Shown: positions 1-64,000 of the stretch, one piece after another | How the letters are laid out: every line of letters starts with the position of its first letter | Numbering within the stretch: position 1 is the first letter of the stretch | Origin: Blasia pusilla | Lineage: Eukaryota | Length of the DNA stretch: 64,000 nt | Assembly (NCBI GenBank): GCA_050084515.1 | Contig: CM114271.1 | Span: 17,546,001-17,610,000, forward strand | Direction of reading: 5' to 3' | The notes under the pieces: generated by a model | What the model saw: only the letters and a program-made list of their open reading frames with translations | Told to the model about the DNA's origin: nothing | The model's database searches: none | Position numbers and translations under genes: made by a program

Positions 1-1286
1 ATCTCCAACAACTCACACTTCTAAAGAATATTTTGAGAACCCCGCTCTCCTACTTCTTTCCTCCATAGGTCCCGCTTTGTTCTCCGAGACCCGGTTTTTT
101 GTAGTACACCATTAACAACATTAACAACAACATTCTTTAAAAACCAAACTATTATAGGAATTGAAACAAAATATGTGAAGGTCTGAATTTAGTCATAAAA
201 CATGTACTATACCAAAATTGAACTCATGCTAGCTCTCTACATGGAGTCTATAGTTTTCTGAAGTCACTGATATTTTCTTACTTGTATCATGATCCCCTAT
301 TGTTGTGTCTGTGGCACTTGGTAAATGTGTGGGAGTAGCACATGATTGACTCCTGCTGATCTGGTAGTCCATCGGTCTCTGTCACAATTTAAGTATTGTA
401 AATTCGACAATACTCCAGAATTTGACAAGTAATGATATGAAATGATTCCTTAAACTGGAGAGCATAATTATTTATAGAAGCATAAACACGATGAATAGAT
501 GAAACCATTTGAGTCTTTCTCTTACCTCATAACTCTTCTGTCCACTAATTGCCAAGATTCATATCCTTGGGGGGGTTGTTTGGTGTCACGGAGTTCTTTA
601 TCCCCGCCAACATACGGATGGCCAAGCCCACCACCATAGGGGATGGAGGCATTACGTGCATATATTGAGGAGGCCCCAAATCCACCCAAGATAGGTCCAC
701 TACTATTGAACTGGCTCTGAACACTATAAGAGCCTAATCCGTCTAAATCGCGCTTTGCCCAGCCAAATAAAATATATATTTTATTTGCGCTCTGAGATAT
801 CGCCATAGCCATATCTATAAGATATGTGACTAGTATGTTGATCAAGGGTTCCAAACCCATATGGTTGGGGTCTTGAACCCCCATCCCAAGTATAGGACAT
901 ATGGGACATGCCCGCTAGGTTTAACCCGACACCATATGGAGATGTGGTGGTCTTACCTCTCCACTCATCACACCATTCTCCACCTGAAGGGCGTTGATTG
1001 GGGGGAGCTATAACCATGTTGTCGAGGTGTTGGTTGGTTATACCAACCACCCATTGGCCCAGGCCAATGCTTAGGCTCTCCTTGCCATTTAATAGGGCCA
1101 TGGACAGGTTGGGATGCATTGTTTGGGGGAACCCTAGGTGCACTAGGAGGCAATGGGGAGGGAAGAGACTTTGACCCGTGTGTGTTTGGTTGTAGTGGTG
1201 GAGATAATGGCTTGTATGATTATCCTCCACTCTGCCGAGTAGTAGATGAATCTGCACCTACAACCCTTGGTGCAACCTGAGCAAAG

Positions 1287-3000
1287 CTACGAAGGTCCAC
1301 CATCCCCATCATCCAAGAATAACATATACAAACGGTAATATGTAAAAAGTCGGGTCCAGGTACGTGCAGGACACATAATACAAAATGCATGCAAAAGAAA
1401 AGGGATTAATAGACTAATGTGTAGAGATCTACATACATGAAAGGGCTCAATGTGTTCGTCTTCACTCTCACTCTCACTCTCACTTAAGGACATCTGGACC
1501 CCTTCAACTTCATAGTTAGGATCAGACTCCTCATCCCCTTGCATTGGAGAACCTTCCTCTAAGAATCTTTTTTGTTTGGCAATGCTCAAGAGTCATGCAC
1601 TTTGCCTTTGAGGCAATGTAGGATCCCTAACGATGATATCGAATGAGTGTTTTTTCCTTTGTGGCTTTGCTTCCTAAAAAAACACCACTACAACGTGCAA
1701 CACATGCAAGCCAAGTTCAGAGTAAAATTGTAAGGGTTCGGGTCATATAGATAATCATGTCAACTGAAACAACAAAAGGAAAACACCATATTGTTGGAAA
1801 TCAGAACTTTAGAGCCGATGAAAATTACACTAAAAGTAAAGCATCCCACAAAGTGTAGTAAATAAAAAAATCCTTGAATTTTTGGGCAAGCTTTGCCTCA
1901 GCCTCCTTCCTTCTCGTGATATTTTGAGCACGTAACTGGGCATATGAGTTAGTGTTAGAATCAACTCGTGATTCAATTTCCACAATACTATGATCATTGG
2001 AAAGATTAATAGCCTCGTCCATGCATACGGATGAATGCATATGTGTTGTCCCTCAAAGTCACTACATTCAATTCCCTTCTGCAAGATGCTACATTCCCTT
2101 GTTGCACACCGCACTCTCTCTTCGCAAAATTCAGGTCTTATGCCGACAATAACCTCATCTTCGTCCATTATCTCAACCTCTTTAAGAACCCCTTCAGTAT
2201 TCATCATTGTAAACTTTCTGCCCACCAGTATTTGTGTGGAGGTATACTCTTCCATATCCTTGTCAATTTCTTGTAAACTTGTCGCTTGGGTGGTAGAGTC
2301 CAACCCTACCACCTCTTCTTCAAACTTGACAAAGCCTTTGCTTTTTCTTCAGCATTAATATGATCATCAATCTGGTCTAGCGTGTACTTTCTCTCACACT
2401 CCATAGAATTTTCTACACTTGACTTGAAAGAGTCCCAATCAGGATCAGATTAATTGGTATACTTTGCAAAACATAAGACCTGAATTGCACTCTTTGTTTG
2501 AAGAGATATCCTTCTAAGCAACCATACCCAACCTTCATTCCCATCAGGTGTATCACCTTGACCATCCTTCAAACCTTCACTATAAAGGAGGGCTTCCAAA
2601 TCAACCCTTGACTCACCAACTTTCACAACCCCAATTCCATCCAAGGTCCATTCCTTGATTGGATGCTTAATGCATGAAGCATTTGAGTGCTCCCCTTCTT
2701 CATCCAAAGGCTTCCAATTCTTGTACTTTGTAAAATACACAACCCTTACTACACTTTTCATTCCAAGCCGCCATCTTCTAAGGAACCAAACCTAAACTTC
2801 ACTCCCATCTGGTAATTTGCCTTGAGCATCACATAAACCCTCACTCCTGAAGAGGGCTTCCAAATCAACCTTGGAATCTCCCTCTTTGACTACTCTACTA
2901 GCATTCAAGCTCGACTCCCATTCTTGGGTACAAATTGTGCATTTTTCTCTATCGACCCCTCCGGAATCCATCTTATATACCATACCCTTTCCATGTTAAT
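1287..3000 (-). pseudogene. Decayed coding fragments, possibly the second (TnpA-like) gene of the CACTA element
   Basis: Collinear minus-strand ORF pieces downstream of the transposase, including a duplicated peptide (DLEALLYSEGL / DLEALFRSEGL). No diagnostic motif recognised; assignment is positional only. Confidence 0.3.
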
Positions 3001-4149
3001 ATGCCTACACACGCAACTTCAATCTCCTGATTGAAGAGATGTAACCATGTCCAGAAAAATTTCTAAAAATAATTATGTAAAGATAATTCACTCCAAAATT
3101 TCAACTTCACACTTATGGTAATTATCCCATCATCCTAGTCCTACAAGCTCACAATAAGGTTGGAGAAAAACACAAACTTGGGACCACGTAATTACAATGC
3201 AAACTAACTTCTAATCAAGCCTACCAAACTATATCAAAATGAGGAAAGTGTCAACATTGTCTTCTTTTTCGTTTTTAGAGTCATTTGTCTCAAACTCAAC
3301 ACTCTCTAAAGTCAACCTTATTGGAACACTTTCAACATCTCTCCTTGCTATCACTATTTCTGCTTCATTCAACTCTATACAATTTGTTGCTATATTGCTA
3401 CGTGCGTTCAGTTCTAAAGTTGGATAAATGTCTAATCCAAACTAATTTCCACCGTCAACTATAACTACTTCATGTTCATTTTGTTGTTATCACTGAGATT
3501 TAGCCTCTTTCTTGAGTACTACTCTCCATCCACTACCATCTCCCCCATCCCCATAAAACATCTGCTCAACTTGTGTAGGGAAGACAAAGGGTTGGTGATC
3601 TTCTCGTTCATTATCCTTCAGGTTTACAAGAAGAATCCCCTCTTAGTCTCGTTTCATAGATGGACGTCGAGAGGTCCAATCTGCCCTAGCCCAACGGCCA
3701 CGCATGAGAACAATAGGTTCTCTCGTGGTTTGATAATCAAAAGCTATAATATCAACCAGAACGCCCATATAAGAATACAAGCATTGGGTAGGGTTGGTGT
3801 GGTTATTATCATCATCCACAAATATAGCACCTTTGCCACTATCATATGTGGAATAAGGTGTATCTCTTTACTGTTCTACTCGATAATGGTTACCATAAGC
3901 CCTCATGCTCCTGTATGATAGGACTTTACTAGTGGGGGGAATAGAGAGGGAAAGAGCCTCTTGATCAAGAGGCTCTTGGTTCACATCATAGTTATGGATG
4001 ATGGTTGTTTGAACCCAATCCACAAAATTCACATTTGATAAGCTCCCATCTCTCTATTTTTCTTCCTCGAACAACCTGTAGAAGGTGCTTATGAAATATT
4101 GATGTCACAAATTGGTGTACCTTAACTAGCCTTACGACCATCCTACTCC

Positions 4150-7060
4150 CCTGTCAAGTCTGATTTTCTACTCCAACCACATGTTCAACAAATGAAAAAA
4201 TGATAGGAATAGGTTGCTTACCGACTCCACTTCACCATACATTGGGTGTTGTGCAAAATGTAGTGATGTGCCAAGTCGATAACCTTCCGTGATAATCTTA
4301 CTTGAACTCTTGCATCCTCTAATTCTTAACCAACAATTCCACCTTCCTCGCCATCATCCCACACTCGGGTTCTAACACGCTCGAACCTTTTCATGTATTC
4401 TGTGACAAAGCCAAGAGCTTCATCGAGAAGAAATCCCTAAGCCACACAATCTTGTAGACGTGCTCTTGACCTCACATATTTCTTCATAATACCCATATGC
4501 CTTTCAAAGGGTTACATCCATCTACATGAAACAGGCCCACAAATATCCAACTCCTCTATAACATGGATAAGAAGATGGATCATTACATTGAAAAAGGCTA
4601 GAGGGAAATGCATCTCGAGCAAACATAAGGTAATGGTTGTGTCTTCATGTAGTTTTGTATATTGTGTAGGGTCTCAAAATTTTTGTGAAATGTTCCTCAA
4701 CAATCTACTAGGTCTCATAATTGTAGTCCTAACCTCTTTGGTCATGATACCTCGGAGGCAAAAGGGCATAATTTGTTGGATGAAGACATGGTAGTCGTGA
4801 GACTTCATATTACCCAATTTCTTATGCACAATATGTTTTTTTTAAGTTACCACTAAAACCAGTAGGGACTTTCAATTTCTCTACCCTTCCCAAGACCTTG
4901 CTGATTTCTAAGGAGGTAAGACATAATTTGCGAGAGGTTTCAATAGACCTCCACTCTTAGAAGGGTGCGGTCGCAGCCACAAGTGGGGGCGGATTCCTCT
5001 CTTCTCCAAATCTCGACGCACTTTGACTGTGTCCTTAACCCCAAAGATTGTTTTCACTATATTCTCTGTGATAACCCCAAAGATTGTTTTCACTACATTC
5101 TCTGTGATATTCTTCTCCACATGCATGACATCTAAAGTATGTCGAATCAGCAGATGCTATCAGGTCATCACAATCAAGGATAACCCATATGGAACAAAAA
5201 AGCCTCAAAATTACTTTAGCAATCTCTCAATGAGTTTTTTAAGGATACTTCCCAATAAGGCAGATCAAATAAAACTCCTATGCGCTTAACACCAGTTCTC
5301 TTGTAAAGGTCTAGTGGATCATCTTCTCGACCCCCACTTTTGTCGCACATGTAGAAGTTCTGCCCATTGTAGAATTTATGCTACTTGAATTCTAGGTGGA
5401 GGTGGTCTAGATTCCATCTTTCCATTAAAAAGTGGAGCATACTTTTTGCCCCTCCTATAATGACGCCTTTGGAGATTACGCCAATGACCACCAAAAATTG
5501 GTTTCCCACACTCTTTGGAGAAGTTGGAATTGACATTTGGCCCACATATGCTACAAGCAAGCTTGCCACCATGACTTTGTCCAGAGATTAATCCATAAGC
5601 AGGGTAGTCATTGATGGTCCATAAAATGAGGGCTCTAAAAGTAAATTTCCACTTACCATTCAGTTGTCTCATATTGTGAAATTCAACACCCTTCCACAAT
5701 AGTTGAAACTCCTCTATTAGTGAAGCCAAGAATATGTGGATATTCTCCCAATGACTCTTTCTTTGCTCGGAATGATCAATGCTAGTTGGATGATTTTATT
5801 ATTATTTTTTATTTGCAACCATGGGAGCAACTTGTAATTCACTAACAATACTGGCCAAGTTGACCATGAACTTGCCTTTTTTGAGTAAGGATTCAGGCCA
5901 TCTAAGGATAAGCCAAACCAAAAATTCCTCTTCTCGCTATTAAAGGCATGATAGAGTGTATCCACATGCTTCCTTGCCTTTCAGTCCCCCGTGTGTCTAT
6001 CTAGCCCATCTTGGCTTAGGTTCTCATGTGTCCAACACATCAAATCAGATAAGGCCTTGGATCTAAACATTCGCTGAAGTCTTGGAATGATTGGGAAATG
6101 ACGGAGGACTTTACAGGGTATTAATGATCTACCAATTTTTCAATATCTATTTTCTGAGCACTTTGGACACTAATTATGAGTGCTTAAATCTCCACGAAAC
6201 AATAACTATCCATGTGGACAAGCATGGATCATATTGTAATCTAACCCCAGCTTTCCCACTAACGTTTTTGCTAAGTAATGACTTCTTGGCACTATGTTCC
6301 CTGGGAGCAACACGTGCTCTCTAAGAAATTTTAGGATTTCATCTACAACAATGTTAGGTAGATTATGGGCTCCAGCAATATTAAAAATATGCATAACAAA
6401 TGCCAATTTTGACACTTGTGCACTGTCATATAATGGCTTACATCCTTCAACCATCTAATCATAATGTATTCGGGGATTTTGATCTACCCCTTGTGCATTG
6501 TGCTATTGTGAATGGGTAGACATTTCTTTATCATCCAACCCTCCATAATCCCCTTCATGGATTTTATCATATTGGGTAAAAAAGTCATTCAACATTTAAT
6601 CTATAGCAACATGCTCATCTATACCATGTTCGTGTACACGCACTGTCTTAGGACCCCCAACTCCTTCTGATTGAGTTTGACTCCCTTCTACAACAGACCT
6701 AATGATAGTGGCTTGATGAAGCCTACTATCATGCTCATCTTGCAAGCACCATTCTTCATCAGAGGAATCAAATTCCTCTCTGCCTTTCTAGATCCTACAA
6801 AGGGGGAAGCGTTGGTGTTTTCGTAGATGCTCTTCTACCTTATGCAAAGATACACTCTTTTCACCCTTACAAAGATCACAAGGACACCTAACACAACTTT
6901 GCCCATCCCTCCTTGCCCTTGCATGCTCTTGACGCCATAGGTTAAGGTCATGTTTTGCAACTCTCTCAACATTGTTGAGATGTTGTCTAACCCTGTGGTT
7001 TGGATGGTTCATTATGGTTTTTCCTGAATATGGAAAATTAGATGTCCTAAACCATGACAC
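4150..7060 (-). mobile_element. CACTA/En-Spm DNA transposon remnant (Tnp2/TnpD transposase, decayed)
   Basis: Minus-strand ORF fragments carry motifs I recognise from CACTA transposases: RCPCDLC (6788-7060), IHACPHG (6206-6454), FGLSLDGLNPY...WSTWPVLLVNY (5717-5965), LWTINDYPAYGLISG...ACSICG (5376-5729) and MHVEKNI...KDTVKVRRDL (4908-5126). Broken by many stops and frameshifts; boundaries approximate. Confidence 0.85.
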
Positions 7061-7872
7061 GACACCAATTTAGAATTCAGATCTTTCCCATTCATCTCTT
7101 AGCTCACAGATGACTAAAACTCCATAACATAATGAATATTTCCATACCTGCAGATAATGCTTCAATTGTAAGAGCACTCATATGATTAGTCTTCTTCTTA
7201 TTGAAAAAATATATGTCTTCAACGCCCTACTACAACAAGCCATCTGTACACATAGAACAGCATGTCAACATCTCTCAGAAGCAACAAATCGTACAATTCC
7301 TAACTCTCTCCATGCATCATCCTCTTCACCATCCCATTTATCTCTCAGATATATTGTAGTGGTGACTTACTGCAGTGAGCATTCAAACAATAGAATAATG
7401 AACCTTTCAAATCTTAACTGGATTATTGCTTTTGAATATAATTGAATTTTTAGACAATGCATAGATTGATGTATCATGAGTAAGGCTAGAATACTCCTTG
7501 CCACAACTAATGCTCACCCTCAACAATTTCATACTTGGATAGAGTGAGTCAAAAGAGTTAGGATTGCTTTGGCGAGAGCCAAAGAGACAGTAATCATTAA
7601 GTAGCATTTTGAATTTCTTATTTCCCAAGTCTTATTCTCTACTCCAACCACATATTCAACAAATGCACAAATGAGAGGATCTGGTTACTTACCGACGCCA
7701 CTTCACCGGTAAGACTTGCCACAACTGATGCTCACCCTCAACAATTTCATACCTAGAAACAATTTCATACCTAGACACAGTGAGTCATGAGGGTTAGGAT
7801 TGCATTGGAGAGAGCTAGAGAGACTGTTATCTTTCTATATCAACAAATGCAAAACTCAATGTGTTAATCCAA

Positions 7873-11644
<3,772 letters not shown>

Positions 11645-12769
11645 TTAGTGGGTTGGGGGTCGGCGGGCACTCTTTTGGCGTAGGTGTGGCTGCTTGCAAC
11701 ATAGAACCTCTTCATGTGCAGGCTCTTCATTGTTGGTTCCTTGGAGAGCACTAAAGATATTATGTGTGTAGATCATCAGCGGTTTTGTGGAGATGGGCCT
11801 TTCCTTCAAGCTGGAACCACTCTCGACTACCATAGCCCTCCAGTTGTAGGTTCCTGAGACACCTGATTTTTGTGGCAAGCCAAGTATTAGCCTCTTCTGC
11901 CTTGAAGATACATTGATGGCCATTCATCATATGAGTAACTCCAACAGTAGCCAGGAATTCAAAGATCAAAGCTGCGCACATGATCTTAATGAGACAAAGT
12001 CTATTGTGGGACGTACACCGAAAATGATCATGTGGAACCGTGGTCTCCTCCTATAGACCAGATTGAACTCTCTGCCCACATCCGAACTGCATGGGACCTT
12101 TGATCGTCTCACATAAACATACTGGTATTCCCGACCCAGCTTGGGGATGCTGAGCTTTGGTATGCGCCTTTGATAGGTGAACTGATACTCCTCAAAAGCT
12201 TGGGAGGACGGAGATATATTGGGCTCAAGGCCGCTAATTATATGTAGAGGTTTGGCAAACAACTGATTTAGGATCTGGGGAGAATGTTTAAGCTCCCAGC
12301 CCGAGAGTCCATATTGGGACTCGCTGTCCTATTTGTGCAGAGGGGCTGCCTCCAAGTGGCAGGGTGCCCAAAGAGAGCCCGCTTGTTACCCTAGAGATCA
12401 TCACTACTTGCCAAGGTGAACAATCTTGGCATTAAGCTATAGAGGAGGGCCCGTGAATCCAGCTTCAAAAGAAGGAGAGGTCTCCATTTCTCCAACTAAG
12501 TCCATTGGACACCTTACTTGTAGCACAACTGCCACAAGTCACATGGATTACATGACACACTAATCCACACCTACCAACTAGGGGAACGACATCGCAAGCT
12601 CACTACAGGTTCCAACTACATCAATGGAAAAATCGAGAGAGAGTATTGCTATATTGTTTGCACACGGTTCACTCATTATAATCTACACATGAGCAGTGCT
12701 TTAGAACATATCGTCCCAACATACCTGGCCTGACAAGACTTGTAGTTTTGGGGTTTGAACCTTACCAGG

Positions 12770-12879
<110 letters not shown>

Positions 12880-13619
12880 ATGGATGGGGCATCCCCCATT
12901 GTTGCCCCATATTCCAGCAGAGTGGTATGCAACCATGAGAACAGACCCGTACATATTTGATGTGAATAGCTTTGGGCAATGAATCTATTCTACATAATAT
13001 ATTCAACAATTTTGATGTAATGATCTTAGCAATACGAGTACAAGAGCTTTGGGCTATGAATCTATGCCACTGAATATGTTGAATAGTTGTGGTGTAATAA
13101 TATATCTTAGCAATACCACAAGTATTTTTTAGGTAATTGATCAAGGTCCAGCAAATGAGGTTGCTCGAGCACTCATTTCTTAATATTCCAGTTCTATGTC
13201 AGAGGTGCAATTTGGTCTTGGATTTTATCTCCCTACCCATAGCATTGAGAATTTCATGAGAAGAAATAAGCATATTACCAAGGTGTTAAGATGTGGCTAA
13301 GCTGAGTCCTTTAGAATCTAGCCATGGAGATGACTTGTCAGTACCAACAACATACTTACCATATGGTCACAGCACCGTACACCCTATTCTCCCTTCTTTT
13401 GATTCTTTTCTTGTAGAAAACTCTGAACCAATAACTGTTCCTAAAGCAAAAAGAAAAAATACACTTCACGCAAATATTGAAATAGTGAGAAGCCCCCAAT
13501 CAGACATTGTATCACCCCCCAAAGTTGAAATAGTGGGAGATCCTTCAGAAAAAACATGTGCTATTGCTTTAGATCAGCCTTGGACATCTACCCGCTTCTT
13601 TTTGTCATAGGTGATCATC

Positions 13620-14430
13620 GCGAACATCTATACTAGTACAAATTTATGATGCTGCTTGCTTAAACATTCTTATCTCTTCTTGTATCCGATCTGATCCAAT
13701 CACTAGAATAGAAGCCCTTTCTCTTTCATATGCTTAACAATCGAAAATTGCTATGGAAGTTGAAATTGCCTCTCTTCATGAAAATAAAACCTAGATCCTT
13801 GTACTAAATCCTAAAAAGCGGAAATCATCCACTTATATTGCCAACATAGTCTCTTGTAAATGGGCTTTTGAGATCAAATGGTCTTCTTCAGGAAGTGTTC
13901 TCAAGTACAAGGCCATCTGGTAGCTAAAGGCTATTCATAGAAAGAAGGAATTGATTACAAAGAAACATTTTCTCTTCTCATAAACATCATTTCTCTCACC
14001 AAGGTTCTTTCCATGGTTGTTGTTTGCAACGCTGAACTACATCAAATGGACCCTAAAATTGCTTTTCTTCATGGTGGTCTACAAGAAATCATGTACATGC
14101 ATCAACCTCCAGGTTTTGAGGCAATTGATCAAGGTCCAACTTGTATGTCTTCTGAAGAAAGCTCTTTATGGATTAAAGAAATCCTACTGAGCTTGGTATC
14201 AAAAGATGGATGGATACTTGAGCACTGTAGGTTTTCTAAGAAGTACTTATGATCCTTGTTTGTGTCAGAATTTTAGTTCTAGATGTTATAAACTTTTCAA
14301 TCCCACTACAAAACTTGTTCTTCTTAGCAAAGATGTTGTCTTCAATATTGAAGATACTCCTTTCTCCTTTTCTACTGTTTGTCATTCTTCCTATTCTCCC
14401 TTCTTTGATTCAATATCTGACTCATCTTTG
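13620..14430 (+). mobile_element. Ty1/copia fragment A (RT N-terminal part, decayed)
   Basis: Translates to AMEVEIASLHENKT, SCKWAFEIK, LVAKGYS.KEGIDY, ELHQMDPKIAFLHG, which are typical copia RT motifs. Confidence 0.8.
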
Positions 14431-17150
14431 TAGGATATGAGACTGGCTTGAAGGGATATGTTCTCTTCAATCAAAGACTGGACAATGTGTCATAAGTAGA
14501 GATGTGCAATTTGATGAAACCTAGGAAGGAGATCAAAAGAAAATTTCTGAAGCAGAGGATGAATCATCATCACAACCGCAAGTTACTTTTCATGCAGGAA
14601 CTCCGACAACTGACCTAGAAAGAGATGCAGATCAAATCTCAGTACCATCTAGTGGAGAATTTCATTCAGAAAATCTAAAGGTATATGTTAGCAGAAAGGA
14701 GCAAGTTGTCCAAACTGAGGAGAATCATCAGGACTCCAACTTTCAGCACACTGAAGTACTAGGTACCACTAAAGATGCACAAACTGAAGAAGTGGCAAAG
14801 ACATTGCCAAGGAAATCTGGAAGAACAACAACATCTAATGACAGGTTGGGAGTTCATCATGAGAAATAAGCCCACTCCTAAGTGGATGAAGAAGCTTGAG
14901 TTACTATGGATGGAGAGGATGAACCAAAAACACTTGCAAATGCTATGAGTAGACCTGATTGGAGCAAGTGGGAGATTTCCATTGATCAAGAGAAAAAGTC
15001 TCTTGCAAAGAATGGTACATGGGAGTGAATTGTTCTACCCAAAGATAAGAGATCCATTGGTTGCAAATGGGTTTTCAAGATCAAGAGAGGAGTTAACAAT
15101 GAAGTGGTAAAGTACAAAGCTCGTCTTGTAGCAAAGGGTTTCAATTAGCAAGCTGAAGTTGATTATACATAGATCTTTGCTCCTGTTGCACGGTTTGGTT
15201 CCATAAGGTTGCTTTTAGTTCTAGTTGTTGAAGAATATTGGGAGGTGGAGCAATTAGATGTGGAGATTGCTTTTCTGAATGGAGAGGTGAAGGAAACCAT
15301 CTACATGAATGTTCTAGATGGATATGGTGGACATAGGGGCAATGCATGTCTGTTGAAGAAGGCATTATATGGTCTTAAAAAGGCTCCAAGAGCGTTGTAT
15401 GAAAAGTTGGACTCTTACCTTAGGGAACAGGGATTTTATGGAGCTCATGCAGATTGAAGTGTTTATTGGAAAAATGGTACATTGTGTATTGCAATTTATG
15501 TAGATGACCTCCTGTTGTTAGGAAAAAGTAAGAAAGCAATACAGCAAGCAAAGGACAATCTTTGCTCAGTCTTTGCTATGACTATCATAGGTCTAGTAAA
15601 GTTCATTCTTGGAACTAAAGTTGAGAGGAATAGAGCAGAAGGATGGATTAGACTCAATTAGACTCACTACATTTATGCGATGTTGACAAGCTATAGACAT
15701 GCATGGCAAAGCCAGTTTCTACTCCACTGGATCTTGTGTGGAAACTTGCCAAAATAGGTGCAGACAAACAAGAGGAGAATTAGAATGTTGAAAACCTTCA
15801 ACATTTGTATCAAAGTGCTGTGGGTTCTCTAATGTTTGCCATGCTTTGCACAAGGTCAGTTATCTCATATGCAGTAGGAGCACTGGCCAGATACACGTCT
15901 AAACCTACTCTCACACATTGCAGATGTGTAAAGAGCGTCCTACGTTACTTGAAAGGTACCAAGAATGCGTATCTCGAATTAAAAAAAAGGATGTTTTCCT
16001 ACCTTACGTGGCTTCAAAGATGCTAGTTTTTTTTTTGGTGGTGGGGGGGGGGGGATCTCAAGAACAACATGTCTATCTGGTGGATATGTATTTACATTGA
16101 GTGGGGGTGCTATCAGTTGGTGCACCAAGCAAGAAACATCTGTTACCTTGTCCACAACAGAAGTTGAGCGTATGGCGTCTTCAAATGCTACTCAAGAAGT
16201 AGTTTGGCTTAGGAGATTGCTTGAGGAGGTTTGTTATAAGCAGAATGAGGGAACTGTATTATATTGTAATAATACAGGAAGCATAAGTCTTCTCAAGAAT
16301 CCTGTTCATCATCCTAGGACTAAGTATATAAATATTAGAAGAAGATTTAAATAGGAAAAAGAAAATTAGCAAATAGTCCAGGTAGTATATTGTCCTACAG
16401 AGGAGATGACAAGTGATGTATTGACAAAGGCATTGTGAAGAGAAAAGCACAACAAATGTGCTCAGAAGATGGGTCTTATATTAAACTCCAATTAAGCAGG
16501 AGTGTTGTAAAACATAGTAACGTGGAGTTTACTATAGTGAAAAGCAACTGATAGAATTACTATAGTAACTTAGTGTTTTACCACAGTAAATAGTAATTTC
16601 TTGTTACTATAGATTTACCTCAATAATTATGAGAATTATTGTGGGCGGAAAGCCCTAACCCTAAAACCTATATAAAATCTAGAAACTCATTCTCTTGGTT
16701 GTATATAACCCTTTGAGGATGCCCTACGAAATTACATTCTCTTACACCTTTTTCGTACACAACTCTCTGAGCTGAGGAGTTGATTGAGCAGCACTGAGTG
16801 TACTTTGGTTACTTGAGCGGATTGTGCTTCTGACCTCAGTAGTTCAATGTGTTGTTGCTTACAGATTGAGAGGTCTGCTGACATGAGGGGTTCAGTGAGT
16901 GTTGTGATACAAGGTGTCTGGTAGTACTAACCTGAGTGGTTGCTATTGAGATATCTACTTCTGCTAATCTGAGTGGTTGCTATTGCACTAAGTGTGCTTG
17001 AGAATGCTAGGTAGTCTAGTGATACATGTTGTCTAGTGCTTTCCTCTACAATCTGACCTAAGTGGTTGCTAATGCACAAAGTGTGCTTGTAATTGCTAGG
17101 TTGTAGAGAAACTCTGATATTGTAAGAGGATGAAGGAAATCCTCCTAAGG
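14430..17150 (+). mobile_element. Ty1/copia fragment B (post-integrase region, RT, RNase H, PPT, probable 3' LTR)
   Basis: FVGYETGLKGY; GCKWVFKIK; QLDVEIAFLNG...ALYGLKKAPR; IYVDDLL; YQSAVGSLMFAM; GAISWCTKQ...LSTTEVE. Purine tract AAGCAGGAG at about 16494-16502 is followed by TGTTG at 16503. LTR right end uncertain. Confidence 0.85.
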
Positions 17151-18125
17151 TTGGTATCAAAAGATGGATGGATACTTGACCACTGCAGGTTTTCTCAGAA
17201 GTACTTATGATCCTTGTTTGTATCACAAACAATCTTCTACATCTCAATTACTCATAGTTGCTGCATATGTTGATGACCTTGCTATTATAGCAGATAAGCT
17301 CATTCAGCTACAACAACTCAAAACTCATATTCAATCTAAATTTAAAATGATTGACATAGGAGAGCTTCATCATTTTGTAGGATTTCACGTGGTAATAGTT
17401 GGAAGTTTTATGTATGCTTTAGCCATGACTCGCCTTGACATCTCTTTCATTGTGGGCCAGTTATGTCCAAATATTCCATTGAGCATTGGCAAGATGCTAT
17501 GTATGTGCTAAAGTATTTGAAGCGAACTTCCAATATGCGTTACATCTTTGATGGTTCCACCCATGATTTTACTCTTCATGATTTGTTCTTTTCATGGCAA
17601 GAGGTGCAATACATTGATAGGGCTTAATGCATGAAGCAGAGAGTCACTGCACAATCTACTACAAAAGCAGAATATATAGCTCTCAATGAGGCTACCAAAT
17701 AAACAATTTGGATTCGACATTTACTTGTTGAGATTGGTTTTCCACACCTAACACCAACAATTCTTTATGAAGACAATCAATATGCAATTCAACTATCAAA
17801 TAATTTTTGCTCCAATTCCCAAATCTGACATTTAGAAATAAAATTCTTCTTCATACCAGAAAATATTAAACAAAAAAATATTCATCTACAAGAATGTAGA
17901 TCCTCAGTTTAGGCTGCTGATGTTTTAATTAAAACTCTATCTAAAGACCAGCATTATTCTTTACTCCAAATATTATGATGTAGGAAATACAACTGAGTGG
18001 GAGATAGGACACTTTTCAAGTAGACAACTCCATGTTTTTCTAGCTAGATCATCCTAGCTTGGTGGGAGTGTTAGATAAATACATTTTCAATAAAGATATC
18101 AAGCTTAAAACCATTCAGTTCTAAA
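17151..18125 (+). mobile_element. Ty1/copia fragment A continuation (RT C-terminus, RNase H, PPT, truncated LTR)
   Basis: Starts with a near copy of 14192-14260 (WYQKMDGYL...DPCL), then AYVDDL and STTKAEYIAL...EDNQ. GGTGGGAG is followed by TGTTAG at 18069. Confidence 0.75.
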
Positions 18126-18139
18126 AGAGAGAAGAGAGA

Positions 18140-19295
18140 ATGCGTACTCATTAAGTAGTTCCTATCATAGCCTTGCAACTATAGACCCCGCGCCCTGATT
18201 GGACGGTGCTTGAGACGCGGATGGGTGTAGAGAGAGCAACAAGTGAAGAAGCTACCATAGAGAGGAGGGAGACACTCTTATATAGTATAAGAGCTGACCA
18301 AACAAAGTGTTTGAGCAAAGCTTCCACACGTCAACCAAGAAAGGCTTCACCACACCATCTGCTTTATGTGATTGGGATCCCCAATGGACATTACTAACTA
18401 GTGCATCAGCTTTGGGAAAAGAATAAAGCTACCTACTATGTTGAACAATTTAGGTGTTACCAGCTTAGAAATGCCACCATATGCTTATAGCTCAGTGTGT
18501 TGTAAATTTTGCGTGGGAGACCAAGTAATGAAAAGCCTTTCAGAGAGAGAAACTGTACTCATTAAGTAGTGTCTGTCGTAGCCTTGCGATCATAGAGCCC
18601 CCACCCTAGTTGGACGCGTTGCTTGAGAGTAGGATAGGTGTAGAGAGAGGAGCAAGTGTAGAATGTGCCATATGAGAGGAGTGTGACACTCTCACATAGT
18701 CTGAGTGCTGACCAAACAATGTGTTTTTGCGGACCTTCCATGTGTCAACCAAAAACGCTTCACCACACCATTTACTTCACCTGATTGGGATCCCCAATAG
18801 ACATTACTTACCACTGCAATAACATTGGGCAATGAATCAAGGCTATTTAATGTGTTGAACAATTATGGTGTTACCAGCTTAGCAATATCAGCATAGGCTC
18901 ATAGCTCTGTGTGTTGTGAAATTTTGCGTAGGAGAGCAAGTAATCACTTGAGGTTTGATCCCCATCATCACACAAGGTGCAAGAGTTTAGTTGTATTCCC
19001 ATCCTGCTTTTCTTATGATTCAAGAGGATTACCCCCATCCTAAACTTGGACTTGAGTGGGATTTCCAAGCAAGGAGTTGCTGGAAAATAGTTCTTCAATT
19101 CTACCTTCTTTGAATGTATTCTCAAGAGAGAGAGGTCAGACATTTTTATCGCTTCCTCCGTGTTGTTCAGCTGTGAGCGGTTGCCCACATGGTATCCACA
19201 AATGCTTTCTCATCTCATCTTGCTCCCACAATTCAAACCCTACTCAGATTGCTTGCACAATCTCTTATTCTCATTAAGTAGTGTCTGTCGTAGCC
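18140..19295 (-). mobile_element. Tandem 3'-end fragments of the same LINE family as 8020-11644
   Basis: 18140-18530 and 18553-19240 align by eye with 8020-8400 and 8020-8700 (TACTCATTAAGTAG...GATTGGGATCCCCAAT). A third short 3' tip lies at 19268-19295. Confidence 0.85.
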
Positions 19296-19298
19296 ACA

Positions 19299-19301
<3 letters not shown>

Positions 19302-19383
<82 letters not shown>
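19302..19383. repeat. (AG)n microsatellite
   Basis: Direct perfect run. Confidence 0.99.
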
Positions 19384-19384
<1 letters not shown>

Positions 19385-20039
19385 CTTTTTTGAATCAAAT
19401 AGCTGCACTTCACTCTAGTGCGTGTGCATCACCAAAGGTGAGTGTAGAGGAGATGAAAAGTTACAACAGAGGAAGGTCAAAATTATCCTTCCAATCAATT
19501 AATTATAAGTGCGAGAGGTGAGGAGAGGTGATAGTAACTCATAATGTGAGCAAGGATTATAGCGTCCACGCGTAACGATACTACCTAGAATATGGAACTT
19601 GTAGCAGAATACACAATTTTACGATATGAGAAAAAAATTCTCAAACTCTAAGACACAATAATCCAGCTAGAGAGATGCTATTGACTCACCATATTCGTAG
19701 CAAACAATGTGGCTAGTATTTCAGATCTAACAATTTTCACCAAACTGCCATTTCACGCGAGCTTTACCTTGAATCCACACCCTCACTCAACCCAATAATG
19801 CCTCGCTGATCTAGTGACCCAACATTGTCTCACGCTCATGTAGTATCTATTCTAGGAGCATTGATCACAACAACATCACGTGCGGACCCGTAGGGCTTGG
19901 AGGACTTAGCTCAAATTTCCCAAAATTCCACTAGTTAGGTCAGTATGGACGCGAGGGGCGTGGAGCTCACACATATTACTTATCTAATAATTATGGTTAT
20001 GAAAAGTGCCACATCAACATGTCTACGTGTCAAACATTT

Positions 20040-20243
20040 CATGACTCAAAGTGAGATATTTCTGATTTTCAAGTTCTTATGACTCGTGAGTCATATTGTG
20101 TCAATAGCTTGTGACTCACTATGACTACAAATCCACATGAAGACTAAGTGAGTCATTATTTTTGTTTATGAGTCACCATCTAGTCATGTAAATGTATGAG
20201 TCAAGCAAGCTTGAGTCATAAAAATGGTTTTTTTCTTCTAGTG
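20040..20243. mobile_element. CACTA terminus with subterminal repeats
   Basis: ...TTTTTTCTTCTAGTG ends at 20243 (reverse complement CACTAGAAGAAAAAA), preceded by a cluster of direct and inverted GACTCA/TGAGTC motifs. Confidence 0.65.
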
Positions 20244-20329
20244 AAAAAACTTTGAAAACTCCCTCATATGTTGCTTTTATTGTTATATGTGAAATTATTT
20301 AAACGTAGTGATTTCTTGCATTTTTCTAG

Positions 20330-23300
20330 GTTGTGGCGGAGAAGCGTAGGAGCAAGTGAGGATTTTTAAAATGATGAGGCAAGGTAATGATGGTTGGTCG
20401 ATCTTATGTTCCTCTTTGGGAAGAAGCATATGAGCCTATGCCAACAAATTCTGAGGGAATTGAAGTTTTAGAAGTTTCGAGTGATGGCTATGTTCCAACA
20501 CCTATTTTGGATGAGGAGGTAGATAATAAGTACATGATGGTACCAATTGACGATGTAAGGCAAGTGTTTGAAGAGAAGGTATCAAGAGTTCTATCAACGC
20601 TTGTTGTAGACCATAATAATAAAGGCATTAATGTTGTGTTATCCCAAGGTGAGGAAGAAGAAGGACACACATGTTCGACTAACAATTGCATTCCTTCATT
20701 TAAGCCCATATCTTCCAGCCATTCCTTTGTGCGAGGTATCTTAGGGCCTGGGTCTTGAATTCTTAGTAGTGGTCATTTCCATGACTTTGATGACTCAAGT
20801 GAAATGAGTACCGTTGAGCCTCTCTTGACAGTAGATTAATTGGCTTTCTGAAATATGAAATATAAGAAAATTACCATTTTGGGGATTTCTATTTATGTAT
20901 TGTGAAGTATTTATGCTATTTGGTTCTTAAAATCAAAATTTTTATTTATTTCAAAAAAATATGGTTTCCTATAGAAAAAATATCATATGATGGATAAGGA
21001 TCAAGTATCATGGTAAAATGGTGAAAAGCCTTTCCTTGATATCACAAACATTGAGGGCAATACAAATCTTGCATCTAAGAAGGCTAAAAAGACATAGTAT
21101 CAAAAGAAAGAGCGAGCACTTAAGGATACGTCCTTTGTACTTCCTTATACAACTACAATGGCCGAAATGTAAGGTTGTTTAGCACTATTTTAATTTTAAG
21201 AGATTTCAATTCTCCATGTATATTATGAGAAAAAAACTTTATTTTTTTATTTTGTAGACTTCCAAATCCAAGAAGAGATCGTGAAATGCTTAAAGTTGCG
21301 AGAGCTCAAGGAAAATTTTGAAGATATGTGAATATGGATCTGAGGTATGATTTTACTTGATTTCTTTTTTATTTCAAGATTATGATGATTTTGTCAAATT
21401 CTAGCTTACAAAGTTTATATACTGATAATGTTTGCTTTGCAAGCGAGTAACATCTGTATCAAATATGGTTGAGCCTTCTAATATTATGGTTACGTCATCC
21501 CCTATGTACATTTCTATTCTATGACACTCATCTTATTTTTTTAAGATTTTTCTGTATTCTGACGTGAAAGTTACATTACTAACTCTTTCATAATTGTTTT
21601 CATTGTAGTCTTCTTTTTCCTGCCAATCCCCAACGATTATATGACATGTTTTGAGTGCGCGAGCGCAAGGTCAAAGATGTAGACATGGTGATATGCTTGA
21701 GCTATCTATCGGGGTGAGTATTGATGATTCGTTGATAAGGACAAATACATCTACTTGGCTATATTCCATTGGAATAGGTTTTGCTCCAATTGTGGATGTA
21801 CTAGCTCCTACATCCGCGATTGGAATTGATGACATTGATGTTGAAGATAATATAAGGTATAATTTTGTTTTTATTTTCTATTTTATAGACTTTCCAAATC
21901 CAGGATGAGTACGTGGAATGCTTAAAGTTGCAAAAGCTGAAGGACAAATTTGAAGACATGTGAATATGGATGTAAATGTGAGGTATCATTTTACTTTATT
22001 TCTTTTGTATTTCAAGATTATGATGAGTTTGTTGAATTTTAGCTTACGTAGTTTATATATTGATAATGTTTGTTTTGTAGACGAGTAACATTTGTATTGA
22101 ATGTGGTTGAGCCTTCTAATGTTGTGGTTAAGTCATCTCCTATGTACGTTTCTATTCTATGACACTCATCTTATTTTTTGTATTTTTTTTTTTGTATTCT
22201 AACGTGAAAGTGACATTACTTACTCTTTAGTAATTTTTTCCATTGTAGTCTTCCTTTTCCTTCCATCCCCCCATCGATTACATGACATGCTTTGAGTTGC
22301 GCGAGCGCAAGGCCAAAGACGCATACATGGTGATATGCTTGAGCTACCTAATGGGTAGAGTATTGGTGATTCGTCGATAAGGAAAATATATATCTACAAG
22401 GCTATACTCCACTAGAGTAGGTCCAACTCCTACTGACGATGTACTAGCTCCTACAAGTACGATTGGAATTGATAACATTGACATTGACGTTAATACAAGG
22501 GATAGTTTTGTTTCTACCGCATACTTTACTTTTATATATATATATATATATATATGTAAAGTTTGGTTGTTTTTCATGCCTCAATTAAGGACGCATGATA
22601 TGGTCTTTGAGTTGATAACTGTTACTTTGGGATCTTCAGTGTACACTTCTTTTCTATAACCTTTTATTTATTTTTGAAATTTTTTTATTTTTTGACGTTA
22701 AATTTTCAATTTTGTGCTAATTTTACATTTGAAAATTTTATTCTCTATAGTCTTTGTGTATCTTCCAACCCTCAAAGACTACATGATATGCTTCGAGTTG
22801 GGCGAGCTCATGGAGAAAGAAGGAGGCATGCTAATTTGGTTGGATTATCTCATGGTAGACATTTTGGCGATTGTTCAAGAATGAATATTATACTTGAGAA
22901 TAATGTTCATGAGGTTTATACGGAGATAAACGAATGTAAAATCAAATGTAAAATTAGCAAAAATATATCTGATTTCTTATGTTCCAAATGTGACATGTGG
23001 AAGGATGATGGACTTGAGGAAGTTATTGAATATTGCATGTTTACGTAAATTTAAAGAGAAACATATCCGAATTCTTCTGTTGAGAGATCGTATTGATAGT
23101 ATGATTGGTTGTTATACCATTGGACGTATGAATTACATATATCTGACATGCGAAGCGCTCCATTAGAAGTGTGAGAGAGTTGAGCCTTTCAAAGTCTCCA
23201 AGCTCTCCTTTTGGGATGTGTTGTGAGCATGGTAGGGTTCAAGTATCATATTTGAGGGCTTCACCTCCTTTTCTATTTGAGTTAATTTCGGGTGTTACGT

Positions 23301-26300
23301 CAAATAGTCCGCATTTTTTACGTAATGCATTGCCCATAATAGTGCCCTCTAATTGACATCTGCCGGAGCTCTATAAAATGATGCAGGGAACTTAAGGATT
23401 CGACGTGGTATTTATCATGCTATTGGACCACTTAATGCGGAGATGAGTGTTTCTCCACAATTTGCATAGATTTATATTCATGATGATGAGTATCAAATTG
23501 GACAAAGGAGAATCGAGACAATCGTGATCGATTGAGGATTAAGATCTTGAGGGGATTACAAGACATGTTACATGTCCATAATCCATATGTCGCTATCTTT
23601 CTATATGTAGCAAAGGATTTATGTATTTGGATTTTAATATTGTCTTAAAGGGTACCTTATTTGATTGCCATATCAATTTGGAGATTACGAATAGCATATT
23701 GGAGCGAAGTACTTCTATAAGTATGTATATAAGGGATCAAATGCCATATCCTATAAATTGGCAAAAAGTAGAGTATGGAATATATTATTGATGAGACATC
23801 CTTATATATTGATGCAAAGTACTTGACTTTGTATTTTTTATGATATTTTATAATTATTTTAGAATATTGAAAGGTTGGACTCAGACTGTATTTTTTTTTT
23901 GCTTTTCAAGGTATATTTATTCTTAAGAAGCTTGTTGGAGACTCTTCAAGTTTAGTCTACACGTTGAGCAACAAAGTATTATACGATTGATTGTTCATCT
24001 CCTTGATAGCCAGATGGTATATATTCATGATCAAAATTCCTTGGGTAATATTCTAGAGCGGAGTAAGGAGGCCACCCTCACTCAATGGTTTGCAACTAGT
24101 GTATTTGATCCTTCTGCTCGACAACTTCATATTTGGAATTTCCTTCTCATTACTCTTGGAATAAGAAGACATGGGTTCGACGTAAACTTGGAAGAAAAGG
24201 ATGTTGACATCCTGTCAGACGTTTGTATATGACTAACCTAGGTGAACTTTCTCTTCAATGTATATTTTGTCTTTCCAAAATATATATTGAATGTAATATA
24301 ATATCTTTTTTTGTGGATATTTAATATTTTTATTTTATGTAAAATTATATAGGTGAAGGGAAGTGTCATTGGCTACGGTTACTTCTTCATCATGTGAGAG
24401 GAGCGTGAGGAGGATCTCAATCAGATCATGATTTAAGGATGGTTGATGGTGTTGTTTATTCTACTTTTAAGGAAATTGCTATTCAGATGGGATTATTAGA
24501 ATTTGAAGACGACAGGGAGGTTTTTTCGAATTCATGCTTTGAAGAGGCGGTTAAAATTTGTACCTGTTATTCATTGTAATTGCTCTTTGCTATTATTCTT
24601 CTCTACAACCCGCCTTCTATACTTGGTATGGTGTGGGAACATTTCTTAGTTCCACTAATTGAAGATCTCTTACATCAAAGGCGTGAGGTAATATTCATGC
24701 CTTCTATTTATTTTTATTTTTTTAAATTTCTATTGATTTTATATGCATTTTATCAATATTTTTCTATTTTTTAAAATTTTGATGTAGAGAATTGAAGTTC
24801 TTGATCTTGCTTTGGACATGCAAACTATAAATCTTGCATTATTAGAGACCCTTTATCATCTTCAAGATCATGGTAAAAGTATGGCAGATTTCTTAGACAC
24901 GCTTGGACTTGACTTCTTTACTCAAGATTTATCGATCTCGTTCTTATAGGAAGAAGAGCTCTGTTATGATCGTGAAATGCTTGCCGACCGTGTTGAATGA
25001 GGGGAGATTTCATTGACTGATGAAAAATGAGCTACATGGAATGTTGTCCATCTTCTATTTGAGGATGTGTTAAATGATGCGTCACCTATTGTAAGTGCAT
25101 TTAATATATGTTATGCTTTTTGAAGATTTATTTCTATATTTTAATTATTTTGAATTTGTATTTGGTGACTAATTTGGATGTTATTAGGCAAAGTTATTCT
25201 TCATCGATGGTCCTGGTGGAGCGAGAAAACCATTTGTATACAATATTTTTCTTGCTAGCGTTCGAATCAAGGGTTATATTGCTCTTGCATCTTCTGATAT
25301 TGTTGCTTTGTTACTCGATGGAGGATATACTGCTCATTTTCGATTCAAGATTCCAATTCAGATATATAAATCATCTACTTACAAGTAAGTTTATGTTGAA
25401 GATTTTGTTATTACTTTGCTTTATTTCTAAAATTGTGTTTCTATTATTTTGTTATTATTGATCTATATTAGGAATAAATATTTCTTACTTTTTGATTTCT
25501 TGTGTGTTTTCTAGCTTATCCGTTAATAGTGACATTGCATGCCTTATACAAAAAGCAAAGTTCATCGTATGGGATAAAGCTCCTATGATGCATTGTCATG
25601 CTTTTGAGGCTATCAATCGTACTTTCCAAGATATCATGGGTTTCATGGATCTTGCATTACGAGATCTCCCTTTTGGGGGCAAGATATTTATATTTGGTGG
25701 TGACTTGCGACAACTTCTTCCTGTAGTATGTCATGGTGATCGGCCAACTATTGTGCGTACAACCCTTAGAAAATCTCTTATTTGGTCTCATGTGAGAATA
25801 ATGAAACTCACTACTAACATTAGAGTGAATTGTTTGCAAAGTAACAAAGATTGAACCTTATGTTGTTGCATTTACTATCCTATGTATATTTTATCAAGAT
25901 ATACCCATTATTTTTTTGTTAAATTTAATTTAGGACAAGCATGACATGAGCAAGTTGGATTTGCAAACAAGTTATTGAAGGTTGGCGAGGGTTAGATACA
26001 ATTGCATTTTGAGTGTGGAGATGATTTTATAAGAATTCTTGATGTGTTGATTGTTAAATGCCACATACTTAATGATTTGATTGACATTTTGTATGGACGT
26101 GATATTGATAAGTGGAGTGATATTCACTTCTTGAGGGGTACATCTATTCTTACAACAAAGAAGACTACCGTGGATTTTATCAATGCCAAAATTATGTCGC
26201 AATTTGGAGAAGAGGTAATTCTAATATTCCATGAATGTCATCAATTTATATGAAATGAATACATGATTTATTTGTTCTATTAGAAGTTATCCTTTAGATT

Positions 26301-27022
26301 CTAATGATTGTTTCTCTTTTTGGTAACACACTTTTTAAAGTGCTAATTCAATAACTGACGATGGGATGAGGTTGATATACATAACAAAATTCTTGAATAC
26401 ATGTTTTCCATCAGGATTGCCACCAGGTTGCTAAACATTGAAGATCGGAGCTCCGATTATGCTATTACGGAATATGAATGGAGCAAAGGGACAAGCAAAC
26501 GAGACTCACTCGGTGATAGTTGGATTTGGTTGACATGTTATCGATGTTGTAATTATACTGGAAAAATATTGGAACTCGATTGTTTATTCCACGCATTCCG
26601 TTGTTGCATCTGATTCAAGGTTACTTTTTGATTTACGATGATTTCAATTTCCTGTTCGTCCAGCCTTTGCAATGACAATTAATAAGTCTCAAGGTCAAAC
26701 ATTAGAGAGAGTTAACATTTATTGCAAAATTTTGTACTTTCTTATGGGCAATTATATGTTGCCTTATCTATAATAGATTCTAACAATTCAATTCATATGA
26801 TTATTGATAATCAAAGTCATCCAAACAAAGATGGTGTTTATATTAGAAATGTTGTATATCCTGAAGTGTTATATTAAAAAAATAAGAATTAGATTTTTTT
26901 TTTTTTTTAAAAAAAGATTCTAATTTTCTTTGACTAAGAAAATTTCCATATTTTATTATATTAAAATAATTTTTTCTGTTGTAAAATTTAGTGCCACTAT
27001 ATGCCACGGGCATTCTCACTAG
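20330..27022 (+). mobile_element. Helitron copy 1 (decayed, intron-containing RepHel)
   Basis: Zn motif MCCEHGRVQ, KYFYKYVYKG, PIF1 motifs FIDGPGG, IVWDKAPM, FGGK..IFGGDLRQLLPV and FPVRPAFAMTINKSQGQT. 3' degenerate GC hairpin followed by CTAG (27019-27022) and T. 5' end not found. Confidence 0.9.
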
Positions 27023-28294
27023 TATCTACCAAGGCTTAGACGGTTAATCTTAGGCCGTCTATTTTTTAACGGATATGTATATGCCTATATCATTTTAAAA
27101 TGTGATCCACTCCCGTTCCTACAAGGCTTTTTCATCTCTAGTTTTCTTCTAGTGGAGAGAAGTTTTGTCCATCGGATAATAGGCCTATGCGTTACTTTTC
27201 CATGTGTCTACTCATAAAATTAACTTGAAAGCTCTTCTAAAACCCTTACTAACTTGTATTAACTCCCATTACAACCCCTACTAATCCCTATTCGATCGAT
27301 TTAATGGGGAAACGTCTCACGTGCCCCCAATAGGTGGGAAGGAGTAATTGCGGGATGGACAAACTAAAATGAGCTTTGTGATTCGTCTTTGAATCACCAT
27401 AGAATCTCCACACTTGCATTTAATATTCGACATCCAAAAATAATAGGTGTTATGGTTTCTCTTGATTTTTTTTAACCTTCCTCTAACTTAAAATCACCTA
27501 TCCAGATTATACCCATACTATCCGTAGCGATAGTGAGACGCCCCTTGAAGGTTTGTTACTATGGCAAACTATGTGAGTCCAACAATGTATACTATAATGC
27601 GAGGAAGGGGGGGTTATCTCTTTTGGAAAAGAAAACTCCCAAAGAAGTGAAGCCCTCCATAAATAATCATCTATAATGGTAGCTTAGCAGAAAAAGTTCA
27701 AAAAAAATCAAAATCAAATCTATGAGAAATCTTCCGTGGACTTCTATTTGAACCGAGGACTTCTATGTGAAAGTTTTCCACCGCCTTATTTCTGAATGAG
27801 TCAATTTTTTTTCAGATTTTAATGGGACACTTGTCAGTTCAGAAATAAAAGAGGAAGTTGCCAGTCGTATTAAGACACCTATGAACTCCCTAACTCTAGC
27901 TGATTGCAAATAAATCATCCGCTCTAAGTTGGAGTAGACTAACATAGGTGGTGGAAAAGTGGGGGCAGTGTCAAGAAGGTGGTGGCAGAGTGGAGGTAGC
28001 ATCTAGGTGGTGGAAAATCTGGAATCGGCCAAAGAAGGCAAATCTCTCCCCAAGTCGGAATTGGTTTGGATTTTTTTTCTGTCGTCTTAGATTCCGCGTG
28101 GGCCTTCTCCATGTGACAGGGGAGAATTCAGAAGTTGTAAACTTGCTCAAAAAATCTTCGAACAAGGTGGCTGCAAACAAACTGCAAGAATTCGTGACTT
28201 GTTAGTGCAGGAATTACTTCCGTTCAGATCAGACTTACGTTAGATCAGACATAGTTCGCAAGCTTGTGATTTCACATGTTTGGAAAAAAACTTC

Positions 28295-28925
28295 TCAACT
28301 TGAGGAATAACTTTCCAAAACACAACCGACCTCAGATTGCACCAAGCTATGGCGCTGTGTGTGGACGGTGATTTGGCTGCAATTGAAGATTGCATCTCCG
28401 AAGGCTACCAATACACCCTCTACGTACACAATGGACGTCAGTTTTATACCAACTGCACAATTTTGGGAAGAGTCCTCTTTGTTTCAAAATTGTCACCTGC
28501 TCGTGAGATCCGGTCGCGCTGACGCTCTGACAAGCGTATTGATTGCTCAAGGTCGGACCGATCTAGGCCAAAGCACAGGCTTGGTGTTTCAGAATTGCAT
28601 TATTTTGGGCATGCCAGATTACATGGAGGATCTGCGCAAAAATCCGGCATTGCTTCAATCCTATCTCGGGTGGTCGTGGAAGAGGTTCTCCCGGACGATG
28701 TTCATCTACTCCTACCTGGACTCCGTGATATAACCCGAGGGATGGCTTGCTTGGGATGGAACTTTCGCGTTGGATTCACTCTTCTATGGGAAGTATCAGT
28801 TGTGTAGCCCTGGAGCGGTTGCCGCCTCTAGAGTTCCGTGGTCCAACCAGCTCACCTCCAACCAGGCCGATGCTTTTGGCGTCGAGAGATTCATCCAAGG
28901 AAATCGTTGACTTCCCTACGCAGGG
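28295..28925 (+). pseudogene. Pectin methylesterase (pectinesterase) C-terminal fragment
   Basis: Across frames: HQAMALCVDGD...EGYQYTLYVHNGRQFYTNCTILG; FQNC...IAQGRTD...STGLVFQNC...YLGWSWKRFSRT; GWLAWDG...LFYGKY...PG...RVPWS...FIQGNR. These match plant PME catalytic-domain motifs. Frameshifted and 5'-truncated. Confidence 0.85.
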
Positions 28926-28980
28926 ATTTCCTGATTTTCAAGAAAACAAACGCAGACACTCACACGCAATTTGATCTTGC

Positions 28981-29132
<152 letters not shown>

Positions 29133-30833
29133 ATAATTATGGAAGAAATTATAATAAATACGAGTGATGATGAATATTTGGTAGAGAGAGATGAACATAG
29201 ATTTTCATTATCTCGCTCTGAACGAAAACGGAAATTTTTGATGTGGACCCTAAATTTTTCGCTCCTATTTCAAATGGTTTTAATGAGACTCACGAGGTTA
29301 GAGAAGTCTCAATAGGTGAGGAAATTGTGATTACTCTCAATAGTAATGAGAGATACTCTATAGATATTTGTTCTGGTCTTGAAGAATATGACGATGGAGA
29401 ATATTCCTACACTTCCCTCTATGATTCCGAGGGATGGTATGTTGGTGATGAGTTCGACCTGGAATATAGGTGTATGGATTATGGGGGTTTAGACATAAGT
29501 GCAGATAGTCGAGATATTGGAGATAAGTAGCCTAAAGAGTATTATCTATTGTGTATATCCAATTAATCATCAAATCCCTATTCGTTTTGTTCTCAGATAT
29601 GTCTATTTGAGATTGTTGAGTTGAGCAAACGATCAAGTTTCATTTCTCTGGGAGTGGAGTGACTCAAAAAAGTAAGTCTTCTCTGCTTGTGTTATGATAT
29701 TCAGGTGTGGAGATTTAGTATCCTTTTCTATTGAGTATTTCTTTTATTATTTTGAAATATTTCTTTGATTAAAATAATTATGTGGATAATGCAAGATACT
29801 TTATAAATGAGTGTTGATGATTTACGCTTTAGCGATGGTGAGTTCTACGTTCCTCTTGATGAACAAGAAAGGGATTATATATCTATAGATGTCGACGTCG
29901 TAGAGGTGATACAAATATCAAGTCCGGAGTATGTCCCATGGCCGATCGTTGAAAATAGGAACAATGCTTCAAGTCTTGGCTATGTTCCATCATCGATTTT
30001 TGAAAATATGGATAAGGCTTTAAGTCCTAGCTATGTACCATTGCCAAATTTTGAAAATGGGATTAATGCTCCTAATGTTAGCCTAAGCCCTTTGAGAAAT
30101 GGTCAGAGTTGTAGTTATGATGAGAGTGCATCTAGGATTTTAACCACACCTGTGGTGAATCATCATTCTATTTCACAAGAAGTAGTTGGAGGTCAGGAGG
30201 AAGAAGGAGATACAGATTCCACACATGATTGCATCCCTTCCTCAGACCCTATAGCATCTAGCCATTCATTTGTACGTGATTGTTGCGGGTCGGGGTCATG
30301 GGAAATTAGTGATTGTCATACAGTTTGCTTTGAGGACTCAAATGAGATGAGTACGGCCGAGTCTCATTGCCCATTAGAATGATTTTCCTATTTCAGACTT
30401 TTATAAAAACTTCAGTTATGTGTAAATTTATTTTTTAATATAGATTATAATATCCACGGACCAAATCTTGAATATAAGTTTTGTTTACTAATTTTTTTTT
30501 TTTTCTATTATTTTTTATATATTAACAATACATATTTTGGTCGGATGGTTGATATTGTCACAAGATGCATGAATCTCAAGAGGAACCATCGAGGCGAAAT
30601 GAAAAAAGACCATTCGCAGACATCACCAATGTAGTCTCTTTACCTAATGTGGAGCATGATCACCACATTTCATGTAGTGCTCCATCTTCTATATGGATTT
30701 TGGAGGAAACAGAGAAGCTTGCATATAAGAAGGCTAGAAGGGTTGCTTCTCAAAGAAATAGAAGGGCGCTTCAAGATATGCGATTTGTAACTCATTCAAC
30801 GACTTTGTCATCTCCAATGTAAGGATACTTAGC

Positions 30834-32150
30834 ATTATGATTATAGAATGATATCGTAACCATATATGCACACTCTAGATTTGTTGTGTGACTTTAATAT
30901 CTTTCATGTTTGTGATGTAGACTTCCAAATCCATCGAACCCGCAACGACTACGTGATATACATTAAATTGTGAGAGCTCAAGGACAAGAGCGAAGACTTG
31001 CTAAATTAGTTGAATTGAGATATATTGAAGCTGTTGTGAATGTTCCTTCGATGGAAGAATTACAACCATCCATCATCGATGGCTCACAAGGCACAAATAA
31101 TAGAAGGTATTTATTTATGTATAACATTTCTACTTTTTATTATAATAATAGTTATTTTTTTCATATTATGACTATTATATGTTCAGGTTGGTAGCAACAC
31201 CTTCCAATGGAAATCTTCATGCTTCAATAGACACTATATCGTCTCCAATGTATGTTTCATCCACTCATTAATTTCTTATTATGATTATAGAATGATATCG
31301 TAACCATATGTGCACACTCTAGATTTGTTGTGTGACTTTAATATCTTTCATGTTTGTGATGTAGACTTCCAAATCCATCGAACCCGCAACGACTACGTGA
31401 TATACATTAAATTGAGAGAGCTCAAGGACAAGAGCGAAGACTTGCTAAATTAGTTGAATTGAGATATATTGAAGCTGTTGTGAATGTTCCTTCGATGGAA
31501 GAATTACAACCATCCATCATCGATGGCTCACAAGGCGCAAATACTAGAAGGTATTTATTTATGTATAACGTTTATACTTTTTATTATAATAATAGTTATA
31601 TTTTTTTTCGTATTATGACTATTATATGTGTTTAGCAACACCTTCCAATGGAAATTTTCATGCTTCAATAGACAATATCATCTCCAATGTATGTTTCATC
31701 CACTCATTAATTTCTTATTATGATTATAGAATGATATTAACCATATGTACACTCTAGATTTGTTGTGTGACTTTAATATCTTTCATGTTTGTGATGTAGA
31801 CTTCCAAATCCATTACTACGTGATATACATTAAATTGAGAGAGCTCAAGGACAAGAGCGAAGACTTGCTAAATTAGTTGAATTGAGATATATTGAAGCTG
31901 TTGTGAATGTTCCTTCGATGGAAGAATTACAACCATCCATCATCGATGGCTCACAAGGCGCAAATACTAGAAGGTATTTATTTATGTATAACGTTTCTAC
32001 TTTTTATTATAATAATAGTTATATTTTTTTTCGTATTATGACTATTATATGTTCACGTTGGTAGCAACACCTTCCAATGGAAATTTTCATGCTTCAATAG
32101 ACACTATATCATCTCCAATGTATGTTTCATCCACTCATTAATTTCTTATT
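30834..32150 (+). repeat. Tandem triplication of an about 440-bp exon/intron unit inside Helitron 2
   Basis: Near-identical units start at about 30834, 31278 and 31718 (ATTATGATTATAGAATGATAT). Confidence 0.9.
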
Positions 32151-32738
32151 TTTTATTGGTTTTTTTTAATTTAATTATTTTGACTTGATTTTTATTAATA
32201 GTGTTTTTCTTAGTCTTCCACTTCCGTCCAACCCTCGGGGATTACATGCTATGCTTCAAGTTGCACGAGCACAAGGCCAGAGAAGAAGGCACAATAATTT
32301 GGCTCAAGCGAATGTTTATCAATTGTATGTGAATCTTCTTCCTAGAGAGGAAGTCGAGGCTATGACTACTAATGACTTTCATACTCAAGCTAATACAATG
32401 TATGCTTTACATACTTTTATTATTGATGCTTCCTACTTGGTCTTAAATTTTTATGAATGATTTCTAATAACAAATTTTTTTGCAGGCCAATTATGGTACA
32501 TCATGAAGTTGAAACTATTCCAAACTCTAGGATTGTGGTCTTACCATCTCCAATGTATATTTCTAAACTATATACTCAAATTGAATATCGATATGTTTGT
32601 ATGTATATTTATTCTTATTATAATCATATATATGAATTTCTTAACCTCTGCTTGTAGTCTTCCAGTTCCTACCAATCCTCTACGATTATCTCACATGCTT
32701 CAAGTTGCTCGAGCTGAGGGCCAAAGAAAAGACATGCT

Positions 32739-33008
32739 CATTTGGATGAAGTACATGAGATTGCACATGTTAGCGATTCGTTGATAAGGAATGATGCCAA
32801 TGGACCTAATCGTGAAGGCCACATGGAAGTGAATGAAGAAAATGTACATGCCTCGATTCCAAATGTGGGATCACATTTGGATGAAGTACATGAGATTGCA
32901 CATGTTTGTGATCCGTTGATAAGGAGCGATGCCAATGCAGCCAATCGTGAAAGCCACATGGAAGAAAATGAAGACAATGTACACGCCTCCATTCCAAATG
33001 TGGGATCT
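32739..33008 (+). repeat. 135-bp (45-aa) in-frame tandem duplication in the Helitron N-terminus
   Basis: CATTTGGATGAAGTACATGAGATTGC at 32739 and 32874; peptide HLDEVHEIAHV...NVHASIPNVGS occurs twice. Confidence 0.9.
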
Positions 33009-36000
33009 AGAAGGGTTGTGAACTTGAAAACGTTGCTCAATATTGCACGTATTCCTAACTTTGAAGAGAATCACATTTGAATTCTTAGGTTGGGAGATCG
33101 TATTCATAGTATGATTGGCCGTTTTAGTGTTGGACTTATGAATGTTGTTTGTCCGACTTGCAATGCTCTACATGGGAAGTGTGAGAGAGTGAAGTATACT
33201 AGGTTTATAAGCTCGCCTTTTAGTATGTGTTGTGGGCATGGTAAGATTCAATTACCATATTTGACAACTTCACCTTTTATACTAGCAGAATTACTTTCTA
33301 GTATGAGTTCAAAAAGTCTTCATTTTGTGCCTAATGCACGTGCCTATAATAATGCTCTTCAATTGGTATCTACTAGGGCATATGTAACAGAGCAACGAGG
33401 CGATACAGGAAACTTCAGGATTCAAGGTGATGTATATCATTCTATTGGACCTCTTCATGCTGAAAGTGGTGCTCGTCCACAATTCGCGCAAATTTATATT
33501 CATGATGATGAGCATCAGATGGAACATAGAAGAAGGATTATGAGTGGAGATTATCGGGATCAATTGAGGCCAGAGATCTTAAGGGGATTACAAGATATAT
33601 TACATGCCCATAATCCATATGTGGCTTTATTTCGAAATGTGGCTATTGATCCATGTAATTCTGACTTTCATATTGTTCTTAAGGGTAGTAAGCGAGGTCC
33701 TGATGCAAAACGATACACCTTGCCTGTTGCTTCAGAGATTGCAGCTATCTTGCCTAGAGATGGGAGTGATCCAATAGAAGGACGTGATATTATTGTTCGC
33801 TTACATGGAGGAGGGATTCGTCGTCTGTCAGATTTGAATGAAGCATATATCCCATTGCACTTTGTTTTGCCTTTTGTTTATGGTGAAGCAGGTTGGCATC
33901 TTGGGATACCTTTGCAAGTGCAACATGATCATAGAGATGATCTGCCGTTAAGAGGGGATGCTATGATGGACGAAGATAGAGATGATATTGTACAAGGAGG
34001 AATTTAAGGTGAGGTTACCACTTATGAGGCGAGTTCAAAGACCATTACAACTTTACAATTTGCTTCATTCAGACTTCAAATGCGAGCTAACGCTATGGAT
34101 AATAATCGGTTGTTGAGGTTTGGTCGTCTTACTCAAGAATGTATGGTGGATATGTAGGCGACTATCAAAATGCAACGGCTAACTTGGATACGATTGCATC
34201 AAAAAGAGTTGAGAGCTGATTTATACCAAGGTGTCAGAGATGCCATGACTCGGTATGATGTGAATGGTCAAGGCATAGGGAGACGTATTATCATATCTTC
34301 GTCTTTCATAGGAGGACCCCGTCACATACATCAATTGTACCATGATGTTATGGCCATTGTGAGACATTTTGGGAAGCCTGACTACTTTTTGACTATGACT
34401 TGCAATCCTAAATGGCCAGAGATTACTGTTGCTCTGCTTCATGGGCAATCAACGTCTGATCATCCTGACCTGGATATACGTGTTTTCCAACAAAAGAAGA
34501 AGGATTTTTTGAGACTTATATTGGATAAGCATATTTTGGGTCGAGTGATAGGATGCATTCATATGGTCGAGTTCCAAAAGAGAGGGCTACCACATGTGCA
34601 TATCCTAATTATTCTTGCTTCTGAGGATAAGCCAAGGACAACCTCTGATTTTGACGATATTATATTTGCTGAGATTCCGAATCCCATGACTCATCCTAGG
34701 CTATATTCTATTGTAAGAAATTGTATGATTCATGGTCCGTGTGGAGTAGCACATCCAAATGCACCTTGCACGGATAAAACGACAAAAAAATGTTCCAAAG
34801 GATACCCAATGCCCTTTGCATAAATGACAATGGAGAATGAGGATGGATATCCTATTTATAAGAGGTAATTGATTGGTTTTGTTGTTTATTTCGTCATTTA
34901 ATGTTCTTCTATTAATGTGCTATCTATTTTCCCCAACTATTAACATACTTCTATATATGTTTATGCAGGCCTGATAATGACAGATTGATTAATAAGTCAA
35001 ATCATGACTTTGATAATCGTTGGGTGGTTCCATACAATCTAATGTTATGTACTTTATTTGATTGTCATATCAATATGGAGATAACAAATAGTATCTTTGC
35101 AATAAAGTACTTTTATAAGTATGTGTACAAAGGATCTGATGCCATATTATATACCTTGTCAAATACTACATCAAGAGAGGATACTATTGATGAGACATCA
35201 TTATATCTTGATGCAAAGTATTTCGATCCCTTCTATCTTTCAAGATCTCCCAATTTTTCCTATGATATTATGTGGGACTCTAACAATATTTATATTGTAT
35301 GGTATAAAGGTAGGTTTCTTCTTCAGAAGCATGTTGGCGAATCTTCAAGTTTAGTCTACATGCAGAGCAACCAAGTATTGTGAGATTGATTGTTCATCCT
35401 CCAGACAGTCAAACGGTATATTTTCATGGGCAAGATTCATTGGGTAATATTCTGGAGCGAAGTAAGGAAACCACTCTCACTCAATGGTTTGCAACAAATG
35501 TTTCTGATTCGACTACGCGACAATATCTTTATTTGGAGTTCCCTTCTCATTACTCTTGGAATAAGAAGCAATAGCATCTGCGTAAACGTGCACAAAAAGG
35601 ATGTGGACATCCTATTTGACGTCTGTATATGACAAATCCAAGTTAACTTTCTATTCTTTGTTAAGATACAATTATTAAGGAAAAATTTGAATTACTGTTA
35701 AAATCATATTCATGCTTCCTTCCTAATACTTTTTTTAGGCTAATCCTAGCTGAAGGGGAGCGTCATTGGTTACGATTACTTCTCCATCATGTGAGAGGAG
35801 CTCAATCATATCAAGATTTGAGAACCATCGATGGTATAGTTTATCCTACCTTCAAAGAGATTGCTATTCAGATGGGACTTTTGGAGGACGATAGAGAGAT
35901 CTTTTCTTGCTTTGAAGAGGCGGTTGTCATTTGTATTGGCTATTCATTACATCTACTCTTTGCCATCAGTCTTCTATATAATACACCTTCTCTTCCGGCT

Positions 36001-39000
36001 ATGGTGTGGGGACATTTTTTGGTTCCATTGACAGAAGATCTTCTACATCAAAGGCGTGAGGTAATATGGATGCCTTTTGTTAAGTCAATTTTTTTCTTAT
36101 TTCTCTTATGAATATTTTAGGTACTTTATTTACGTTTTAACTTCTATATTTGTTCCTTGTAATAGAGAATTGGTATTCCAACCCTTCCATTGGATGTTCA
36201 TATTATTAATCTTGCGTTATTGGAGGTCCATTACCATCTTCAAGATCATGATAAAAGTATGGCGGACTTCCCCAACATGCCTCAACCAGATTTCAAAGCT
36301 CGTGATTTATCTATTTTCCGTCTAGAAGAGGAAGAGCTCTCCTACGATCATGATATGCTTTGTAAACGTGTGAGAGCAGGAGAGATGTCTTTAAATGATG
36401 GACAACGAGATATTTGGGAAATTATTTGTAATGCTTTTTGCGATATCTTACAAGATGCTCCACCTTATGTAAGTGGATATTATGTATAGTATATTTTATT
36501 ATTATTTCATTTACTCTTTAAATTTCTTTAACTTTTATTCTTTTAAAGTGCTTTTCTGTAACAAAAAATATGGATTTTTCAGGCAAAACTTTTCTTTATC
36601 GATGGTCCTGGCGGAACAGGAAAAATATTTTTGTACAACCTTCTTCTTGCAATGGTACGGAGCGAGGGTCATATAGCTCTTGCAGTTGCATCTTCGGGGA
36701 TTGCCGCTTTATTATTGGATGGAGGTCGTACTGCTCATTCTCAATTCAAGATTCCTATTAAAGTACATGAAAGTTCCACTTGCAAGTAAGTCTAGATTTA
36801 AGATTTCTTTTCCTTTTATGGCATGCATATTATTGTTTTCTTCTTTGATTTATCCTTCATAAATGTTCCTCACATATTGTTTTGTTATCGATTTTCCAGC
36901 TTATCGGTCAATAGTCATATGGCCCGCCTTATACAAAAGGCGAAGTTGATCGTGTGGGATGAAGCTCCTATGACCCATTGTCACGCATTTGAGGCCGTTA
37001 ATCATATTTTCCAAGATATCATGGGTTTGATGGATCCTCGATTACGAGACTTGCCTTTTGGGGGGGAGATCGTTTTATTTGGTGGTGACTTTCGACAACT
37101 TCTTCCAATTGTTCGTCGTGGAGATCGTGCCACAGTTGTGCGTGCAACACTTAGGAGATCTCTTACTTGGTTTGACGTGAGATTATTGAAACTCACTACC
37201 AACATGAGAGTTTATACTGTACAAGGTATTAAAGAATAAACCTAATATTTCACCTTTTTCATTTCATCTGGTTTTTAATTTTATTTAATATTTACTTATT
37301 CCTTCATCTTATATTTTTTTTTCAGGATATGCACGAGAAGAGCAAGAAGCGTTTGCAACGTGGTTATTAGAGGTAGGAGAGGATCGTGTACCGTTACATT
37401 TGGACCTTGGAGAGGATTTTATACAAGTTCCGGATGCGATAATTGTTAAAACCACAAGGATCAATGATCTCATTGACATTTTTTATGGACACGATGTTCA
37501 TAAGTGGAGCGACATTGATTTCTTGAGGGGTACATCAATTTTGTCAACCAAGAATACTACTGTGGATATTATAAACGCGTAATCATGTCTCGGTTTCCAA
37601 GAGAGGTAATATTTATATTCTTGAATATCATTATTATATTTTGATTGTTGTATTGCTACATTTTTCTATCATCTCTCTTATTATTAATGATTTATTTTGT
37701 TTTTGGAGGAGCATACTTTCTTGAGTGCTGATTCTGTTTCCGACGATGAGATGAGACTTGTTTATCCAACAGAATTTTTGAATACATGTTTACCATCTGG
37801 ATTTGCATGTTTACGATTTCAACTTCCTATCCGTCCTGCTTTTGCAATGATTATTAATAATTCTCAATGTCAAACATTAGATAGAGTTGGTATTTACTTG
37901 CCCAATCCAATATTTTCTCATGGGAAATTGTATGTTGCCTTGTCAAAAATAAACTCGAAGAATTCTATTCATATTATGACAAATAATAAAAATGTTACTA
38001 ACAAAATAAATATTTACATTAGAAGTGTTATATATAATGAAGTGCTAAATTAAATTAAAATAACATTATATGTATGAAATTTTATATTAATATGCATCTT
38101 CATTTATTGGTATGGATGATATGTTTAATTTTATATATACTAAATTTTGATGCCCATGCATGGCACGGACTTACTAGTAACGTTTACTCCCAAGTTTATA
38201 AGACAGATTTAGAAATTGCAAGAACCCATAGAAACATGTGAAAGTCCAGCGGGACTTCACAAGGACGGGTTTCTAGGCTTTTAGGGAGGAAGCATTAATA
38301 GTTTTGTAATTAGTCGGTCCGTTTGCTAGCTCGCTAGCTAGTCAGTTAGTCAGCTGGATACGAGCACAGGGGGAGCAAAGGAGCAAAGCGGCCTTTAGTG
38401 ACATCCACCGGAGGAGCTTGACGTTAGGCAACAGCTGTAGAAGTGGTTGGACGCAAAAAGGCATATGGAAAGTGGACTAGTGAATCTGGGAAGTGTCATG
38501 CCATGTCATTGGGGAGGACGAAGCACTGGAGAGCTTCCTCACTCACTTTGCTTCTGGCAAAGATTTCTTGCCTGCCTTGCTTCGCTTTGCTCCGCTTGGC
38601 TTGGTTGTCGGTTTCTTGAGTAGGCCGGGTGGCTGGCTGTCTGTTAGGTGGGAGGAAAAGGAAATTCTTCTCAGGGTGTGGATCTTATTTTATTGTGTGT
38701 GCATCACATTTCGTCTGAGCATTAGGCGACTTCTTTCCATCTGTGCCGTGCTCTGAACCGCACTTCAGTACTGCCTGATTGTGTCCGCCTGAGTGAGTGA
38801 CTGTGCATCCGTCCGTCCGTCCATATGTGGGGCTGATAGTGTTCCTGTCACTGACTTTTGCATTCTATGTATGTAGCTTGGACTGATTCCATTCCTTACT
38901 GCCGCGGTTGTGGTCTTTGCCGTGGTGCTTTTTCGCCGTCTGCCGTCATAGGCTGTGTATCCATTTGGCGAGGAAGGGAAACGTGGAGGGCGATTTTGTC

Positions 39001-39452
39001 GAGAGCAGGAGTTGCTGTCGTGTGGTCGGTTCGGTTGGGCAGCGAGGAGCATCTGGTGTGGGGTGCTGCGAAGAACCGGGAGATCTGCAGCCAAAGACTG
39101 ATCTGCTACTGCTGCCGACTTTAGATGAGAAGGTGGGAGATGCAGAGGGTACTTCTTGGACAATAGGGGTAGTTTGGTTGGGAGTAGGGACGGAGGAGGG
39201 GTGGGGTGGGGTGGGGAGGGGAGGGGAGGGGAGGGGAGCGGGGGAAACAGGAGTAGAGAGGGCAAATGCGGAGTTACTGCCTGCCATGAGTAGCTGGAGA
39301 AAATGAAGTGGCCATACAGGGCGGATTATGGTGGGAGGTGCAGTTGAAGGTACTGCGGGATTTCAAGAGGGGAACATTAAAAACTATCGGGATTTTGCCG
39401 TGAAGGCGAACGAGGAAGTGCCCTAGAGGCTGCAACGGTGCCAGGCATCACC

Positions 39453-42400
39453 ATGGTGAGCACACCGCTAAATTCGCCGCATGCACTCTGGATACTTTTG
39501 AATGGTGATCTAGGGTTTCTTTCGGTCACTGACACTTGTGGAGAGTAATCAACAGAATTTGGGTGTGCTCTGCGTTCCCGTTGAATCGTAGTGTCATACG
39601 ATCCTCTCAATTCTGGAATATAGAACTTGCTACGGCAGCCTTTAGCCTATGAAGAATCCCTGCTCGACTTTCACGATGGTCAGCTGGATTAGCCGGGAAT
39701 TCCTGGATTGCTACGGCGCAATCCAAATCTTGGCTGTGTACAGAACACCGCATTGCCTTGTTTGCAACTACGTCGGCCTTATTTTGGACCAATCGCGGTT
39801 CCCGGTCGTGTTGATCTCCTTTCTTGTTCGGGAATATTATCATCGGTCAGGGTTGTGCCCGATATGGATTCTGAACTCGTACTCAGCTACAGGAGCTTTG
39901 AGAGGAGGCAGACGGCGTGTCTTTTCACCGCTACTGTGGAGGCTGTGTCTGTGAGTCCCCCACATGGAGCGTTTTACGTTCATCATTCCGTCAACTAGTT
40001 AGACTTCTCGCGAAGGAACTCTTCGGGAGACCCTGGAGCTCCTCGGATTGCCACAAATCCCACGCCGTGGCCGATGTATAGGCATATTTTGCATGAATCC
40101 TCTACGGAACGAATGAAAGAGGAAGAAGATAGAAACTTTAGTGTGGATGGGGTCCACAATTCCTGCTCTCTGTCGTTTTCCATTTGCGAGAATGGCTAAT
40201 GAATTCCGAAACTTAGTAGCTATGAAATTGTGTGGCAGAATAAACTCGGGCGTGGGCATCGAGACAAAGTTCATCAGCTTATGGCCATTGCAGGAGCAAG
40301 GTAATGAGACAATTCAAATTCCATATCTACAGTTGTCACTCCAAGAATCCCGCAGACCTAGAATTGATTATTTACATGACAGCAACCAGTGTTGTTGTGA
40401 GAAGACAAAGAAATTTCATTGTCAGGAGGCTGAAGATGTGTGACTGTGTACACGTTCTTTTGAATCATCAGTCCCTTTCAAACACTTTCACTGTCAGTCG
40501 ATTTTCCTTTCCTGAAGAGTATGCCTTCAGACATCCTCTTCAGTTTGAACCCGTGCAGTTGCATTGTCTAAGAAAATGGAACATCTCAAGATAGGATAGG
40601 ACATAGGAAAGAACAAATCATGGTAGAAAAGAACAACACAGCAGCCCTTCTGGTGTCCTCTTCTATAGATTTTATGACTATTTGGGATCTTTTAATGAGT
40701 AGCTGCAGTGACATCCAATGTAAAAGGTGTCTCTTTGGTCTTTAGGTTTTGTTTGGCTGCTGCATGGGTAAAATCTTTGGCTTCCAATCGTAACTGCTTT
40801 GTTTTGTCCATCTTCCTTCTTTTGTGGCAACTTGCACCCTTCCCAGTCTCTAGCATTGTCCAGCCGGGGTTTGAGGCCTATTGTCTCAATGGTAGTATAC
40901 AAACACTACTTAATATGTACACTCTGTGACAACTTGCTGTCATTCTGAATCATGACTGTTTTGTTCTCAACAGCCATGTCTTTGGTAACTTTTGTACTAA
41001 CTTGAAAGCTGGACATTGCAGTGAAAAAGCTGCTTTGACTGCACTGAAAGCTAGTGAATGGAACCTTGAGGGAGCTTTTGAGGTTTTCTACAACCAGCCA
41101 CCTCCAAGACCGACTACAGACCCTCGGCATCTGGAAGAACTCTATCTACGATATAAAGGTAGAATATGTGATCTAATGATCTTGAAGTGGTCAGAGTGGA
41201 TAGTTTGCTGGGTTTTGTAATTGTTATAGAAGGTAGTCTGTCTGAAAACTTTAGAGTTTGGTGAAATAACATCATGTGTGGTTCTCCCCAGTGAATGGGA
41301 CTTTGGTGTATATGTTTTGGAAGATGACCTCCAAAAATGGGTACGTGGAAAAAATGATGGGTGATGCTGATATTTGTGTGCAGATCAATATTGTGATATG
41401 ATTCTGGTTGATGGTGTCTCCCTCTTCTGTGACGACTTGCAGACTGACCCTGGAGACGTGGTTATGGTAAGCTAGGCAGATGTCATGATCTTATGTTACC
41501 CACCCCTTGTCGCTGCTTGAAAATCTGACTTCTTAGTTATGGCCTGAAGCTTTACTAGGACTATGGACATGAATGCCCTGCAATGGTGAATGGAGCCTTC
41601 AGATGGAAGGTCAGCATATAAATAGACTTCTCTATGGCTTTAGTACCCTTGCTGATTCTCCATTGGATGTTTTGTTTCGTGTAGTTGGTCATATCGTGGC
41701 ATATGAAAGCAGGTACTATGTGTGAGTTTTCCAGACAAGAATTTTTTGAAGGGCTGCAGTCTCTTGGGTATGTTGGCAGCTATCTACTGGAATAAGAGTG
41801 AATCCTTTTCAAGCCAGAGAGTATCTGATCTTTTAGTGTGATGCTAGTTCTGAAATGTGATAAGAGTTCTGTCATCCTATGTGAGGTTTTTGGTGCAGAA
41901 TGTTATTTCATTTGCAAGAGAGTGTTGTCACCTAATGTTGGAATTCTTCTTCTTGACAGAGTTGATTCTATTAACAAGTTGAAGTACTTACTTCCTTCTT
42001 TGCGGGCAGAGCTTAAAGATGAAAGTATGTTGCCAATCTATGAAGTTCTTGCACTTTTCTGGGTCCTTTGTTATTGTAACCTTATGTCTTAAATTCTTGC
42101 CCTCATGATTGTCATGAAATCTTCAAGGCTGTAAGGATAAGTCAGTTAGATAAATGCTTCGACGTAGTAATATTCCCTGGATTTAGATGCTCTATTGTCC
42201 TTAAAATAATGAAGTCATGGTAAGAGTTAGTGGAGAATATATCCAGCGTCCTTTGCAGGTTCCATGGCTCATGGTTAAACTTGCTGGAAGTACTTGCATC
42301 TAATTGATTTATTTGTTGTGTCTAAGCTTTATGAAACTTCTACTCACAGCATGCTTGTTAACTATTGTTTTTCAATTTTGGAGATGATCTTTTTGCACCC

Positions 42401-43945
42401 AGTAGTTGAGATATCTGTGGGAGGATGATGGAACTGTTTTGCTGTTCTGAGTACTTTTGGCTACAGATTGTGTTGGTGTTTCTCGGTTTCTGGGACCATA
42501 TAGACTTTCTTGTATTATCTCTAGCCGCTAGAGATAATAGAAGAAAGTGTTTGCTTTGAATTTGTATAATTATCATGTGATGTCCATAAGAATCAGAGAA
42601 TCTTGTTTAGATTTCGGCTCCTGTGTTCCACTTTGTTTTCCAATCTGCTTGATCAATGCCCTTTCTCGTAGGGTTTCTGTCCTGTGTCTGTCGCCAACCC
42701 CTAACCTGGTTGATCTGATTGTGTTCCTCATAAACCTCTTTTGTTTCTTGCATTTATCATTTCTATAAATCCTTCAAAGTGAGTTCTGAAGTCGAGCAGA
42801 ACCTTGATCTTGATCGTCTCTTTCCTTCATTGCAGACAAATTTCGTGAGATTTACAATTTTGCTTTTGCTTGGGCAAAAGAAAAGGTACAGCCTGAATTT
42901 TGGAAACTTTGTTCGTCAAACAGCCAAAATTCTATTCTTGGTATACAAGATTCGATCTATGTAGGTGGTCTTACTTCTGGTGCAGTCGTTTGGAAGAGAA
43001 GTTTTGTTGGATTGTGCATACCGGCCAATTCTTTCCTTGTGTACTGTAATGTCAGGGGCAGAAATCCTTGGCATTGGACACAGCATTGGGAATGTGGCGA
43101 TTACTCTTTGCAGAACGTCCTTGGCCATTAGTGGAGTACTGGTGCCAATTTCTACAAGTAAGTCTCAGTTACAATAGACTGAGCAGGATTAATCTGTGCC
43201 TTGAGTCTGGGAGTTATTGTGCTCCTCATCATGCTCTAAAATGCCTCCCCAATTTAACATTTGAAGGTTGTCTGAGTTACTCTCTTACTCAGTTCCTGTA
43301 AATTGTCTGCTTGAATAACAGGCTAAACACAACAAAGCTATATCGAAGGATACATGGTCGCAACTTCTCGAGTTTTCCCGAGTAAGTGCATATCGTGAGA
43401 AGAATGAAGTTTTGAATTCATGCCCTGCATTGACTGTCTTCTTGGAAGTTCTATCACAAATCGTTTCCGTATTTTATTCAAGCTTGGAGTTATGTTTCAA
43501 GTTCAATTCTAGCTGCCTTGTGGTCCATGTGAAAATACTAGGTTAGGATTGTCCCTAGGTGTCTTTCTGTGTTGTGTTTAGCATATATATATATATATAT
43601 ATATATATGCATTCAAAGTGTCATTCCTATTCACAACATAGGAAGATGCTCGACTCTTGGATGATCATACTCCTCTGAGATTGATGTTTACATTTCAGGA
43701 ATATCTGAAATTCTCCTAGAAAGCACGGTAAAGAACAGTGATGAAGGACTGCTTCATCGGATTAGATGGATTTAGTTGGGATGATAGTTGATTGGAGTTA
43801 TATACTAAATCGTGTATGGCTTGTTTTGCAGACCATCAATCCAACATTATCGGACTACGATGCAGAAGGGGCGTGGCCATATTTGATTGATGAGTTCGTG
43901 GAATACTTGTGTGAGATTGGGGTTCCACAGTCACGCAGTAGTTAG
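39453..43945 (+). CDS. DCN1: DCN1-like protein (UBA-like plus cullin-binding PONY domain), NEDD8 E3 scaffold; 10 coding exons
   Basis: Manual splicing with canonical GT-AG: 39453-39455 (ATG in ACCATG|GTGAG), 40239-40300, 41022-41158, 41384-41466, 41685-41767, 41960-42024, 42836-42885, 43056-43157, 43322-43381, 43832-43945. This gives an open frame MNKLGRGHRDKVHQLMAIAGASEKAALTALKASEWNLEGAF...FREIYNFAFAWAKEKGQKSL...ISKDTWSQLLEF...YDAEGAWPYLIDEFVEY. The ATG-only first exon is inferred. Confidence 0.93.
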
Positions 43946-46900
43946 AATTCTTTGGCGTGCAATATCTGCAGAATTGATTCAATCCCTGTTAATTACCCAC
44001 ACTTGAATCAAAAAGCCTGAACAAAGGCGTATTGTACAGGACAAGACGATTGCCTAAGTTTTCAAGGCTAGGGCTTATATCCTTGACTGACTTTATACAG
44101 TAGAAGCCTGCATGGATTGATTGGTGTCGCTGGTTGATCCTCCAATTATTCTTGGCTGATGTGAATTTGCCTATTAATCAAAATGTGGTGGTTTAGTGAC
44201 GGTGTCACATTGCAAAATGTCATTGGAAGCTGCTACATGTCATTCAGACTGTTAGGGATGATGAGGATGGTTATTAAGTGGGTGGAATTTGACGATTAAA
44301 TGTCTAGCATTTGCGTCTCATCTTTTGTTGGGGAGCACTTATTTTTTGTGAAAATGTGTGGTCGTCTATTCTCACAGAATCAGAGGAAGTTTTCAAGTGG
44401 TGCTATGTGTCACGTAATCTTGAATTGATAACATATACGACTTAGGTGGCTGAAGACTACCCATCTGCATTCTTTGACTTTGGTCTCTACAGTAAAAGAT
44501 CCTGGTTACCTCAGGTCGGGTTCCAGAGTTCAGTTTCTGGGCGAGTGTAGGCAGGTTTCTCTTTCCTCTATCAGTAGCTGGTTCGACAGTGATAAACTGG
44601 AGCGAGACTTCCTTGAACCCACCAATACACAGACAACGAATCAAGAGGTTGTTTCTTGATTTCAAGGGATCGAGGATTGGATGTTAGTTGTGGCCTGTCT
44701 GAGATATCGGGCATTTTTGACACGTTTGACCCCAAACTAAAGAGCTAAGGAGTGTTGCTAGTACTACTGCAAGAACCGGAAATTTTGCGGCCACATTTCC
44801 TACAGTTTACTTCCAGTACGTACAAACGTCTCATGACTACATTGGATATGCTTTGACTGCATCTGGATGTCCAACGAGGGTTGGGGTTGCGGTTCAACTT
44901 CACTCCTAGTTCTATGTACTCTCCATCTATCTCAATTATGGGTTTGAGCTCTACTCACATGTGTTTGTGCACATTTTCTTCGCTGCTTTTGTCGTAGCAA
45001 GCAAAATAGGGATCGCCTATGTCGACCACCCTATCCAGAAAGTGCCTGATAAGGAGAGGTAATCGTCTACTATCTGGACAGCGATAGGAAATGTATCAAC
45101 GAGATCTCATGCATTGATTTCAAATCGCCGTCTGTGACGAAAATAAAAACTACATGATATTCATAGTGTGTATAAATATACACCTATCAAGATACGGATT
45201 ACAGTATCAACGTAATGACAGAAGTAGCCAACCTTGATAGGGTAGGAGAGAGGACAGCGTGGATATCTCACAAAAGATTTTCTTGCTTAAGATATGAAAG
45301 CATCAAGGCCATCGTATGCTTAAGATTACCTAAAGCATATGGCACATTGATGGCAATTTGGGAAAAAGTGCATATCGTATCGATGGAGTGACACAAGTAT
45401 CCAACTTTGGTAGGTCAGAAGATGGAGGAAAGCCTGCTTCAACTCTCACAATAGATTTCTTTTCTAATGGTTAACTTTTCCAATATTTGAACACATAGCA
45501 CTTTGATGGGAGTTTGGAAGAGGGTGCTCGCAGTATCAAGGGAATGACATAACTAGCCAACTTTGGTAGGGTAGGAGGACAGCCTGGTTTAACTTTCACA
45601 ATAGATGTCTTTGCTTATGGTTAACTTTTCTAATACTTAGCACTTTTACATCAAAGGGCAAATAGCATTTTGATGGCATTTTGCAAGAGGATGCTTACTC
45701 TTAGTTCATTCTACCACTTCCCTTGGCACTAGTGACCTTGGTATTGTGTGAAATGCTTTCTTGAAGTGTACATAACATGTATCCTTGCTTGGATTTCAGC
45801 TCGAATGTTTCCCCCATGAATAACCGAATTGTTAGAGGTAGTTGAGGGTATCATGTAATCCAAGGAAAGTGAGTGAGATACGAATTTTGTTACAATGGAA
45901 AGAGATCTCAAGGAAAGATTCTCGTAAAGATTAAAAAAGAAAAAAGAAGGAATGTTGTTTTAGTTAAAGCTCAAAAGAATGACCATATATGAATGTTGGT
46001 GACGTAACCTAGGGCATGCTCAAGAAGTAATAGAAAATACTTCGAATTATTTGTGATAAATGGAAAAAAGTTTGTTTGACATCAAGTTTTGATTATGAAA
46101 AAGTGGATAAGTTTCTCTCCAATTTTGGAGATAGGAACTTTTGGTTATGGAAAAAAGGAAAAGCTCAAGAAAAAGAAAAGGGAAAGCAAGAAAAAGACAG
46201 CGAAAAACAAAAAATTGGGATGTCACGATCACACAATGTTTTTGACCTTTTAAGAGTTATTTTCCATAATAATAATACAAGTCTACACCATTAAAGTGAC
46301 ATACATTTTCGTGCAAGAAGAAAAAGTCTAATGTAGAAGGTTAAGACCTTCTACAATAGACCCACATCTTCTTTCCTTTTCTAGGTTATTTATGCTTTGT
46401 TAAGAGAACATGGAGAAATTTTTATGGATGTATTAGACACGTGTGCATATATTGGTATGAAGTAGCACACAAAGGTCTTGGAGTTGCTGAAAATACCGTT
46501 CATATCTATGTGTGCATAAGATGATAGATGCCTTAGCACATTTATTTGTTTGAACTTAAATTTGGTGCCATGGTTCCATGAGATTTTATTAGTCTTTGGT
46601 CTTTATGAATAGTTGTTTCACTTCAATTTTCAACCCTGTTCCATAGTTAAGTTTTTTTTTTCATTTATGTTTACTATCAATATAATATTTCCCATGCATC
46701 TTTTTTAGGAATCTAAAATTATTTATCGACTTCGCATTATCAAAGAAATTTTGATAAAGTTCATGAAGGGAGTTTTTGACCTATTTTATTTATCATAAAG
46801 TACCCAAATTAACCTTCCATCATTGGATTTTTTAGTGGTTATCTTCAACGGTTGGAATAATTTTTTCCTTATATTGGATGAAAATTTCAAATAGTATGTA

Positions 46901-47817
46901 CTGTGATTATACTAACATGGAACTATGTAAGTGCTTTGCATCTCTTTTGTATAAGATTTTCTTCCTAGTAGTAAGAATGCTCATAAAATACACTAGCATC
47001 CCTTTAACACATGTTACATTTCTCGAGCCGTAGATATGTTTCCAAGCTTTGAAAACATGAAAAAAAATTTATTTAAAAAAAATATGATCATCTCAAGAGA
47101 CAAAAAATTCCAACTCTTGAAAAGCAAGAGACATGTCATCATTTCATTATGACGATTCAACCTTTTTACAATATTCTTTCCATGTTAATAATTAGCCTCC
47201 CTTCTTTCAATTACCATATAGATAAATCAAAGCTATAGAAGCCCCTAGTCCGAGCCTAACTATTATGTGTTTTTTTTTATCATAGTGTATATGAGATGTA
47301 GTTTTGAAGGGAAAAATAAATCAAAATATAATGTATGCTACTATTTGAGAAAGGAGGGTTACTATGTGGGGAAAATATTTTCTAAGTCTAACCCCACATT
47401 TCTAATAAAAGGAAATAGGGGGGGTGTGGCCATCCACATTTTGGCCCGTTTTTGGCCAATTTTCATCTCGTTTCGAATTGCCCTATTCTCGACAAGATTT
47501 TTAAGAAATTAGCAATGACATGTCGACTCATGATGGATAAGTTGTAGTTGGATAGTATTGTGCCAACCTAAAATAATATGAGGGATCCATCATGACGAAC
47601 CACAACAAAGTGATGGAGGTGGTGACACACACACGAATGCTTCTTGGTAGGTCGACACCAAAATATGGGAGATTTGACTTGATATTCCTAGAGAAATTGA
47701 TGATGTATAAGATGCGGGACCATGCAAAGTAGTTAGTGTTGATAGTGCAAAGGAGTGATGGTGCACATGTTCTGGTTAACCATTCAACTTCTATCCTACA
47801 ATTGTCTTTTGTCATTA

Positions 47818-47906
47818 AGGTTCCTAAGTATCAAGTAGTGAGTACCGTTGAGGGTCCTAAGTATCAAGTAGTGAGGATCATTAAGGGTCCTAAGTATCAA
47901 GTAGTC
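47818..47906. repeat. Three about 33-bp tandem repeats (AGGGTCCTAAGTATCAAGTAGT core)
   Basis: Core seen three times consecutively. Confidence 0.85.
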
Positions 47907-50426
47907 CCACTAGTGATTGTAATGCATATTATAGGTTAGTGAGAGCAACTTAACCATATGATGGCCCATATCGTCAAACCGTAGACTAGAGGGAAATGAT
48001 GTCGTTGATGGTAGTGAGGGCCAAGAGACCTTGGGCAGTGGAGGGACACCAAATTCATGCCAGTTGAATAATCAAATCTGGGTGATCATGTGATGACACA
48101 ACTAGTTTATTAGGAAAAATCTTGGTTTCCCACACCATGGCGAGATTTGGTTCTTGCTCCTCAAAAAGTCAATTGATTTCCTCATGCAAAAAGTAGGCTT
48201 TAAATCTACTCATTTTTTTTATATCTCTTCTCTCTACGTTTGAATCAATGGAGGTCTTCCTTATCGTCCCTATATTTTCAGAATGCTAAATCAATTAGAG
48301 TCCATCCTTCATCATGAGCTCAATTGAATTTCCACCATGATTTGCATTGTTCTAATTACTTCTCTTTGTGATGCTCCAATGAGGAATACATTTCTTTGTC
48401 CAAAGGCTATCTAAGATATTCAAAAGAGCTAGAGGAAGCCATGAGACTAATCAAAAGACTTAGTCATGTTGCCATATTTGTGCAAGTGATATCACTATGA
48501 TATGTGTTATGGCAATAGGTGTAATATGAATGTCAATGAATTGCGTGGATTTAAAAGAAGGTTTCATATTGATTGATCTTGTAGTGTTTTGAATCTCTAT
48601 GTCGCCCCAATTCCAATTATAATGCCCACTCCTCCACTGTTTGGGGAGTATCAAATAATTATTCCCTCAAATGATCACTTCCCCTCTCCCTAAATTTTGT
48701 ACCTACCAAAACAGTAAGTTTCTTACTATTTTTTGTTACTAGTATAGAGCTCGTGCGATGCATGGGAGTGAAGGGACTAATGATGATGCACAGAAATTCA
48801 AATTTTTTTCCTTGCTGCCCGAAGTAGGGGAAACATTTTCTTGTTGTCCACTTGCCACGTGTCAAGTAGACATGTGTTTTCAAATCAAGAAGGCAATCTC
48901 CAATAACAATATAGATTTTATATGCATGGTTGAAAATAATAGTGTAGATGGATTATGAAAACCCTATTTTAAAATGGGACTAGTTGGAACAACAATATAA
49001 GATTATGTCATCTTATCCTAATAAATGGCAAGCGTGTTAGAAGAAATCCGAGGGAAAAAAGTGGAATTTGGTAAACGTTAAGGACCTGGAGGGATGTGTA
49101 ACAATATATCAGTGGATGTATCTTTTCAAATATATCATTCCTTGTGGATTGCATATCCAAATGAAGGCTACAAAATAATTGTGAGAGAATTTCAACTAGG
49201 CATAAAGTGAAATTGAATACAAAGGACATTTCTAGCTAGGAAATAAATAAGTGGGTATGGCACGGCCCGCACGGGTGACCTTGCAAGGAGTGGAAATAGG
49301 AAGGATGCATAATGCGCGTAGAAGCCACTAAGATTGAACCTTGGTCCTCATAGAATGACTAGAAAGTGCGCTTGGTTGTGGATATGGGAGATGAAAGAAG
49401 ATTTGTACTCCAACTTAGAAAATATAAAGAGTTGCACTATTAGTAGGAAAAAGTTGTAGCATTATTACAAAGTGCTTGGAGTTACATCTATACTTGTGAT
49501 ATCCACCAAAATATGTCAATGTTTGCAATCTAGTTTAAAAAAGTGTGTTAGCAATTCTTCTCTATCCGGCTCATTGCCAATTGGAAACCAAAACAAATGA
49601 TTCTATTTTACTACAATATTGAAACATTGTAGTAAAATAGAATTACTAGGTCATAATTCCTTTCTAGTAAACTAGGATCTAAAAATTTAGGATTATTTTG
49701 AGAGCAAAGATTGCATCTTTTTCACTTGTAGGTTGTTCTTTAATTGAATGAGCCACAAAATCTTTGAACTTTCTTTCTTATTAAATAACGTGAGCATATG
49801 TAGGTGAGAAAGGAGGAAGGTATGGCAATGAGAAACTTACTCTTGAGCTCCTTGTCGTACGCATACATATAGCTACACAACCCATATCGCTGGTAACATC
49901 TACACACCACACAACACCGATCTTCCCAACACACGGGTTGATCCATCCATAAACCAAACAACTCATATATATACATCGACACCCCACAACAAAATCAAGA
50001 GTAAAAGCCGTACACCCTGCCTAAAACTCCACTCCTCAATCTACATCGACATATCGAGCCTCATCCACCCTGCATTGTGAAGGAATCCAGACTCTAGCAC
50101 CTAGTCCTAACTCACACACACGAGCAAGAGAGGTGTTCCAACAGCCCAACATGAGAAATATGGCTTGAGAAAGTCATCTTTCCCCCTTTTTTAGGTGTGG
50201 CAAGAGCCAAAAGGCTCTTCCCCCAAAAATAGCAACCCCCTGGTAACGTGCACGCACAGGTTATCAGGGGCGGGTGACTTGATAAACAAGTCACCCACTT
50301 GTGAAAGACCCCAAAGGAAAATCGTTGGATACGACGTTCTTGGCACAATAAACCTATCCTCAACCTCATTCGACACTTTGGGACGAAGTTACACTAAAAA
50401 AATTCCGCTAGCTCTCTATATCGTCA

Positions 50427-53203
50427 TGTCGTGCGCATAGACATCGCTACACAACATACATCACAGTCACCGAAAACACACACAAACACGCACGATCCCA
50501 TGCTAACTTATGGCATCCAAACAACGAGACAAGAAGTACCAAAATATCTCCAATAAAATAAGATGAAATCTCTCTCACAACACCATAACTCTCACATGTC
50601 TCTCTCAATGTCAAACCAAACCAAACTAAATGTCCTCTAATGAGAGGCTTGGGTTACACTCACAAGGCAAGGGACCATAGTTCTTCCCCCTCGTGCCAAG
50701 AGGTTCAACAAAGAGAGAATGAGCTCTCCCAAGCTCTCTCCCAAGCATGGTAACCTATGCTCCCAAGTCACCTCCTTGGCTCTTGACCTGATGTAGGAGG
50801 TCAAGGGTAACTTCCCAAAATAGAAAAGTGACCATATATTCAAAATAATACTTATCTAAAATAGTAAGTTTCTCAATATGGCTCCAAGTACCGTAAATGT
50901 TCGGAACATGACTCGACGCACAGTTACGCACATGGTCCTTCCAAACCATACCATCGCGTCCCTCCAATAAGAGAACACTTGATGGCAAAACCTCACGCAC
51001 TCTCAAGATGGTGCACCCTACAGTCACATCCAATGTCGTGGGTGCCGTATGCTACAAGTAGACATAGTATCCCTAATGAAACATGTGGATAGTAGGTCGA
51101 TAACCACCTCCCCAAATAGTCGCATACCTCAATGTATCCCAATGCTACGCAATCGTCAAGTTCTCAAATGCCATGGGCATCACTCTTCGAAATAAATCAG
51201 CCCTCTGAGAACATGCTCGCATCCATACATCAGGGTCATCAAGGTTCAACACCTCACCAACATCTAGACAAATGGTCGTAGGTAAATCTGGCTCTTGGCC
51301 TTACAAAAGCAAGTACGGTGAGAAAGACGCTAAGGATGCCTGCTAGCTGAATCTGTATCCCATCGCCAACCACGGCAATTGGAGGTCCCAATCTCCTAGG
51401 TGACCTCTCTGCAAGCCATAGTTGCGTAACCCTCTCTTCATTGTCTGCACAACTCGCTATGCTAGTCCATCCGACTTAGGATGATCTCGCGATAGTGCGG
51501 TGGTCAATCAGTGCCTAATCATACAAGGCCTGAAACTCCCCGCGGAACTCTGTACCCTGGTGTGTCAACACCTCAGCTATTGCTCTGTAAAGACTCAACA
51601 TCCGATGTAGGAAGGTATACGCTACTCCCTCACTCGCTTTGTCACGCAATGCAACCAACTCTATCCACTCGGAGAAGTGCTCAACCATCACCAACACATA
51701 ACGACTATGGTGCTCCGTCAGAGGTAAAGGTCATGCCAAATCCAAACTCCAGCTATAACCTAAATCCATGATCAGAAGTGGATGCAACTATGGAGTCAGA
51801 GCATTGAAGGATGTCCGGACTCGATCACGCACCATACATCTGGCAACAAACTGCTGAACGTTAGTCTGCATGCCTCGCCACCAATACTAAATCTAGAGCA
51901 AGATGTACGTCCGCTTAACTCCAAAATGACCCAACTCCTCATGGGCAGGACGTACCAAACGTACTCTCTGCAAAGGATGAGGCACTACACGCACTCTATC
52001 ATCTTCCCACACTCGCAACACATGTGTCCCCTCCCACGGGAATCGTCTAGCTTGCTGTAGGATCCGATCTCGCTCTCTAGCACTCACTGTGCTCGCGATG
52101 CTGGCAGTACGCATGTACTCCAAGACTATTCCATCGTCGTGAATATCTCGGCCACCTGTCGTCTCCTCACCGGCTTCTAGATCTAAGGACTCTCCATCAG
52201 ACCTTGCCATCAAAGTCTCAGTAATCTGGCTCTCTATAGCCAAGAAGCCCAAATAGTTGACGCGTGCCATCCTGGCATGAATTGCTAATCACTCTCTCCA
52301 TGCCATCGAGCTCCAATTGCATCTCGTTGACTCGGGCATGGATTATGGCTCAGACCATCTGCATCCTGGTTGAGCATCCCAGATCTATGTACCACCTGGA
52401 AGTCATACTCCTGCAACAAAAGAGCCGACCTCGCAAGCTTCCTTGTAAGCTTGTCGGACTCCATCAACCACTCAAGTGGTTGATGATCAGCAATGATGGT
52501 GAAGGGATTTCCAAATAGATAACATCAGAAATATGCGACAGCCCACACTACAGCCAAGCACTCACCCTCAAACGAGCTATACTTCGCCTCTACAACGTTG
52601 TTCGAGCGACTAGCGTAAGCCACCACAAACTATCTACCATCATTTTCATGCCGGGTGAGCACAACTCCAAGCCCCAACATGCTCCAATCGGTATGCAATT
52701 GGAAAGGACGCCCCCTGATCGGTCTCCTCAATATGGGCGCGGATGTCAATATGTCCTTGAGTAGGTGAAATGCTCTCTCCTCCTCATACCCCCAATACCA
52801 CTCCTGATCCATCTTGGTCAGCAAGGTTAGTGGTTTTGCAATCGAACTAAAACCCTTGACGTACCGTCGATAGAAATTCTCCAATCCCATGAATGCACAA
52901 ACTCGACTCACATCTATAGGGTGTGGAATGCGTGAAATAGCCTCCACCTTTGTCTACTATACACCAAGGCCCCTTGGGTACATAGTCGTAGAAGAACTTG
53001 CACTTGCCTAGGTGTAGCTCTAGCCCATGTACCTACAATCGTCAAAACACCTCCTCTAGATTACGCTCATGCTCCTCAACCGTGATGCTAAAGACTACAA
53101 TATCATCAATATTACACCTAGCAAAATCCAAACCTGCCAAGATCCAATCCATGATCCTTTGAAACTCAGCCGAGGTGTTCTTTAACCCGAATGGTAAGAA
53201 CCG
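50427..53203 (-). mobile_element. Older antisense copy of the same gypsy-like family, 3' part (RT C-terminus, RNase H, integrase, terminal A-B repeat)
   Basis: Minus-strand ORFs 52630-52947, 52285-52467, 51893-52270 and 51515-51697 closely match 60299-62650. Terminus TGTCGTGCGC at 50427 is the reverse complement of repeat B, followed by part of repeat A (to about 50887). The PHD region is deleted. Confidence 0.9.
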
Positions 53204-53720
53204 TGTCATGTGTTTTAGGATAGATCGGTGAGATCTAATAGAGCTAGAGCGCCTTTGTGAGTAGTGGAGGACACGCTCAGTAGGTCGCGGATGACCTGCT
53301 GAGGCCTCGGGAAACCTGAGAGAGCCGGTTTCCCCCTTGTTTCGGCTCATTTGGAGCCATATTGAAGAACTTACTATTTTAGGTAAGTACCATTTTGAGT
53401 ATATGATCAACTTTATATTTTTGGTAAGTGGCCCTTGACCTCCTACATCAGGTCAAGAGCCAAGGAGGTGACTTGGGAGAATAGGTTACCATGGAGAGAG
53501 CTTGGGAGAGGGGAGGGGTATATCTCAAGGAGAGAGAGCTTGAGAGCTCATTCTCTCTTTGTTGAAACTCTTGGCATGAGGCGGTGGAGCTATGGTACCT
53601 TGCCTTGTGAGTGTAACCCAAGCCTCTCATTAGGAGAGTGGGTTTGGTTTGACATGAGAGAGAGTGCACACCTTTGAGAGCTATGGTGTGAGATGGTGGA
53701 GAGAGAGATTGGATCCTACT
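53204..53720 (+). repeat. Terminal repeat A1
   Basis: Matches 62961-63471, with roughly 15-20 differences by eye. Confidence 0.92.
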
Positions 53721-54294
53721 TTACAAAGAGAGAATGAGAGAGTGAGAGAGCTTCATGGGGGAGCTCATTGGTCACTCGCTGTTTTTGCAGGTTGGGGACC
53801 GTGTTCCCCGTTCAGCGGCTCATGGGAGTGCTCACCGGAGCAAGGGCAGCTTTCATTATTATTTGCATTTGCTGATTTTTCGTGTGGAAGAGTGGCGCGC
53901 GGAAGCGCTACCCAATTGTTGATAGGGATTGAGTATGGGTGCGGGTTGCCCCATGCTGGTGCTCTTGGAAGCACCATGAAGCTTGCTGATTTGTATTTAT
54001 ACAAATGTTACATTTTCGTTGGGAGAAATCAGCGCGGGAGCGCTGCCGGATTTTGTGTAGGAGAAAGAGAAATTGGGCTTTACTACAGTCCCTGTTTGTT
54101 TTTACTGAAGTGTTCGATTCTAAATATTTTTTCATACTAGCGTAGATCGTGAAGCTGTGCACGCTGTGCAACAAACAATGCGCAATTTGGAGTTGCAAGC
54201 AAAAAGTTATGGTCAATCTTGTAAAGCTGCCATTGCTAGGCGATTTTTAGGGTTTAATTGTGCAAACCCTAAATCAGCCGCCACACCGACCGCG

Positions 54295-54460
54295 GCCGTC
54301 GCCATCATAGTCACCGTCACCGGTCACCGGTCAACCTTCACCTTCGAAGGTCAACCGTCACCGTCAAACATCAACGGTCAACGTCAACAGTCAACCGTCA
54401 CCGTCGACGGTCGCCCGTCACCATCAATGGTCAACCGTCACTATCAACGGTCCACCGTCC
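54295..54460 (+). repeat. Short-unit repeat array (ACCGTCA / GGTCAAC) in the element 5' leader
   Basis: Many reiterated CACCGTCA/CGGTCAAC units, partly self-complementary. Confidence 0.75.
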
Positions 54461-55498
54461 ATTGTCCACCCTTTGGGTGCCATTTCCGCCATTACGGAGT
54501 GGAGGGTCTTCCACGACGTTCGTTGATTCCTTGACTTGCGTCGCCACCACGTACTTTGTTTTGGCCGCCACCGTCATCGCAGTTTCTTCATCAACCAGTG
54601 ATGGGAGATGACCTTCGGTTATGGTGTTTGAGTTTTGATTTCATGTTGCTATGTTGTGATTGGTAGCCGCTGGACGACGATCGAGTATCGTGCCGTGATG
54701 CCCGTAGCCGCAACGCGCCGCCGATTGCCGCGCCGTGCCGCTCGTGGCCGCACCGCACCGTCTCGATCGTGGAGCCGCACCGTCATTGTGGAGCAGAGTG
54801 TGGGTTTATTGTTGATTGAGGAGGGTATGCCGCCGAGTGCCGCATCCCGCCATCGAGGGCCGTGCCGTTCGTAAAGCCGCCGTTCGTGCCGCCGCAACGC
54901 CGCACGTTTATTTGGGACCGCATTGTCTATCGAGGAGTTTTGAGCGTCGTGACGATGGGAGGAGAATGACTTGCTGATTGGAGGAGTTGTCTCCACGATC
55001 GAGTTGGGGTCGAGATTTGCGATTCTTTGAGAGCGACATTCACATGTGTTCGAGTTACCCATTTCGGTCCTTTACCCCTGCACGTGTGAGGGATTAGGAT
55101 TTGGGTAGTTTATTTGGGGATATTGGGTGTGTGGATGCTGAGAGCATCATTTATGTATATGGTTTAGGGGACATAGACCTGTGTGGGATGTCCGAAGTTG
55201 AGGATAGGTTGTCGATGAGATGATAGCCTGGTCGATTTGCCATGCCGCGTGTTGTTGCACGTTACACGTCTCGGGGAGAGAGAGTGTAGATCGAGTGCCG
55301 CATGTTTGGGATGAGTGATTGAGGGATTCCTCACGAGGTTCAGAGTGATCGGGTGAGAGGGGAACGAGGGTCATCACGGAGTCCGTTCGGGACTTTGAGA
55401 GGCGAGGTGGTGAACCCGAGAGTAGCTCGAGAGGTTTTACGCGGAGTGGCGCTAGGTTTCGAGGGTCTCCACGTGAGGGACTACCTCGACCTCCTTCT

Positions 55499-57960
55499 GT
55501 GTCATTGTTAGACGAGGGGGAGGGTATAGAGGAGTTTGTGAGCACTTCGCCACACATTGTGAGTGGTCCTACCAGTTGGGCGTACAAGATGGACGACCGG
55601 GGTAGAGGACCGCGTAGGTTTTCAGGTGCAGTAGGCACGATTGAGTTGCACAATTTTATAGTAGAGTTTAGGAGTTGGTGCGACTCCCGGGGCCAGAACT
55701 CTAGAGAGTTCAACCCGTTCTGACATGGAACGGTATGTTCCAGCATTTAGAGGGGGCGCCCATGGATGATTACCATGAGTTCTCTCAGAGATATGCATGT
55801 GAGATCGAGGCGTGGAGGCTCTACTATGACCCACATTATGTGTCATGGACGGAGCCGTTCCCAAATGAGGAGGATGAGTCAGGAGAGGCTACTGCCTCTT
55901 CCACTAGTGACGTTTTAGGAGGGGTCACTCGACGACGGGAGCGATTGCACCGTCTAGTCGGGTTCGCCCCGAGGTTCAACCCGTGGTTGAGTTCTTTCTT
56001 TGAGTTGAGGGCGAGCTACCAGGGGGTACGGACGGAGAAGTTGCGGAGCATCCACGAATTCCAAAGGCGCCCGGGTGAGAGTTTGCGTGAGGCTTACACT
56101 CGCTTGCACCGGTTGATCAACGTCACTCAGGGGGTGATAGAGGCTCAGGCTATCCAGTCATGGTACGCGATGCTGGACCGGACTCTGCGGACACGGGTGC
56201 GGGAGGGGGTGCTTCTTATGAACACCTCCCCTACGTTGAGAGATGTTTTTAGGACCGCCGAGAACATTGAGCGCAACATGGCGGAGAAGAGCGTAGCCAC
56301 CATGGGTTCTGGGCGAGAGCGATCCACGATTATCGCACCACTGCATAAACAACGTGGACCCCGAGATAGGTCGACTGTGGCACCACGAGCTCAGGGAGGA
56401 TACCGGGAGGCCGTGCCACAGAGACCTGCGCCTTCATATGCGGCTCAATAGCAACCGCCTACTATTACTTGTTGGTCATGTGGTGGAGCCCATCATCAGC
56501 GCGATTGCACTCGTCAGGGTCATGGACGTGTGCCTTAGCATGGAGGAGGAGATGGTGCTGCACCCGGAGGTTATCAGTGTGACTATTGTCAGAGGTATGG
56601 TCATACACGCGCCATGTGTTTCAGTTTACATCCTGAGTTACGTCCGGACCGAGGGCCAGAGAGGGCACCAGAGCGAGTAGCCCGTCCAGGTGGGCCTAGA
56701 GATCGTGCACCAGGTGGTTCCGTTGGGGGACGAGTAGCAGGAGTTGCCCGACAGGGTGGTGGAGCTGCTCGTGGAGGAGGTAGAGTACCACCACGTAGAT
56801 GCATCGAGGGAGACGTCGGATGTGAGGTTGGGATGGCTGCTCAGATACAACAGCTACAGGAGCAGATTGCCACTATGGCATTGAGGTTACCCGATGCCGG
56901 ATCCGTGGCATCGACATCATATGGAGCAGCCAGAGATCTGGAGGATCTTGGATGGATGTGCGGGGTTGCCTAGATGGAGGCCGCTACAATTGTGACGCGT
57001 GGAGCGGCCGCAGAGTTGGATCCACAGCGAGGGGAAGCCAGAAGGTAGACTAGGCTTCCTCAGTCTTTCACGTTGTCCGAAGCGATGAGGACCCCATCGA
57101 TGGGTCCTCATCAAAGTTCCTGGAGAGTTGGTGATGTTGTTGGTGTGCAGGCACAAAGGGCGATGGGAGAAGCGAGTGCGACGACTCCTATTGTTGATGC
57201 TGAGGAGAGGCATGTGTCGAGCACGTTGTTGGGGGCGGCCACCGTTGTGTACCGCACTCCTTTATTTTCTGCTTCCGATGTTATGACGTTGGGGGGTACG
57301 CCCGCCGAGGCTTATCGGCTGGCCGCTTCACTATGTGAGCGCGGAGTTGGAGTTCCTGCATCACGTTCAGAGGTGATTGCAGAGGAGGTGATGGACCTGC
57401 CCTTGGAGCGGATGCTTGGGCCGTCCACGTCAGATTCATGGCAAACTGCGGCTGCTAGGATGGCGGAGATGCCCGCTAGACCCACGATAGAGCGTGCCAT
57501 GGCTTCTCCTGGTGTTGTGTTGCTGGATAACCGAGGAGAGGTCTTCCAGTTGGTGAGTCCTGGAGGTAGAGCTTTTAGTCCGCAGCGCGTCTTGTTGGAT
57601 TAAGAAGCGCAACCCTTGATGTTGGGGAAAGCGTCATTCAGAGGATTGGGCTTGACGAGAGCCGATGTGGAGCGTTGTCCATTCCGGATCCAGACATCCT
57701 TGGGTGGAGCAAGTACCACACAGTATATCACCTGACAAGAGGTCGTGGTGAGGATTCGCCCGGGACATCCTGAGATGAGTCCGTGAAAGTGCGCCAAAGC
57801 GATAGTGGCCCGATCACGAGTCCTCGACGTCTTGGTTGGTGGAGCAGTGTTATACCCGATGGGGTTTTCCCTGGATTACTGGGAGGAGTCAGCGTCCTAT
57901 AGACCAGGATGGCAGTCAGATGATGGGCGCCTTAGCTCATTACCCGTTTGATTCACAAGT
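55499..57960 (+). pseudogene. Gag (capsid-like region plus two CCHC knuckles) and aspartic protease of the gypsy-like element
   Basis: RFSGAVGTIELHNFIVEF; FQRRPGESLREAYTRL; knuckles CWSCGGAHHQRDC (about 56469) and CDYCQRYGHTRAMC (about 56578); protease site RVLLD*EAQPL (stop at 57601 where D-S/T-G is expected). Confidence 0.8.
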
Positions 57961-58311
57961 GCAGTGATCGAGCAACGGCAAGGAGAGATGGCGACCTTAG
58001 CAACATTTAGTAGTGCCATCACTTGGCCTAGTGATTTGATTGAGGGACATGTCCATGCAGAGGATACTCCCGTTCCTGAAATTTCTATGGAGAGGAGTGT
58101 TATGGTAGCTGCATCATTCCATGGAGGAGAGGTGCCGTTGTGGGGCTCGATTGAGGAGCTTCAACGATTGGCAGATGAGCACGTGCAGACCGCGTGGAGC
58201 GAGGCGTTTGCACCAAAGCGTGATGAGTCTGAGGAACCCGAGGTAGCAGGGAGTGCTACGATGACACCCTTGGATACCACACCCATTGTGTGGTGTACCC
58301 CGGAGGAGGGT

Positions 58312-59260
58312 ATTCAAGTGTTAGATCTCTTTGGAGGGATTAGCACCGGGTTAGCTGTTGTTTTGCAGGCAGGAGTGCGAGTACAGCAGTACCTGTATGT
58401 GGAGAGTGATGATGTTGCGAGGCGCGTCTCATTACGACATGTGGCACAATTACGCCTACGTTTTCCCGACTTATTGTCTGCGTCCGCAGTACAGGGGTAC
58501 GGGAGTTCCCTACCGAGGGATATTTTGTTGTTGGGGGTGTAGGACTTAGAGCGGGTAGGGACCATTGATTTGGTCATTGCCGGTTGGCCATGTCAGGGCC
58601 AATCGAGTGTTGGACGAGGCAGCGGGTTGGCTGACACTCGATCCAGGTTGTTTTGGGAGATGTTGAGGGTCTTACGGCAATTGCAGGAGCACCAGTCTCG
58701 TTCTCCAGCCTACATTCTGGAGAATGTGCCGATCTTAGGAGACTCCAGGTCACGGGTGGTGACGAGTGCTCATCAGGTGCGTGCCTGGATTGGCCCAACA
58801 GTGTTCTTGGATGCGGCGAGTGTAGGTTCTAGAGCCCATCGCCCGCGTCTATGGTGGACCAACTTGGTGCCCCATGCGGTGTTATGGAGGGCGTATGCGA
58901 GAGTGGAGCGCCCCTCCCATTTGTTAGTGGATTCCATTGTGGATCAAGGTCGTTGATCACAGGCAGTGAGGCATGATGATCGACCACCGTTGACTGTGGT
59001 CAACAGGGTAGGCAGGCCGCGGGCAACCTTGCCCACGTTTGTGAGTTTTCCCGCTTCCTATGCATACAAGGAGGCCGGTTCTGGCTTGGTTTGGGATGAC
59101 CAGGTTCAGCGGTTGGTGGAGCCCAACGCCGACGAGAGAGAGCGAGCAATGGGATTTCCCACAGGAGTGACGGCAGTACCATCAGTGTCAGAGGCATCAC
59201 GACGCCATGTCTTGGGTCAAGCGATGGACCTGAAGTGCTTGACATGGATCCTCAGCTTGG
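58312..59260 (+). pseudogene. DNMT3-like C5 cytosine DNA methyltransferase domain within the retrotransposon polyprotein
   Basis: Motif I VLDLFGGISTG, II YLYVESD, IV IDLVIAGWPCQ (catalytic Pro-Cys at 58588-58593), VI YILENV, VIII RAHRPRLWWTN, IX/X ERERAMGFP...RRHVLGQAM. In frame with gag-protease; interrupted by TAG 58540 and TGA 58954. Confidence 0.9.
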
Positions 59261-59697
59261 GAGTGGCTGAGCAGCGTCGTATGAGATCGTGACAGATCAC
59301 ATCGGTTGCGTTGGTGAGCCCCATGCCTACCGAGACGGTGGAGTGGAAGCGGTGGGGCGAGACCCGAGGAGATCTACGATCGGGAGATCGGGAGAGACAC
59401 CCTTGGACTTCTTGGGATGTTTTGGTGCACGCAAGGAGATGATAGCCACAAAGATCGGCGTGGTTTCGGCACCGCACGTGGAGGAGATCGAGTTTGCAGT
59501 TGGTCGTAGGAGAGCGGCCGAGTGTTGTTGTTCGAGACGGGGTTGTACCATAGCAACCACCGATACCCGCGCCGGAGAGTCCTACCGTAGTCACGATGGA
59601 GACTTGGGAGCCAGATATGGGCCCTAAGTTGACAGGATGAGAGCGGCGCCGAATACATCAGTTCCTCAGGAGTTATAGGAGCTGCTTTGCATTTAGC

Positions 59698-62650
59698 ATG
59701 GAGGATTTGGGTACGCTGAAGGGACCGGGGATCCGCATTGAGTTGTCGATTGATAGATCTTCCGACGACCCTCAGTCTGATGATATGGAGAGGGCTCGAT
59801 TGAGTAGGAGCCAGGACTTGGTCGGGAGAGGACTAGTGGAGATGTCGCATGGGGAGTATGCATCCGCCCGCTTTATCACGCCCGCCAAGAAGGATGTGCA
59901 TGGCAACCGGACGGATAGGCGGATGTGTGGGGATTACCGACCTATCAATCGGCAGACGAAGTCCGATAGGTATGCCATGCCCACCCCTGAGGAGATCTTT
60001 GATGCGATTGGTCACGCAAAGGTCTTGATTCATTGATTTATGAGCCGGATACCATCACCGCCTATCAGATTGGAGGATAGGCGTAAGACGGCATTTTGGG
60101 GCATCAATCCTCACGGGAAGGATTGTTTGTACCGGTGGCGTTCTTACCATTTGGTAAAGAACGCGCGGCTGAGTTTCGAGGGTCATGGATAGGATCTTGG
60201 CTGGTCTGGATTTTGCTAGGTGTTATATTGATGACATCGTAGTCTTTAGCGCCACGGTTGAGGAGCATGAGCAACATCTAGAGGAGGTGTTTTGACGATT
60301 GCAATTACATGGGCTGAAGCTACATCCAGGCAAGTGCCAGTTCTTCTACGACCAGATTGAGTACTTGGGTCATACAATATATCCAGGAGGCCTTGGTGTT
60401 CAGCAGACGAAGGTAGAGGCTATCTCACGCATTCCACGCCCTACAGATGTGAGCTGTGTTTGCGCATTCATGGGATTGGCGAACTTCTATCGGCGATACG
60501 TCAAGGGATTGATTCGATTTGGCGTGACCTTGCTGACCAAGGTGGATCACGAGTGGCACTGGGGGGATGGGCAGGAGCGAGCATTTCAGTTGCTCAAGGA
60601 CAGGTTGACGTCCGCATCCATCTTGAGGAGACCGATCAGGGGCCATCCTTTCCAGTTGCACACAGATTGGAGCATGTTGGGGCTTGGAGCGGTGCTCACC
60701 CAACATGATGATGAGGGTAGAGAGTTTGTGGTGGCTTATGCTAGCCGCTCGAACAACGCTGCAGAGGCGAAGTACAACTCGTATGAGGGTGAGTGCTTGG
60801 CTGCGGTGTGGGCTATCGCGCATTTCAGGTGTTACTTATTCGGCAACCCCTTTACCGTCATCACTGATCATCAACCACTGAAGTGGTTGATGGAGTCCGA
60901 CAAGCTTACAGGGAAGCTTGCGAGATGGGCTCTGTTGTTGTAGGAGTATGATTTTCAGGTGGTACATAGACCTGGAACGCTCAACCAGGATGCAGATGGG
61001 TTGAGTCGTAACCCATGCCCGAGTCAGCGAGATGCGACTGGAGCTCGATGGCATGGAGAGAGTGATGACGAGTCGGTGCCAGGATGGCACGCGTCAGCCT
61101 ATTTAGGCATGTTGGCTATGGAGAGCCAGAGTGTGGAGACTTCGATGGCGAGGTCTAGTGGAGAGTCCTTGGATCCCGAGGCCAGTGAGGACACGGCAAG
61201 TGGCCGAGATATTCATGATGATGGAGTAGTCTTGGAGTACCTTCGTAGTGGCAGCGTTGCGAGCACCATGGATGCTAGAGAGCGGGATTGGATCCTACAG
61301 CGGGCCAGACGGTTCCGTTGGGAGGGGACACATGTTTTGAGGGTTTGGGAGGATGGCAAAGTACGCGTAGTTCCGCATCCTTCGCAGAGAGCACGACTAG
61401 TGCAGCATGCCCACGAAGAGTTGGGTCACTTTGGGGTGAAGCGGACGTACAACTTGCTCCAGATTCAGTATTGGTGGCGAGGCATGCAGACTGACGTTCA
61501 GCAGTTTGTTGCCAGGTGCATGGTGTGTGATCGGGTCCGAGCATCGTTCAATGCTCCGACTCCACAGTTGCATCCGTTACCGATCATGGGCTTAGGGTAT
61601 AGATGGAGTTTGGATTTTGCAGGACCTTTGCCCTTGACGGAGCGACACAGTCGTTATGTGTTGGTGATGGTCGAGCACTTCTCGAAGTGGATCGAGTTGG
61701 TTGCATTGCCTGACAAAGCGAGTGAGGGAGTAGCTTATGCCTTCCTTGATAGAGTGCTGAGTGATTATGGCACACCGGCTGAGGTGTTGACAGACCAGGG
61801 TACCGAGTTTCGCGGTGAGCTCCAGGCCTTGTGTGATCAGGCGCTGATCGACCACCGCACGACTTTGCGAGATCATCCCGAGGCGGATGGATTAGCGGAG
61901 AGAATTGTGCAGACAGAGAAGAGGGGTTTACGCAAGTATGGCTTGCAGAGAGGTCACCTAGGAGATTGGGACCCCAGTTGCCATGGTTGGCGACGGGATA
62001 CAGATTCAGCAGGCAGGCATCCTTAGCGTCTTTTTCACCGCACTTGCTACTTTATGGCCGAGAGCCAGATTTACCTGCGGCCATTCGTCGAGATGCTGGT
62101 GAGGTGCTGGACCTTGATGACCCCAGATGTATGGGTGCGAGCTTGTTCTCAGAGGGCTGAGTTATTTCAGAGAGTGATGCCCATGGCGTTTGAGAACTTG
62201 GCGATTGCACAGCATCGGGATACGTTGAGGTATGCGACTATTCGGGATGGTGGTTATCGACCAACTATCCGGAGGTTTGATCAAGGAGATTATGTCTACT
62301 TGCAACAGACGGCACCCACGATGTTGGATGTGACTGCAGGGCGCACTATCCTTAGAGTGCGTGATATTTTGCCATCAGGTGTTCTCTTGCTGGAGGGACG
62401 CGATAGTATGGTATGGAAGGACCATGTGCGTAATTGTGCGCCATGTCACCTTCCTAACATTGATGGTACAGTAGATCCGAGCTTAGAAATAGTTCCTGCA
62501 GGCTTGCATTGTATGTTGTGTGGTTCTGCCCGTGGTGCGGCCACAATGCTAGGCTGTGATGGGTGTTCAAGAGGATGGCATATGGCATGTTTGACGCCAC
62601 CTCTCACTAGGGTTCCTCAGGGACGATGGATGTGTCCCAGATGTACATAG
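59698..62650 (+). pseudogene. RT - RNase H - integrase (HHCC, DDE) - C-terminal PHD finger
   Basis: RMCGDYRPIN; YIDD at 60224-60235; LHTDWS...GAVL...VVAYASR...ECLAAVW...TDHQPL; HEELGH...CMVC; SLDFAG, TDQG, GLAER; terminal CMLC...CDGCSRGWHMAC...WMCPRC. Confidence 0.92.
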
Positions 62651-62831
62651 AGTAGGTCGTTCTACATTCCGACTTGTGTCTGTGACATGGATGACAAGAA
62701 GGCGACTAACGATGGGGCCACATGAGCACCCGACCTTCTTGCTCTTAGCGTCCGAGAGATGTATATCATGGTAGGTAGGGATAGATGGCTATCTGGAGTT
62801 AGAGGGACCTAACCACCAGCTAGGGGGGCGA

Positions 62832-63599
62832 TTGGAGATATTTTGGTACTTCTTGTCTCGTTGTTTGGATGCCATGAGTTAGCATGGGATCATGCGTGTT
62901 TGTGTGTGTGTTCGGTGACAACGATGTATGTTGTGTAGCGATGTGTATGCGCACGACAAGTGTCACGTCTTTTAGGATAGATCGGTGAGATCTAATAGAG
63001 CGCCTTCGTGAGTAGTGGAGGACACGCTCAGTAGGTCGCGGATGACCTGCTGAGGCCCCGGAAAACCTGAGAGAGCCGGTTTCCCCCTTGTTTCGGCTCA
63101 TTTGGAGCCATATTGAGGAACTTACTATTTTAGGTAAGTACCATTTTGAGTATATGATCGACTTTATATTTTTGGTAAGTGGCCCTTGACCTCCTACATC
63201 AGGTCAAGAGCCAAGGAGGTGACTTGGGAGAATAGGTTACCATGGAGAGAGCTTGGGAGAGGGGAGGGGTATACCTCAAGAAGAGAGAGCTTGAGAGCTC
63301 ATTCTCTCTTTGTTGAACCTCTTGGCATGAGGCGGCGGAGCTATGGTACCTTGCCTTGTGAGTGATACCCAAGCCTCTAATTAGGAGAGTGGTTTTGGTT
63401 TGACATGAGAGAGAGTGCACACCTTTGAGAGCTATGGTGTGAGATGGTGGAGAGAGAGATTGGATCCTACTATTGGAGATATTTTAGTACTTCTTGTCTC
63501 GTTGTTTGGATGCCATGAGTTAGCATGGGATCATGCGTGTTTGTGTGTGTGTTCGATGACAGCGATGTATGTTGTGTAGCGATGTGTATGCGCACGACA
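62832..63599 (+). repeat. 3' terminal repeats B1 (62832-62958), A2 (62961-63471), B2 (63472-63599)
   Basis: B1 and B2 both read ATTGGAGATATTTT...GCGCACGACA; A2 matches A1. A purine run AGGGGGG (62822-62828) precedes B1. Confidence 0.9.
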
Positions 63600-64000
63600 G
63601 CCGCCACTAGTACAAACAATGAACATTTTGGTTCGTGAGGATCGATGCCCCAAAATGCCATCTTCTGCTTGTCCTCCAATCTGATAGGTAGGTGATGGTA
63701 TCCGGCTCGTAAATCTAATGAACTGAAGACCTATGCATACCCAATCATATTTAAGATCTCCAGAGGGGTGGGCATGGCATACCTATCGAACTTTATTTGC
63801 TGATTGATAGGTCGGTAATCTCCACACATCTGCCTATCCGTCCTGTTGCCATGCACATCCTTCTTGGCGGGCATGATAGTGGCAGATGCATACTCTCCAT
63901 ACAATATCTCCACTAGTCGTGCTCCAACCAAGTCCTGCCTCCTACTCTGAATCAGAGCCCTCTCCATATCACTGTACCTGTAGGGATTTCGAAAGATTGG
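63600..64000 (-). mobile_element. Upstream continuation (RT N-terminal part) of the antisense gypsy-like copy
   Basis: ORF 63731-63967 (GEYASATIMPAKKDVHGNRTDRQMCGDYRPIN...YAMPTP) matches 59698-60036 and joins the RT sequence left of 53203. Confidence 0.9.

Follow-up and report, generated by a model that had tools for sequence, protein, structure and literature searches.

We analysed a window of 64,000 nucleotides from Blasia pusilla (assembly GCA_050084515.1, contig CM114271.1, positions 17,546,001 to 17,610,000). Positions 53204-63599 of the plus strand contain a retroelement with the component order A1 repeat, leader, gag/zinc knuckle, Dnmt3-type methyltransferase, reverse transcriptase (RT), RNase H, DDE integrase, PHD finger, G-rich tract, B1 repeat, AG, A2, B2. 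The element lies within an older copy of the same family in antisense orientation. The 3' part of this copy, which was the insertion target, was aligned to the minus strand at 50427-53203, and its continuation, assigned to the minus strand at 63600-63971, matches plus-strand coordinates 59781-60140 over 63602-63971. The continuation heads towards the window end. The antisense copy ends in A-B at 50427, as stated in an earlier sequence-only reading and confirmed by alignment. It has an internal deletion of the equivalent of 62470-63101 and is thus uninformative on B1. The plus-strand element is flanked by a target duplication of 4 bp with one mismatch (ACCG at 53200-53203, GCCG at 63600-63603), a length inferred by comparison with relatives. 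The two flanks are contiguous when placed on the element's own sequence, so 53204-63599 represents a single, complete insertion.

The long non-coding leader (53739-55704) has a 20-bp tandem repeat at 54309-54460, detected by repeat search; a Pfam scan of its ORFs yielded no domains. The translated gag-like region (55705-56973) contains a CX2CX4HX4C zinc knuckle (CDYCQRYGHTRAMC), and no Pfam gag match was found in it. The Pfam domains of the ORFs follow the gypsy order, with PF00145 and PHD in addition. The Dnmt3-type C5 cytosine methyltransferase domain (57952-59292; PF00145, E 1.3e-11) shows its motifs in translation and has two in-frame stops. A profile built from relatives has DNMT3A, DNMT3B and DNMT3C as its best PDB matches, with E about 1e-23 to 1e-21 for most entries. 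RT and RNase H occupy 59641-60943 (the tail of PF00078; PF17917, E 3.8e-35; PF17919). They are followed by the integrase with zinc-binding H2C2 domain and catalytic core (60944-62026; PF17921, E 2.6e-18; PF00665, E 3.3e-13) and by its C-terminal region with the PHD finger at the end (62027-62650; PF00628, E 1.5e-11). The matches to PF17921 and PF00665 bear out the earlier assignment of the integrase to the DDE type. No tyrosine recombinase was found in the 19 ORFs scanned. The methyltransferase and the C-terminal PHD finger had been overlooked in the first reading. In-frame stops lie within the methyltransferase, in the interval between it and RT, at the RNase H/integrase border and at the integrase/PHD border, and the frame changes inside RT, between 60036 and 60296; the coding region is therefore dead. 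Among named relatives, Marchantia proteins are the closest, with about 60% identity. Sphagnum and Chromochloris relatives were also found, and several matches combine PF00145, RT, RNase H, integrase and PHD. There were no Klebsormidium proteins among the 42 protein matches.

The repeats were proposed to be arranged as A1...B1-A2-B2, and self-alignment and the junction sequences agree with this in both boundaries and identities. A1 (53204-53720, 517 nt) starts with TGTCATG, the left integrase end, and is 95.9% identical to A2 (62961-63471) over 518 columns. B1 (62831-62958, 128 nt) ends with ...GCGCACGACA and is 97.7% identical over 128 positions to B2 (63472-63599), which ends with ...CGACA, the right integrase end. 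A polypurine-like tract (AGGGGGGCG, 62822-62830) lies directly 5' of B1, and a 2-nt spacer AG (62959-62960) separates the end of B from the start of A. The junctions are ...AACCG/TGTCATG between the left flank and A1, ...CCTACT/TTACAAAGAG between A1 and the internal region, ...CTAGGGGGGCG/ATTGGAGAT between the tract and B1, ...GCGCACGACA-AG-TGTCACG between B1 and A2, ...CCTACT/ATTGGAGAT between A2 and B2, and ...CGACA/GCCGCC between B2 and the right flank. Thus A1 is followed neither by B nor by the TGG of a tRNA primer-binding site, in agreement with the first reading. The element termini are TGTCA...CGACA, and the B/A joint does set the two integrated ends back to back, as had been noticed. 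The A/B joint consists of the last base preceding the candidate primer site and the first base following the tract.

The layout in the window's own family was read from one full copy, and we examined 80 related loci from metagenomes. The A...B-A-B layout was observed in five full related loci. The 3' ends of the form tract-B-NN-A-B have seven distinct flanks and occur in one further antisense copy with an unread flank; further tract-B-A-B 3' ends come from different assemblies. In the L027 family, B follows A in none of 18 5' ends. LTRs of the A+B type at both ends were sought in the relatives and observed at none of these 18 ends, and the layout is a property of the lineage and not of a damaged copy. 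In a closer relative, L007, whose integrase is 65-71% identical, the 5' A is not followed by B and the 3' end reads tract-B-GC-A; L053 has tract-B-A without B2. The spacer between B and A in the relatives is always 2 nt long and varies in sequence (AC, GC, GT) within the conserved junction CACGA(C/T)A-NN-TGTCA. The eight distinct loci with two flanks include six perfect 4-bp duplications, one with one mismatch and one without duplication. A1 and A2 of one element are mutual nearest neighbours in four of five elements, a pattern that points to LTR-like regeneration. Neither a target duplication nor a nearest-neighbour pairing of A1 with A2 is seen in locus L028. Copies of the form A-internal-B are present. 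However, at least one of them, L061, is a deletion derivative of the full copy L047 at the same locus, and thus such copies alone do not support circles.

Gypsy domains combined with DIRS-like repeats have been described in KnitGypsy-Dnmt3 of Klebsormidium nitens (de Mendoza et al. 2018, Nat Commun 9:1341, legend to Fig. 4c). The novelty of the layout implied by the first reading does not stand, as a gypsy element with DIRS-type repeats and Dnmt3 was thus published in 2018. By the published description, the two elements share the gypsy-type Pol, the Dnmt3-type methyltransferase and the repeats A-coding-B-A-B. They differ in host, the nearest named relatives of the window element being Marchantia proteins. 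We have little doubt that 53204-63599 is a complete insertion with a dead coding region, that it belongs to a Ty3/gypsy-type lineage from green plants and algae, of the KnitGypsy-Dnmt3 kind, with a Dnmt3-type methyltransferase and a PHD finger in Pol, and that its layout is typical of this lineage. The passages on KnitGypsy-Dnmt3 in de Mendoza et al. (2018) give no account of priming, termini or mechanism. What seems to be new is the start of B directly after the G-rich tract and the end of A at a 10-16-nt self-complementary site, which suggests how the layout could arise.

A run of six to nine G residues immediately precedes B in the window, the L027 family, L002, L007 and L078. Within A1, a TATA-like box TATATC (53519-53524), putatively functional, lies 28 nt upstream of the segment CTCATTCTCTCTTTGT (53547-53562), the predicted RNA 5' end (start of R) and self-primer; the same geometry is seen in relatives. 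This segment forms a 16-nt perfect inverted repeat with ACAAAGAGAGAATGAG (53723-53738), the candidate self-priming site, 2 nt past the end of A1. The A repeat of the antisense copy carries the identical 16-mer. None of 2000 shuffles of A reached the observed complementarity in the window, and none of 2000 in L027. In other lineages the complementarity is up to 15 nt (L027 family), 10 nt (L007) and 11 nt (L078). It is at least 10 nt in 11 of 18 5' ends of the L027 family and at most 8 nt in the other seven, where we assume decay. The TATA box is 27-34 nt upstream of the segment in the window, the L027 family and L078, and L007 has a weak TATA-like TAAA about 30 nt upstream. In L076, a G>A substitution in the site is accompanied by C>T in the segment and pairing is still 15/15; the two arms of L007 depart from those of the window by 2 nt each, in a matching manner. 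TGG was not observed after A in any of the four lineages (window, L027 family, L007, L078). The tRNA-independent priming supposed by the first reading is backed by this signature in four lineages and by the compensatory changes, and from these sequence features Tf1-like self-priming of the minus strand is probable. RNA reads from the host species map across the family, mainly on the strand expected of sense transcripts; they do not resolve the transcript start.

The position of B directly after the G-rich tract and the end of A at the self-complementary site mean that reverse transcriptase probably copies B-NN-A as the "LTR". Transcription would begin about 30 nt past the TATA box within A1 and terminate within A2. 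The RNA 5' end would fold back onto the complementary site just after A1 and prime the minus strand as in Tf1, and the plus strand would be initiated at the G-rich tract directly 5' of B1. The duplicated unit would then be B-NN-A, giving (B-NN-A)-internal-(B-NN-A), with the integrase ends inside this unit, back to back at the B/A junction (CA-NN-TG). The termini of the reverse transcript would be joined, the end of A to the start of B as in the A2/B2 joint, via a circle or an equivalent template switch. Finally, the DDE integrase would open one B/A junction, and the linear A-internal-B-NN-A-B would be inserted with a 4-bp duplication.

The junction anatomy fits a circular or end-joined intermediate, and we infer that the genomic form resembles an end-joined two-LTR product opened at one B/A junction. 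The joined intermediate opened by the integrase is a tentative proposal, somewhat short of probable; the account as a whole, comprising identity, layout, self-priming and this intermediate, seems slightly more plausible than not. A circle with two identical B/A junctions should also give the opposite permutation A-B-A-internal-B. This was observed in none of the 18 5' ends, and its absence is unexplained; either one junction is chosen in a directed way or the joined intermediate is something other than a symmetric circle. Both the antisense copy and the majority consensus of the reads carry a TT spacer at the A/B joint. The A2/B2 joint of the plus-strand copy lacks this TT, which a blunt join predicts, and a 2-bp deletion accounts for its absence equally well.

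One alternative is self-primed copying of B-NN-A without a free circle, where the A/B joint is formed either by reverse transcriptase jumping from the end of its template to the opposite end of that molecule, or by end-joining in the host once the two internal ends have been inserted by the integrase. Every landmark considered above applies to it equally, and a one-sided template switch could in principle yield a single permutation. However, these routes would be symmetric on paper unless one strand or repeat length is favoured, and we consider this alternative unlikely.

Replication could also resemble that of DIRS, PAT and Ngaro elements, but with a DDE integrase. In that case a nearly full-length RNA would extend from A1 to B2, the terminal bases would be restored on the B1-NN-A2 template, and linear or circular DNA would then be integrated. 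Split direct repeats of the order A1...B1-A2-B2, whose internal pair lies 3' of the coding region, are indeed shared by PAT/Pat1, Toc, Kangaroo and Ngaro, but these encode a tyrosine recombinase instead of a DDE integrase (PMC4157794), whereas the window element has an H2C2 plus rve integrase, TG...CA ends and a 4-bp duplication, and no recombinase. The layout of SymbioDIRS-Dnmt3 also matches, and the repeats of the Klebsormidium element were called DIRS-like by its authors (de Mendoza 2018). The absent permutation is equally unexplained in PAT/Ngaro-type elements. However, such replication does not account for the precise start of B after a G-rich tract, nor for the precise end of A at the complement of its TATA-proximal segment. 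Moreover, A1 and A2 cluster by element and not by position in four of five elements, which speaks for the copying of both from a single template in each cycle. This mode of replication is therefore rather improbable.

Slightly less probable still is priming by a host tRNA or tRNA fragment, the complementarity in A being a regulatory stem. The window contains no tRNA genes for comparison, the z-score of the 206-nt fold is moderate (-3.0), and some 2% of plant LTR elements are primed by half-tRNAs (Neumann et al. 2019). On the other hand, besides the lack of TGG after A in the four lineages, the complementary arm lies next to the end of A in every case, its partner keeps its distance from the TATA box (weak in L007), and both arms change together. 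Self-priming has been predicted in the Tcn1 elements of mosses and club mosses, which are related to Tf1/sushi (Neumann et al. 2019). Tf1/sushi elements and plant Tcn1 chromoviruses likewise have no tRNA-type site and carry a complement of the predicted RNA 5' end adjacent to the 5' repeat, but have ordinary LTRs and a chromodomain (Neumann et al. 2019), in contrast to the permuted repeats, PHD finger and methyltransferase of the window element.

Rearrangement or mis-assembly of a standard A+B-LTR element, with loss of the 5' B and 3' duplication of a partial LTR, may be suggested by the resemblance of A+B to a normal LTR (TG...CA) and by the single full copy of the window's own family, but is largely refuted and very improbable, as the layout recurs in the five full related loci, the further 3' ends, L007 and the published Klebsormidium element (de Mendoza 2018), the A1/A2 and B1/B2 divergences are alike, the insertion unit has matching flanks, and two precise events would be needed, one hitting the tract exactly and the other the primer site.

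The opening step proposed above is similar to the cleavage of retroviral 2-LTR circles, where a DDE integrase cuts back-to-back CA...TG ends and produces integration-competent ends. Such cutting of 2-LTR circles, in foamy virus and HIV-1, is reportedly the subject of work by Delelis in 2007 and by Thierry in 2015. The retroviral junction coincides with the LTR ends, four bases separate CA and TG, and the route is optional or disputed, whereas in the window element the junction would be inside the reverse-transcribed repeat, two bases separate CA and TG, and the route would be obligatory. The foamy-virus integrase cuts the LTR-LTR junction of 2-LTR circles (Delelis 2005). A relation to Troyka elements, suggested by the first reading, was not upheld. 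Troyka is likewise an unusual gypsy-related lineage with non-standard termini, but is described from animals, its duplications being 3 bp long and its termini CG...CG, and split repeats are not mentioned in that description (Kojima 2025, J Gen Virol), whereas the window element has TG...CA termini and a 4-bp duplication.

The repeats of the element are split. Segment A1 (53204-53720) is 95.9% identical to A2 (62961-63471), and segment B1 (62831-62958) is 97.7% identical to B2 (63472-63599). The dinucleotide AG separates B1 from A2, A2 is joined to B2 without a gap, and the element has A only at its 5' end and B-AG-A-B at its 3' end. A1 is directly followed by TTACAAAGAGAG..., without B, and B1 is directly preceded by CTAGGGGGGCG. 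Pairwise comparison and reading of the sequence thus reproduced exactly the two repeat pairs, the B1-AG-A2 junction and the A2-B2 joint described in the sequence-only reading. The segment A starts with TGTCA and B ends with CGACA, and the target-site duplication is 4 bp long with one mismatch (ACCG/GCCG). TG...CA termini with duplications of 4-6 bp are those of the Ty3/gypsy elements; the two identical flanking LTRs of that group are absent.

BLAST comparison of the element with the window produced only one other copy, in the antisense orientation, on both sides of the element. Its left piece (50427-53201, minus strand) corresponds to plus-strand coordinates 60140-63599, and its right piece (63602-63971, minus strand) to 59781-60140. 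Both flanks are continuous on the sequence of the element itself, so that 53204-63599 represents one insertion into an earlier copy of the same family. The G+C content is 51-56% in the element (measured over 52000-64000) compared to 34-46% in the background (1-48000). The 2-kb non-coding leader contains a tandem array with a 20-bp period (54309-54460), and tandem arrays were observed in the leader region of related loci as well.

The Pol domains have the Ty3/gypsy order, reverse transcriptase, RNase H, DDE integrase, which is the same in the loci of the L027 family (full metagenome elements L027, L028, L043, L047, L066 and their kin). Pfam places the end of the reverse transcriptase and RNase H (PF00078, PF17917, PF17919) at 60296-60943 and the H2C2 and rve integrase domains (PF17921, PF00665) at 60944-62026, both on the plus strand. 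A zinc knuckle and a C-terminal PHD finger were also identified, and no chromodomain, the C-terminal domain of the self-priming Tf1/sushi-Tcn1 chromoviruses, was found by Pfam in the element. Several in-frame stops and a frame change in the reverse transcriptase interrupt the reading frame. A C5 cytosine methyltransferase (PF00145, E 1.3e-11) shares its frame with the beginning of the reverse transcriptase. The profile constructed from this domain and its relatives has DNMT3A, DNMT3B and DNMT3C as the best matches among solved structures. No tyrosine recombinase (PF00589) or other recombinase was found among 19 ORFs of at least 80 aa on both strands of the element, and the remaining ORFs of this set have no further Pfam domain.

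A Dnmt3-type domain within Pol of a gypsy element is known from KnitGypsy-Dnmt3 of Klebsormidium nitens, as stated in the accessible part of de Mendoza et al. 2018. The A-coding-B-A-B repeat structure given there is shared by the window element, the likeness being one between our element and a published description rather than between sequences. The window element is a new member of a kind already in print, for which a candidate mechanism can now be put in a testable form. In the literature searched, with subscription journals and Repbase Reports lying outside it, the name KnitGypsy-Dnmt3 and a description of DDE-integrase elements with split repeats occur in de Mendoza et al. 2018 only. In the standard classification, as far as the sources at hand present it, direct LTRs go with DDE integrases, and split or inverted repeats go with tyrosine recombinases. 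The present lineage breaks this link between repeat type and enzyme type, a fact so far noted in a single figure legend. The PAT and Ngaro elements of the DIRS order share the split direct repeats A1...B1-A2-B2 with the window element, according to the available text of PMC4157794. However, they have a tyrosine recombinase instead of the DDE integrase. Troyka, which the sequence-only reading had suggested as a possible similar group, was rejected: it is described in the accessible part of Kojima 2025 as a lineage of animals whose termini are CG...CG and whose duplications are 3 bp long, whereas here the termini are TG...CA and the duplication is 4 bp long.

Searching for longer proteins with the methyltransferase of the element, read through with X at the stops, produced 42 hits. 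The relatives come from Marchantia polymorpha (about 60% identity), Sphagnum fallax (45%) and Chromochloris zofingiensis (36%), together with many metagenome proteins. No relatives of the integrase were found in a scan of viral contigs. Two domain orders were observed. The methyltransferase either precedes the reverse transcriptase, as in the window, or lies between RNase H and the integrase, as in the proteins P0029, P0031, P0036, P0037, P0039 and in the metagenome locus L078. Either the domain has moved, or it was acquired twice.

An alignment of 11 methyltransferase segments served to retrieve 80 metagenome loci. Self-comparison of the 48 loci that are at least 9 kb long revealed the A...B-A-B structure in five full elements (L027, L028, L043, L047, L066). 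All five have the domain order of the window, and their integrase is 44% identical to that of the window. When the L047 sequences of A, B, the leader and the region before B were mapped on all 80 loci, 3' ends of the form tract-B-A-B, the tract being the G-rich run preceding B, were found next to seven distinct 3' flanks and in one antisense copy. The sequence-only reading had made its case depend on whether other full copies carry two A+B LTRs. Among the relatives they do not: B follows A at none of the 18 5' ends listed, which represent at most about 16 distinct loci, as the same locus occurs in different assemblies. The window's own family is represented by one full copy. A closer relative of the window element, L007 (integrase 65-71% identical), has A without B at the 5' end and tract-B-GC-A at the 3' end, where the contig terminates. 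Perfect 4-bp duplications flank six of eight relative loci: L027 (GGTC), L047 (CCAA), L066 (AACC), L067 (TTGA), L074 (TGTT) and L076 (AATT). The duplication of L043 has one mismatch (ATTA/ACTA), and L028 has none. The A...B-A-B layout is a structure typical of the lineage.

There are exceptions. L053 ends with tract-B-A and lacks B2, and in seven loci tract-B is directly followed by the flank (the form A-internal-B). One of the latter, L061, has both flanks and the CCAA duplication identical to those of the full copy L047, in two assemblies. Thus the short form arose, at least there, by deletion between B1 and B2, and the A-internal-B copies were rejected as evidence for products of one-LTR circles. 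The contig of L078 (13469 bases) has 122-nt ends identical at 99% and is a circular or collapsed assembly. It contains a GC-rich element with the order RT-RNase H-methyltransferase-integrase-PHD, in which an additional ORF follows Pol; tract-B-GC-A, a TATA box and a complementarity of 11 nt are present too. Owing to the state of the assembly, it is equally compatible with ordinary B-NN-A LTRs (NN being the 2-nt spacer) and with the permuted form.

The boundaries of the repeats coincide with candidate landmarks of reverse transcription. Firstly, B is immediately preceded by 6-9 consecutive G in the window, the L027 family, L002, L007 and L078; this boundary is where plus-strand synthesis would start. 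Secondly, in four lineages no TGG, the start of a tRNA-type primer site, follows A, and a self-complementary site is found there instead. By this check the element has no tRNA primer-binding site of the Ty3/gypsy type beside its 5' repeat, and a tRNA search of the window produced no tRNA genes. In the window, 53723-53738 pairs perfectly with 53547-53562 over 16 nt. No inverted repeat in the region is longer, and its length was reached in none of 2000 shuffles. In the L027 family, the stretch that spans the end of A (3 nt) and the start of the leader (12 nt) pairs over up to 15 nt with A around position 165; the pairing is at least 10 nt long in 11 of the 18 5' ends and at most 8 nt in the other seven. 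A length of 12 nt was reached by none of 2000 shuffles for L027. The 10-nt complementarity of L007 is the only one of that size in 1.2 kb. Several observations concern conservation of the pairing. In L076 both arms have changed, the site by G>A and the segment by C>T, and the pairing is still 15/15. L007 differs from the window by 2 nt in a complementary manner in both arms. The 16-mer is unchanged in the antisense copy of the window, although A overall is only about 80% identical.

Finally, the internal A segment is preceded at 27-34 nt by a TATA box in the L027 family (TATAAA), in L078 and in the window, where the box is TATATC and lies at 28 nt; in L007 the only counterpart, about 30 nt upstream, is a weak TATA-like TAAA. 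The arrangement of site, segment and TATA box is that of self-priming of the Tf1 type, with a predicted transcript start. In the chromoviruses of the Tf1/sushi-Tcn1 group, as far as the sources describe them, the site beside the 5' repeat can pair with the predicted 5' end of the RNA. Here four lineages, L007 with its weak TATA-like motif among them, have a complementarity and a TATA geometry that would place a predicted transcript start at the pairing segment. Tf1-type self-priming has been predicted for Tcn1 elements of mosses and club mosses, as reported in the accessible part of Neumann et al. 2019.

The junctions are conserved as well. The B|A junction is kept as CACGA(C/T)A-NN-TGTCA with NN being AG, AC, GC or GT. 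The A2|B2 joint unites the last base before the primer site with the first base after the tract. The dinucleotide TT, which separates A1 from the primer site, is kept at the A|B joint both of the antisense copy and of the consensus of most host reads, in which passages from A into B look the same as an A2|B2 joint (15 of 341 joints listed); at the joint of the plus-strand copy it is missing. A1 and A2 of one element are mutual nearest neighbours in four of five elements, a pattern to be expected if every cycle copies the two from a single template.

Taken together, these landmarks (the tract|B boundary, A abutting the self-primer site, the conserved CA-NN-TG junction and the 4-bp duplications) allow a concrete replication scheme to be formulated and tested. 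The unit between the plus-strand and the minus-strand primers would be B-NN-A, and the reverse transcriptase should duplicate it. The ends joined to host DNA (TGTCA... and ...CGACA) would then sit back to back within this unit. If the two ends of [B-NN-A]-internal-[B-NN-A] were joined and one B|A junction opened, the genomic form A-internal-B-NN-A-B would result. We infer every one of these steps from the sequence: the transcript start, its use in priming, the joining of the ends and the cut. Tentatively, and with somewhat more doubt than confidence, we suggest that in this bryophyte and green-algal DDE-integrase lineage the integrase ends lie inside the LTR copied by the reverse transcriptase, and that a self-primed two-LTR cDNA is joined end to end and reopened at the internal CA-NN-TG before integration. 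Cutting of the LTR-LTR junction of two-LTR circles has been reported for the foamy-virus integrase, according to the available part of Delelis 2005. If the scheme holds, the two-LTR circle, a dead-end by-product in retroviruses, would be an obligatory intermediate here, and split direct repeats would depend on the position of the cut site and not on whether the enzyme is a tyrosine recombinase or a DDE integrase.

One observation does not fit easily. If a circle carries two identical B|A junctions, the permutation A-B-A-internal-B is to be expected about as often as the observed form, yet it is absent (0 of 18 5' ends). Thus either the choice of the junction is directed, or the A|B joint forms on one side only, for instance when a single strand switches template; this variant, a rival of the circular route, could in principle account for the absence. 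A replication scheme similar to that of DIRS elements faces this asymmetry too and accounts for the landmarks less well.

The landmarks may also serve as annotation rules: LTR finders will mis-annotate such elements, for example by taking A+B for a solo LTR or by overlooking where the element starts at the 5' side. Experiments in a tractable plant are conceivable, as the family is very abundant and transcribed in the host and has relatives in Marchantia. The Dnmt3 domain and the PHD finger carried by the element pose a second question, that of interplay with host methylation.

In DNA runs of the host species the family is present at very high depth, and the depth of A exceeds that of the interior about ten-fold, a sign that solo A-B units may be numerous. 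C>T and G>A changes predominate among the differences between copies over 52900-63900 in runs X1, X2 and X7; in X1 they account for 551 and 601 of about 2040 changed places. Deamination of methylated cytosines is expected to leave such a pattern. RNA reads, in which no transcript start was discernible, cover the family, with the first mate mostly on the minus strand and the bias reversed over the flanking antisense copy. Sense transcripts produce this bias in the usual stranded libraries. Only 16 of 8112 RNA reads are at least 99% alike to the element, and thus expression is seen at the level of the family, not of this copy. The air-metagenome runs X6, X10, X12 and X13 contain 15-31% of the sampled words of the element, which is no evidence of habitat.

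Two further mobile elements were observed in the window. A LINE-type element is represented by ORFs at 8451-11644 on the minus strand, which have an AP-type endonuclease domain (PF03372) and a reverse transcriptase domain (PF00078, E 7.8e-20), and an ORF with the Helitron helicase-like N-terminal domain (PF14214, E 2.4e-47) at 33081-34823 on the plus strand is a Helitron remnant.

Follow-up and report, generated by a model that had tools for sequence, protein, structure and literature searches.

The closest described systems are retrotransposons whose Pol carries a DNMT3-type cytosine methyltransferase. In the charophyte Klebsormidium nitens, such an element of the Gypsy type (KnitGypsy-Dnmt3; PMC5890265) is present in few copies. 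The tree in that paper places its methyltransferases within the DNMT3 clade, their Ka/Ks is given as under 0.2, and the legend of Fig. 4c describes the repeats of the element as DIRS-like. In yeast, the K. nitens domain, so far the sole family member assayed in published work, yielded no methylation, a result that the authors call inconclusive because human DNMT3B also failed. For the domain of SymbioDIRS-Dnmt3, de novo CG methylation in yeast was demonstrated, and RNA methylation is raised in the same paper for a LINE-borne DNMT. Gypsy-DNMT3 elements have so far been known as the few K. nitens copies, whose enzyme activity could not be demonstrated. We found no paper describing bryophyte members in the literature searched; the relevant passages of one 2025 paper and one 2026 preprint speak only of 'streptophytes' and cite the 2018 work. 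The element described here is a bryophyte-type member of this published kind (de Mendoza 2018); it is new as a bryophyte member, and the Gypsy-DNMT3 kind itself is already described.

We analyzed a stretch of 64,000 nucleotides, referred to here in its entirety as the window. It holds a whole retrotransposon copy (element B) nested within an older antisense copy (copy A), with the following features.

53204..63599, + strand: element B, whole retrotransposon copy, 10,396 bp (self-BLAST, reading of ends and flanks)
53203..53720, + strand: repeat A1, 5' terminal, 95.9% identity to A2 over 518 nt (self-BLAST)
54323..54459, + strand: 20-nt tandem repeats in the untranslated leader, 5 copies, spacing 20
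55604..56973, + strand: Gag, two CCHC-type zinc knuckles (about 56464-56622), frameshift near 55714 (tblastn of P0005, translation)
57480..57950, + strand: retropepsin-type protease, broken (translation aligned by eye with P0005)
58300..59292, + strand: DNMT3-like C5 cytosine methyltransferase domain, motifs I-X (Pfam, translation, phmmer, AF2, Foldseek)
59590..60352, + strand: reverse transcriptase (RT), frameshift near 60180, stops at 59638, 60034 and 60293 (Pfam, tblastn)
60560..60940, + strand: RNase H (RH; PF17917 3.8e-35, PF17919 1.3e-31)
61379..61864, + strand: integrase (INT), H2C2 zinc domain and DDE core (PF17921 2.6e-18, PF00665 3.3e-13)
62510..62644, + strand: PHD finger, C-terminal in the integrase reading frame, which stops at TAG 62648 (PF00628 1.5e-11)
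62818..62830, + strand: G-rich purine run, polypurine-tract-like, directly 5' of B1, kept in 4/4 elements examined
62831..62958, + strand: repeat B1, internal, 98% identity to B2
62960..63471, + strand: repeat A2 (self-BLAST)
63472..63599, + strand: repeat B2, 3' terminal (self-BLAST)
50427..53201, - strand: older copy A, 3' part, with the C-terminal half of RT, RH, INT, PHD region, a partial A repeat and a B repeat, ~84% identity to B
63602..64000, - strand: older copy A, continuation (N-terminal half of RT), leaving the window (self-BLAST, tblastn)

The position at which copy A would carry a methyltransferase falls beyond 64000.

From its predicted coding domains, element B is a decayed Ty3/Gypsy-type element with the order gag(CCHC)-PR-DNMT-RT-RH-INT-PHD in a single Gag-Pol. 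The Gypsy-type Pol order PR-RT-RH-INT, with an H2C2 and DDE integrase, is present, the protease (PR) being assigned by homology only. No Pfam family was found for gag or protease in this copy, the Gag zinc finger scoring below threshold; the protease homologues P0032 and P0208 carry PF13650. Weak Pfam matches to zf-C2H2_10 and SpeFL were set aside, as their scores lay below their own cut-offs. The protease D-S-G motif has a stop at the Ser position (57601-57603), followed by three more stops. The window copy is dead: it carries 19 premature stops and 2 frameshifts, and its protease active site is destroyed. Private changes of the C-to-T type in this copy are too few to point to a methylation context: 5 in CG, 7 in CHG and 9 in CHH contexts, against 886, 680 and 2663 sites.

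Element B is bounded by split direct repeats arranged A1 ... B1-A2-B2, and the same kind of repeats bounds three further loci (L042, L066 and L073). Two identical LTRs were not seen: the 5' end consists of A only and the 3' end of B-A-B, and the classic two-LTR model was rejected on this ground. The termini read TGTCATG...CACGACA (TG...CA type), and the flanks ACCG and GCCG are alike at 3/4 positions, which we counted as a short target-site duplication. An uninterrupted site homologous to that of the insertion can be read in copy B. A Pfam scan of 10 sense-frame pieces gave no match to a tyrosine recombinase family; with a DDE integrase instead, a DIRS/PAT/Ngaro-type recombinase element was likewise rejected. 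Inspection by eye of the sequence following A1 revealed no primer-binding site that would pair with the 3' end of a tRNA.

The methyltransferase motifs stand in canonical C5-MTase order (I, IV, VI, VIII, IX-X) in the frame-1 read-through translation, at these positions.

58330-58350, + strand: FGGISTG
58582-58596, + strand: GWPCQ
58720-58728, + strand: ENV
58840-58857, + strand: RPRLWW
from 59134, + strand: ERERAMGFP
59212-59229, + strand: LGQAMD

These motif columns are invariant or nearly so in two family alignments. Three in-frame stops interrupt the domain (58540, 58954 and 59290). PF00145 matched the piece 58543-58956 at E 1.3e-11 (45 bits, cut-off 22) and the read-through protein P0001, in which stops are written as X, at 3.9e-11 (43.4 bits). 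The frame-1 stop-to-stop pieces are 55705-56451, 56539-56973, 57049-57603, 57952-58542, 58543-58956 and 58957-59292. A Marchantia protein spanning gag, PR and DNMT (P0005) aligned to the window by tblastn as a single frame-1 segment, 55714-59421, at 49% identity and with 11 stops. Homology to RT begins at 59590, downstream of the methyltransferase. Collectively, these data support a methyltransferase that is an integral, in-frame and intron-less part of Gag-Pol between protease and RT.

An earlier reading of this DNA from its letters and open reading frames (the sequence-only reading) had proposed much of this layout. Its full ordered motif set between 57964 and 59292 was confirmed, and PF00145 scored above the gathering cut-off in the HMM search of the repaired translation that it had suggested. 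The frame it saw as common to gag, protease and methyltransferase is indeed one, all six ORF starts it named (55735, 56614, 57073, 57964, 58570 and 58966) lying in frame 1; the absence of introns, the position directly upstream of RT and the inactivation by stops also stood. Its extent for the domain needs trimming, since the catalytic domain proper starts at about 58300 and 57964-58300 is linker. The upstream protease holds by alignment to the homologues that carry PF13650, although Pfam does not recognize it in this copy.

To place the domain among methyltransferases, we ranked solved structures by sequence. With the window domain as query, phmmer gave DNMT3A at 1.3e-14, DNMT3B at 1.3e-11, DRM at 4e-6 and M.HhaI at 3.5e-4. 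The family profile gave DNMT3A at 9e-26, DNMT3B/C at 5e-24, DRM at 8e-15, DNMT2 at 3e-9 and HhaI at 1e-7, and no DNMT1 or CMT chain was among the 55 family-profile matches listed at 1e-3. An AF2 model of the domain (pLDDT 88.7, pTM 0.90) returned DNMT3A/B/C throughout the Foldseek matches listed, the best being 6f57_D (E 1.1e-18, TM 0.81 by target). For a Calypogeia homologue, the Atlas model likewise had DNMT3A clusters nearest (TM 0.73). These rankings and the predicted fold support a DNMT3-like identity for the window domain, as the sequence-only reading had held.

Compared with animal DNMT3A/3B/3C, whose catalytic domain is its best match in sequence and fold, the window domain shares an unpermuted motif order I-X and a short region between motifs VIII and IX. 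It differs in that the fold alignments have just 21-23% identity, it sits in a retrotransposon polyprotein, and Pfam found neither a PWWP nor an ADD reader domain in the element. Because some DNMT3s lack companion domains (PMC12344493), this absence does not define the catalytic family. DRM, the DNMT3-related de novo methyltransferase of plants, is matched by the family profile but through its C-terminal half alone (residues 228-349 of the chain, aligned with profile positions 32-159), which fits a permuted domain; the window domain is not permuted.

The profile match to DNMT2 chains, along with the RNA methylation raised for a LINE-borne DNMT (PMC5890265), could be taken to mean that the domain acts in a DNMT2-like manner on RNA (genomic RNA or primer) and not on DNA. 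We consider this very unlikely, as DNMT3A/B/C score at least 15 orders of magnitude better than DNMT2 in the profile search and fill all of the Foldseek matches listed.

We then asked how widely the arrangement is shared. Across 80 related metagenome loci, PR lies just upstream of DNMT in 62/80 and RT downstream in 62/80, and 52/80 have PR-DNMT-RT in order; the DNMT is uninterrupted in just 8/80. One homologue, P0208, is an unbroken 2358-aa protein with PR, DNMT, RT, RH, INT and PHD. The domain is common to annotated proteins of Marchantia, Calypogeia, Riccia, Sphagnum and Closterium, and the same domain order was also counted for 14 of the 57 listed rows named Marchantia polymorpha, as well as for the K. 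nitens and Closterium proteins. The K. nitens protein KFL_009030040 (P0206), which we infer to be one of the published KnitGypsy-Dnmt3 copies, matched the family profile at E 2e-123, with DNMT at 256-621, RT-RH at 699-1105 and INT at 1232-1408. Its methyltransferase is 44% identical to that of the window (120/275 residues, E 4e-61), and even the best of the 80 metagenome loci, at 52%, is not close to this K. nitens protein.

All named bryophyte sequences fall in one clade, which includes the window domain, and the nearest relatives that bear a name come from land plants: liverworts and mosses of the genus Sphagnum. When one tree was built from the DNMT and another from the RT-RH of 26 proteins, the same groups came out in both; in the RT-RH tree, a branch with 98% support has the elements of K. 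nitens, Closterium and Marchantia together on one side. These comparisons show that the predicted methyltransferase is a module which an old lineage of elements has inherited and kept under selection; traced by homology, that lineage takes in many liverwort and Sphagnum copies, a Closterium element and the K. nitens protein, in which the domain order is the same. Score ranking, fold and tree congruence together suggest that the module is DNMT3-derived and was acquired once, the trees being unrooted and built without host DNMT3 or DRM; no named host DNMT3 was among the protein matches listed.

The inference that the DNA appears to come from a land plant agrees with the nearest named relatives, and the presence of the domain as a family trait, not a one-off capture, was borne out by the 52/80 loci, the agreement of the DNMT and RT trees and the dN/dS values given below. 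The rarity implied by the same reading was overstated, because dozens of family proteins are already present in the public annotations for Marchantia, Calypogeia, Riccia and Sphagnum, and the K. nitens protein has the same order. A word of caution applies to counts of DNMT3 genes in bryophyte annotations, which include copies from transposons; some of these bear the source name 'DNA (cytosine-5-)-methyltransferase'.

Sequencing runs from the source organism were consistent with a repeated family. Two DNA runs placed 27,335 and 24,403 contig pieces on 55000-62800, and summed depth (X1) was 7,100-8,800 over the methyltransferase and 10,200-16,100 over RT-INT. Two RNA runs from the source species covered the methyltransferase at 20-50x, with the first mate almost always on the minus strand. 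All 34/34 RNA reads lack the stop at 58540, as does most of the DNA depth. RNA reads are mostly 90-95% like the window and reach at least 99% in 8/3131 and 8/2872; they derive from copies other than this one, and the transcripts behind them may not be productive mRNA of full length. In this organism, the family is highly repeated, has retained the domain and is represented by RNA of the sense strand. The window itself holds a single copy of the domain, its antisense equivalent lying beyond 64000, as would be seen with a one-off capture of a host DNMT3, a host pseudogene beside a transposon or an assembly chimera. Such an origin is already refuted and has next to no probability: 52/80 independent loci and the K. 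nitens and Closterium proteins have the same order, depth over the domain is comparable to that of the rest of the element in both DNA runs, and the domain shares one frame with gag and PR.

To assess selection, we compared intact DNMT pairs. Ratios of dN/dS were 0.14 (L020-L021, dS 0.26), 0.12, 0.105 and 0.18 in the four pairs with dS <= 1.72, dS being finite in 5/28 intact pairs, 3 of these 5 from one sub-lineage, and saturated in the other 23/28. The window copy was left out because it has at most 67% amino-acid identity to any of the 80 loci and its dS would not be meaningful. Ratios of about 0.10-0.18 support purifying selection as the likely regime of the methyltransferase across the family, which was the outcome of the dN/dS check that the earlier reading had advised. 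Taken together, it is highly probable that the locus is a decayed Ty3/Gypsy element with split repeats whose DNMT is an inherited, selected module of an old lineage.

What such a module might do can be put forward tentatively. The sequence-only reading had proposed a domain that the protease would release and that could then methylate the cDNA of the element. The domain would be made as part of Gag-Pol, travel with RT and integrase, and de novo methylate the element's own double-stranded DNA, either cDNA or a fresh insertion; we regard this as possible, with somewhat less than even confidence. By reading histone tails, the PHD finger on the integrase may guide where the element inserts. Alternatively, the domain may be selected without being a self-DNA methyltransferase, serving as a non-catalytic DNA or chromatin binder, as a polyprotein spacer or in methylation of host DNA around insertions in trans. 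It evolves faster than RT (dN/dS of 0.12 versus 0.03 for L020-L022; median end branch of 0.5 in the DNMT tree versus 0.16 in the RT-RH tree), residues of motif IV or VI are altered on several branches (ECQ or ACQ for PCQ, EHV for ENV), and the K. nitens domain was without activity in yeast. However, full-length domains retain PCQ in 66/78 and ENV in 67/78 cases; the window clade and most of the family have preserved the SAM-binding motif I, the catalytic Cys, the Glu of motif VI and the arginines of motif VIII; the model has a full DNMT3 catalytic fold; and the yeast result was inconclusive for its own authors (PMC5890265). We therefore judge a role other than self-methylation distinctly unlikely.

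Self-methylation could be extended to a broader proposal, which we think doubtful as a whole: Gypsy-DNMT3 elements would be live, high-copy and transcribed in bryophytes; by methylating their own cDNA or insertions, they would make part of bryophyte de novo methylation transposon-encoded; and the split repeats, in which abutted ends form an internal '...CA-nn-TG...' junction and a G-run precedes B1, would reflect integration via an intermediate, circular or permuted, on which a DDE integrase acts.

The lineage extends into land plants; at least one of their genomes contains it in highly repeated form and yields sense-strand RNA from it. It also occurs in Marchantia polymorpha, a model species amenable to genetics. 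What a transposon gains from a de novo methyltransferase becomes testable because the lineage is present in a transcribed land-plant genome and in M. polymorpha.

KnitGypsy-Dnmt3, as presented in PMC5890265, resembles the window element in its Gypsy-type Pol, whose polyprotein includes a DNMT3-like domain free of introns and of rearrangement, in the DIRS kind of repeats given in the legend (split direct repeats in the window element) and in purifying selection (Ka/Ks under 0.2 there, 0.10-0.18 here); KFL_009030040 also has the order DNMT-RT-RH-INT. The K. nitens protein differs in its methyltransferase, just 44% identical, and in motif VI, which is EHV there and ENV in the window. No PHD finger was found in this partial protein, whereas the window element has one after the integrase. 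Its host is a charophyte with few copies, whereas the named relatives of the window clade are bryophytes and the family here is highly repeated. SymbioDIRS-Dnmt3 of Symbiodinium also joins a retrotransposon Pol to a DNMT3-type domain, but it belongs to the DIRS type, encodes a tyrosine recombinase and comes from another host kingdom, and its authors consider the acquisition independent (PMC5890265).

In its repeats, the window element (A1 ... B1-A2-B2, the internal repeats 3' of the last coding domain) resembles PAT/Ngaro elements, for which A1-B1-A2-B2 is described (PMC4157794). Those elements have a tyrosine recombinase, in contrast to the H2C2 and DDE integrase, TG...CA ends and short flank duplication found here. 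As in chromoviruses, a chromatin-reader module is fused to the integrase C-terminus; it is a chromodomain there and a PHD finger in the window element, and several transposons of Chlamydomonas are reported to carry PHD fingers as accessory domains (PMC8557442).

Element B, a decayed Ty3/Gypsy-type copy on the plus strand, was delimited at 53204 and 63599 by self-comparison of the window; its termini are TGTCATG...CACGACA and its flanks ACCG and GCCG. All plus-strand stop-to-stop pieces from 55705 to 59292 lie in frame 1, as do the six ORF starts that an earlier sequence-only reading had placed in one frame. Translated through its stops (58540, 58954, and 59290), the segment 57952-59292 encodes a complete C5 cytosine methyltransferase, and the full ordered motif set claimed by that reading was found in canonical order (FGGISTG, GWPCQ, ENV, RPRLWW, ERERAMGFP, LGQAMD). 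The HMM search that it had proposed gave a PF00145 match far above chance (Pfam scan, 45 bits against a cut-off of 22, E 1.3e-11; E 3.9e-11 for P0001, the window protein with stops read through as X).

The reading had also called the domain DNMT3-like. Compared with solved structures by phmmer, it matched DNMT3A best (1.3e-14), followed by DNMT3B/C (1e-11), DRM (4e-6), and bacterial HhaI (3.5e-4), with DNMT2 not among the matches listed. A profile of 15 family members gave the order DNMT3A (9e-26), DNMT3B/C (5e-24), DRM (8e-15), DNMT2 (3e-9), and HhaI (1e-7), and no DNMT1 or CMT chains were among its 55 matches listed at 1e-3. The DRM match to this profile was confined to the C-terminal half of DRM, as expected because DRM is a permuted enzyme; the window domain is unpermuted. 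An AlphaFold2 model of the window domain, built with alignment A1 as input, had a mean pLDDT of 88.7 and a pTM of 0.90. Among the matches listed, Foldseek paired this model with DNMT3A, 3B, or 3C only (top 6f57_D, E 1.1e-18, TM 0.81 by target), and the ESM Atlas model of the Calypogeia homologue lay nearest to DNMT3A clusters (TM 0.73). A DNMT3-like identity is thus supported, since sequence ranking and predicted fold both point to DNMT3.

The methyltransferase lies in the Gag/protease frame ahead of RT, in agreement with the sequence-only reading: the alignment of the Marchantia gag-PR-DNMT protein P0005 covers 55714-59421 in one frame-1 segment containing 11 stops, and RT homology begins at 59590. 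Past a frameshift near 60180 follow, in order, RNase H, H2C2 and DDE integrase, and a PHD finger, and the Pol reading frame terminates at 62648. Element B sits within the RT of copy A, an older antisense family member (50427-53201 and 63602-64000) that is ~84% identical to it. Domains of a second, antisense copy also lie beside the first in metagenome loci L030, L032, L045, L053, and L060.

Element B has a GC content of 53-57%, and the rest of the window mostly 33-42%. Over the spans 28311-28733 (+), 33081-38053 (+), 8451-11644 (-), 5376-5795 (-), and 25462-25854 (+), the window further contains a pectinesterase fragment (PF01095, 1e-16), a Helitron (Helitron_like_N, 2e-47) accompanied by pieces of PIF1 helicase, a LINE with endonuclease and RT, and part of a tnp2-type transposase. 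Near 7900, 12900, and 29000 there are long tracts of (CT)n/(GA)n.

Element B is dead, and the inactivation by stops noted earlier is extensive: frame 1 contains 16 in-frame stops across 55714-60036, frame 2 contains three premature stops, there are two frameshifts, and a stop codon replaces the Ser of the D-S-G motif in the protease. At the 58540 stop the window differs from 34/34 RNA reads and from most DNA depth, and it likewise differs from RNA reads and most DNA depth at two positions of the broken protease motif. The 40 best-supported of 1476 differences private to the window copy, among which the stops at 58954 and 59290 do not appear, comprise 21 with A/T in the window and G/C in the family, 4 in the reverse direction, and 15 transversions. 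This bias is the pattern expected of methylated-cytosine deamination in a silenced copy, although the tally does not resolve sequence context.

In the source organism the family is highly repeated and retains the domain. Contig pieces with at least 90% likeness to 55000-62800 numbered 27,335 and 24,403 in two DNA runs from different studies. The reading had proposed collecting genome-wide copies; summed depth in DNA run X1, which is not a copy number, was 7,100-8,800 in the methyltransferase bins, 10,200-16,100 across RT-INT, and 3,900-7,800 in the first gag bins. Two raw RNA runs with the same species label (X22 and X23; 6% and 12% of reads sampled) covered the methyltransferase at 20-50x and the integrase at 64-191x. 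The first mate was on the minus strand in almost all RNA reads which, given the usual stranded library, means that the family RNA is sense strand. This RNA comes from other copies, since only 8/3131 and 8/2872 reads were at least 99% like the window. A join of 59717 to 60769, skipping 1051 bases, was present in 12 reads of X22 and 21 of X23; its ends (GA..GC) are not intron-like, and the reads appear to stem from transcription of a deletion derivative without most of RT.

The nearest named relatives of element B are from liverworts and Sphagnum. Taken with the GC contrast and the other contents of the window, this indirectly suggests a land plant, probably a bryophyte, as the source. One protein search (57 matches) returned Calypogeia fissa (best, 70% identity), Marchantia polymorpha (14 rows), Sphagnum fallax, and Closterium sp. 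NIES-53; the best 120 of 221 matches in another included C. fissa, M. polymorpha, M. paleacea, Riccia sorocarpa, Sphagnum troendelagicum, and S. tenellum. A profile search (57 matches) added Klebsormidium nitens KFL_009030040 (E 2e-123) and a Cymbomonas protein. Domain scans revealed gag-CCHC-PR-DNMT-RT-RH-INT in Marchantia and Closterium proteins and DNMT-RT-RH-INT in the partial K. nitens protein, and all of PR, DNMT, RT, RH, INT, and PHD in an uninterrupted 2358-aa relative (P0208). Scanning metagenome contigs yielded 338 matching stretches; a relative is encoded by 204 of them, and 80 were retained as loci. The order PR-DNMT-RT was found in 52/80 loci, which together with the Marchantia, Closterium, and K. 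nitens proteins upholds the claim of an integral domain and rules out its absence from other family copies. PR lies immediately upstream in 62/80 loci and RT downstream in 62/80, the remainder being cut by contig ends; an integrase was matched in 40 loci, and in 27 of these a PHD finger follows it.

A tree built from 78 full-length domains places the window domain in a 21-row clade (SH-aLRT 100) with all named bryophyte sequences. Unrooted DNMT and RT-RH trees of the same 26 proteins, built by a quick method, share the groups K. nitens + P0205 + P0052, Marchantia + P0034, and Closterium + P0212. A second architecture, RT-RH-DNMT-INT-PHD, was found in 2/80 loci (L055, L075) and 16/26 tree proteins, and is set apart by a branch whose support is 91 (DNMT) and 98 (RT-RH). 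Because the two trees recover the same groups, these phylogenies fit a domain inherited with the element, not repeatedly captured.

Members of this sister lineage (P0045, P0048, P0215, P0219, P0222, L055, L075, and Cymbomonas P0221) continue for 300-400 further residues without a Pfam family; a DPFAGSG-like motif is visible by eye in the P0045 tail, and some sister-lineage tails carry such a motif. A 2026 preprint describes dual-methyltransferase 'EpiLTRs' in Cymbomonas, placing their DNMT near DNMT4. The family member P0106, which its source attributes to a 'Candidatus Obscuribacterales' metagenome-assembled genome, sits inside the eukaryotic element clade and is probably a mis-binned contig. 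In the DNMT tree, Sphagnum fallax is closer to the Marchantia group than Calypogeia is, so the element tree departs from the species tree; this could reflect old paralogous lineages or transfer.

The DNMT is uninterrupted in only 8/80 loci; the other 72 carry 1-13 stops per 310 codons with few frameshifts, which points to decay by point mutation, as expected of methylated repeats. The proposed dN/dS comparison argued against neutrality, with 0.14 for L020-L021 (dS 0.26), 0.12 for L020-L022 (dS 1.42), 0.105 for L021-L022 (dS 1.47), and 0.18 for L001-L004 (dS 1.72). A fifth intact pair had a finite dS of 2.41, and 23/28 intact pairs were saturated at synonymous sites (pN 0.35-0.47). RT of L020-L022 had a dN/dS of 0.03, so the constraint on the methyltransferase is real but weaker than that on RT. 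PCQ is retained in 66/78 full-length domains and ENV in 67/78. Departures from these motifs characterize entire branches: Closterium has ECQ, part of the second architecture has ACQ, and the K. nitens-like group has EHV.

The ends of element B carry split direct repeats:

53203-53720, plus strand, repeat A1, alone at the 5' end
62831-62958, plus strand, repeat B1, first repeat of the 3' end
62960-63471, plus strand, repeat A2, 96% to A1
63472-63599, plus strand, repeat B2, 98% to B1

With A1 alone at the 5' end versus B1-A2-B2 at the 3' end, a two-LTR layout is ruled out. A G-rich purine run immediately precedes B1, and the B1/A2 junction (...CA, two bases, TG...) resembles a pair of element ends placed side by side. 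Loci L042, L066, and L073 share the layout, the TGTCATG start, and the G-run before B1, so that all 4/4 elements with both ends captured have split repeats. Across these four, the ends are conserved (TGTCATG start, ...GACA end), the B1/A2 junction has 0-6 bases between abutted ends, and the A2/B2 junction is precise (0-1 base). These junctions (window 62818-62961 and the three loci) would fit a permuted two-LTR circle. B1...B2 pairs additionally occur in L048, L049, and L072, and ten other loci whose sequence extended far enough past the PHD finger showed no such repeats. Between A1 and gag, the 1.9 kb leader contains a repeat with a 20-nt period in five overlapping copies (54323-54459).

Collectively, our results show a DNMT3-type catalytic domain that is intact in the family, shares its reading frame with Gag, PR, and RT, and is conserved under selection over a lineage spanning charophytes and bryophytes. 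As part of Gag-Pol, the domain could be carried into the particle or pre-integration complex and there methylate the element's own double-stranded DNA, while the PHD finger may guide integration. Methylation of cDNA by an element-borne DNMT was proposed by de Mendoza et al. (PMC5890265). Counting against this step, the K. nitens domain produced no methylation in yeast, a result those authors deem inconclusive because human DNMT3B also failed (PMC5890265). We consider self-methylation by the putative methyltransferase a plausible role, at slightly less than even odds.

The A1-B1-A2-B2 layout is typical of PAT/Ngaro elements (PMC4157794), with which element B shares split direct repeats but from which it differs in having a DDE integrase. 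Our literature search, which covered a limited set of main texts, found no described bryophyte Gypsy-DNMT3 members; the available texts of PMC12344493 and a 2026 preprint mention 'streptophyte' Gypsy-DNMT3 only by way of the 2018 paper. The kind itself is already described as KnitGypsy-Dnmt3 (PMC5890265). Element B has the features that define this kind and a homologue of the same architecture among K. nitens proteins, and its split repeats match the legend to Fig. 4c in that 2018 study by de Mendoza et al., which gives the K. nitens element DIRS-like repeats yet Gypsy domains (PMC5890265). Element B therefore very probably belongs to the Gypsy-DNMT3 family, to which it adds membership of a clade that includes sequences from land plants, a highly repeated and transcribed state, a PHD finger after the integrase, and a sequence-level description of the split repeats.

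Follow-up and report, generated by a model that had tools for sequence, protein, structure and literature searches.

A Ty3/Gypsy-type retrotransposon in the liverwort Blasia pusilla carries a genuine PHD finger at the end of its integrase. The element lies in a 64,000-nucleotide stretch of contig CM114271.1, referred to here as the window, and comparison with related sequences indicates that the fusion of integrase and PHD finger is a trait of its family. With moderate confidence, the finger is regarded as an accessory domain at the integrase C-terminus of green-lineage Ty3/Gypsy elements; it would bind the histone H3 tail, likely with K4 unmethylated, and thereby tether integration.

The identity of the finger is confirmed by several observations. 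The first-pass annotation of this DNA had described a C4HC3 pattern ending at a stop codon. This pattern (CMLC...CDGC...WHMAC...WMCPRC, with the spacing C-x2-C-x11-C-x2-C-x4-H-x2-C-x14-C-x2-C) is present on the plus strand, and a single Thr codon separates it from the TAG. The finger had been located correctly, except that the start given, 62500, falls about 10 nt 5′ of the first cysteine. The profile check suggested at that time yielded a full-length Pfam match to PF00628 (E=1.5e-11; 44.6 bits, where the curated cut-off is 24), spanning residues 162–206 of a 207-residue frame and profile positions 1–47 of 47. A C4HC3 regular expression matched this finger alone in all six frames of the window, and matched none of 200 mononucleotide shuffles. 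The AlphaFold2 (AF2) model has pLDDT values above 90 across the finger, which Foldseek superposed on the PHD fingers of DPF3b, ATXR5, BAZ2A/B and MOZ with an rmsd of 0.6–1.5 Å over 47–50 residues. Among 30 aligned relatives, each of the eight zinc ligands is either invariant or conserved to at least 90%.

Integrase domains precede the finger in the same nominal frame, with Pfam matches to PF17921 (E=2.6e-18) and PF00665 (E=3.3e-13). This integrase frame is closed by a TAG at 62024–62026, and the frame beginning at 62027 matches a liverwort relative from residue 201 on with 75% identity. The segment at about 61975–62124, which matches the preceding part of the same relative, lies in another frame and is therefore flanked by two frameshifts; these break the link between integrase core and PHD finger in the window copy. 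In the AF2 model, the C-terminal region of the integrase forms a beta-barrel with strands at residues 89–92, 108–114, 119–123, 129–133 and 137–139. C140 is invariant, and the conserved motif NCAPCHLP closes this region. The barrel modelled for a relative resembles Tudor, PWWP and KOW barrels as well as retroviral integrase C-terminal domains (Z 6.4–8.2). The finger adjoins the barrel directly and stands, as had been proposed, where chromoviruses carry a chromodomain; a Pfam search of the C-terminal frame (E≤0.01) gave no match to the chromodomain profile PF00385.

The whole element is about 10.4 kb long (53203–63599, plus strand), with the domain order gag, DNMT3-like methyltransferase, reverse transcriptase (RT), RNase H, integrase and PHD finger (Table 1). 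The order RT, RNase H and integrase with H2C2 and rve domains, read from Pfam matches and from tblastn with the intact relative P0193, is that of Ty3/Gypsy elements. Its termini are not two simple flanking LTRs; they are DIRS-like split repeats of the form A...B-A-B, reading A1 ... B1-A2-B2. The direct repeats of A1 and A2 pair 53203–53244 with 62960–63001 (95%) and 53245–53544 with 62996–63295 (98%), and in the pairwise alignment A1 and A2 are about 97% identical, apart from a single indel of 6 nt. The boundaries at 53203 and 63599 showed no clean duplication of the target site. Terminal repeats were looked for in three of the 80 related metagenomic loci (L042, L007 and L025), all decayed copies, and none was found, so the repeat architecture rests on the window and on a published figure legend.

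Table 1. Features of the plus-strand element and of the older copy that surrounds it (positions in the window)
Feature	Position	Strand	Basis
Older related copy, from the RT part to the terminal repeats; host of the plus-strand insertion	50427..53158	-	inverted-repeat arms, tblastn
5′ terminal repeat A1	53203..53640	+	direct repeats; pairwise alignment to ~53640
Tandem array (20-nt period) within the leader that separates gag from A1	54323..54459	+	5 overlapping copies
Gag-like ORFs with CCHC zinc knuckle CDYCQRYGHTRAMC	55705..56973	+	ORF list; knuckle read from translation
DNMT3-like C5 cytosine methyltransferase, with in-frame stops, upstream of RT	58318..59292	+	PF00145; tblastn with P0193
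Reverse transcriptase, degenerate	59641..60352	+	translation; tblastn to P0193; weak PF00078 C-terminal piece
RNase H	60296..60943	+	PF17917 E=3.8e-35, PF17919 E=1.3e-31
Integrase H2C2 zinc-binding domain and rve core	61379..61864	+	PF17921 residues 146-200, PF00665 residues 219-307, frame 60944-62026
Integrase segment in shifted frame	~61975..62124	+	frame 61837-62160 matches liverwort-relative residues 161-210, 72% identity
Integrase C-terminal region: long helix, then predicted five-strand SH3/Tudor-like beta-barrel	62123..62506	+	AF2 model; NCAPCHLP motif end
PHD finger (C4HC3), stop TAG 62648-62650	62510..62644	+	PF00628, AF2, Foldseek, ligand conservation
Repeat B1	62831..62958	+	direct repeat with 63472-63599, 98%
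Repeat A2, internal copy of A1	62960..63400	+	direct repeats; alignment
Repeat B2, 3′ end of the element	63472..63599	+	direct repeat with 62831-62958, 98%

The window copy is a pseudogene that cannot make protein, with many in-frame stops in addition to the two frameshifts, and it has no functional consequence of its own. The RT contains stops and a frame change near 60037–60295, and the gag-like ORFs gave no Pfam gag match. The window copy has inserted into an older member of its own family, within a transposon-rich stretch. The older copy, on the minus strand, resumes past the inserted element from about 63600–63634, with its upstream RT part at 63634–64000. The inverted-repeat arms of the two copies show 83–95% complementarity and the copies are 84.6% identical; tblastn with P0193 residues 498–1453 also supports the older copy. 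This copy lacks a PHD finger through a deletion of about 630 bp, which also removed B1 and the start of A; in coordinates of the plus-strand copy, the alignment stops at about 62473 and restarts at about 63103. As a single nested insertion (n=1), the arrangement says nothing reliable about targeting.

The finger belongs to the family and not just to this copy. An exhaustive protein search found 6499 matches with E≤1e-3, of which 245 reach E≤1e-30. The alignment extends to query residue 204 or beyond, and so through the PHD finger, in 145 of the 150 best matches listed, and in all 24 long relatives picked from these 150 the finger lies C-terminal to rve. PF00628 is carried by 118 of 120 listed homologues. 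When a query lacking the finger (integrase and barrel) was used, 85 of 96 matches still carried PF00628. The 11 without it comprise two outgroups of about 30% identity (including an Ananas element with a chromodomain), six that align over 48–77% of the query only, two that stop just short of the finger and one with a C4HC3 match. The 254 distinct family fingers all share the same C3–C4 and C4–H spacings; the C2–C3 loop has 11 residues in 224 of them and the C6–C7 loop 14 residues in 225. Similarly, 80 metagenomic loci were fetched, and 45 of the 61 that cover the finger keep all eight ligands. Ten sequences intact over the region gave five usable pairs, three of them not independent, and a rough dN/dS of about 0.29 was obtained for the finger from four pair values, three of which are not independent.

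Named relatives come from liverworts, Sphagnum, Klebsormidium and chlorophytes, the closest being from liverworts (75–79% identity) and Sphagnum. Integrase and PHD proteins of Klebsormidium nitens are 43–52% identical to the C-terminal region in the window, and one of them is annotated at source as an integrase core domain and FYVE/PHD zinc finger protein. The combination of integrase and PHD domains has also been annotated automatically in databases. Chlorophyte relatives carry a further C-terminal tail after the PHD finger, modelled as a helix and four strands (pLDDT 75–87). Fold-search rows barely cover this tail; a sub-threshold Tudor hint was obtained in one of seven proteins (PF21743, E=0.096), and a precomputed PF21743 entry exists for P0324. 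A second barrel-like reader after the PHD finger is possible in chlorophyte members.

Both halves of the combination have precedents. Gypsy elements with DNMT3 have already been published from streptophytes, with KnitGypsy-Dnmt3 of Klebsormidium as the example (de Mendoza et al., 2018; PMC5890265), and a 2026 preprint employs the name 'Gypsy-DNMT3'. In the former, the legend to Fig. 4 describes repeats arranged in a DIRS-like manner around domains typical of Gypsy. In KnitGypsy-Dnmt3 as in the window element, a DNMT3-like domain sits unrearranged within a Gypsy-type pol, and the termini read A...B-A-B. By its DNMT3-like domain in pol and its DIRS-like repeats, the window element can be assigned to this published streptophyte kind, although its closest named relatives are in liverworts and Sphagnum and not in Klebsormidium. 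The main text and three text supplements of PMC5890265, as distinct from its figures, contain no mention of PHD. PHD fingers have in turn been described in the Chlamydomonas retrotransposons REM1 and Gypsy-7a_cRei, and have been called common in C. reinhardtii transposons. According to these descriptions, REM1 and Gypsy-7a_cRei are green-lineage LTR elements with PHD as an accessory domain, as here. In the legend for Gypsy-7a_cRei, however, the finger stands between RH and INT and not at the integrase C-terminus, and a methyltransferase is not mentioned. The novelty implied by the first-pass annotation was overstated, since retrotransposon PHD fingers and streptophyte Gypsy elements with DNMT3 are both in print. 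On sequence comparison, the combination is already known in kind, as a fusion conserved across a plant and green-algal family with its own DNA methyltransferase. In the searchable literature, no study was found that tests what the finger does in this family.

In sequence and modelled structure, the closest relatives of the finger belong to the PHD subclass that reads the unmodified H3 tail (H3K4me0). The best solved sequence match was CHD4 PHD2 (6.7e-18), and the best 60 of 104 PDB matches further include PHF12, KAT6A, DPF2/3, KDM5A/B PHD1, PHF21A/BHC80, ATXR5, BAZ2A/B, AIRE and UHRF1. Foldseek and VIA-align gave ATXR5, DPF, BAZ2, ORC1b and UHRF1 as the nearest fingers, and several nearest-structure entry titles name unmodified H3 peptides. 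Members of this subclass (CHD4 PHD2, DPF2/3, MOZ PHD2, KDM5A/B PHD1, BHC80, ATXR5, BAZ2A/B, AIRE, UHRF1 and ORC1b) match at 6.7e-18 to about 1e-9 among the matches listed, with 38–48% identity and an rmsd of 0.6–1.5 Å. They share with the window finger the motif M-L-x-C-D-x-C, the surface L-x-PPL...W-x-C-P-x-C and an aromatic residue that precedes the His. Such a surface, together with an Asp after the third Cys, is typical of unmodified-H3 readers, and the Asp is found in 237 of the 254 family fingers. The likeness to H3K4me0 reading that had been drawn earlier was well chosen, the nearest solved relatives having been crystallised with unmodified H3 tails. Unlike the window finger, all these fingers sit in host chromatin proteins, and they differ from its subfamily in a further respect. 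In H3K4me0-reading PHD fingers, acidic loop residues contact unmethylated K4. The C2–C3 loop of the window copy holds no acidic residue and that of its closest relatives none or one, against at least one in 219 of the 254 family fingers; K4-methylation sensitivity is therefore not predictable from sequence in this subfamily.

Tethering of integration by the finger is plausible because it is closest to unmodified-H3 fingers and lacks the Trp of H3K4me3 readers. In active members of the family, the finger would bind the H3 N-terminal tail, most likely with K4 unmethylated, and this binding would tether the integration complex to chromatin without active-promoter marks, a role analogous to that of the chromovirus chromodomain. 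The chromodomain of chromoviruses provides the textbook example of tethering by which a retrotransposon selects its chromatin target. Chromoviruses are described as Gypsy elements whose integrase ends in a chromodomain, and in them as in the present family the integrase barrel is followed immediately by an accessory chromatin reader, with tethering presumed. The putative reader here is a PHD finger, in contrast, and the nearest chromodomain-bearing match found, from Ananas, shares just 30% identity over the integrase region.

Proteins other than histones are also bound by PHD fingers, whose fold is versatile. The finger could accordingly be a zinc-stabilised protein or nucleic-acid module that engages a host factor, promotes integrase multimerisation or regulates the element's own methyltransferase, the last on the model of animal DNMT3, which is regulated by its ADD domain. 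The missing acidic K4-contacting residues in the window's subfamily are compatible with such a role, as is the Tudor/SH3-like barrel before the finger; the model of both domains only loosely resembles the PHF1/MTF2 and UHRF1 cassettes (rmsd 12–13 Å). H3-tail binders make up the great majority of the nearest solved relatives, however, and both the Asp and the conserved surface typical of H3 readers have been retained, which makes a non-histone module rather unlikely.

The finger may also be considered in relation to the methyltransferase. PF00145 was matched at E=1.3e-11 on an ORF at 58543–58956, with stops visible in the translation, and tblastn with P0193 residues 3–647 aligned to 58318–60180. 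Because of the stops in the window frame, intact P0193 was used for the PDB search of this domain; its best solved matches were DNMT3B, DNMT3C and DNMT3A, at about 1e-06, which account for the top 29 of 34 matches. The co-occurrence of PHD finger and methyltransferase that had been anticipated across related elements was borne out, both domains lying in one protein in 78 of 268 relatives. The methyltransferase occupies two positions, upstream of RT in the window's subfamily and directly upstream of the integrase–PHD unit in chlorophyte-type relatives. The shared proteins and the chlorophyte-type arrangement would suit a finger that mainly directs the DNMT3-like enzyme, reader and writer forming one unit, and not integration. 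Such a unit is nevertheless quite improbable, as the finger is always contiguous with the integrase barrel, and RT, RNase H and integrase lie between it and the methyltransferase in the window's subfamily. No sign was seen that the finger guides methylation, a possibility that the first reading had raised.

The ADD domain of animal DNMT3 is a cysteine-rich H3K4me0 reader adjacent to the catalytic domain. In both systems a reader, putative in the present family, is tied to a DNMT3-type catalytic domain; here, however, the finger is fused to integrase and is far from the methyltransferase in this subfamily. No ADD-like match was obtained in the Pfam search or among the best 60 of 104 PDB matches. 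By analogy, in a lineage from chlorophytes to bryophytes that would combine integrase, a DNMT3-type de novo methyltransferase and a finger of the H3K4me0-reading type in a single polyprotein, the finger might direct integration as well as the methyltransferase to chromatin that lacks H3K4 methylation, a proposal that is distinctly doubtful. If it were true, the element would have rebuilt the reader–writer logic of the animal DNMT3 ADD domain on a mobile platform, and would choose and mark its own landing sites.

Some PHD fingers read H3K4me3, and other retrotransposons are known to target promoters, so that the finger might send insertions to active promoters. H3K4me3 readers such as BPTF and ING2 have a cage Trp two residues before the His. 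This position is Gly in the window copy and in 230 of the 254 family fingers, and Trp in none. In addition, no finger of the ING, BPTF or TAF3 type appears in the Foldseek list or among the best 60 of 104 PDB matches, a set below which H3K4me3 readers may rank, and H3K4me3 reading is considered highly improbable. Finally, a chance cysteine pattern or a host-gene exon outside the element, for which two Marchantia gene models with the same finger annotated as host proteins might speak, is refuted by the profile match, by the unmatched shuffles, by the contiguity of the finger with integrase sequence that is 75% identical to the liverwort relative, and by its place inside the terminal repeats.

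Reading of the H3 tail by the integrase, the interpretation favoured here, would bear on how these elements find their targets. Hundreds of sequence clusters, ranging from green algae to mosses and liverworts, share the conserved finger. At the chromodomain position, it would offer a second tethering system that can be tested and that may recognise a different mark. Since the same elements carry a DNMT3-like enzyme, the family would be a natural system in which to study the use of host epigenetic marks by mobile elements.

The integrase of the Blasia pusilla element ends in a conserved PHD finger, CMLCGSARGAATMLGCDGCSRGWHMACLTPPLTRVPQGRWMCPRC, and the same element carries a DNMT3-like domain. 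The finger is of the canonical C4HC3 type and matched Pfam PF00628 over all 47 profile positions (E = 1.5e-11; 44.6 bits, cut-off 24 bits). A C4HC3 regular expression had a single match in the six-frame translation of the window, at the finger, and matched in 0 of 200 shuffled windows. The finger that the first-pass annotation had read at the integrase C-terminus is thus present, and the profile it had named recovers it in full. One Thr codon lies between the finger and the TAG stop.

Upstream of the finger, in the same nominal frame, are RNase H (PF17917, 3.8e-35), the integrase H2C2 domain (PF17921, 2.6e-18) and the integrase core (PF00665, 3.3e-13), with a C5 cytosine methyltransferase (PF00145, 1.3e-11) further upstream. 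Residues 3-1513 of P0193, an intact relative of 1516 aa, were aligned by tblastn to window positions 58318-62644, which gives the domain order DNMT, RT, RNase H, integrase and PHD. Among solved structures, the DNMT part of P0193 was nearest to DNMT3B/3C/3A (top 29 of 34 matches, best 1e-06). The element edges are split direct repeats (A1, B1, A2 and B2). This DIRS-like arrangement with Gypsy domains is shared with KnitGypsy-Dnmt3 of Klebsormidium nitens, whose DIRS-like repeats and Gypsy domain content de Mendoza et al. (2018; PMC5890265) give in their Fig. 4 legend. An overlapping repeat array with a 20-nt period and GTCAACNGTCACC-like units lies in the leader, between the 5' repeat and gag. 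Also, an NCAPCHLP motif, in which a Cys is invariant, terminates the integrase barrel, the SH3/Tudor-like C-terminal domain, right before the PHD. In the helix before the barrel, H63 and D65 of the 207-aa C-terminal frame are >90% conserved; together with the motif they could form an extra metal or contact site.

Features of the element and its surroundings in the window
Feature	Position	Strand	Remark
PHD finger	62510-62644	+	C4HC3
Thr codon, then TAG stop	TAG 62648-62650	+	directly after finger
Repeat A1	53203-53640		direct repeat
Repeat B1	62831-62958		direct repeat
Repeat A2	62960-63400		direct repeat
Repeat B2	63472-63599		direct repeat
Leader repeat array	54323-54459		
DNMT	58318-59292		
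Integrase stretch in shifted frame	~61975-62124		
H63 and D65	62213-62221		
NCAPCHLP motif	62435-62458		
Older copy	50427-53158, 63634-64000	-	same family
Non-element features	5376-5795, 9265-11644, 25462-25854, 33081-37239, 28311-28733		joint list

An exhaustive protein search with the 207-aa frame returned 6499 proteins at E<=1e-3 and 245 at E<=1e-30. The alignments of 145 of the 150 listed relatives extend through residue 204 at least, that is, through the finger, and PF00628 lies C-terminal to rve in all 24 long relatives hand-picked from these 150. Similarly, 118 of 120 word-index homologues among the matches listed contain PF00628. The integrase and barrel of another relative, P0001, were used as a query with the PHD left out, so that the search does not select for the finger, and 85 of its 96 matches had PF00628. 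Two of the other 11 are outgroups of ~30% identity, including a chromodomain-bearing Ananas element; six cover just 48-77% of the query, two stop right before the finger and the last contains a C4HC3 match. Among the 96, no full-length member of the family that clearly lacks the finger was found, and the finger is present family-wide. The C3-C4 and C4-H spacings do not vary among 254 distinct fingers of the family. Of 61 metagenomic loci with sequence across the finger, 45 retain all eight ligands, and the other 16 have decayed, with C-to-Y changes and stops. The finger dN/dS is ~0.29, a rough figure from only four pair values, three of them not independent. The integrase-PHD fusion is genuine and conserved, and the element that bears it is of a known kind.

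Named relatives are found in Marchantia polymorpha (76-79%), Calypogeia fissa (75%), Sphagnum, Klebsormidium nitens (43-52%, one annotated as an integrase core domain and FYVE/PHD zinc finger protein) and the chlorophytes Volvox, Pleodorina, Tetrabaena, Haematococcus and Scenedesmus. Two M. polymorpha 'hypothetical proteins' with a PHD, P0177 and P0180, have 76-79% identity to the window integrase C-terminus, and one runs past the finger into sequence resembling the C-terminus of the element's DNMT. Both look like transposon fragments annotated as genes.

The window DNMT region, used as a phmmer query with X placed at stops, matched 39 of 150 representatives. The finger occurs in 260 of 268 stored relatives with any match, and 78 of the 268 carry it and a DNMT domain in one protein, so the co-occurrence of PHD and methyltransferase raised in the first-pass annotation extends to related proteins. 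The arrangement RT-RH-DNMT-IN-PHD has 38 full examples, including named chlorophytes (Scenedesmus, Pleodorina), usually with >100 residues beyond the finger. The arrangement DNMT-RT-RH-IN-PHD is that of the window, P0193 and P0198. In window-type proteins, and in those named streptophyte relatives that were checked, 3-14 residues separate the finger from the stop. P0017, P0032 and P0057 were among the relatives compared with the window DNMT for its differing position. Homology between the DNMT domains at the two positions is clear (E down to 3e-74), so the DNMT3-like domain either shifted within pol or was captured on two occasions from similar sources. Thirty proteins extend from RNase H to the finger with no intervening DNMT, some of which may be truncated gene models with DNMT upstream. 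In the chlorophyte-type P0108, P0068, P0073, P0094 and P0118, the >100 residues after the PHD include a conserved segment modelled by AF2 as a helix and four strands (pLDDT 75-87), with only a sub-threshold Tudor hint in Pfam (PF21743, E = 0.096); this tail may be a second reader domain.

The window copy is a pseudogene. Its pol frames contain many in-frame stops and frame changes, and the shifted integrase stretch implies two frameshifts between the integrase core and the barrel and PHD. It interrupts the RT of the older minus-strand copy, to which it is 84.6% identical. The differences between the two copies (233 transitions, 116 transversions; 55 CpG-to-TpG/CpA sites) have the pattern that methylated-cytosine deamination would give, and the older copy is A+T-shifted, with 158 G-to-A/C-to-T differences against 75 in the opposite direction. 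The PHD is missing from the older copy because of a ~630-bp deletion that also takes out B1 and the beginning of A; the PHD was lost secondarily rather than being absent from the ancestor. Many copies among the related metagenomic loci L001-L080 are decayed like the window copy, with former Gln/Trp codons turned into stops and finger Cys into Tyr, a pattern that fits heavy C-to-T mutation in these elements. The remaining window is rich in transposons and contains a LINE with endonuclease and RT, Helitron pieces (Helitron_like_N), two PIF1 helicase pieces, a tnp2 (CACTA-type) transposase fragment and a pectinesterase fragment, the last being indicative of a plant genome.

The AF2 model of the C-terminal frame (mean pLDDT 79.9, >90 over the finger) consists of a long helix, a five-strand barrel and the PHD. 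Among the best 60 of 104 solved sequence matches, the finger was closest to CHD4 PHD2 (6.7e-18), and PHF12, KAT6A, DPF2/3, KDM5A/B PHD1, PHF21A/BHC80, ATXR5, BAZ2A/B, AIRE and UHRF1 were also near the top. Foldseek matched it to DPF3b, ATXR5 (target TM 0.83), BAZ2A/B, MOZ and BHC80 at rmsd 0.6-1.5 A, and several of the matched entry titles name unmodified H3 peptides. The model of a relative matched ATXR5 with Z 8.5 and the ORC1b BAH-PHD with unmodified H3 with Z 7.7. In active members, the finger would bind the N-terminal tail of H3, probably in its K4-unmethylated form. Of 254 family fingers, 219 carry one or more acidic residues in the C2-C3 loop; the window copy has none there and its closest relatives have 0-1, which counts against a confident H3K4me0 call in the window subfamily. 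Alternatively, but less probably, the finger may bind a non-histone partner, or it may guide the element's methyltransferase. An H3K4me3 reader is disfavoured, since the cage Trp of BPTF and ING2 sits two residues before the His, where family fingers have Gly in 230 of 254 and Trp in 0 of 254. Bound to H3, the finger would tether integration away from active promoters, a proposed targeting role analogous to that of the chromodomain in chromoviruses.

Several parts of this picture are already in print. Craig et al. (2021) describe the PHD as an accessory domain that is common in C. reinhardtii transposons, and the Gypsy-7a_cRei legend includes one. Chromo and PHD domains are reported to co-occur with RT and integrase domains (Grau-Bove et al.), Ginger1 transposases with a Gypsy-like integrase can have a C-terminal PHD, and a 2026 preprint names 'streptophytes (Gypsy-DNMT3)'. 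The main text and three text supplements of de Mendoza et al. (2018; PMC5890265) make no mention of a PHD, and no functional test of the finger of this family was found in the literature searched. The modest additions made here are the occurrence of the fusion in liverwort-like genomes and the pairing, across the family, of a PHD with a DNMT3-like domain.
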